Both the position numbers and the translations under genes were made by a program. Shown here piece by piece: positions 1 to 35,448 of a DNA stretch of 35,448 nt. The stretch spans positions 1-35,448 of the forward strand of contig JAOUFA010000003.1 in assembly GCA_029858545.1 (NCBI GenBank), read 5' to 3'. Each line of letters opens with the position of its first letter. The stretch's first letter is position 1. The stretch is from Betaproteobacteria bacterium. Its GTDB lineage: Bacteria > Pseudomonadota > Gammaproteobacteria > Burkholderiales > SG8-39. The notes under the pieces were generated by a model that made no database searches, had not been told where the DNA came from, and worked only from the letters and a program-made list of their open reading frames with translations.

Positions 1-729
1 CGCGGTGACGCCTGCGAGCAGCACGCTGCGATCGTGGCCGAGCGCGCCCGGGTCGAGTCGCGACGCCGCGATCAGCGACTCGACCGCCCGCCGCGCCGAG
101 ATGCACGGCTGGCGCGTGCGCGCGGCGACCGGGCAGACGTAGTCGCGCCCGGCGAGCGGCTCGCGGATCAGCGCGCTGGTCCATCCGGACACGGCGCTGT
201 TGGGTCCGCCGCCGCGCACCAGCACCGCCGGCAGGCGCAGCGTCGCGCCGACCAGGAAGCCGCGCCGCGTGTAGTCGTTGATCAGGATCTCGCAGGCGAG
301 CTTTTGCGCGCCGTAGGAAAGGCGCGGCAGCGCCGGCGTGTCGTCGGTCACGGGATCGGGCAGCGTGCCGCCGTATACCGCGATCGAGGAAGTGAACACG
401 AAGCGCGGCGCGTGGCCGGCGATCCGGCAGGCCTCGAGCAGCTCGCGCGTCGCATCGAGGTTGACCCGGGTGCCGAGCTCGAAGTCCTGCTCCGCGCCGC
501 CCGAAACGAGCGAGGCGAGATGGAACACCGTCGCGGTGCCGCGGTCCACCAGGCCGCGCGCGAATCCGGGCGCGGTGAGATCGCCGGTGAGCACGCGCAG
601 CTTGGGACTGTCCGTCGCCAGCGGGTGTTGGTCGACGGCGACGATCTCGGTCGTGTCGGTGCGTGACGCGAGGGCGCGCAGCAGAGCGGAACCGAGTTGG
701 CCCGCGGCGCCGGTAACGAGGATTTTCAT
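1..729 (-). CDS. NAD-dependent epimerase/dehydratase family (extended SDR), D-erythronate dehydrogenase DenD-like; runs off the window (3' partial)
   Basis: Not in the ORF track. Manual translation from ATG at 729 gives MKILVTGAAGQLG (GxxGxxG), VFHLASLVSGGAEQDFELGTRVNLDATR, FTSSIAVYG, SYGAQK (YxxxK) and ALIREPLAGRDYVCPV. The frame stays open to base 1. Confidence 0.85.
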   Translation of the reverse strand, partial: MKILVTGAAGQLGSALLRALASRTDTTEIVAVDQHPLATDSPKLRVLTGDLTAPGFARGLVDRGTATVFHLASLVSGGAEQDFELGTRVNLDATRELLEACRIAGHAPRFVFTSSIAVYGGTLPDPVTDDTPALPRLSYGAQKLACEILINDYTRRGFLVGATLRLPAVLVRGGGPNSAVSGWTSALIREPLAGRDYVCPVAARTRQPCISARRAVESLIAASRLDPGALGHDRSVLLAGVTA

Positions 730-934
730 GGTGTGATCGCCTGAGTGCGCGCATTCTAAGCCAGCCGGCGGCATGGCTCGCGGCAGTTCGGGCGTGCGTG
801 TCGCGCGCGCCGTCGCTTGTCGCCGCCGGTCGGCTCGCCTATGATGTCGCGAACCTGGAAGCCGTCGTCAACGTTCGTGTTCGACCGCGCGCCGTATCGC
901 GGCCGGGGGGCAAGGAGCGGGGGGGCATGGAGAT

Positions 935-2569
935 ATGGGCGAAGCCCACCCGGTCGAGAGCTGGGATTTCATCGTCGTCGGTGCCGGCTCCGCGGGCTGC
1001 GCGCTCGCGGCGCGGCTGAGCGAGTCCGGCGCGCATCGCGTGCTGCTCGTCGAAGCCGGCGAGGACGATCGCTGGATCTGGTTGCGCATCCCGACCGGCG
1101 TCGCGCGCGTGCTGGTCGGAGAGCGTGCGGTCTGGCGCTTCCAGACCGAGCCCGAACCGGGGCTCGGCGGCAGAACGATCTTCTGTCCGCGCGGGCGCGT
1201 GCTCGGCGGAACCGCGGGCGTCAACGGCATGTTCTGGGTCTGGGGCTATCCTGCGGTGTTCGACGCCTGGCGCGCGGCCGGCAACACGGGCTGGGGCTAT
1301 GACGAGGTGGTGCCCCTGCTGCGGCGCATGGAAGCCTACGCGCGCGGGGATCCCGCGCGCCGCGGCCGGTCCGGGCCGCTCGCCGTCACCGCCTACGCGC
1401 CGCGCGACCCGCTCACCGACGCGTTTCTCGCGGCCTGCACGCAGGCCGGCATTCCCGAGAGCACCGACTACAACGCCGACGGTTGCGAAGGCGCCGGCGT
1501 GATGCAGTTCTCGACGAAGCGGGGGCTGCGCTGGGGCGTGCGCGAGGGTTACCTGCGGCCGGCGATGAAGCGCGGCAACCTGCGGGTGCTGACCGGCGCG
1601 CGCGCGACGCGCGTGCTCCTCGAGGGGGGCCGCGCGACGGGGGTCGAGATCCGGCACGGCGAGCGCCTGATCGCGCTGCGCGCGGCACGCGAAGTCGCGC
1701 TGTGCGCGGGCGCGTTCCAGTCGCCGCAGCTGCTCGAACTCTCGGGGATCGGCGATGCGCGCGTGCTGCAACGCCACGGCATCGAGGTGAAGCAGCCCCT
1801 CCCCTCGGTCGGCGAGAACCTGCGCGATCACTTGCAGGCGCGCGTCATGTTCGAAGCGCGCGGACTGGCGACGCTCAACGACATCCTGCCCAGCTTCTGG
1901 AAGAAGGCGAGGATGGCGCTGCGCTACGCGCTCTTTCGCGACGGCCTGATGAGCGTGCCGGGCGCGACCGCGCACGCCTACGCGCGGCTCGACCCGGCGA
2001 GCGCCCAGCCCGACGTCAAGCTGCAGTTGCACCATCTGACGAGCCCCGACGAGCGCAATCCGAAGCGCGTGCTGCTCGATGATTTCCCCGGCTTTTCGAT
2101 CGGCGTCGTCCAGCAGCAACCGGCATCGCGCGGCAGCGTCCACCTGCGCTCGGCCGATCCGTTCGATGCGCCGGAGATCCGCGCGAACTTCCTGTCGGCC
2201 GAAGAGGACCTGCGCGCCGTGATCGAAGGCGTGCGCCTCGCGCGGCGCGTGGCCGCGCAACCCGCGCTCGCGCGCTTCGTGGTACGCGAGGTGAGGCCCG
2301 GTCCGGGCTCCGCGTCCGACACGGAACTCGCCGACTACCTTCGAAGCACCATCTTCGGCTCCTACCACCAGGTGGGCACCTGCCGCATGGGCGCCGATGC
2401 CGACGCCGTGGTCGATCCGCGCCTGCGCGTGCGCGGCGTGGCGGGGCTGCGCGTCGCCGACGCGTCGGTGCTGCCGTCGATTCCGGCGTCGAACACCAAT
2501 GCCGCGGCGGTCCTGGTCGGCGAAAAGGCCGCCGAGCTGATGCTCGCGGACGCGAGGTCGGTCGCGTGA
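935..2569 (+). CDS. GMC family FAD oxidoreductase (choline dehydrogenase-like)
   Basis: DFIVVGAGSAG FAD motif, RGRVLGG..VNGM, SPQLLELSGIG, VGENLRDH, YHQVGTCRMG, LRVADASV, NTNA; GGAG just upstream of the ATG. Confidence 0.92.
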   Translation: MGEAHPVESWDFIVVGAGSAGCALAARLSESGAHRVLLVEAGEDDRWIWLRIPTGVARVLVGERAVWRFQTEPEPGLGGRTIFCPRGRVLGGTAGVNGMFWVWGYPAVFDAWRAAGNTGWGYDEVVPLLRRMEAYARGDPARRGRSGPLAVTAYAPRDPLTDAFLAACTQAGIPESTDYNADGCEGAGVMQFSTKRGLRWGVREGYLRPAMKRGNLRVLTGARATRVLLEGGRATGVEIRHGERLIALRAAREVALCAGAFQSPQLLELSGIGDARVLQRHGIEVKQPLPSVGENLRDHLQARVMFEARGLATLNDILPSFWKKARMALRYALFRDGLMSVPGATAHAYARLDPASAQPDVKLQLHHLTSPDERNPKRVLLDDFPGFSIGVVQQQPASRGSVHLRSADPFDAPEIRANFLSAEEDLRAVIEGVRLARRVAAQPALARFVVREVRPGPGSASDTELADYLRSTIFGSYHQVGTCRMGADADAVVDPRLRVRGVAGLRVADASVLPSIPASNTNAAAVLVGEKAAELMLADARSVA

Positions 2570-4878
2570 GCCCGGCGCAGCCGCGCGGCAGGCTCGAGGA
2601 CGAACGGCTCCTGACCGGTGCCGGGCGCTACGTCGCCGACCGCTCCCTGGAAGGCCAGGCGTGGGCGCACTTCCTGCGCTCGGACCGCGCGCATGCGCGC
2701 ATCGTGTCGATCGACGCGGCGCGCGCGCGCGCGTTCCCGGGCGTGCTCGCGATCCTGACCGGAGAGGATGTCGTCGCCGCGGGGTTTCGTTCCCTGCCCA
2801 CGCTCATGCCGGTCAAGGGGCGGGGCGGGATGGCGCTCGCCGCCGCGCACCGCCCGGTGCTCGCGCTCGAGCGCGTGCGTTTCGTCGGCGAGCCGGTGGC
2901 GATCGTCGTCGCCGAGACGCGCGAGGCCGCGCAGGACGCGGCCGAGCTGATCGAGCTCGAGTGGGAGGAACTGCCCGCGGTCGTGCGCGGCGCGCAGGCG
3001 CTCGAGCCGGGCGCGCCGCTCGTGCACGCGGACATCGCCGGCAATCTCGCCTTCGACTTCGAGGCCGGCGACGCGGCCTCGGTCGAGGCCGGGTTCGCGC
3101 GCGCGGCGCGCCGCGTGCGCAGGGAAATCGATATCACGCGCGTGGTGGGCAATCCGATGGAGCCGCGCGGCGCGATCGGCGTGTACCGGGAGGACCGGGA
3201 CGGCACGGGGAGCGAGTGGACGCTCTACGCCTGCACCCAGGGCCCGTACCACATGCGCCAGCAGCTCTCGCAGGTGCTCGGCGCCCCGCTCGATCGCATC
3301 CGCCTCGTCGCCGAAGACGTGGGCGGCAGCTTCGGCGTGCACAGCAACATCTACCCGGAGGATTGCGCGGTCCTGCTCGCCGCGGCGCGCGTCGGCCGCC
3401 CGGTGAAGTGGGTGGCGAGCCGCTCCGAGACCTTTGTTTCCGACGAGCAGGGGCGCGACGTGCTCGCGACCGGCGAGCTCGCGCTCGACGCGAGCGGGCG
3501 CATGCTCGGCATGCGCTTTGCATGGGTGTCGAACCTCGGCGCGTACCCGACGCTGATCGGGCCGCTCGCCAACACGCTGGGCGCGAGCGCCTGTCTGTCC
3601 GGCGTGTACGACGTTCCGGCCTGCGTCCGCGCGCGGCTCGCCTACTCTCACACCGTTCCGACCGCCTCGTACCGCGGCGCGGGCCGGCCGGTGATGTCGT
3701 ACCTGATCGAGCGCCTGGTCGACGAGGCGGCCGCCGAGACCGGACTCGATCCGGCCGAGCTGCGCGCGAAGAACCTCGTTGCCGCGAACGCCTTTCCCTA
3801 CCGCGCGTCGAACGGCACCACCTACGATTGCGGGGACTTCCAGGCAGTGCTGCGCGGGGCGATGCAGGCCGCCGACTGGGCCGGCTTCGAGGCGCGCCGA
3901 CGCGCCTCCGAGTCCGCGGGACGGCTGCGCGGGCGCGGCATGGCGTGCTTCATCGAAGCCTCGGGCGCGGGCTTCATTCCTTCGGACCAGGTGCAGCTGC
4001 GCTTCGGCGCGAACGGCACGGTGACCCTGCGCACCGCGACGCATTCGCACGGCCAGGGGCACGAGACGAGCTTCGCGCAGATCGTCGCGTCGGCGCTGGG
4101 CGTGCCGATCGATCGGGTGCGGCTCGCGACCCCGGATGCCGAAGGTCCGCAGCTCACCGGCAACCTCACGAGCGGATCGCGCTCGCTCGCCGGGGTCGGA
4201 AGCGTGCTCCTGCTCGCGGCGCGCGCGGTCGTCGACAAGGCGCGGCCGCTCGCGGCGGCGGCGCTCGATGCGCCGGCCGGCGAGCTGGAATTCGCGGACG
4301 GCGCGTTCCGCGCCGGCGGCCGCGCGATCGGCATCGCCGAGCTCGCCGAGCGTCATGCGCGCGAAGCTCCCCACCCGCTCGACCTGGATTTCGAAGGCAA
4401 ATTCGGCGCGACCTTTCCCAATGGCTGCCACGTCGCCGAAGTCGAGATCGATCCGCACACCGGGGAGGCGCGCGTCGTCGCCTATACCGCCTGCGACGAT
4501 ATGGGCAGGATCGTCAACGAGGCGATCGTCGAGGGGCAGGTGCACGGCGGCATCGCGCAGGGCGCGGGCCAGGTGTTCGGCGAGCAGGCGGCATACGACA
4601 CGCATACCGGCCAGCTCGTCACCGGCAGCTTCATGGACTATGCGATGCCGCGCGCCGATCTGGTTTGCCGGCCGCGGCTCGTCGCGAGACCGGTGCCGAC
4701 GAGCGCCAATCCGCTCGGCGTGAAGGGCGCGGGCGAGGCCGGTACCACGGGCTCGCTGCCGGCGCTGATGAACGCGGTGTGCGACGCGCTGCGCGCGCGC
4801 GGGGCGGAGCGTTTCGACATGCCGGCATCGCCGGCACGGCTGTGGCGCGCGCTGCGGGACGCAACTCCGCGCGATTGA
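2566..4878 (+). CDS. Xanthine dehydrogenase/CoxL-family molybdopterin-binding large subunit
   Basis: RLEDERLLTGAGRYVAD, PMEPRG, EDVGGSFG, SYRGAGRP, HGQGHET, EGQVHGGIAQG, NPLGVKGAGEAG. GTG start overlaps the GMC stop (GTGA). Confidence 0.92.
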   Translation: MSPAQPRGRLEDERLLTGAGRYVADRSLEGQAWAHFLRSDRAHARIVSIDAARARAFPGVLAILTGEDVVAAGFRSLPTLMPVKGRGGMALAAAHRPVLALERVRFVGEPVAIVVAETREAAQDAAELIELEWEELPAVVRGAQALEPGAPLVHADIAGNLAFDFEAGDAASVEAGFARAARRVRREIDITRVVGNPMEPRGAIGVYREDRDGTGSEWTLYACTQGPYHMRQQLSQVLGAPLDRIRLVAEDVGGSFGVHSNIYPEDCAVLLAAARVGRPVKWVASRSETFVSDEQGRDVLATGELALDASGRMLGMRFAWVSNLGAYPTLIGPLANTLGASACLSGVYDVPACVRARLAYSHTVPTASYRGAGRPVMSYLIERLVDEAAAETGLDPAELRAKNLVAANAFPYRASNGTTYDCGDFQAVLRGAMQAADWAGFEARRRASESAGRLRGRGMACFIEASGAGFIPSDQVQLRFGANGTVTLRTATHSHGQGHETSFAQIVASALGVPIDRVRLATPDAEGPQLTGNLTSGSRSLAGVGSVLLLAARAVVDKARPLAAAALDAPAGELEFADGAFRAGGRAIGIAELAERHAREAPHPLDLDFEGKFGATFPNGCHVAEVEIDPHTGEARVVAYTACDDMGRIVNEAIVEGQVHGGIAQGAGQVFGEQAAYDTHTGQLVTGSFMDYAMPRADLVCRPRLVARPVPTSANPLGVKGAGEAGTTGSLPALMNAVCDALRARGAERFDMPASPARLWRALRDATPRD

Positions 4879-4888
4879 CCCGGGGCGC

Positions 4889-4915
4889 GTGAGGCACGCG
4901 CTGCGCGCGCCTCAC
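4889..4915 (+). terminator. GC-rich stem-loop after the Mo-subunit gene (possible terminator, no U-tract)
   Basis: GTGAGGC (4889-4895) and GCCTCAC (4909-4915) form an inverted repeat 10 nt after the stop codon. Confidence 0.35.
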
Positions 4916-4931
4916 CCGGCGAACGCGAACA

Positions 4932-5087
4932 ACGGATAGGGAAATCAATGCGCCTCGAAAGTCTGAACAGCTTGCCTGCGCACGACAATCCCGCGCTGGA
5001 ACGCGCCCTGAGCGGTCTGCAATGCGCATTCTGTCAATCTCGCTCCATGACACCCGCCCGAAGAGGGCGATTGGAGCAGAGTCTAGT
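4932..5087. repeat. 156-bp direct repeat, copy 1
   Basis: ACGGATAGGGAAATCAAT...GGAGCAGAGTCTAGT. Ungapped manual alignment gives 11 differences to copy 2 and 18 to copy 3. Confidence 0.97.
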
Positions 5088-5293
5088 GGTAAGGAAGCGC
5101 GGCGTCTGAGGATGTCGTCCGGCGGCGACCATGGAATGCGAATCGCCACGAATACGGAGTGTAACGATGCGCAGTCCATCAGCAGCGCTGTCAAAGATTG
5201 TCATCGCTCCTGAGTACCCGCGCTCAGGTTCGTCTTGCGTGCTATTTATCCCAGCTCAATTTTTTCCCCCGCTGGATCGAACGGAGAACGCAA

Positions 5294-6076
5294 ATGAGCA
5301 TGGCAAGGCGAGCAATGATCGTGGTGGGAGCGGCCTGGGCGCTGCTCCCCGCGGCGCAGGCGCAAACCCTCGAAGTGTCGGGCGCGACCACGGTGCAGAA
5401 ACGCATTCTCGAACCCGGTGCGGAAGGCTTCAAGGCCGCGACCGGGATCGAGCTGAAGATCTACGGGCCCGGCACGGGCAAGGGCATGCTCGCGCTGCTC
5501 GAGGGCAAGGTTCCGGTGGCGGCGGCCGGCGAGGCGCTCGTGGACGCGATCGGCTCGGCGAAGAAAGCCGCCGCCGACGCCGGCAAGACGGTGAGCATTC
5601 CGTCCAACCTCATGTATCACACGGTCGCCTCAGACGACATCGTGGTGGTGGTGCACACGGGCAACCGTGTGAAGTCGCTCACCAGGGCGCAGGCCAAGGC
5701 GATCATGACCGGCAAGATCAAGAACTGGAAGGAAGTGCACGGCGCCGACCTGCCGATCAAGGTGGTCGCCGCGGCGCCCGGCCAGGCGGTGCGCAATGCG
5801 GTGCAGAAGGGACTGATGGATGGCGAGGAGTTCGGTCCCGGCACGGCCGACATCCGTACCGCGCTCGAGCAGTTGCGCGTGGTCGGCTCCAACCCGGGTG
5901 CGATCGGCGCGATGAGCGAGCCGGTGGTCAAGGAAAGCAACGAGAAGGTGAAAGCCGTCGCGGGCGTGCGCGTCGGCCGGCCGCTCGGCTTCGTGACCGT
6001 CGGCGCGCCCAACGCGAGCGCGCAGAAGCTCATCGATTTCTTCCATTCGCCGGCCGGCAAGAAGCTGATCAAGTAG
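5294..6076 (+). CDS. Secreted substrate-binding protein, PstS/PBP_like_2 type
   Basis: Signal peptide ending AAQA, then LEVSGATTV, GPGTGKG, IVVVVH..N.V..LT, I.TGKIKNWKEV.G.D.PI and NPGAIG, all typical of PstS-like proteins. GGAG precedes the ATG at 5294. Confidence 0.85.
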   Translation: MSMARRAMIVVGAAWALLPAAQAQTLEVSGATTVQKRILEPGAEGFKAATGIELKIYGPGTGKGMLALLEGKVPVAAAGEALVDAIGSAKKAAADAGKTVSIPSNLMYHTVASDDIVVVVHTGNRVKSLTRAQAKAIMTGKIKNWKEVHGADLPIKVVAAAPGQAVRNAVQKGLMDGEEFGPGTADIRTALEQLRVVGSNPGAIGAMSEPVVKESNEKVKAVAGVRVGRPLGFVTVGAPNASAQKLIDFFHSPAGKKLIK

Positions 6077-6105
6077 CGCCACGCCTCGGCCAACGGAATC
6101 GCGTG

Positions 6106-7767
6106 ATGCTCACAAACCTGCGCGTAGGTGTGCGCCTCGGGCTGGCGTTCGGAACGCTGCTCGCGATGATGCTCGCCATCGCACTCATCGCCTGGTTCGC
6201 CCTCGGTCAATCCACGCTGCGCATTGACAATCTCGCCAACCGCGACCTGGGACGGCTCAGCGCGGCCGCCAGCATGGAAGTGGCACAGCTCACCCAGTCG
6301 GTCGCGATCCGCGACTTCGTGAGCGACGCCGACGTCGCGGCGCAAAAGCGCGCGCGCGAGCGCCTGACGCGCGGCCAGCAGACCTACGCAGACTCGGCGC
6401 AGTGGCTTGGCGAGCTCGCCAAGCAGACTTCCAACGCCGAGCTCACTGCGCTCGCCGACAAGCTGCGAGCCACGCAGGACAAGGTGGCGCAGCAGATCGG
6501 TATCGCGATCGACATGGTCGACAATGCCCAGTACGAGGAAGCGCGGCAGCACGTATTCCGGACCGTCGGCCCGCTGCAGACGCAGATCACCGAGGAGCTG
6601 CGCGCTCTCGCGGCGGCGAGCCACGCGCAGGCCGAGCGCACCGCGAACAACGCGCGCGACGCCTCGCGCGGCGCGGCCGCCTACATGATCAGCGCCATCC
6701 TTGCCGCCCTGTTGCTCGGCGCCGCGGCAACCTGGTGGCTGACGCACAGTATCACCCGACCGCTCAACGCGGCGGTCGCTGCCACCGAGCGGATCGCCGC
6801 GGGCGACCTGACCGGCGATATCCCGCCCGGCTCGGGGGACGAGACCGGGCGCGTGCTGGCGGCGCTCGCGCACATGAAGGCGAATCTCCACGAAGTCGCG
6901 GCGCGCATCCGCTCGGGCGCCGAATCGATCTCCCGCGCCTCGAACGAGATTGCGAGCGGCAATGACGACCTGTCGCACCGCACGGAGGAGCAGACTTCGT
7001 CGCTCGAGGAAACCGTTGCCAACGTCGAGGAGCTGACCGCGACGGTGCGGCAGAACAGCGACAACTCCAAGCGCGCGAGCGAGCTGGCGCTGCGCGCCGC
7101 CGGCGCCGCGGAGCAAGGCGGCAAGATCGTCGGCCAGGTGGTCGAGGCAATGAACGGCATGCACGCCACCTCGGGGCGCATGGCGGATATCGTCGGCGTC
7201 ATCGACGGCATCGCCTTCCAGACCAACCTGCTCGCGCTCAATGCCGCGGTCGAGGCCGCGCGCGCGGGCGAGCAGGGCAAGGGCTTCGCGGTGGTCGCCA
7301 CCGAGGTGCGTGCGCTCGCGCAACGCAGCGCCGAGGCGGCCAAGGAAATCCGCGGCCTGATCGGCGGCAGCATCGACCGGGTGCGCGCGGGCGCGCAGCT
7401 CGCCGACCAGGCGGGCACGGCGATCGGCGAGATCGTCCTCACGGCGACCGAGGTCTCGAACGTGGTGGCCGAAATCTCGAGCGCGAGCGCCGAGCAGCGC
7501 ACGGGCATCGAGCAAATCGGCCAGGCGATCACCCACATGGATGACATCACGCAGCGCAACGCCGCGATGGTCGAGGAGACGGCCGCCGCGACCGGCGCGC
7601 TGCGCGATCAGGCCGCGGGACTGCTTGAAACGGTCGGGTCGTTCAGGCTCGACCAGGCGGCCCAGGCGCCCGCAGCGCCCGAGCGTGTCCCCGCACCCGC
7701 CCCGCAGAGGCAGCCCGCCCGACTCGCGCCGCGCGCGGGCGACCTGCTGCCCCTCGCGGCGCGCTGA
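6106..7767 (+). CDS. Methyl-accepting chemotaxis protein (TM, periplasmic helical sensor, TM, HAMP, signalling domain)
   Basis: LRVGVRLGLAFG TM1, second TM then SITRPL/GDLT/DETGRV HAMP, and IDGIAFQTNLLALNAAVEAARAGEQGKGFAVVATEVRALAQRS hairpin tip. True start is about 6103/6106, not 5131. Confidence 0.93.
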   Translation: MLTNLRVGVRLGLAFGTLLAMMLAIALIAWFALGQSTLRIDNLANRDLGRLSAAASMEVAQLTQSVAIRDFVSDADVAAQKRARERLTRGQQTYADSAQWLGELAKQTSNAELTALADKLRATQDKVAQQIGIAIDMVDNAQYEEARQHVFRTVGPLQTQITEELRALAAASHAQAERTANNARDASRGAAAYMISAILAALLLGAAATWWLTHSITRPLNAAVAATERIAAGDLTGDIPPGSGDETGRVLAALAHMKANLHEVAARIRSGAESISRASNEIASGNDDLSHRTEEQTSSLEETVANVEELTATVRQNSDNSKRASELALRAAGAAEQGGKIVGQVVEAMNGMHATSGRMADIVGVIDGIAFQTNLLALNAAVEAARAGEQGKGFAVVATEVRALAQRSAEAAKEIRGLIGGSIDRVRAGAQLADQAGTAIGEIVLTATEVSNVVAEISSASAEQRTGIEQIGQAITHMDDITQRNAAMVEETAAATGALRDQAAGLLETVGSFRLDQAAQAPAAPERVPAPAPQRQPARLAPRAGDLLPLAAR

Positions 7768-8462
7768 GCAGGTTCAGCCCGTCGCGCCGCGCGCGCGCTT
7801 CCATTTCGCGCCGCAGGGCGACCGCACTGCTTGTGCCGTCGAGCGCGACATCGCCCCAGCCGATCGGCTCGCCTGCCGCCACCGCGCACAGCAGCTTACA
7901 GCCCTGCGCGAGACCGAGCGGCAGGCAGCCTCGCGCGAGCGAGTCGGCCGCCGGCATCAGGCGGCCCACGACCGTGTAGCCGCCCTCGCCATCGAGCAGT
8001 TCACCCGCATTGAGATCGCGCTTGGCGGTCGCGACCGCATCGGCGCCGAATCGGGTCGCGCAGCCGGTCGGCTCGCCGCGCAGGCCCACCGACGCCACCG
8101 ATATGCCGACCTCGAGCCCGATCAGGTGCCAGCGCTTGTAGAGGCACGCGTAGCGCCCGCTCGGGTCGGTCTTCACGCCGTACTCGGCGAAGCAGCGCCG
8201 GATGTACTCGGTCTCGCCCTCGAACACCACCCACACACCGAAGCGGATATCGTGGGGAATGGCGCGTCCGTCGCGCTCCAGCGAGGAGATCACCTCGACC
8301 TGCCCCTTGTGGTGCAACTGCCCGCCCTCCTCGCGCGGCCGCATGACGCACGGAATGTCGTCCACCGTCGCCGGCCGATAGGCGAGTCCCCACGGCGCGG
8401 GCGTGAGGCCGGTGGCATTGCACACCGCGGCGCTCTCGATCGCCGGCTTCGAGCCGTCGAGG
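7643..8462 (-). pseudogene. C-terminal half of an NAD(P)-dependent oxidoreductase with SAF domain (homoserine dehydrogenase-like family), 5'-truncated at repeat copy 2
   Basis: LDGSKPAIESAAVCNATGL, YKRWHLIGLEVGISVA, DAVATAKRDL.AGE.LDGEGGYTV and LPLGLA are motifs of this family. No N-terminal Rossmann part is present; the family-like sequence stops at the repeat boundary near 8463. Confidence 0.8.
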
Positions 8463-8618
8463 AGAGATAGGCAAATCAATCCTACCCTGAAGTTTGAACA
8501 GCTTGCCTGCGCACGACAATCCCGCGCTGGAACGCGCCCTGAGCGGTCTGCGATGCGCATTCTGTCAATCTCGCTCCATGACACCCGCCCGAAGAGGGCG
8601 ATTGGAGCAGAGTCTAGT
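8463..8618. repeat. 156-bp direct repeat, copy 2
   Basis: AGAGATAGGCAAATCAAT...GGAGCAGAGTCTAGT. Positions 33-156 differ from copy 1 at one base only. Confidence 0.97.
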
Positions 8619-8687
8619 TTGTTGAGCCCGGGCAGGCAGTGGCGGCGAAGGACCTGCTCGCCGAGCCGGATTGATTTTCCTATCCCT
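8463..8687. mobile_element. Possible 225-bp MITE-like unit bounded by 20-bp imperfect terminal inverted repeats
   Basis: 8463-8482 AGAGATAGGCAAATCAATCC matches the reverse complement of 8668-8687 (AGGGATAGGAAAATCAATCC) at 18/20. No convincing target-site duplication. Confidence 0.45.
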
Positions 8688-8792
8688 GGATGGCATGATC
8701 GCCATGACCCACGCATGAACGTCCGACCTGTCCGATCCGCCGCGGTCCTGCGGACCATGCAGCGCTGGGCCTGAAACCGGAGAACCCCAGCC

Positions 8793-9254
8793 ATGACCAA
8801 CCGCAGCAAGGCATTTCACGTGTCGCCGACAAATCCGGCAGTCGGCGAGATCCAGACCGAACCCGAGCGTTATCAGGACATGCCCTATGCGCCGGCCATC
8901 CGCGTCGAGGGCGGCGATCTGCTCTTCATCTCCGGGGCGACGCCTTCGCCGCTATACCACAAGCATCCGCACGTGATCTCCGAGCATGAGCATCCCAACG
9001 GCATCAAGGAACAGGTACGCCGGGCAATGAATACGGTACAGAACATCCTGAAGCATGAGGGTCTGGCGTGGACCGACGTCGTCAAGATGACAAAGTACCT
9101 GACCGACATGCGCGACATGGACGGCATGAACGAGGTGCTGCCCGAATATCTCAAGAACTGGCGGCCCGCCAGCACCACGATCTGCGTCAATCAACTTTCG
9201 ACACCCGGTGCCCGGGTCGAGATCGACGTCATCGCCGCCTTTCCGAAGTCCTGA
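8793..9254 (+). CDS. Rid (YjgF/RidA superfamily) protein
   Basis: YAPAIRV, LLFISG, DVVKMTKYLTD, PAST, ARVEIDVIA; GGAG upstream of the start. Confidence 0.88.
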   Translation: MTNRSKAFHVSPTNPAVGEIQTEPERYQDMPYAPAIRVEGGDLLFISGATPSPLYHKHPHVISEHEHPNGIKEQVRRAMNTVQNILKHEGLAWTDVVKMTKYLTDMRDMDGMNEVLPEYLKNWRPASTTICVNQLSTPGARVEIDVIAAFPKS

Positions 9255-9330
9255 CCCGGCAGGATCCCCGCGTTCGTTGCCGCGCCGTACCGCCGGTCGT
9301 TCCGGGACCGCGCGATAGTGCGCGCAGACG

Positions 9331-11244
9331 CTACCGGACGAGTACCGTCGAGAGAATCGGAAGCGCAGCGACCAGGATGGTTACGGCCATCATCGTGAGC
9401 ACAAAGGGTATCGTGCCCTCGAATATCTCGCGCAGATTCGTGAAGTTCTTGGGCAACGTGCTGTTGACGACGTAGACCGAGATTCCGAATGGCGGGGTCA
9501 GTAGCCCGATCTCGACGCTGATCGTGGTGAGTATCCCGAACCATACGAGATTTCCGCCCAAGGCGGTCACGATCGGCAGCATGACCGGCAGCACCATCAG
9601 CATGATCGACACCGAGTCGAGAATCGTGCCCAGCAGCACGACGATCAGCAGGTAGATCGCCAGGAAGGCCGGCAGGCCCAGCCCCGCTTGCGACACCAAG
9701 TTGGCCGCATAAGTCGGGATGCCCGAGAGCGCCAGCATTCGGCTGTAGAGCGCCGCAGCGATGATCAGGAACAGTATGGCCCCCGTGACGAGTCCCGCCT
9801 CGACCAGGACCTTGGTGAACTCGGAGCGAGGCAGTTTGCGCCGCGCAATCGCGATGACCAGCGCGCCGGCGGCTCCCACGGCACCCGATTCAGTCGGCGT
9901 CATCACCCCTCCGTAGATTCCCCCGATTACGACAACGATCAGCACTAGCATCGGCAGCAGGGCAATCAGCGACGCACGCACCGGCATGTTCGGGATTTCC
10001 GCGATCGCCTTGGGATTGCCGACAAAGCGCGGCCATGTCTTCGCAACGAAGGAAATCATGCCCATGAAGGCGGCTGCGAGGAGCAATCCTGGGATGATCG
10101 CGGCAATGAACAGCTTGCCGATCGAGACCTCAGAGACGAGACCGTAGATGATCAGCAGCAGGCTCGGCGGTATCAGCATGCCCAGCACGGAACTGCCGGC
10201 GACGGTTCCGACCGAAAACCGCCTCGAGTAGCCGTGATCGACCATTTCCGGCACTGCAACGCGGGCGAATACCGTCGCCGAGGCGATCGACGACCCGGTG
10301 ATCGAGGCGAACAATGCGTTGGCCAGGACCGTCGCCATTCCCAAGCCGCCGCGAACGCGCCGCAGCAGCGACGCGGCGACGGCGAACGCGTCGCGCCCGA
10401 CTTCCGCCTTCTCGACCAGCAGCCCCATCAGCACGTAGAGCGGAATCACGGCGAAATCATAGGAGCTGATCGCATTCGAGGCCGCAAGCCCGACCGCGTT
10501 GACCGCGATCGTCTCACTGCCGCGGACCAGCCAGATGCCGATGAACGACAGCACGAAGAGTGCGGTGCCGATCGGCATGCCTGCCAGGAGCAGAACAAGC
10601 ATTCCCAGGACGGAAATCGCGCCTATCTCGGTCGGCCGAAGGTGGCCGAGGAAATTCACGCCGATATAGGCAAGAATCAGGATGGCGAGCGCCGCGAGCG
10701 CGATCCAGCCCAGGCGGTTGCTTGATTCCGGCCGGCGATCGGCTGCGCGTCGTGCGGCGATGCCTTTCACGTGCGCGGCTGCCATGGCAACGAAGCTGAG
10801 TGCGGCAAACGCCGCGCCGATTACGACCGCAAGCTTGAACGGCCAGACAATGACCGCATACGCGCCCTCGACCCCGGCAAACTCAGCAGTACGGATTGCG
10901 CCCAGAAGATCGGGGACCGTCCACAGCAGGACGACCCCGAATACGGTGATACCGGCGAGGGCGAACAGCAGGCCGTAGAGGTGGCCGGCGAACGCAGCCC
11001 GCTGCTCGATGACGCGCAGGATCAGGTCGGCATGAATCATGCGGCCGGCGCGTATGACCTGCGGCAACTGCAGAAAAACGAGGCACGGCACGCTCAACGC
11101 GACGAGTTCCGGCGTCCTCTGGATCGGCGTGTTGAACAGCGCACGGCCCGCGATGTCGCCGCAGATCAGCAGCATGATTGCGAAGATCCACAGCGAACCG
11201 AGCGCAGACAGCGCGGCGGTCAGCGCGGAGAAGGCGCGCGTCAC
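9331..11244 (-). CDS. TRAP transporter fused small+large permease (DctQM)
   Basis: N-terminal DctQ-like 4-TM part (DIAGRALFNTPI, IHADLI), then DctM motifs (VIPLYVLMG, GGLGMATV, SITGSS, GMLIPPS, GGIYGGVMTPTES, GLLTPPFG). Confidence 0.92.
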   Translation of the reverse strand: MTRAFSALTAALSALGSLWIFAIMLLICGDIAGRALFNTPIQRTPELVALSVPCLVFLQLPQVIRAGRMIHADLILRVIEQRAAFAGHLYGLLFALAGITVFGVVLLWTVPDLLGAIRTAEFAGVEGAYAVIVWPFKLAVVIGAAFAALSFVAMAAAHVKGIAARRAADRRPESSNRLGWIALAALAILILAYIGVNFLGHLRPTEIGAISVLGMLVLLLAGMPIGTALFVLSFIGIWLVRGSETIAVNAVGLAASNAISSYDFAVIPLYVLMGLLVEKAEVGRDAFAVAASLLRRVRGGLGMATVLANALFASITGSSIASATVFARVAVPEMVDHGYSRRFSVGTVAGSSVLGMLIPPSLLLIIYGLVSEVSIGKLFIAAIIPGLLLAAAFMGMISFVAKTWPRFVGNPKAIAEIPNMPVRASLIALLPMLVLIVVVIGGIYGGVMTPTESGAVGAAGALVIAIARRKLPRSEFTKVLVEAGLVTGAILFLIIAAALYSRMLALSGIPTYAANLVSQAGLGLPAFLAIYLLIVVLLGTILDSVSIMLMVLPVMLPIVTALGGNLVWFGILTTISVEIGLLTPPFGISVYVVNSTLPKNFTNLREIFEGTIPFVLTMMAVTILVAALPILSTVLVR

Positions 11245-11300
11245 GATGCCGGCAGGTCAGAGAGCCAGCCGCGCGAGGGGCGCGACTGGCTGCAAGAAGA

Positions 11301-12386
11301 TCAGAGTCCCTCGTCCCAGTTACGCAGCGGCTTGGCGCCGCGCGCGCGCATTTCCGTCATGAACGACTTCATGATGTCGGCAGCGGGTATTCCCTTCGCC
11401 GAGTTGGACGCGACGAATTCCTTGCTGACGTTGCCCATGGCGTCTATCCAGCGCTTGCGGTCTGCTTCCGAGAGTGAGCTGATCTTGGATCCGGCAGCCA
11501 CCATGGCATCGATCGACCCCTTGACCCGCGCTTTGACTTCCTTGGCGTGGACGGTCGAATACTCGCGGCCCAGTTTGCCAAGGACCGCCTTGACGTCAGG
11601 GGGAAGTTTCTTCCAGGTGTTGCCGTTGGCGGCAAGGCCGCCGATCGTCGTCACGCCCAGGTCGACGAGCGTGATGTACGGGGCGACTTCAAAGAGCTTG
11701 AAGGAGTAGGCGCCCGTGGAGATGATAAGCGTCCCGTCGGCCACCCCGGTCTGGAGCATCTGGTAATAGGCAGGCAGACCGGCTGCCACCGGGGTCGCAC
11801 CGATCGCCTTTAGCCACGTCGCATGGGCTGTTCCGGCCACGATCTTCTTGCCCTTCAAATCGTCCAGCGACTTGATCGGGAATTTGGTAAACAGATGGTA
11901 GGTATCGGATACCGTCGCGCCAAGAAATACGAGATTGTGCCTGGTCCACTCGGCCTGCATTGCCGGTACCGTATCATTCAGCTTGTTCATCACGTCGATG
12001 GCGATTTCCTCGTCGCTGGTGACGAACGGCGTGGCGAACATGATGTTCTGCAGCGGCAGCTTTGCCGGCTCCCACAGCGCACCGACCCAGCCCATGTCGG
12101 ACACGCCTTGTGCCAGGGGTTCGAGCGTGTTGTTGAAGTTGTACAGCACGCCGCCGAAGGCCTCGTTCCATTCAATTCGATAGTTGCTCTTCGCCGCCTC
12201 GAGCCGCTTGTTGCTCTCGGCAATGACGTGAGTCTTGAGGGCGCCCACCCAGGGTATGCTGGTCGGATGGCTCGAGGACATCGTCAGGCGGATGGTTTCC
12301 ACCCCGGCCGCTGCGGTAGCAAGCCCGAGCATGGCAGCGCCCGCCATTGCAGCGGTAAATCGGAGGTGTTTCCGTGAAGCGATCAT
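11301..12386 (-). CDS. TRAP transporter substrate-binding protein (DctP family)
   Basis: Signal peptide, GVSDMG, PIKSLDDLKGKKI, GATPV, YQMLQTGVADG, WKKLPPDVK. Start taken at ATG 12386, which has AAAGGGG upstream. Confidence 0.9.
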   Translation of the reverse strand: MIASRKHLRFTAAMAGAAMLGLATAAAGVETIRLTMSSSHPTSIPWVGALKTHVIAESNKRLEAAKSNYRIEWNEAFGGVLYNFNNTLEPLAQGVSDMGWVGALWEPAKLPLQNIMFATPFVTSDEEIAIDVMNKLNDTVPAMQAEWTRHNLVFLGATVSDTYHLFTKFPIKSLDDLKGKKIVAGTAHATWLKAIGATPVAAGLPAYYQMLQTGVADGTLIISTGAYSFKLFEVAPYITLVDLGVTTIGGLAANGNTWKKLPPDVKAVLGKLGREYSTVHAKEVKARVKGSIDAMVAAGSKISSLSEADRKRWIDAMGNVSKEFVASNSAKGIPAADIMKSFMTEMRARGAKPLRNWDEGL

Positions 12387-12422
12387 AGGGTACCCCTTTG
12401 CGTATGTGATACGGACCACTGC

Positions 12423-12451
12423 ATTATGTGCGGCCAGCCGCAAAATCACAA
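12423..12451 (-). promoter_or_regulatory. Putative sigma70 promoter for dctP-dctQM
   Basis: Minus strand TTGTGA-N17-CATAAT, ending 36 nt upstream of the dctP ATG. Confidence 0.45.
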
Positions 12452-12510
12452 CGGCGCTGGCGGCTACCGAGTACGCAGCTATCGGGCGCGACGCGATTGC
12501 CCGGGATGTC

Positions 12511-12666
12511 ACGGATAGGGAAATCAATGCGCCTCGAAAGTCTGAACAGCTTGCGTGCGCGCGACAATCCCGTGCTGGAACGCGCCCTGAGCGGTCTGCG
12601 ATGCGCATTATGTCAATCTCGTTCCGCTACGCCCCCCCGAGTGCCGCCATCGGAGCAGAGTCTAGT
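12511..12666. repeat. 156-bp direct repeat, copy 3
   Basis: First 44 nt are identical to copy 1. It diverges mainly in positions 112-141, and has the same length and the same GGAGCAGAGTCTAGT end. Confidence 0.97.
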
Positions 12667-12731
12667 AGCAAGTCGGATCGCGCTTGTCTGCGTACCCGGC
12701 GCAACACCCGGCAGCAAATCAACGCCCCGAA

Positions 12732-13679
12732 TCAGGCCTCGATCAGCGCCTCCAGCACCGCGCACCACGCCACCGAAAGATTCTCCAGACTGTAGCCCCC
12801 GCCGCCGAACGCCATCAGGCGCCCGCGCGCATGACGCTCGGCCAGCGCGAGCGCGCGATGCGTGACCTGCGCGTGCGCGGTGGCGCTCAGGCGCAGGTCG
12901 GCAAGCGGATCGCCCGCGAGCCCGTCGGCTCCGCATTGCAGGATGAAGAACTCGGGCGCGTGCGCGTCTAGAAAGCGTTCGGCTTCTTCCCAGGCACGAA
13001 AGAATTGCGCGTCGTCCGCACCGGGCCGCAGCGGCAGGTTGAGCTTCGTGCCCTCGGCCGCGCCGCGCCCGGTCTCGTGCGCGTGACCGGTGCCGGGATA
13101 GAGAAAACGCCCGTCCTGGTGGATGTCGGCGACGATCAGCTCGGCATCGTCCTCGTACTCGTAGAACACGCCGTCGCCGTGGTGCACGTCGATGTCGATG
13201 TAGGCGATGCGCCGGATGCCGTATTCCGATCGTAACGTCTCGATCAGCACGCCCAGGTCGTTGAATACGCAGAATCCCGCCGCCGCGCCGCGCCGTGCGT
13301 GGTGCAGGCCGCCGACCGGCTGGAAGCTGCGGCGCGCCTCGCCCGCCATCACGCGGCGCGCACCGTCGAGCGCGGCGCCGACCACCTGCGCCGCCGCTTC
13401 ATAACAACCTGGAAAAGCAGGCGTGTCGCCGCCGTCGAGATAGCCCTCGCCGCGCCGCGAGGCCTCGATCACCTCGTCAATGTAGTCGGCGTGGTGAAAG
13501 CGCTCGATCTGTGCGCGCGTCCCCTGAGGCGCCTCGACCACCAACGCGCGCTCGATCAGGCCACGCGCTCGCGCCGCATCAACGAAAGCGCCCTGGCGAT
13601 CGACCGACAGCGGATGCCCCGCGGGAAAGCCGTAGCCGCCGAGTTGCTCGCCGACGAAGAGATGGGTCGCGCGATTCAT
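12732..13679 (-). CDS. Zn-dependent histone deacetylase family protein (AcuC-like)
   Basis: GGLHHA, GFCVFND, DIDVHHGDG, GADGLAGDPL and GGGGY are intact. ATG at 13679 overlaps the upstream stop (ATGA). Confidence 0.92.
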   Translation of the reverse strand: MNRATHLFVGEQLGGYGFPAGHPLSVDRQGAFVDAARARGLIERALVVEAPQGTRAQIERFHHADYIDEVIEASRRGEGYLDGGDTPAFPGCYEAAAQVVGAALDGARRVMAGEARRSFQPVGGLHHARRGAAAGFCVFNDLGVLIETLRSEYGIRRIAYIDIDVHHGDGVFYEYEDDAELIVADIHQDGRFLYPGTGHAHETGRGAAEGTKLNLPLRPGADDAQFFRAWEEAERFLDAHAPEFFILQCGADGLAGDPLADLRLSATAHAQVTHRALALAERHARGRLMAFGGGGYSLENLSVAWCAVLEALIEA

Positions 13680-15787
13680 GCGCCGCCGGCGCGCTCCACC
13701 TCGACGAGACAATCGTAGAAGGTCGCGCCCCCGCCCAGGTCGGCGACGCGCTGCGAGGTGACGTCGTTCGCATTGCGCCCGTCGGGCGAGAACTTCTTCC
13801 ACCACACCGAGGGCGCGACCACCACGCCGCGGCGCGGCTTGCCGTCGACCTGCGCGCGCAGCGTGTAGCTGCCGCGATCGTTGAACACGCGCACCGCGTC
13901 ACCGTCGGCGATGCCGCGCGCGGCGGCATCCTCCGGGTGCATCTCCAGGCGCGGTTCCTTCTCGAAATCGCGAAAGCGCTTCAGGTTCGCGAAGGTCGAA
14001 TTGAGGAAGTGGCGCGCGGGCGGCGAAATGAAGGAAAGCGGATACCTGCGCGCGAGCGCCGTGTTGCTCGCGACCGATTCGGCGGGCGGATTGAAGAAGG
14101 GCAGCGGATCGATGCCCTGCTGCGCGAGCCAGTCGCTGCGGAATTCGCACTTGCCCGAGGGGCTGGGAAAGCCGCCCTGCGCGAAGGGCGCCGAGCGCTC
14201 CGGGACCGGCAGGCGCTGCCAGCCCGCCTGCTTCGCCTCGTCCCAGGAGATGCCGCGCATGCGCGGACTCGTCGAGACGAGCGCCTGGCGGCACAGGTCC
14301 TCGTCCGTATCGCGAAAGCAGGGTTCGTCGAACCCCATGCGCGCGGCGAGGCGCCGGAACACCTCCGTATTGGGCAGCGACTCGCCCACCGGCGCGATTG
14401 CAGGGTTGTTGGCGAGCACGTAGAGATGCCCGTAGGACTTGTGCACGTCGAAATGTTCCAGCTGCGTGGTCGCCGGCAGCACGATGTCGGCGTAGTCCGC
14501 CGTGTCGGTGAGGAACGAATCCATCACCACGCAGAACAGATCCTCGCGCGAGAAGCCGGCGATCACCTTGTTCGAGTCGGGACAGACCGCGACCGGATTG
14601 TTGTTGTAGACGATCACCGCGCGGATGGGCGGCGTCGACGAGGTAAGCGCATCGCCGATCGCCGACTGGTTGACGATGCGCGGCACCCTGCCACCGAGCA
14701 GGTCGGGCCGCTCGAGCGTTGCGTGGTCGAAGGCGTAGAAGTCGCCGGTCGAGAGCAGCACGCCGCCCGCCGCCTCGCGCCAGGCGCCCACCAGCGCCGG
14801 CAGACAGGCGATGGTGCGCGCGGCGATGCCCCCGCCCGCGTGGCGCTGCATGCCGTAGTTGAGCCGGATCGCCGCCGGACGGATCGTGCCGTAGTCGCGC
14901 GCGAGCTGCACGATCTCGGCGACCGGAAGCGCGCAGATCTTCGCCGCCCACTCGGGCGTGTACTGCTTGACCCGCTCGGCGAGTTCGTCGAAGCCGAGCG
15001 TGTGGCGCGCGATGTAGTCGCGGTCGATCAGGTTCTCGGCGACGAGCACGTGCATCATGCCGAGCGCGAGCGCGCCGTCGGTGCCCGGCAGCGGCGCGAT
15101 GTGCTGCGTGCACTTCTCCGCCGAGAGGCTCCGATAAGGATCAATGGCGATGACCTTCGCGCCGCGGCGCTTCGCCTCCTGCACGCGCGACCACAGGTGC
15201 AGGTTGGAGACGATCGGGTTGGTGCCCCACAGGAGGATCAGTTTCGAATCCTCGAAACACTCGGGGTCCATGCCGACCGAGGCACCGAGCGTCGCCTTGA
15301 TGCCGGCCTTGCCCGCCGAGGAGCAGAGCGTGCGATCGAGCAGCGTCGCGCCCAGGCGGTGAAAGAAGCGCCGGTCCATCGAGCTGTACTGCGCCATGCC
15401 CATGGTGCCGGCATAGCTCATCGGCAGGATCGTCTGCGGCCCTTCGTCGGAGGCGGCGAGCGCCTTCAGGCGCGCGGCGATCTCGCCGAGCGCCTCGTCC
15501 CAGGAAATGCGCTTGAATTCGCTCCTGCCCTTCGCGCCGACGCGCTTGAGCGGATGCAGCAGCCGGTCGGGCGCATAAGTACGTTCGAGGTAATGCGACA
15601 CCTTGGTGCACAGCGTGCCGTCGGTGAAGGGCATCGCCGGATCGCCCTTGATCTCGATCGCGCGGCCGTCCTTCACCGTGACCAGCATCGCACAGGTGTC
15701 GGGACAGTCGTGCGGGCAGGCGGCGTGCACCACCTTTCTGTCAGTGTCCTGCGGTTTCAGTGCGCTGGCGGTGTGCGGTGCGTTCAT
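13676..15787 (-). CDS. Molybdopterin (Mo-bisPGD) oxidoreductase with N-terminal 4Fe-4S motif
   Basis: CPHDCPDTC...LCTK, RLLHPLKR, ISWDEAL, WGTNP, PGTDGALALG, TDTADYADIVLPA, FLNSTF, MHPEDAAARGI.DGD.VRVFNDRG. Confidence 0.92.
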   Translation of the reverse strand: MNAPHTASALKPQDTDRKVVHAACPHDCPDTCAMLVTVKDGRAIEIKGDPAMPFTDGTLCTKVSHYLERTYAPDRLLHPLKRVGAKGRSEFKRISWDEALGEIAARLKALAASDEGPQTILPMSYAGTMGMAQYSSMDRRFFHRLGATLLDRTLCSSAGKAGIKATLGASVGMDPECFEDSKLILLWGTNPIVSNLHLWSRVQEAKRRGAKVIAIDPYRSLSAEKCTQHIAPLPGTDGALALGMMHVLVAENLIDRDYIARHTLGFDELAERVKQYTPEWAAKICALPVAEIVQLARDYGTIRPAAIRLNYGMQRHAGGGIAARTIACLPALVGAWREAAGGVLLSTGDFYAFDHATLERPDLLGGRVPRIVNQSAIGDALTSSTPPIRAVIVYNNNPVAVCPDSNKVIAGFSREDLFCVVMDSFLTDTADYADIVLPATTQLEHFDVHKSYGHLYVLANNPAIAPVGESLPNTEVFRRLAARMGFDEPCFRDTDEDLCRQALVSTSPRMRGISWDEAKQAGWQRLPVPERSAPFAQGGFPSPSGKCEFRSDWLAQQGIDPLPFFNPPAESVASNTALARRYPLSFISPPARHFLNSTFANLKRFRDFEKEPRLEMHPEDAAARGIADGDAVRVFNDRGSYTLRAQVDGKPRRGVVVAPSVWWKKFSPDGRNANDVTSQRVADLGGGATFYDCLVEVERAGGA

Positions 15788-15835
15788 CGCGTCCTCAAGC
15801 CGGATTCTCCATGGTATCGACCGATCCCGCCATCT

Positions 15836-17092
15836 TCATTCGAGCGCTTCGTCGAGCAATTCGATCCAGTGTCGGACCGGCGTATCCGTCGCCGCCTGCA
15901 GGTGCGCCAGGCAGCCTATATTCGCCGTGGCGATCTGGGCAGGCTCTCCGAAGCGCAGCGCGGCGAGTTTCCGCGTGCGCAGCAGGCCCGACAATTCGGG
16001 CTGAAGAATGGAATAGGTCCCCGCCGAGCCGCAGCACAGATGCCCCTCCGACACCGGCGTCAGTTCGTATCCCGCACCGGCAAGCAATCCCTCCACCACG
16101 CCGCGTATCTTCTGGCCGTGCTGCAGCGAACACGGCGACTGAAAGGCGAGTTTGCCGCGCCGCGCGCCCTTGACGAGCAGCGGCTCAAGCGCCGCCGCGT
16201 GGTCGGCGACGATCTCCGACAAATCGCGCGCCAGCGCCGCGACGCGCGCCGCCTTGTCGCGGTAGGCGGGGTCGTGCGCGAGATAGCTGCCGAATTCCTT
16301 CACCGTCGAGCCGCAACCGCTCGCGGTCATCACGATCGCCTCGAGCACGCCGTGTGCGGCGGCCTTTTCAGCGTCTCGCTCAACCATCGGCCACCAGCTG
16401 TCGATCAGCGCACGCATGTCGGCCAGGCCTCCGTCCTGATCGTTGAGGTGGTAGCGCACGGCGCCGCAGCACCCCGCCCCGGAGACTTCGACGAGCGAAA
16501 TCCCGACGCGATCGAGCACGCGCGCCGCGGCCGCATTGATGTTGGGCGCGAGCACCGGCTGCACGCAACCGGCGAGCGCGATCACCTTGCGCGCGTGGCG
16601 CGCCGCGGGCCGCGCACCCGCGGCCGCGCCGCGCGGCGGCACCTTCTCCTTCAACGCACGCGGCAGCAGCGGACGCAGTGCCTGCCCAAGCTTCAGCGCG
16701 GCGCCGAAAACGGCCGTGTTGGGCAGCGCCCAGGCAAGCAGCGCACGCCGCGCGCGCTCCCACGCAGAGCGCGGCGCGCGTTCTTCGACCACCCCGCGTC
16801 CGATATCGGCGAGGCGCGCATACTGCACGCCCGAAGGACAGGTGGTCTCACAGGCGCGGCAGGTCAGACAGCGATCGAGGTGCAGGCGCGTCCTCGCGGT
16901 GACGGGCTTGCCTTCGAGCACCTCCTTGATCAGGTAGATGCGCCCGCGCGGTCCATCGAGTTCGTCGCCGAGCAACTGATAGGTCGGGCAGGTCGCGGTA
17001 CAAAAGCCGCAGTGCACGCACTTGCGCAGGATCGCCTCGGCCTCCGCCCCTGCGGGCGTGCCGCGCATGAAATCAGCGAGGTCAGTCTGCAT
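15836..17092 (-). CDS. glcF: Glycolate oxidase iron-sulfur subunit
   Basis: MQTDL...CVHCGFCTATCP, ELDGPRGRIYL, CLTCRACETTCPSGV and two CCG domains (CCGA, CCGSAGTY); glc context. Confidence 0.95.
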   Translation of the reverse strand: MQTDLADFMRGTPAGAEAEAILRKCVHCGFCTATCPTYQLLGDELDGPRGRIYLIKEVLEGKPVTARTRLHLDRCLTCRACETTCPSGVQYARLADIGRGVVEERAPRSAWERARRALLAWALPNTAVFGAALKLGQALRPLLPRALKEKVPPRGAAAGARPAARHARKVIALAGCVQPVLAPNINAAAARVLDRVGISLVEVSGAGCCGAVRYHLNDQDGGLADMRALIDSWWPMVERDAEKAAAHGVLEAIVMTASGCGSTVKEFGSYLAHDPAYRDKAARVAALARDLSEIVADHAAALEPLLVKGARRGKLAFQSPCSLQHGQKIRGVVEGLLAGAGYELTPVSEGHLCCGSAGTYSILQPELSGLLRTRKLAALRFGEPAQIATANIGCLAHLQAATDTPVRHWIELLDEALE

Positions 17093-17150
17093 TGTTCAAA
17101 CCCCGTGCCGGACACTATAGTGGCGGGCATCGACCCTATCGCACGCGACC

Positions 17151-17963
17151 ATGTTCCGATCGAAGTGGCTCAATCTGATTCCCCCGACGCTCGGCTCGAG
17201 CGCAGGGTATTTCGCGTTCGGCTTCACCGGCATGCTGCTCGGACCGATCGTTGTCGCGGCGGGCATGTTCTGGTGGCAACAGCGACGCAATGCCGCGGAG
17301 ATGGGAAGCGAGGAAGCGCGCTTCCAGGCGTTCATGACCGAAGCGGCCAAAGCGCCGCCTGTGCCCGCCGCGGCACCCGGCGCAGCCGCCGCCGCGGCCC
17401 GCAAACCGGGTCTCGACGAGATCAGGCAGCGCGTTGCCGCGCTCGAAGGCGGCGCGCTCGCCGATGCCTGGGACGCGGCGCGCAAACAGCAGGCACCGCT
17501 CGATGCATATGCCGCGGTCGAGGCGGCGCTGCTCGCGAAACGCGCGGCACGCGGCAAGGAGCAACTCGCCGCGCGCATGGGAGCCGCCGCGCAGGCGATC
17601 AAGCTATGCCTCGCGCAGGGACTCGCGCCGATGGCGACGGCAGTATTCATGGAGTTCATCGACGAGCGCAACACCTTGCAGCTGGAAGCTGCGCAATGGA
17701 ATACGCTCGGCCAGGTGCTGCTCGCGCGCAGCGCGTACCTGGAAGCCGCCTGGACATTGCACGCCGGCGCCCTGCTCGCCGGCGATGCGGCGATGGCGCA
17801 AAAGCGTCTGGTGGAGGTCGCCGGCAAAGCTGCCGAGGCGATGCAGCCGGCGCTCGCCTGCAAGCTGTACGAGACACTGCTCGCCAAATATCCCGCCTCG
17901 CAGTACGCCGAGTTCGCGCGCGCCAGCCTGCGCACGGAAGAGAAGAAACTCACCAAGGGCTGA
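17151..17963 (+). CDS. Hypothetical membrane-anchored helical (TPR-like) protein
   Basis: 270-aa ORF that fills the glcF-glcE gap. It has an N-terminal hydrophobic segment, a Pro/Ala linker and helical repeats ending LYETLLAKYPASQYAEFAR (TPR-cap-like). Confidence 0.7.
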   Translation: MFRSKWLNLIPPTLGSSAGYFAFGFTGMLLGPIVVAAGMFWWQQRRNAAEMGSEEARFQAFMTEAAKAPPVPAAAPGAAAAAARKPGLDEIRQRVAALEGGALADAWDAARKQQAPLDAYAAVEAALLAKRAARGKEQLAARMGAAAQAIKLCLAQGLAPMATAVFMEFIDERNTLQLEAAQWNTLGQVLLARSAYLEAAWTLHAGALLAGDAAMAQKRLVEVAGKAAEAMQPALACKLYETLLAKYPASQYAEFARASLRTEEKKLTKG

Positions 17964-17975
17964 CGCGCCACGCGC

Positions 17976-19040
17976 TCAAAGCTCCGCATACAGGCGCCCC
18001 GGATTGAAGATCCCCTGCGGGTCGAAGCTCGTCTTGAGGCCGCGATGCAGGCGCCTCTGCACCTCCGGCAGCGGCGCGAAGGCGCCGGCCGATTTTTCCG
18101 CCGCGCGAAACAGCGTCGCGTGACCGCCTGCGCGGTGCGCGGCCTCGCGCACCGCGCCTGCCGCAGCACTCGTGCGCAGCCAGCGCAGGGCCCCGCCCCA
18201 CTCGATCAGCTGCTCGCCCTCGACCTCGATCGAAGCTGCCTTCGAAGGCAGCGACAGGCGCCACAGCGGCGTGTCGCCCGAGAAGTAGGGATCGGTCTGC
18301 TCGCGCAGCCCTTCCCACAGCTTGCGCGCCTCCGCGTCCGGCAGCGGGTCGCCGCCCAGCCGCTCGATCGCCGCGCGCACCGCCGCTTCGGCGCCCGAGA
18401 GCCGCAGCAGCAGTTGTCCCTGGCGCCACGCGCTCGCGCTGATCGGCAGCGGCGTCGCGGCCCACTGGTTCAGGGTCAGGATCGCGCGCGCCTGCGGCAA
18501 TTCGAAACGCAAAGTCGATTCGCTGGTCGGTCGCGGCAGCACCTTGACCGACACCTCCAGGATCACGCCGAGAATGCCGAGCGATCCGGCAAGCAGGCGC
18601 GACACGTCGTAGCCGGCGACATTCTTCATCACCTGGCCGCCGAAAGAGAGCACATCGCCCTTGCCGTCGAGCAGCTTCACGCCGAGCACGTAATCGCGCA
18701 GCGCCCCTGCGCTCGCGCGCCGCGGCCCGGAAAGACCCGCCGCGATGCAACCGCCGACGGTCGCCTGTGCGCCGAAATGCGGCGGCTCGAAGGCAAGCAT
18801 CTGCCCTTGCGCCGCGAGCGCCGCCTCGAGTTCGGCGAGCGGCGTGCCGCAGCGCGCGGTCACGACCAGTTCGGTCGGTTCGTAGTTCACGATCCCCGCA
18901 TGGGCGCGCGTGTCGAGCAGTTCACCGCGCGGCTCGCCGCCGTAGAAGTCCTTCGTCCCTCCGCCGCGCAGGCGCAGCGCGCTGCGCGCCGCGCCCGCGG
19001 CGCGCACGCGCTCGACCCAGCCGGCAACGAGATCGCTCAT
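17976..19040 (-). CDS. glcE: Glycolate oxidase FAD subunit
   Basis: GGGTKDFYG, GIVNYEPTELVVTARCGTPL, QMLAFEPP, FGGQVMKNVAGYDVSRL, IEWGGALRW, FDPQGIFNPGR. Start at ATG 19040. Confidence 0.95.
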   Translation of the reverse strand: MSDLVAGWVERVRAAGAARSALRLRGGGTKDFYGGEPRGELLDTRAHAGIVNYEPTELVVTARCGTPLAELEAALAAQGQMLAFEPPHFGAQATVGGCIAAGLSGPRRASAGALRDYVLGVKLLDGKGDVLSFGGQVMKNVAGYDVSRLLAGSLGILGVILEVSVKVLPRPTSESTLRFELPQARAILTLNQWAATPLPISASAWRQGQLLLRLSGAEAAVRAAIERLGGDPLPDAEARKLWEGLREQTDPYFSGDTPLWRLSLPSKAASIEVEGEQLIEWGGALRWLRTSAAAGAVREAAHRAGGHATLFRAAEKSAGAFAPLPEVQRRLHRGLKTSFDPQGIFNPGRLYAEL

Positions 19041-19044
19041 GCGC

Positions 19045-20529
19045 CTAGAACCTCGGCAGCTCGGCGTGCGGCAGCACGCCGCCGCGCACGTGCATGCCGC
19101 GGTATTCGGCGCAGCGCGCGAGGGTCGGCACCGCCTTGCCGGGGTTGAGCAGCTCATGCGGATCGAACACACGCTTCAGCGCCCGAAAGGCAGCGAGTTC
19201 GGCCGCGCTGAACTGCGCGCACATCTGGTTGATCTTTTCCACGCCGACGCCATGCTCGCCGGTGATCGTACCGCCGACCTCGACGCATTTCTCGAGCACT
19301 TCGGCGGCGAAGGCCTCGGTGCGGCGCAGTTGATCGGGATCGTTGGCATCGTAGAGGATCAGCGGATGCAGGTTGCCGTCTCCGGCATGGAACACGTTGG
19401 GACAGGCAAGCCCGTACTTCTTCTCCATCTCGGCGATGAAGCGCAGGATCTCGCCCAGCCGCTTTCGCGGGATCGTGCCGTCCATGCAGTAGTAATCGGG
19501 CGAGATGCGCCCGACCGCCGGAAATGCCGCCTTGCGCCCCGACCAGAACTTGAGCCGTTCGGCCTCGTTCTGCGACACGCGCAGCTGGGTCGCGCCGGCG
19601 CGCGCGAGCACCTCCTTCATGCGCGCAATTTCCTCCTCGACCTCCTCGGGCGTGCCGTCGGCCTCGCACAGGAGGATCGCCGCGGCATCGAGGTCGTAAC
19701 CCGCACCGACATACTGCTCGACCGCGCGGGTCGCCGGCCGGTCCATCATTTCGAGGCCCGCCGGGATGATGCCCGCGGCGATCACCGCGGCGACCGCGTC
19801 CCCCGCGGTCTCGACATCGGCGAAGGAGGCCATCACCACGCGCGCGAGCTGCGGGCGGGGCAACAGCTTCACCGTCACTTCGACCGCCACCGCGAGCATG
19901 CCCTCCGAGCCGATCATCAGCGCGAGCAGGTCGAGCCCCGGAGAATCGAGCGCCTCGGAACCGAACTGAATCGGCTCGCCCTCGACGGTGTAGCCGCGCA
20001 GCGCGAGGACGTTGTGCACGGTGAGACCGTACTTCAGGCAATGCACTCCGCCCGAGTTCTCGCCGACGTTGCCGCCGATGGTGCAGGCGATCTGGCTCGA
20101 GGGATCGGGCGCGTAGTAGAGACCGAAGGGCGCGACCACGTCCGAGATCGCGAGATTCCTCACGCCCGGCTGCACCACCGCGACGCGCGCCACCGGATCG
20201 ATGCGCGTGACGCGCATGAACTTCGCCATCGACAGCAGCACGCCGCTGGAGGAGGGCATCGCCCCGCCCGAAAGACCGGTGCCCGCGCCACGCGCCACCA
20301 CCGGCACGCCCATCGCGTGACAGGTCTTGAGCAATTTCTGCACCTGCTCTTCAGTTTCGGGCAGCGCGACCACCATCGGCAGGGCGCGATAGGCGGTCAG
20401 TCCATCGCATTCGTAGGGACGCGTGTCCTCGGCCTCGAAGAGCACCGCGCGCGCGGGCAGGAATCCACGCAGCGCCGCGGCCACCGCGCGCTGACGCTCG
20501 GGATCGATGCAACCCGGTTTCGCGTCCAT
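19045..20529 (-). CDS. glcD: Glycolate oxidase subunit (FAD-linked)
   Basis: YECDGL, RGAGTGLSGG, YAPDPSSQIACTIGGN, GGVHCLKYG, FHAGDGNLHP, GEHGVGVEK, NPGK. Start taken at ATG 20529. Confidence 0.95.
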   Translation of the reverse strand: MDAKPGCIDPERQRAVAAALRGFLPARAVLFEAEDTRPYECDGLTAYRALPMVVALPETEEQVQKLLKTCHAMGVPVVARGAGTGLSGGAMPSSSGVLLSMAKFMRVTRIDPVARVAVVQPGVRNLAISDVVAPFGLYYAPDPSSQIACTIGGNVGENSGGVHCLKYGLTVHNVLALRGYTVEGEPIQFGSEALDSPGLDLLALMIGSEGMLAVAVEVTVKLLPRPQLARVVMASFADVETAGDAVAAVIAAGIIPAGLEMMDRPATRAVEQYVGAGYDLDAAAILLCEADGTPEEVEEEIARMKEVLARAGATQLRVSQNEAERLKFWSGRKAAFPAVGRISPDYYCMDGTIPRKRLGEILRFIAEMEKKYGLACPNVFHAGDGNLHPLILYDANDPDQLRRTEAFAAEVLEKCVEVGGTITGEHGVGVEKINQMCAQFSAAELAAFRALKRVFDPHELLNPGKAVPTLARCAEYRGMHVRGGVLPHAELPRF

Positions 20530-20557
20530 GTCGGTATCGAGAGATCCGATCGAAAGT

Positions 20558-21334
20558 TCAAAGATACGGCTTGGCCCAGGCGAGACCCGCGACCGTGTCA
20601 CCCCGGGGATTGTATTCGCAGCCGATCGCTCCGGTATAGCCAAGGCGGTCGATCTGCGCGAGCAACCAGGGAAAATTGATCTCGCCGGTGCCCGGCTCGT
20701 GCCGATCGGGCACATCCGCGAGCTGCATGTGCCCGATGCGCGGCAGCAGCCGCTCGATGGTCTTCGCCAAATCGCCCTCCATGATCTGCATGTGAAACAG
20801 GTCGTACTGGAGAAAGGCGTTGTCCGACCCGGCGGCGTCGAGCACCGCGATCGCCTCGGCGCTGGTGGCGACGAAAAACCCGGGCACACTGCGCCGGTTG
20901 CAGGGTTCGAGCATCAGGCGGATTCCGGCCGCCTTGAGTCGGTCGGCGGCGTAGTGGACGTTGCCCGCCAGGGAATCGAACAGCCGCTCGCGCGAAACGC
21001 CCGCCGGGGCGATTCCCGGCAGGCAATTGAGCCGCGTGCAGCCGACGGCCTGTGCATAATCAATCGCGCGCTCGACCCCGGAACGGAAATCCACGACGCG
21101 ATCGGGCAGGCAGGCGATGCCGCGTTCGCCGCGCGCGAAGTCACCCGCAGGAATATTGTGCAGCACCACCTCGACTCCCGCCGCACGTGCCCGTGTAGCG
21201 ACCACCCGGTGATCGCGGCCGTAGGGAAACTGGTACTCCACATAGCGAAATCCGGCCCGCGCCGCCGCATCAAAGCGATCGAGAAAATCGAGTTCCGGAA
21301 AAAGCGTGGACAGGTTGGCGGCAAGTCGTGGCAT
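20558..21334 (-). CDS. hyi: Hydroxypyruvate isomerase family (Hyi/OtnI)
   Basis: MPRLAANLS.LF.E..FLDRF.AAA.AGF, LQYDLFHMQIMEGDL, QLADVPDRHEPGTGEIN, IGCEY. Confidence 0.88.
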   Translation of the reverse strand: MPRLAANLSTLFPELDFLDRFDAAARAGFRYVEYQFPYGRDHRVVATRARAAGVEVVLHNIPAGDFARGERGIACLPDRVVDFRSGVERAIDYAQAVGCTRLNCLPGIAPAGVSRERLFDSLAGNVHYAADRLKAAGIRLMLEPCNRRSVPGFFVATSAEAIAVLDAAGSDNAFLQYDLFHMQIMEGDLAKTIERLLPRIGHMQLADVPDRHEPGTGEINFPWLLAQIDRLGYTGAIGCEYNPRGDTVAGLAWAKPYL

Positions 21335-21578
21335 TTGGATAGCTTATCTGTGGCGAAGCAGAATTGAGCGGGCGCGTCGCCGCCGACTGTATGATTATGA
21401 CTCCTTGCTTCAACCTGCCCCCGGGGATCGACACGCCGGATCCCATTCATCCCCACCGGAGCGAGATTCGTGATATCCGATTTCTTCCGCTTGGCGCTGA
21501 ATCCTTGCTCTGTACCGCCAGCCGCCAAGCGGACCGCATTGGGCGCCGCGGCGCGCCACTGACACAGGACTCCATTCA

Positions 21579-23366
21579 GTGTCTCCATCCGTTTTGTCGC
21601 CCCGCGCCCTCGCGCTAGCGATTCTGGCACTCTTCCCCTGGCATCGCCAGGTTACACGCGCAAGTCTGCGCGCCGATCTCATCGCAGGCGCGATCGGCGC
21701 GATCGTCGTTCTGCCACAGGGGGTCGCTTTCGCAACGCTTGCGGGAATGCCTCCCGAATACGGACTGTACTGCGCGATGGTACCGGCGGTGGTCGCGGCA
21801 TTCGTGGGTTCATCCTGGCATGCAGTATCCGGTCCCACCAACGCAATCTCTCTGTTTGTGTTCGCGACCGTATCGCCGCTGGCCCTGCCGGGCTCGGAAA
21901 GATACATCAGTCTGGTGCTCACGCTGTCATTCCTTGCCGGCGCGATGATGCTCGCGATGGGCGCGTTTCGCCTCGGGCGCCTTGTCAATTTCATCTCGCA
22001 CAGCGTGGTAGTGGGATTTACCGCCGGCGCGGGAACCCTGATCGTCGCCAGTCAGTTGCACAACTTCCTGGGTCTCAAGATTGCTCCGGGTGGCTCGTTT
22101 CTGGCGACCGTCTATTCGGTTGCCACCGGTATTTCGCACACCAACCCCTATGTCCTGCTGGTCGGCGCGATTACGCTGGCCGCGGGCATCGCGGCAAGGC
22201 GGTGGTTCAAGAAACTACCGTACATGATCGCGGCACTGGTGCTGGGCAGTCTGGTCGGGTTCGCACTCAACCTGTGGCTCGGCGCGGAGACGACGGGCAT
22301 ACGCGTCATCGGGGCGCTGCCAAGCGCCCTGCCGCCGCTTTCGCATCCGGACTTTTCTCCGGATACGCTCAAGTCACTGATGGGCATCGCGATCGGAGTC
22401 ACGATGCTGTCGCTTACCGAGGCGATTTCGATTTCGCGTGCCATCGCCCTCAAGTCGGGGCAGCGTATAGATGCCAGCCGTGAATTCGTCGGACAGGGGC
22501 TCGCGAACATCGCTGCGAGTTTCTTCTCGGGCTACCCGACATCGGCGTCGTTCAACCGATCGGGAATCAATTACGACGCCGGAGCGAGAACGCCGCTCGC
22601 TGCGGCGTTCTCCGCCCCGTTCCTTGTGGTCGCGCTGCTATTGATCGCGCCGCTGGTGGGGCACATTCCGATCGCCTCGATGGCCGCGATTCTGTTCATG
22701 GTCGCGGCGGGGTTGTTCGACCTGCACGCCATGCGCACCATCGCGCGCGCGGGTCGCGGCGAAGCGCTGGTGCTCGTCTTTACCTTCGCCTCGACCCTGC
22801 TCATGAACCTCGAGTTTGCGGTGCTGATCGGCGTGACCTTGTCGTTGCTGGTGTATCTCAATCGCACCTCTCGCCCCCAGATGCGCTCGCTCGTGCCGGA
22901 CCCGCGTCATGCGACGCGCCGGCTGGCGCCGGTCGCCGAAGGGTTGCGTGAATGCCCGCAGATCAAAATCATGAGCGTCGAGGGTTCGATCTATTTCGGC
23001 GCGGTCGATCATGTCCAGTCGCACCTCGAGGTCCTGCGCGAGGTGGCACGCGACCAGCATCACCTGCTGCTGGTCGCCCCGAACGTCAATTTCATCGACG
23101 TAGCGGGTGCCGAGGCGCTCGCCCACGAAGCACGAACTCGGCGCGCTGAAGGCGGCAGACTATGCCTCTACGGCCTGCGCCAGCCGGTGGTCGGTGTCCT
23201 GCGTCGCAGCGGACTGCTTCCCGAAATCGGTGAGGAGAATGTCTTCGCGTCCATGAAAGACGCGATCGCGAGCTTTTTCGCGCGTCGCGACCACTCGATT
23301 TGCACGAACTGTCGGGCGAGAATCTTCCGGGAATGTGCGGCATTGCCTCCGCCCGCCGATTCCTGA
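21579..23366 (+). CDS. SulP/SLC26 anion permease with STAS domain
   Basis: DLIAG...LPQGVAFATLAGMPPEYGLY, SGPT, EFVGQGLANI, SASFNRS, STAS (EGSIYFG, NFIDVAG) and a C-terminal CxxC-x7-C. Confidence 0.93.
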   Translation: MSPSVLSPRALALAILALFPWHRQVTRASLRADLIAGAIGAIVVLPQGVAFATLAGMPPEYGLYCAMVPAVVAAFVGSSWHAVSGPTNAISLFVFATVSPLALPGSERYISLVLTLSFLAGAMMLAMGAFRLGRLVNFISHSVVVGFTAGAGTLIVASQLHNFLGLKIAPGGSFLATVYSVATGISHTNPYVLLVGAITLAAGIAARRWFKKLPYMIAALVLGSLVGFALNLWLGAETTGIRVIGALPSALPPLSHPDFSPDTLKSLMGIAIGVTMLSLTEAISISRAIALKSGQRIDASREFVGQGLANIAASFFSGYPTSASFNRSGINYDAGARTPLAAAFSAPFLVVALLLIAPLVGHIPIASMAAILFMVAAGLFDLHAMRTIARAGRGEALVLVFTFASTLLMNLEFAVLIGVTLSLLVYLNRTSRPQMRSLVPDPRHATRRLAPVAEGLRECPQIKIMSVEGSIYFGAVDHVQSHLEVLREVARDQHHLLLVAPNVNFIDVAGAEALAHEARTRRAEGGRLCLYGLRQPVVGVLRRSGLLPEIGEENVFASMKDAIASFFARRDHSICTNCRARIFRECAALPPPADS

Positions 23367-23510
23367 AGCCCCGCGCCCGCCGCGTCGTGCTCCGGCCGGC
23401 AGGCCAAATCCCCAATCACTGAGCGGATAACAAGTCCAATTCCGCTGTGTTAGACTTTTTGCCCTTCGGCGGGTTCAAGTCGCCAACATAATCAAAAAAG
23501 GAGGCCTTCA

Positions 23511-24095
23511 ATGGGCGCAATCTTGCAGTCTCTAGGGCGCACGGTAATCGCGGGCGTGGTCATTTTGCTGGTCATCATGGGCATCGCAGGCACCTTCGGC
23601 GCGATGGCGACCCATGGGTGGTCAGCTTTCTTCATGCGCTGGCTGCACGTACTCTCCGGGGTAATGTGGATCGGTCTGCTGTGGTATTTCAATTTCGTTC
23701 AAATGCCGTCGATGCCCAAGATCCCCGACGAACAGAAGCCGGCGATCGGCAAGGTCATCGCACCCGAGGCACTATTCTGGTTCCGCTGGGCCGCGCTCTC
23801 GACGATGGTTACCGGACTGTTGCTCGCGTGGATGAGCGGCTATCTGGTCAGCGCGCTGTCGATTGCACGACCGCATCATGCGATAGGCATTGGCATGTGG
23901 CTGGGCTTGGTGATGGCATTCAACGTCTGGTTCATCATCTGGCCGAATCAGAAGAAGGCGCTGGGCATGGTTCAGGTCGATGCCGACGCCAAGGCCAAGG
24001 CTGCGCGCCTCGCAATGCTGACGTCGCGCCTCAACACCATGCTGTCGATCCCCATGCTGTATTGCATGGTCGCGCAGCAAAACGGCGGTCTCTGA
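23511..24095 (+). CDS. PuuD/urate oxidase N-terminal-domain membrane protein (no cytochrome c domain)
   Basis: RWLHVLSGVMWIGLLWYFNFVQ, ALFWFRWAA, NVWFIIWPNQ, SRLNTMLSIPML; AGGAGG RBS. Confidence 0.82.
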   Translation: MGAILQSLGRTVIAGVVILLVIMGIAGTFGAMATHGWSAFFMRWLHVLSGVMWIGLLWYFNFVQMPSMPKIPDEQKPAIGKVIAPEALFWFRWAALSTMVTGLLLAWMSGYLVSALSIARPHHAIGIGMWLGLVMAFNVWFIIWPNQKKALGMVQVDADAKAKAARLAMLTSRLNTMLSIPMLYCMVAQQNGGL

Positions 24096-24176
24096 CCGAC
24101 GTATAGGAAGCGTTGAAACCGGGGCTATGTGCCCCGGTTTCACCTATCAGGGGCGCCCGCCCCCTTGGGACTCCTG

Positions 24177-24626
24177 TCAACGCGCGAGACTCTCGAGTCC
24201 CCGGATGGTGTGGCCCGCGCGGATACCGCGTTGCGCGAACCAACCCCGGTTCATCTCGAGCGCGAAGCGAACAGGACGCACCGCGCAATGGGCCTGCTCG
24301 CTGTGCGGCTGCATATCGGCAATGTTGACGATTTCTCCGCGCTCACCGATGAACGCGACGGAAAGCGGTATCAGGGTGTTCTTCATCCACATGCAGTGGA
24401 TATCCGCCTGTTCGAAATCGAAAACCATGCCCGCGTTTTGCGCGAGCGAAGTCCGACGCATCAGCCCCTGCATGCGCGCCAAGTCGGTATTGGCGAGTTC
24501 GGCACGGATGAGATGCATCCCCGCTGACAGTTCTGTGATCGGCAACGCGGGTTGCTGCGCAAGGGCACTGGCCCAATTCAGCAGAACGCATAGGACGACA
24601 CAAGAGCGAACGAAACTATGGCGCAT
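24177..24626 (-). CDS. DUF192 family secreted protein
   Basis: Signal peptide, IRAELA, R.QGLM.R, GMVFDF, CMWMKNTLIPLSVAFI, FALEMNRGWF. Confidence 0.9.
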   Translation of the reverse strand: MRHSFVRSCVVLCVLLNWASALAQQPALPITELSAGMHLIRAELANTDLARMQGLMRRTSLAQNAGMVFDFEQADIHCMWMKNTLIPLSVAFIGERGEIVNIADMQPHSEQAHCAVRPVRFALEMNRGWFAQRGIRAGHTIRGLESLAR

Positions 24627-24757
24627 CAGAATTCACATGGTACCGGACCCCCGGCGTTACGCCCACTCTAGGCCCGCGCATTGCAAAGCCCTCACTGCGG
24701 GGCCGTTCGCTGGACGCCCGTAGGAAGGGCCACGCACGCTGCGTGATTCCCCAAGGC

Positions 24758-24790
24758 AAAAAAAAAGGCAGGGGCATCGCCCTGCCTTTT
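24758..24790. terminator. Intrinsic terminator for the small minus-strand gene
   Basis: A9-GGCAGGG-GCATCG-CCCTGCC-T4, which gives a U9 tail on the minus strand. Confidence 0.8.
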
Positions 24791-24809
24791 CACTTGCTTC
24801 CGCGTAGAT

Positions 24810-24983
24810 TTACTGCTTTTTGTCTTCGGCCTTCTTGGCTTTGGCTTTGGCTTTGGCTTTCTTCTCGCCCTTTGCCTTTTTCTCGGCTTTCGGGGTATCG
24901 GTAGCGGCCGCGCCCTGGGCAATGGCGCCGAAGCTGGTGGCCGCGAACATTGCCGCGATGAGGATCGTCAAAAGTTTCTTCAT
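24810..24983 (-). CDS. Small secreted Lys/Ala-rich protein (57 aa)
   Basis: Not in the ORF track. Manual translation: MKKLLTILIAAMFAATSFGAIAQGAAATDTPKAEKKAKGEKKAKAKAKAKKAEDKKQ*. It has an AAGGA RBS, a Sec signal peptide and its own terminator. Confidence 0.85.
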   Translation of the reverse strand: MKKLLTILIAAMFAATSFGAIAQGAAATDTPKAEKKAKGEKKAKAKAKAKKAEDKKQ

Positions 24984-25046
24984 TTACTTTCCTTCTCTAG
25001 AGTAAGTTTAAAAATCAGACCGGCAATTTGACCAGTCAGAAAACAC

Positions 25047-25074
25047 TAACGCGCACGCGGGCGTGCGGTTGACA
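25047..25074 (-). promoter_or_regulatory. ECF-sigma-type promoter for the small secreted protein
   Basis: Minus strand TGTCAAC-N16-CGTTA, the AAC/CGT signature of many ECF promoters. Confidence 0.55.
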
Positions 25075-25178
25075 GTCCGGTTGCCCCAAGATCCCCTGGA
25101 GCCTGCCTGCGATCCCTCCTCACCTTTCGCCTCGTACCGCCAGGTCACCCGCGCAGACTGCCGCCTGCCCGCAAAGTC

Positions 25179-25199
25179 TCTAACAATCAATTTGTTAGA
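25179..25199. promoter_or_regulatory. AT-rich inverted repeat containing a consensus IHF site
   Basis: TCTAACAA-TCAAT-TTGTTAGA; 25185-25197 AATCAATTTGTTA fits WATCAANNNNTTR. Confidence 0.5.
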
Positions 25200-25382
25200 A
25201 GACACTCGGCAGATGGGGGCGAAGACTGCCGGGGTTCGCTACTGCGCTGCAGCATTCCTGCCGGAAGATTTCGCGCCGCCAGCCAAGCGCGCCGGCCCAC
25301 TCCCCCGTACCGCCAAGGACTCAAGCCTCGCGACAAACCTCGAGCGGCGCAGTCGGTCGCATGCGGTTTTTAGGGGGGCCAA

Positions 25383-25408
25383 GGCTAAGACTTATATAAT
25401 ATATCTTT
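25383..25408. promoter_or_regulatory. AT-rich element upstream of icd (TATAAT at 25395-25400; CTTATATAA core resembling the betaproteobacterial SdhR TCA-regulon operator)
   Basis: GGCTAAGACTTATATAATATATCTTT. The core match is from my recollection of the motif, and the flanks are degenerate. Confidence 0.35.
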
Positions 25409-25467
25409 TAGCATTGCAGTCGAATTGAGTTGCGATTTCACCTATTCACCTCCGCCTAGGAGCAGTC

Positions 25468-26718
25468 ATGGCATACAAGCACATCAAGGTTCCCACCACC
25501 GGGGACAAGATCAAGGTCAACAAGGATTTCTCGCTTTCGGTCCCCGACCAGCCGATCATTCCGTACATCGAAGGCGACGGCATCGGTGCCGATATCACTC
25601 CGGTAATGATCAAGGTGGTCGATGCGGCCGTACAAAAAGCGTACGGTGGCAAGAAGAAGATCGTCTGGATGGAAATGTACGCCGGCGAAAAATCTTGCCG
25701 CATCTACGGCGAGAATGTTTGGTTGCCCGAGGAGACGCTTGAGGCCTCGAAAGAATATGCCGTTTCGATCAAGGGACCGCTCACGACGCCGGTAGGCGGG
25801 GGCATCCGTTCGATCAACGTCGCATTGCGCCAGGAACTCGACCTCTATGTGTGCCTGCGACCGGTGCGCTACTTCAAAGGCGTGCCGTCGCCGGTCAAGG
25901 AGCCCGAGAAGGTCGATATGACGATCTTCCGCGAGAATTCGGAGGATATCTACGTCGGCATCGAGTGGGCGGCAAAGTCGCCCGAAGTGAAGAAGGTCAT
26001 CGACTTTCTGATCAAGGAAATGGGCGTCAAGAAGATCCGCTTTCCGGAATCCTCCGCGATCGGGGTCAAGCCGGTTTCGATCGAGGGTTCCGAACGCCTG
26101 ATTCGCCGCGCGATCCAGTACGCCATCCAGAACAAACGCAAATCGGTGACTTTCGTGCACAAGGGGAACATCCAGAAATTCACTGAAGGCGGCTTTATGA
26201 AGTGGGGCTACGAACTCGCCAAACGCGAGTTCGGCGCGGAACTCGTCGACGGCGGCCCGTGGATGAAGATCAAGGCACCGCACGGAGAAATCCTCTTCAA
26301 GGACGTGATCACCGACGCGTTCCTGCAGCAGATCCTGCTTCGCCCGGCCGAGTACGACGTCATCGCCACCCTGAACCTGAACGGCGATTACCTCTCCGAT
26401 GCGCTCGCCGCCCAAGTCGGCGGAATCGGCATCGCGCCGGGAGCGAACATGTCGGATACCGTCGCAATGTTCGAGGCGACGCACGGCACCGCCCCGAAGT
26501 ACGCCGGCAAGGACTACGTCAATCCGGGTTCGGAGATTCTTTCCGCCGAGATGATGTTGCGCCACATGGGCTGGGTCGATGCCGCCGACCTGATTATCCG
26601 CTCGGTTGAAAAGGCGATCGGCGACAAGGTCGTGACCTACGATTTCGCACGCCTCATGCAGGGCGCCAAGCAGGTCTCCTGCTCGGGATTTGGTCAGGCG
26701 ATGATCGAGCGAATGTAG
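25468..26718 (+). CDS. icd: NADP-dependent isocitrate dehydrogenase
   Basis: [72 protein letters not shown]; AGGAG RBS. Confidence 0.98.
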
Positions 26719-26741
26719 CGCGGCAGCAGCCCAACGGAAAA

Positions 26742-26771
26742 GAAAAAGGCCGCCCCGGGGCGGCCTTTTTC
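26742..26771. terminator. Bidirectional intrinsic terminator between icd and csp
   Basis: Perfect 30-bp palindrome GAAAAAGGCCGCCCC|GGGGCGGCCTTTTTC between convergent genes. Confidence 0.88.
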
Positions 26772-26787
26772 CTGGGGCAACCTCCCC

Positions 26788-26991
26788 TCACGCTTTCTGG
26801 ATATTGGACGCCTGCTTTCCTTTTGGGCCTTGTACCACGTCGAAGCTGACTTTCTGGCCTTCCTTCAGACTCTTGAAGCCGGCCATGTTGATCGCGGAAA
26901 AATGCGCGAACAAATCCTCGCTGCCATCGTCGGGGGTGATGAAACCGAAACCCTTCGCGTCGTTGAACCACTTTACGGTGCCTGTCGCCAT
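26788..26991 (-). CDS. Cold-shock domain protein (cspD-like position, divergent from clpS)
   Basis: [18 protein letters not shown] (RNP1), LFAHFS (RNP2); GAGGA RBS. Confidence 0.97.
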
Positions 26992-27112
26992 TCCTCTTCC
27001 TTTTCCTCTGATTGAACCACCGGGCGGTCACCCGATCCATGCCTGGAACTCCACGACCCCGCCGCCCTCTGTGGCGAAACAGACAGCCCGAATCCCAATA
27101 CAGCAGGACGGA

Positions 27113-27141
27113 TTTTTACGCGCGCCCGGAAGCGCCGTCAA
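27113..27141 (-). promoter_or_regulatory. Putative sigma70 promoter of the csp gene
   Basis: Minus strand TTGACG-N17-TAAAAA(T). This implies a 5' UTR of about 115 nt, and long leaders are common for csp genes. Confidence 0.5.
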
Positions 27142-27425
27142 GAGTCCGGCCTTCCCCGGGGTAACCAGAACTAGCCTTCGCAAGCAGGCGTGAAAAGACC
27201 CACGTTTCACACCATTCTTTGCCCTTATTTGCGTTGCGTGCCGGGTGTACATTGATTACGATAGCTCTCGTGAACTGGCGCTTGAAGCATTTCAACGCGA
27301 TTCAGGTGCCGTTCGGCTGTCGAACGGGCGTAAACTGATCGAACGGACAGCGGCACTAAAGGAGCGTGAACGGCGGGCGATCGAGCGTGCAAGCACGTTG
27401 AGAGCGGCGGCGCCAAACGGGCGGT

Positions 27426-27731
27426 ATGGGGCAGTTCAAGGACAACACCGTACTGGAGGCTCAGAAGAGCAGGCTGAAACCTCCTCCCATGTTCAAGGTG
27501 ATGCTGTTGAACGACGACTTTACGCCGATGGAGTTCGTGGTGGTGGTTTTACAGAAATTTTTCGCAATGACGCGTGAGAAGGCGACCCAAGTAATGCTGG
27601 CGGTACATCGAGACGGAGTCGGAGTGTGTGGAGTGTTTCCGCGCGACATCGCGACCACCAAGGTTCAGAAGGTCGCTGCGTACGCGCGCAGGCACCAGCA
27701 CCCGTTGCAGTGCGTGATGGAGGAAACGTAG
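27426..27731 (+). CDS. clpS: ClpAP adaptor ClpS
   Basis: [39 protein letters not shown]; directly upstream of clpA. Confidence 0.97.
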
Positions 27732-27732
27732 C

Positions 27733-29994
27733 ATGATCGCCCAGGAACTCGAAGTCAGCCTTCATATGGCGTTCGTCGAGGCGCGCCAGAAGCGCCACGA
27801 ATTCATCACCGTCGAGCACCTGTTGCTCGCCCTGCTGGACAATCCCACCGCCGCCGAGGTGTTGCGCGCCTGCGGTGCCAACCTCGATGAACTTCGCAAG
27901 AATCTCACACAGCACATCGCCGAGCAGACCCCGCGCATCGCCGCCGACCGCGAGGTCGACACCCAACCCACGCTCGGTTTTCAACGCGTGATCCAGCGCG
28001 CGATCCTGCACGTGCAATCCTCCGGCAAGAAGGAGGTCACCGGCGCCAACGTTCTGGTCGCGATTTTCGGCGAAAAGGACTCGCACGCCGTTTATTTCCT
28101 CCAGCAGCAGGGCATCACTCGGCTCGATGTCGTGAATTTCATTTCTCACGGCATCACCAAGACGCCGCAGCCGGCATCCGGGAAGTCCGAGCAGGACCAC
28201 GAGCAGGAAGGCCAGACCGACGCCTCGAACAGTCCGCTCGACAATTTCACCCAGAACCTCAACACGCTCGCGCTCGCCGGAAAAATCGATCCGCTCATCG
28301 GGCGCGACAGAGAACTCGAACGCGTGATTCAGACGCTGTGCCGCCGGCGCAAGAACAATCCACTGCTCGTCGGCGAGGCGGGGGTTGGGAAGACCGCGAT
28401 CGCGGAAGGACTCGCACGGCGTATCGTCGAGGCAAATGTTCCTGAATTACTCGGCAAGAGCACGGTATACGCGCTCGACATGGGCGCGCTGCTTGCCGGG
28501 ACGAAGTACCGCGGCGATTTCGAGCAGCGACTCAAGGCGGTGCTCAAGCAGCTTGCCGACAATCCCAATGCGATCCTGTTCATCGATGAGATCCATACGG
28601 TGATCGGCGCGGGCGCGGCTTCGGGCGGTACGCTCGACGCGTCCAACCTGCTCAAGCCCGTGCTATCCACCGGCCAGCTGAAATGTATCGGCGCGACAAC
28701 CTATAACGAATACCGCGGCGTGTTCGAGAAAGACCACGCCCTGTCGCGGCGGTTCCAGAAGATCGATGTGACCGAACCGTCGGTCGAGGAGACGGTCCAG
28801 ATCCTCAAGGGATTGAAGACGCGTTTCGAGGCTCATCACAGCGTAAAGTACACCGCCAACGCGCTCACCACCGCCGCCGAGCTCTCGGCGCGCTACATCA
28901 ATGATCGCCATCTTCCGGACAAGGCAATCGACGTGATCGACGAGGCGGGCGCCGCGCAGCGCATCGCTCCCAAGGGCAAGCAAAAGAAAGTGATCGGCAA
29001 GACGGAGATCGAGGAGATCATCGCCAAGATCGCGCGCATCCCGCCGCGCACCGTATCGACCGACGACCGCAGCGCGCTCGCCAACCTCGACCGCGATCTC
29101 AGGGCGGTCGTGTTCGGGCAGGACAAGGCGATCGAGGCGCTCGCCAGCGCGATCAAGATGGCGCGCAGCGGCCTGGGCAACCCGCAGAAACCCATCGGCT
29201 CGTTCCTGTTCAGCGGACCGACCGGGGTCGGCAAGACCGAGGTGGCCCGTCAACTTGCCTATTGCATGGGTATCGAGCTGATTCGCTTCGACATGTCGGA
29301 GTACATGGAACGGCACGCCGTAAGCCGGCTGATCGGCGCACCACCGGGATACGTGGGCTTCGATCAGGGCGGATTGCTCACCGAGGCGATCACCAAGAAG
29401 CCTTACGCAGTGCTGTTGCTCGACGAAATCGAGAAGGCCCACCCGGACATCTTCAACATCCTGCTCCAGGTCATGGACCATGGCACGCTCACCGACAACA
29501 ACGGCCGCAAGGCCGATTTCCGCAACGTGGTGATCGTGATGACCACCAACGCGGGGGCCGAGTCGCTGTCGAAGAACTCGATGGGGTTCACCGCGACGCG
29601 CCAGGTCGGCGACGAAATGGAGTCGATCAAACGCATGTTTACGCCGGAATTCCGAAACCGGCTGGATGCGATCATTTCCTTCGGCTCGCTCGACCACGAC
29701 ATCATTCTGCGCGTGGTGGACAAGTTCCTGATGCAGCTCGAGGAGCAGCTCCAGGAGAAGAAGGTCGAGGCACACTTCACCGCGCTTCTCAAGGAACACC
29801 TCGCGAAGAAGGGTTTCGACCCGCTGATGGGCGCTCGCCCGATGGCGAGACTCATCCAGGACACGATACGCCGCGCGCTCGCCGACGAACTGCTGTTCGG
29901 CAAGCTGCAGCATGGCGGCAAGGTCACCATTGATCTGGGCGACGACGAGAAGATCATTCTCAGGTACGAAAAGGAAGCTGAGCCCGTCGCCTGA
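27733..29994 (+). CDS. clpA: ATP-dependent Clp protease ATPase subunit
   Basis: MIAQELEVSLHMAF, two Walker A motifs (GEAGVGKT, GPTGVGKT), FIDEIH, LLLDEIEKAHPD; no ClpB middle domain. Confidence 0.98.
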   Translation: MIAQELEVSLHMAFVEARQKRHEFITVEHLLLALLDNPTAAEVLRACGANLDELRKNLTQHIAEQTPRIAADREVDTQPTLGFQRVIQRAILHVQSSGKKEVTGANVLVAIFGEKDSHAVYFLQQQGITRLDVVNFISHGITKTPQPASGKSEQDHEQEGQTDASNSPLDNFTQNLNTLALAGKIDPLIGRDRELERVIQTLCRRRKNNPLLVGEAGVGKTAIAEGLARRIVEANVPELLGKSTVYALDMGALLAGTKYRGDFEQRLKAVLKQLADNPNAILFIDEIHTVIGAGAASGGTLDASNLLKPVLSTGQLKCIGATTYNEYRGVFEKDHALSRRFQKIDVTEPSVEETVQILKGLKTRFEAHHSVKYTANALTTAAELSARYINDRHLPDKAIDVIDEAGAAQRIAPKGKQKKVIGKTEIEEIIAKIARIPPRTVSTDDRSALANLDRDLRAVVFGQDKAIEALASAIKMARSGLGNPQKPIGSFLFSGPTGVGKTEVARQLAYCMGIELIRFDMSEYMERHAVSRLIGAPPGYVGFDQGGLLTEAITKKPYAVLLLDEIEKAHPDIFNILLQVMDHGTLTDNNGRKADFRNVVIVMTTNAGAESLSKNSMGFTATRQVGDEMESIKRMFTPEFRNRLDAIISFGSLDHDIILRVVDKFLMQLEEQLQEKKVEAHFTALLKEHLAKKGFDPLMGARPMARLIQDTIRRALADELLFGKLQHGGKVTIDLGDDEKIILRYEKEAEPVA

Positions 29995-30152
29995 CGGGTG
30001 GTCGTCGGGCCGGTCGACACGGCACGCCCGGCTTGAGGGACTTCGCGTCCCAGGCGTCACATTCCTCCTCCTTGACGCCACCTATGCGCGGCGGCAGAAT
30101 CCCGCGCAGTTGCGCGAGCTTTCGTTTGTCAACTCTCTGGGAGGAGGTTTTC

Positions 30153-30452
30153 ATGCGTACGCCTATTTTGTTCGCCGCCTGCTGGCTGGCTTTGCCGTTG
30201 AGCGCTTTCGGTCAAGATGCCTTCCAGGGTCGCAATCTCGGCGCTGCCTGCGCCATGTGTCACGGTACGGAAGGTCGCAGCGCCGGCGGCAATGAACCCC
30301 TCGCCGGCATGCCCAAGGAAGACCTCGTTAGGAAGGTCAACGAATTCCGCAGCGGCGCGAAGCCCGCGACGGTGATGCACCAGATCTCGAAGGGCTACAG
30401 TGATACCGAGATCGAAGCTATCGCGGCGTATTTCGCCGCGCAGAAGAGATAG
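30153..30452 (+). CDS. Small monoheme cytochrome c (FccA-like partner of sulfide dehydrogenase)
   Basis: Signal peptide, CAMCHGTEG, ATVMHQISKGYS; GGAGGAGG RBS before ATG 30153. Confidence 0.9.
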   Translation: MRTPILFAACWLALPLSAFGQDAFQGRNLGAACAMCHGTEGRSAGGNEPLAGMPKEDLVRKVNEFRSGAKPATVMHQISKGYSDTEIEAIAAYFAAQKR

Positions 30453-30461
30453 GGGGACGCC

Positions 30462-31730
30462 ATGGATACATTTGACCGACGCGAATTCCTCCGACTGACC
30501 GGCGCAACGGCCGTACTGTCGCTCGCGGGCTGTGCGACCACCGCAGGCGGCAAGGCGCGCGTAGTGGTCATTGGCGGCGGCTTTGGCGGTGCGACTGCGG
30601 CGAAATATATCCGCATATGGGATCCGAGCATCGAGGTCGTCATGATCGAGCGTGCCGGCCTCTTCACGTCTTGTCCGATATCGAACCTTGTCATCGGCGG
30701 GTTCAAATCGATGCAGGATATCGAGCGCCGTTACGACCGACTGGGCAATTACGGGGTAAAGGTCGTGCACGACGAAGCGCTCGCAGTGGACAGTGCCAAG
30801 AAGATTGTCAAACTGCAACGGGGCGGCGACCTCCGCTACGACCGGCTCATCGTATCTCCCGGCATAGACTTCAATTTCAGCGAGATCGCCGGTTTTGAGG
30901 GGGCCATGAATTCAGGCGAGGTATTGCACGCATGGAAGGCCGGTCCGCAGACCGTGGCGCTGCGCAAACAACTCGAAGCGATGCGTGACGGCGGGGTGTA
31001 TGTACTGTCCGTGCCGCTCGCCCCCTACCGTTGCCCGCCAGGACCCTACGAGCGCGCGAGCATGGTCGCCGCCTACTTCAAGCAGGCTAAGCCGCGCTCA
31101 AAGATAATGATTCTCGATGCCAATCCCGATGTCACGTCAAAAGGGCCGCTATTCAAGAAAGCCTGGGCCGAGCTCTATCCCGGCATGATCGAGTATCGCG
31201 GCAATTCCAAGGCGATCGGCGTCGACGCGAAGACCGGCACGGTAAAACTGGAGGTCGAAGACGTAAAGGGCGATGTGCTCAACATCGTACCGCCACAGCG
31301 CGCGGGCGACATCGCGGTCAAGGCGGGCCTGGTCACGACCAACAACCGCTGGTGCGCGGTCGACTGGATAACGCTGGAATCGAAGGCGGTAAAGGACGTC
31401 CATGTGCTGGGCGACGCCACGCTCTCCGCGCCAGGCATGCCCAAGTCCGGCAGCATGGCCAACAACCAGGCCAAGCTCTGCGCTGCTGCGATCGTCGACT
31501 TGATCAACGGACGGAGCACCGATCCGAATCACAAGATCATCAACACTTGCTACAGCTTCGTGTCGCGCGATGAGGTGGTGCATGTCGCATCGGTGCACCA
31601 GTGGGACGCCGGGCAGCAGGCCCTGATCCCGGTCAAGGGTGCGGGCGGAGTATCGAGCGCGCGCAATGAACTTGAATCCAAGTATGCGCTCGCGTGGGCG
31701 CAAAACATCTGGACGGACGTACTCGGATAG
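30462..31730 (+). CDS. fccB: Flavocytochrome c sulfide dehydrogenase flavoprotein (FccB/SoxF family)
   Basis: Tat motif RREFL, VVVIGGGFGG, SCPISN, HAWKAG, YRCPPGPYERAS, MPKSG, NTCYS. Confidence 0.9.
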   Translation: MDTFDRREFLRLTGATAVLSLAGCATTAGGKARVVVIGGGFGGATAAKYIRIWDPSIEVVMIERAGLFTSCPISNLVIGGFKSMQDIERRYDRLGNYGVKVVHDEALAVDSAKKIVKLQRGGDLRYDRLIVSPGIDFNFSEIAGFEGAMNSGEVLHAWKAGPQTVALRKQLEAMRDGGVYVLSVPLAPYRCPPGPYERASMVAAYFKQAKPRSKIMILDANPDVTSKGPLFKKAWAELYPGMIEYRGNSKAIGVDAKTGTVKLEVEDVKGDVLNIVPPQRAGDIAVKAGLVTTNNRWCAVDWITLESKAVKDVHVLGDATLSAPGMPKSGSMANNQAKLCAAAIVDLINGRSTDPNHKIINTCYSFVSRDEVVHVASVHQWDAGQQALIPVKGAGGVSSARNELESKYALAWAQNIWTDVLG

Positions 31731-31754
31731 ACCGTCCGAAATCCGCCGGATGCC

Positions 31755-31782
31755 TGCCCCGCCTCGCGCGGGGCATTTTTTT
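31755..31782 (+). terminator. Intrinsic terminator after fccB
   Basis: TGCCCCGC-CTCGC-GCGGGGCA-T7. Confidence 0.85.
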
Positions 31783-31792
31783 CGCCATTTCC

Positions 31793-32482
31793 CTAGTCGA
31801 GCGTACTGAGATACTCCGCCACAGCGCGAATCTCCTGCTCGACCATCTTCGCGGCGATGTCGTGCATCGCGGCATCCCCTTCGAGCTGCCGCCGTGCACC
31901 GAAGTTCTTCAGCCGCGCCACAATATAGGCGGCCACCTGCCCCGCCAGGCGGGGGAGCGTTTCCGAGCCGTGCGCATTCGCGCCGTGACACCCGGCGCAG
32001 GCGATCACCTGCGCCGCCGCGCTGCCGCGCGCGTAGATCGCCGCGCCACGGGCAATCAGTTGCGCGTCCGCCGACACATGCCCGCGCACCTCCTGCATGC
32101 TGAAGTACAGACCGAGCGCACGCATATCCTCGAACGTCAGATCGCCCACCATCGGTCGCATCGCACTCGATTCCCGCTCACCGCTCTGTATCTTGGCAAG
32201 CTGCTTGGCGATGTACTGTGCGTTCTGCCCGGCAAGCCGCGGCGACAGTTCGCTCGCCGCCTCGCCCAGCATGCCATGACAGAGAAAGCAGCGCCCCGCG
32301 ACGATCTTCTTCGCGCGCGCAAGGGCAGCCGCCCCTTCGGCCTGCGCTTCCGCGGGCAGCCACGCGACGCTGAGCAGCAGCGCGAGGATATTGAGGATGC
32401 GCCCGACCGCGGCTCGGCAAATCTTCAAAACGTCTGCCGAAGGTCGCGCAACCAATGCCGTCACGGCGGATGTCGAAGACAT
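31793..32482 (-). CDS. Diheme cytochrome c4/c553 family (start uncertain)
   Basis: CFLCHG and CAGCHG heme motifs, each followed by PRLAGQ..YI and a distal Met; hydrophobic signal-like segment. Confidence 0.88.
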   Translation of the reverse strand: MSSTSAVTALVARPSADVLKICRAAVGRILNILALLLSVAWLPAEAQAEGAAALARAKKIVAGRCFLCHGMLGEAASELSPRLAGQNAQYIAKQLAKIQSGERESSAMRPMVGDLTFEDMRALGLYFSMQEVRGHVSADAQLIARGAAIYARGSAAAQVIACAGCHGANAHGSETLPRLAGQVAAYIVARLKNFGARRQLEGDAAMHDIAAKMVEQEIRAVAEYLSTLD

Positions 32483-32485
32483 CGA

Positions 32486-32932
32486 TCAGCGTCCCGTACT
32501 CCCGAAGCCGGCCTCGCCCCGATGAGATGTGGTGAACTCGTCGACCACCTGGAATTCGACCTGCACCACCGGCAGCACGACAAGTTGCGCGATGCGCTCC
32601 ATGGGCTGGATGGTAAACGCCGCGCGCCCCCGGTTCCAGACCGAAATCAGCAACTGCCCCTGGTAGTCGGAATCGATCAGCCCAACGAGGTTTCCGAGCA
32701 CGATGCCGTGCTTGGCGCCCAGCCCCGAGCGGGGCAGCACTACTGCGGCATAGCGCGGATCTCCGATGTGGATCGCGATCCCCGATGGCACGAGTTGACT
32801 GTCGCCGGGCTCCAGCACGAGCGGCACGTCGACACAGGCCCGCAGATCGAGTCCCGCCGCGCCGCGCGTCGCGTAATGGGGCATGTCATGGCGCACCCTC
32901 GGATCGAGAATCTTGATCTGGAGCTTGTGCAT
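32486..32932 (-). CDS. dut: dUTP diphosphatase
   Basis: [38 protein letters not shown]. Confidence 0.98.
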
Positions 32933-32984
32933 GGGAGATGTGCCTTTCGGTACGCGCGGCGAACCGAAGGCTCGCCGCGCAGGG

Positions 32985-34178
32985 TTATTTCACGTCCAGC
33001 ATTGCCGCGATGTGCTCGACCAGCCGCCTCGCAAGCTCGCCCTTCGCCCCCCTGCCGAGCGGATGGGCACCGCGATCGTCGAACAGCGTAATGCTGTTGT
33101 CATCCGCGCCAAGCGCTTCGTGGACGAGATTCGCGGCAAGCAGGGGAATCCTCTTCTTCGCACGTTTTTCCATCGCATGCTCGGCGAGATTCTCGCTCTC
33201 CGCGGCAAACCCGACGCAAAATGGCGGACGCGGCCGTGCGGCGACCCAGGCGAGAATATCCGGGTTCTCCTCCAGATCGAGGGTCAACGCGCGTTGATTG
33301 CCCTTCTTGATCTTTTGCGTCGCGGGCCTCTTCACGCGGTAGTCCGCCACCGCCGCGACCGAGATGAAGATGTCGCAATCGGGGACCGCGTTCTGCACCG
33401 CCGCAAACATCTCCTCCGCGGTGCGCACATTGATGCGGATCACGCCCGCCGGGCCATCCAGCGAGACGGGACCGGCGACAAGCGTCACTCGTGCACCGGC
33501 GTCGCGCGCGGCGCGCGCCACCGCAAATCCCATCTTTCCCGAACTGGAATTGGTGATCACTCGTACCGGATCGATCGGCTCCTCGGTCGGTCCGGCGGTG
33601 ATCAACACACGCCTGCCTTGCAGCAACCGGGGAGCGAAGAATCCTTGTATCAGGTCGAAAATTTCGCCTGCCTCCAGCATGCGTCCCATGCCGGTCTCGC
33701 CGCAGGCCTGGTCACCGTCGGCCGGACCCGCGAAGATCACTCCATCGTCCCGTAACGCCGCGACATTTCTCTGCGTCGCCGGATTGCGCCACATCTCGAC
33801 GTTCATCGCGGGCGCGAGCATCAGCGCGCAGCGCCGCGCGCTGCACAGCGTGCTGAGCAAGTCGCCGGCCAACCCCCCCGCGAGCTTGCCGATGAAATCC
33901 GCCGACGCCGGCGCGATCACGATCAACTCGCGATCGCGCGAGAGTTCGATATGAGCCATATTGTCGGGGATGCGCGGGTCCCAGAGATCGGTATACACCG
34001 GCTGACCGGAGAGCGCCTGCATGGTCACCGGCGTCACAAAACGCGTACCCGCCTCGGTCATCGCGACCCGCAGGTCAACGCCCGATTTGACCAGCAGGCG
34101 GGCGAGGTCGGCCGCTTTATAGGCCGCCACGCCGCCGGTAATTCCCAGCAGTACCCGCCTGCCTCCGACCCCTGTCAT
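32985..34178 (-). CDS. coaBC: Bifunctional phosphopantothenoylcysteine decarboxylase/synthetase
   Basis: [67 protein letters not shown]. Confidence 0.97.
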
Positions 34179-34321
34179 CCCGTTGCCCGCCCAGCGCGTT
34201 GGAAACCAAGTCTGATTCTAGCAGTGCCCGCGCAATGAGCACGGCGGCCTCGTGGGTATGGGACGATTCAAGAAGACGTCGCCCCGCTCCGCTGGCCGCT
34301 TTACCCCGGGGTGCCTGGACC

Positions 34322-34996
34322 ATGCCGATAACGAGTTGGCCGCTTGCCGAAAGGCCACGCGAGCGCCTGCTTGCGCAGGGGCCCGCGGGCCTCACCGACG
34401 CGGAACTGATCGCCGTTTGCCTGCGCACCGGGATCCAGGGCAAAAGCGCGGTCGATCTGGCGCGCGACCTGATTACCCGCTTCGGGGGATTGTCGGGCCT
34501 GCTTGCCGCCGACCGCACGGCCTTCCGCGGCATGAGAGGTCTGGGCAACGCCAAGGCCGCCCAGCTGATAGCGATCATCGAACTCGCGCGTCGCAGCCTT
34601 GGCGAGCGCCTGCGCGAATCCGATGCGCTCACCTCGCCTGGCGCAGTGCGCGACTACCTGCGCCTCACCCTCGCCGCACGAGAACATGAGGTATTCCTCG
34701 TGCTTTTCATGGACGCTCAACACCGCGTAACGGGCGCCGAAGAACTGTTTCGCGGAACGCTGACGCAAACCAGCGTCTATCCGCGCGAGATCGTCAAGGC
34801 TGCGCTGAAGGCCAATGCCGCGGCGGTAATCTTCGCGCACAACCATCCCTCGGGCGTGGCCCAGCCGAGCCAGGCCGACGAGTTGTTGACCCGCAACCTC
34901 AAGCAGGCGCTCGCCCTGGTGGACGTCAAGGTGCTCGACCATTTCATCGTCGCGGGCAACCAGGCCCTGTCGTTCGCCGAGCGCGGCCTGCTGTGA
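34322..34996 (+). CDS. radC: RadC/JAB-domain protein
   Basis: ERPRERLL..G...[23 protein letters not shown]...PS.AD, VLDH. Start at ATG 34322; usual coaBC-radC-rpmB synteny. Confidence 0.95.
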
Positions 34997-35028
34997 CGCC
35001 CCGGGGAGACCGCCTGCCCCAAACGCTC

Positions 35029-35058
35029 TTGGAAATACCCGCGATTCAAGCGTATAAT
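35029..35058 (+). promoter_or_regulatory. sigma70 promoter of rpmB-rpmG
   Basis: TTGGAA-N18-TATAAT, ending 24 nt before the rpmB ATG. Confidence 0.6.
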
Positions 35059-35082
35059 CCAGCCCTTTTCCGCGGAGCGCCT

Positions 35083-35325
35083 ATGCCCCGAGTCTGTGAA
35101 GTCACCGACAAGAAACCGATGAAGGGTCACCTGGTTTCGCACGCCAACAACAAGACCCGCCGCACCTTCCTACCCAACCTGCACTATCGCCGGTTCTGGG
35201 TGGAAAGCGAGAATCGCTGGATTCGCCTGCGCGTTTCCGCAGCCGGTCTGCGCAAGATCGACAAGGTCGGCATCGACATTGTGCTGGCCGAAATTCGTGC
35301 CAAGCGCAAGACCGCCGCAAAGTAA
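35083..35325 (+). CDS. rpmB: 50S ribosomal protein L28
   Basis: [44 protein letters not shown]. Confidence 0.97.
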
Positions 35326-35337
35326 GGAGAGCCGACC

Positions 35338-35448
35338 ATGCGCGAAAAGATCAAGCTCGAATCGTCCGCCGGGACTGGCCACTTCTACACCACGACCAAG
35401 AATAAGCGCACCACGCCGGACAAGCTCGAGATCAAGAAATTCGATCCG
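35338..35448 (+). CDS. rpmG: 50S ribosomal protein L33 (3' partial)
   Basis: Manual translation [37 protein letters not shown]; AAGGAG RBS. Confidence 0.97.

Follow-up and report, generated by a model that had tools for sequence, protein, structure and literature searches.

Probable miniature IS91/ISCR-type elements at the joints of a gene-module array in a betaproteobacterial metagenome-assembled genome

The window considered here is the whole 35,448-nucleotide stretch that was analysed (contig JAOUFA010000003.1 of assembly GCA_029858545.1, a metagenome-assembled genome (MAG) of a Betaproteobacteria bacterium), and within it three short direct repeats, R1 to R3, set two gene modules apart from one another and from their neighbours (Table 1). 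Pfam scans of 20 window frames (four frames at 31793-34996 being left out) bear out the gene calls of the original prediction and agree with its statement that no integrase or transposase lies in the window; what it had called a gene fragment proves to be the 3' part of a DRL/SAF oxidoreductase gene on the minus strand, cut exactly at R2. It had also placed the repeats at joints of unrelated DNA, and that cut gene, the shifts in G+C and the end of synteny at R3 all support this. The deacetylase gene, the stop of which lies 58 nt from R3, opens a block whose order is kept in four relatives, and synteny with these four breaks off at that gene, i.e. at R3; G+C changes at the repeats, being 0.59-0.65 (mostly 0.59-0.64) in module 2 as against 0.70-0.76 to the left of R1. 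For the Mo-hydroxylase, the best relatives are only ~60% identical and are located elsewhere in their genomes, so that the gene to the left of R1 may itself be cargo.

Table 1 Coordinates of the genes, modules and repeat copies discussed, in window positions unless a contig is named.
Feature	Position	Strand	Basis
Mo-hydroxylase large subunit, left neighbour	2566-4878	+	Pfam
R1, putative miniature IS91-family element	4932..5093	-	repeat search, copy alignments, terminus analysis
Module 1: PBP_like_2 protein, MCP, broken oxidoreductase gene	5094..8462		
PBP_like_2 binding protein	5198-6076	+	Pfam
MCP (methyl-accepting chemotaxis protein)	ends 7767	+	Pfam
DRL_cat/SAF oxidoreductase, 3' fragment, ~218 aa	7814-8463	-	genome comparison
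R2, putative miniature element, other left-end subtype	8463..8618	-	repeat search, copy alignments
Degenerate inverted partial copy, ori part only, ~60 nt	8627..8685	+	alignment
Module 2: Rid, TRAP transporter (DctQM, DctP)	8686..12510		
Rid (Ribonuc_L-PSP)	8793-9254	+	Pfam
Fused DctQM, TRAP transporter	9331-11244	-	Pfam
DctP, TRAP transporter, as listed frame	11301-12608	-	Pfam
R3, putative miniature element, mosaic	12511..12673	-	repeat search, alignment with L034 copies
Deacetylase, right neighbour	12732-13805	-	Pfam
Y2_Tnp matches	C11:528-827; C315:21087-21383		Pfam genome search

A repeat search finds a single family in the window, with three direct, ungapped copies at 4935-5087, 8466-8618 (94%) and 12514-12666 (88%); mutual identities are 88-94% (i.e. 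6-12% of positions differ), and inter-copy BLAST E-values of 1e-41 to 1e-63 are far beyond chance. When R1-R3 are aligned together with 50 nt of flank, similarity begins and ends abruptly and the flanks are unrelated. The ungapped direct repeats and sharp ends described originally are confirmed in this way, except that, on comparison with other family copies, the right edges of R1 and R3 move outward by ~6-7 nt, to 5093 and 12673 respectively (...CTAGTGGTAAGT), the true right end of R2 being 8618. R1 has its IS sense (ter → ori) on the minus strand and its oriIS terminus at the low coordinate; on the reverse strand this terminus reads ...GCATTGATTTCCCTATCC, next GTTG, and that of R2 reads ...GATTGATTTGCCTATC, followed by T and then by CTCC, the ter-side end of R2 being shorter and without GGTAAGT. 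The original view that the window holds no other copy stands at the level of BLAST but not beyond it, as the one degenerate inverted partial copy of Table 1 lies directly after R2, tail to tail with it, and ends ...GGATTGATTTTCCTATCC, next CTGG.

When the repeat was searched by BLAST against the source genome (589 contigs, 88% complete), ~20 copies were detected, clustered on few contigs: 11 of them lie on three contigs that together make up 89.6 kb of 3.93 Mb. The family, with a unit of ~163 nt, numbers about 20-25 copies in the MAG, with copy-to-copy identities of 76-99% and with subtypes. Wherever two ori-bearing copies are neighbours, they have the same orientation (13 of 13 pairs), and two short degenerate fragments are inverted (window 8627-8685 and L034:5038-5108, L034 being a strain-variant contig discussed below). 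GC skew in repeat orientation is small and of mixed sign, and so gives no support either way for an orientation tied to the replication strand. The repeat is absent from the relatives (0 of 40 searched), gives no match in 185,579 species genomes searched with two exact patterns, and has none among the plasmids searched; among viral contigs there are five pattern matches of at most 36 nt, attributable to chance only. Of the sampled words, a fraction of 0.96 occurs in one sediment sequencing run, possibly that of the source sample, and 0.21-0.28 in two soil runs and one groundwater run, which is not evidence of a habitat or of alternative alleles.

The nature of the repeat is indicated by its left end, the reverse strand of which can be aligned with the stretch that follows IS91/ISCR transposase genes in further genomes of the same order. 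Across the reverse strands of R1-R3 and the tails of L052, L056, L060, L061 and L062 the string T.CCTAT is invariant, and it sits within (G/A)TTGA(T/A)TT(T)CC(C)TAT(C/A)C. The L060 element encodes a 519-aa protein that scores 1144.8 bits on the NCBIfam model ‘ISCR element clade Ia’ (the IS loci of L059 and L060 are identical over the entire 3597 nt), and three full-length relatives have the terminus 219-242 nt past the transposase stop. On the strength of these alignments the repeat end can be assigned to the oriIS terminus of the IS91/ISCR family, and the best reading of the unit as a whole would be that it represents the final ~165 nt of the non-coding stretch behind the transposase gene.

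Neither terminal inverted repeats nor target duplications were seen when the flanks of more than 20 copies were inspected, and the two ends are unrelated to one another. Immediately after the terminus, C/G-T-T/C-N occurs in 17 of 21 independent copies as against 0.11 expected by chance, the motif having been set post hoc; it may correspond to the published tetranucleotides (CTTG, GTTC or GTCC type), depending on the strand convention used for these. The G/C-T at this position goes with the subtype of the repeat (CGT for one subtype, N-CT for the other), and may for that reason belong to the element rather than reflect a target preference. At 14-16 nt from the edge opposite ori there is a hairpin, CTCGCTCCA...TGGAGCAGAG, a candidate for the subterminal palindrome of a ter end; the same fold is found in 10 of 17 copies, with the outer arms kept in four more, and there is one compensatory change (A-T to G-C), in R3. 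In most copies the transposase-sense strand has xAAC at its ter-side edge. End traits of this kind are given for IS91, IS801 and IS1294, so far as the relevant part of PMC13181058 goes.

The repeats are also linked to decayed Y2 HUH transposase genes. Pfam Y2_Tnp (PF04986) has two matches in the 3.9-Mb genome, both of them fragments and both on repeat-bearing contigs. One belongs to a 5'-truncated frame, C11:213-959(-), which retains the natural C-terminal ~225 aa with the C-terminal half of Y2_Tnp, matches NF033538 (‘IS91 family transposase’) with E 5e-13, and reads towards a repeat unit that lies 87 nt from its stop; the C315 piece is 95% identical to the C11 piece. Further pieces are present at L034:1301-1527, 60 nt from the ori end of a copy, and at C315:32136-32251. 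All are fragments with NCBIfam scores under the full-length cut-offs, and the transposase is 28-34% identical to the full-length relatives found. To the question, raised with the original prediction, of whether any copy adjoins a recombinase, HUH or DDE gene, the answer is therefore positive, as a Y2 HUH relic stands directly beside one copy, and this, together with the oriIS end, removes the grounds for calling the system unclassified. On C11 the 87 nt and the ~165 nt beyond them put the terminus ~252 nt past the transposase stop; at its end the 87-nt spacer resembles an ori, and the C11 unit, instead of being the IS's own tail, could have inserted on its own next to an earlier ori. Zn_Tnp_IS91 (PF14319) has no match in the genome and an intact transposase gene was not found in the MAG, which at 88% completeness may simply lack it. 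The expectation that the system is served in trans agrees with the finding that the repeat copies encode no enzyme of their own, so that any movement must be so served.

Besides breaks in synteny and composition, the repeats are placed at breaks in genes. The DRL oxidoreductase gene is 5'-truncated exactly at the R2 ori terminus, its N-terminal half not being found in the assembly; an NMT1_3 binding protein is broken at the ori edge of L035a (profile 14-204 of 289), and an ABC ATPase gene, of which the C-terminus is present, at that of L036. In none of these three cases is the other half of the gene found across the 163-nt unit, which means that simple insertion of a unit is not enough to account for them. 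The modules between copies are gained or lost at strain level: L034, from a co-occurring strain, has different cargo at the R3 site, with three copies and ~9 kb of extra genes (Sel1, CMD, GGDEF and DUF4156) between flanks that match the two sides of R3 at 98.8% (173 nt) and 94.6% (130 nt) identity, and these genes match nothing in the MAG except for a 528-nt stretch (82% identity) on C467. The copies are, in addition, mosaic in make-up. The left part of R3 corresponds to the DctP-side L034 copy and its right third to the deacetylase-side one, with several switches between the parental types and with variants present in neither L034 copy, a pattern more in keeping with homologous recombination than with one joint made by a transposase; family copies other than R3 are likewise mosaics of left, middle and right subtypes.

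The explanation that we regard as probable is that each repeat is a ~163-nt non-autonomous derivative of an IS91/ISCR-type rolling-circle IS. A Y2 transposase supplied in trans would nick oriIS and peel off a strand in the direction of the opposite end; the 163-nt units would result from early stops, while read-through (one-ended transposition) would take neighbouring DNA along, and the resulting pieces of ori unit plus cargo would be inserted next to C/G-T-T/C-N sites. Co-oriented copies would then provide homology for RecA-type recombination, by which modules may be joined, swapped and deleted. Given the oriIS end and the Y2 relics, the site-cargo-site layout is better explained by a known gene-capturing IS together with recombination than by a novel accretion system of the site-specific kind, and both one-ended rolling-circle transposition and recombination between copies probably had a part in assembling the modules of the window. 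As to which of these was the main joining route, inter-copy recombination has a chance not far short of even, one-ended transposition a lesser though still substantial one, and any other route a slim one. Neither clustering nor co-orientation is documented as a habit of IS91-family elements, and both are accounted for here by inference. As the assembly has no intact transposase, recombination may by now be the only way in which the array, otherwise a fossil, still changes.

It is possible, if on the whole unlikely, that IS91-family miniatures were inserted singly into a variable region, never carried modules, and that homologous recombination made all the differences now seen. R3, with its several switches between the two outer L034 copies, the further mosaic copies and the failure to find an intact transposase in the genome would all suit such a history, as would the statement, in the pertinent part of PMC3189936, that the majority of genomic IS801 fragments stem from reorganisation and offer homology to recombination; against it, the missing gene halves (3 of 3) are difficult to reconcile with single insertions, and one would not expect units inserted separately to share their orientation in all 13 neighbouring pairs. 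A new site-specific system, in which a trans-acting recombinase adds circular cargo at a fixed crossover within a 156-nt att- or attC-like site, is very improbable: the layout, the co-orientation, the strain variant with extra modules between copies and three partial copies that stop at about the same position (~52) are what it would predict, but the repeat end matches the IS91/ISCR oriIS and adjoins Y2 transposase relics, the three tyrosine recombinase genes of the genome (Phage_integrase matches) are on other contigs than those with the repeat, the unit has no stable whole-unit hairpin (fold z -0.01 and +0.09), and the mosaics are without any single crossover point.

Mis-assembly across the repeat in a fragmented metagenome bin might be suspected, given the 589 contigs, many of which end in the repeat, and an overlap between C154 and C11 of exactly 127 nt. 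Its probability must nevertheless be put very low indeed, because the window copies differ from one another as noted above, because R3, having variants found in neither L034 copy, needs its own reads, and because the slight differences between the L034 and window flanks are those expected for two strains. Hardly credible, finally, is a structured RNA or regulatory module (promoter or leader) copied before operons, for which it might be said that R1 is 111 nt, and R2 175 nt, upstream of a gene on the same strand and that a local hairpin is present; Rfam gives no match at gathering score (one chance-level match, E 5.3), fold energies equal those of shuffles, the consensus fold (-6.84 kcal/mol) has a compensatory change in 0 of 10 pairs, and orientation relative to neighbouring genes is mixed.

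Several other candidates were considered and rejected. A small protein is contradicted by the 49-codon frame through the repeat, in which the copies differ at second codon positions, a 1-nt insertion being present in one of them; tRNA-linked island accretion by aragorn, which finds 38 tRNAs and one tmRNA, none of them on a repeat contig; and Xer/dif modules by a search with a dif consensus, which places two dif-like sites on other contigs (C387 and C525) and none in the repeats. An IS110 parent is opposed by zero Transposase_20 matches in the genome, and an IS200/IS605 parent by a single weak Y1_Tnp match on an unrelated contig. On inspection there are no RYYYAAC/GTTRRRY ends as in an integron cassette, and the whole-site fold and the location of the Phage_integrase matches are as given above, nor are there the terminal inverted repeats and target-site duplication of a classical DDE-derived MITE. 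The original exclusion of attC and dif sites is thus upheld.

IS91/ISCR elements are known mainly for moving resistance and virulence genes in clinical bacteria, and transposase-less miniatures of them have so far been seen chiefly in one trapping experiment. Here, the genome of an uncultured environmental bacterium appears to have accumulated about 20-25 copies of one miniature, which marks nearly every joint of a strain-variable accessory stretch with genes for a chemoreceptor, binding proteins, a TRAP transporter, a diguanylate cyclase and a cyclic-glucan synthase. This offers a natural case in which to set one-ended transposition against recombination between dispersed ends in the building of flexible genome regions. 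It also carries a warning that enzyme-less ‘orphan cassette arrays’ may be IS91-type relics, which standard IS and MITE finders miss since they have no inverted ends, no duplications and no gene.

It would be a further, improbable step to regard the units as working sites of a Helitron-like, trans-served gene-capture platform on a bacterial chromosome, in which a Y2 HUH transposase would preferentially add ‘ori unit + captured DNA’ beside resident units. Such preferential addition would explain both co-orientation and clustering, and the result would be a strain-variable multi-gene sensing and uptake cassette array, a third bacterial platform beside integrons and IS26 arrays. Helitrons are eukaryotic, and any likeness would be one of mechanism only: they too are rolling-circle HUH Y2 elements, whose short, non-autonomous, transposase-less derivatives multiply and capture pieces of host genes by read-through of the end signal. 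IS26 translocatable-unit arrays, in which units are added beside resident copies and recombination also operates, share with the present array directly oriented copies with cargo between them, but IS26 is a DDE element with its own transposase in every copy, whereas the repeats here have none. With integron cassette arrays, including those without an integrase, there are in common co-oriented repeats of ~100-160 nt that part unrelated cargo and an enzyme acting in trans; in contrast to integrons, there is here no attC-type whole-site hairpin, there are no R''/R' boxes and no integron integrase nearby, and the cargo consists of multi-gene modules on both strands.

The closest parallels are with the IS91 group itself. 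In the parts of PMC13181058 and PMC5737581 that bear on this, ISCR, IS91 and IS1294 have an oriIS motif ~0.2-0.25 kb after a Y2 HUH transposase gene and a tetranucleotide adjoining oriIS, and adjacent genes are captured by one-ended rolling-circle transposition, as may have happened here; ‘gene cassettes’ and circular intermediates are also reported there for IS91-type elements. The array differs from these in that its transposase, at the low identity given above, survives in fragments only, and in that its cargo, in an environmental MAG, is made up of genes for sensing, uptake and catabolism and not of resistance genes. In Pseudomonas syringae pv. phaseolicola, according to the sections of PMC3189936 concerned, right-end fragments of IS801 of 229, 360 and 679 nt, bounded by tetranucleotides, transpose in vivo; strain 1448A is said there to lack both the 679- and the 360-nt fragments, and a table note lists two copies of the 229-nt form in one replicon. 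As portrayed in the same sections, these miniatures resemble the present units in being transposase-less, in having the ori (right) end only, in lacking inverted repeats and in being moved in trans (as would apply here), and perhaps in being bounded on the inner side by a tetranucleotide resembling the left end of the IS; their parent IS is able to take adjacent DNA along and furnishes homology for rearrangements. In contrast to them, the units here are ~163 nt long, number about 20-25, fall into subtypes, and are clustered and co-oriented, with gene modules of 3-12 kb between copies and with the intact parent IS not found. From its sequence features, the system would appear not to be new in kind, and the repeats to add to the known gene-capturing IS91/ISCR kind.

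A repeat search recovered the three direct repeats originally proposed for this stretch (R1, R2 and R3) as members of one ungapped family, and when the copies were aligned together with their flanks the repeat ends proved to be as sharp as had been claimed, with flanks unrelated to each other; the earlier gene calls agree with the Pfam matches. The aligned unit is about 163 nt long, running from (AC)GGATAGG to CTAGTGGTAAGT; its low-coordinate (left) end, minus strand, is referred to here as the oriIS terminus and the other end as the ter side. The coordinates of all features are collected in the table.

Coordinates of the repeats, their gene surroundings and related features in the MAG and in unbinned contigs of the same metagenome
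Contig	Position (strand)	Feature	Basis
C398 (window)	left of R1	GMC oxidoreductase, Mo-hydroxylase	Pfam
C398	4935-5087	R1	repeat search
C398	R1-R2 interval	PBP_like_2 binding protein, MCP	Pfam
C398	8466-8618	R2 (94%)	repeat search
C398	8627-8685	degenerate inverted partial copy (ori part), directly after R2, tail to tail	
C398	R2-R3 interval	Rid, TRAP transporter (DctQM, DctP)	Pfam
C398	12514-12666	R3 (88%)	repeat search
C398	12717-12839	3' end of deacetylase gene region	
C398	right of R3	deacetylase, molybdopterin oxidoreductase	Pfam
C398	21579-31730	ordinary core-type genes: sulfate permease, isocitrate dehydrogenase, ClpA-type ATPase, flavocytochrome c sulfide dehydrogenase subunit	Pfam, frames scanned
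C11	213-959 (-)	Y2_Tnp frame immediately to the right of a copy, its reading direction being towards the copy	Pfam
C154	718-2856	712-aa frame	
C154	5765-6979	404-aa ECF-type sigma factor with long N-terminal extension, cargo between two copies	
C315	5582-14386	2934-aa gene, GH94 and glucoamylase domains (cyclic beta-1,2-glucan synthase type), bounded by two copies	
C315	14560-19087	low-G+C (0.52-0.60) module between two copies: methyltransferase, desaturase-like gene, OmpR-type/TPR regulator	
C315	32007-32251	115-nt piece of transposase 3' coding region adjoining a 123-nt piece	
C385	895-1115	solo ori-like terminus (...GATTGAATTTCCTATC)	
C387	about 155 nt from one end	dif-like site	
C525	6020	dif-like site	
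C431	100-560	left flank and degenerate copy in common with C520	
C520	5912-6165	left flank and degenerate copy in common with C431	
L034 (unbinned)	5038-5108	short inverted degenerate fragment	

In the MAG (3.93 Mb, 589 contigs, 88% complete, 6.8% contamination) a 156-nt query gave 17 matches, to which more sensitive BLAST added three weaker partial ones. Eleven copies are held by just C398, C315 and C154, whose combined length is 89.6 kb out of 3.93 Mb; of the other copies many lie at contig ends, and the overlap between C154 and C11 consists of exactly 127 identical bases inside a copy. Scanning the metagenome with the repeat returned C154 itself and three unbinned contigs (L034, L035 and L036). 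At least two copies are present on six contigs (C398, three; C154, three; C315, five; C431, two; L034, three; L035, three), and within each of these all ori-bearing copies lie on the same strand, 13/13 neighbouring pairs being co-oriented; two of the six loci are alleles of one site, from two strains. Two short degenerate fragments are inverted, one on L034 and one beside R2; the latter may be the reason why R2 is without the usual GGTAAGT end. The family was not found in the 40 relatives searched and had no match in plasmids, two exact patterns of the repeat had no match in 185,579 species genomes, and the five pattern matches in viral contigs were all due to chance.

The identity of the unit emerged from the coding frames that run up to repeat edges, which were collected and then scanned with Pfam. 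The C11 frame matches Y2_Tnp, so that the search for an HUH gene adjoining a copy, which the original prediction had suggested, gave a positive answer. The only other Y2_Tnp match genome-wide is on C315, likewise a repeat-bearing contig, and it shares 95% identity with the C11 piece over 126 aa. The C11 frame keeps the natural C-terminus of the transposase and is assigned by NCBIfam to the IS91 family (E 5e-13; being a fragment, it scores below the cut-off set for full-length proteins, as would be expected). A further transposase piece, 52% identical to it, is found at a distance of 60 nt from the ori-side edge of L034M, one of the copies on L034. Neither a Zn_Tnp_IS91 domain in the genome nor an intact transposase gene in the 88%-complete MAG was found. 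Full-length IS91/ISCR transposase genes (509-535 aa) were found by a protein search of 300 genomes of the order, and L060, an IS91/ISCR element in another genome of the order, belongs to ISCR clade Ia by NCBIfam. The left end of the repeat, taken on the reverse strand, aligns with the tails downstream of such full-length genes, where a TTCCTAT(A/C)C motif stands 219-242 nt beyond the stop; on C11 the terminus is about 252 nt beyond the transposase stop. As judged from these alignments, the repeats are miniature elements of the IS91/ISCR family, a known kind. The original prediction is thus partly supported: repeats that bound unrelated cargo are there, and they need no unclassified system. C385 carries a solo ori-like terminus outside the 163-nt family, adjoining a 170-nt 3' gene fragment. 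The fragment has 89% identity with the last part of the 712-aa frame of C154.

That the repeats sit at real breaks between unrelated DNA, as had been proposed, is borne out by synteny, composition and gene structure. From a gene at 23511 through the deacetylase, gene order is kept in four relatives and stops at the deacetylase, that is, at R3; beyond it, the next genes of the relatives are found on other small contigs of this MAG. The G+C content is 0.70-0.76 left of R1; between R2 and R3 it is mostly 0.59-0.64, reaching 0.65 at most. In a DNA search of relatives, a stretch of 80% identity stops exactly at 8463; read on the minus strand, it encodes a DRL_cat/SAF oxidoreductase of which only the C-terminal ~218 aa are present here; the N-terminal half was found nowhere in the assembly. 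Among other frames abutting repeat edges, Pfam revealed an NMT1_3 binding protein broken off without its C-terminus at the left edge of L035a (a copy on L035) and a broken ABC ATPase with its C-terminal end present at that of L036. C315 (39 kb) is almost without syntenic match in relatives, and the stop of its 2934-aa gene is 19 nt from one bounding copy. No mobile-element genes were among the Pfam-scanned frames of the core-type region of the window.

Different cargo at the same locus was found on L034. Its flanks match those of R3 on either side, at 98.8% identity over 173 nt and 94.6% over 130 nt, and enclose three copies together with some 9 kb of additional genes (Sel1-repeat, CMD, one unknown gene, GGDEF cyclase, DUF4156), which have no match in the MAG save for a 528-nt stretch of 82% identity on contig C467. 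Copies in general are mosaics combining left, middle and right subtypes; R3 resembles the DctP-side copy of L034 on its left and the deacetylase-side copy in its right third; between these parts it switches further, and a few of its variants are private to it. Because of the flank identity, the extra genes and the R3 mosaic, the L034 and C398 alleles are assigned to two co-occurring strains, and differ by recombination within the repeat. On L036, a copy connects the DNA of C11 with another left neighbour. That recombination between copies does reshape the array is shown by the mosaics and by the comparison of L034 with C398. The 123-nt piece on C315 matches 12717-12839 of the window, at the 3' end of the deacetylase gene region, with 82% identity, a hint that DNA flanking R3 was copied to another place. 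C431 and C520 differ by a 159-nt insertion in the right part of their common degenerate copy, which is another difference at strain level.

Several other readings of the repeat were considered and rejected. Were it an RNA family or a structured repeat, one might look for an Rfam match or a stable fold; it has no such match, on either strand its fold energy is no different from that of shuffled sequences, and its consensus fold is without compensatory pairs. Accretion linked to tRNA genes is at odds with there being no tRNA on any repeat-bearing contig, and a Xer/dif site with there being no dif-like site inside the repeat, while all three tyrosine recombinase genes of the genome lie elsewhere, off the repeat contigs. 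An IS110 parent was discarded, no IS110 transposase having been found in the genome, as was an element with inverted ends, inspection of the alignments having revealed neither terminal inverted repeats nor target duplications. As to dif-like sites themselves, there are two, each near a contig end and each with a perfect XerD-arm-like half; one of them may be the chromosomal dif and the other an additional site, or they may come from two strains.

The units are most likely to be ori-end products of a Y2 rolling-circle IS, terminated early, and would most likely have spread in trans. In 3/3 cases of genes cut at the ori edge the other half is not across the unit, implying that the ter-side DNA was carried along by the ori end in one-ended transposition, or else was exchanged later. 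Co-orientation and clustering might reflect movement of composite pieces, which would need co-oriented ends, or a strand bias of single-strand insertion, or insertion beside resident units; GC skew is of no help in explaining the co-orientation.

Comparison with known IS91-family elements can be made on several points. According to PMC13181058, such elements have distinct oriIS and terIS ends without inverted repeats and make no target duplication, and the present repeats likewise have neither. The same paper describes insertion beside CTTG, GTTC or GTCC adjoining oriIS; here 17/21 independent copies have C/G-T-T/C-N directly after the terminus, where the chance expectation is 0.11, and three of the four exceptions read GTGN. 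The first two bases, however, go with the subtype of the copy and may be part of the element itself. The paper also describes subterminal palindromes, ends of 89 + 82 bp as sufficient for transposition, and failure of termination in 1-14% of events, whereby adjacent DNA is carried; the unit has a hairpin near its ter-side end, and the sense-strand sequence at that edge is xAAC in most copies. In PMC5737581 the distance from the coding sequence downstream to oriIS is given as 167 bp, and IS91 'gene cassettes' and circular intermediates are described. PMC3189936 reports that right-end fragments of IS801 of 229, 360 and 679 nt, bounded by a left-end-like tetranucleotide, transpose in vivo, and argues that IS801 fragments serve mostly as homology for rearrangement. 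The copy number here is unusually high, and the units show an array-like association with strain-variable cargo.
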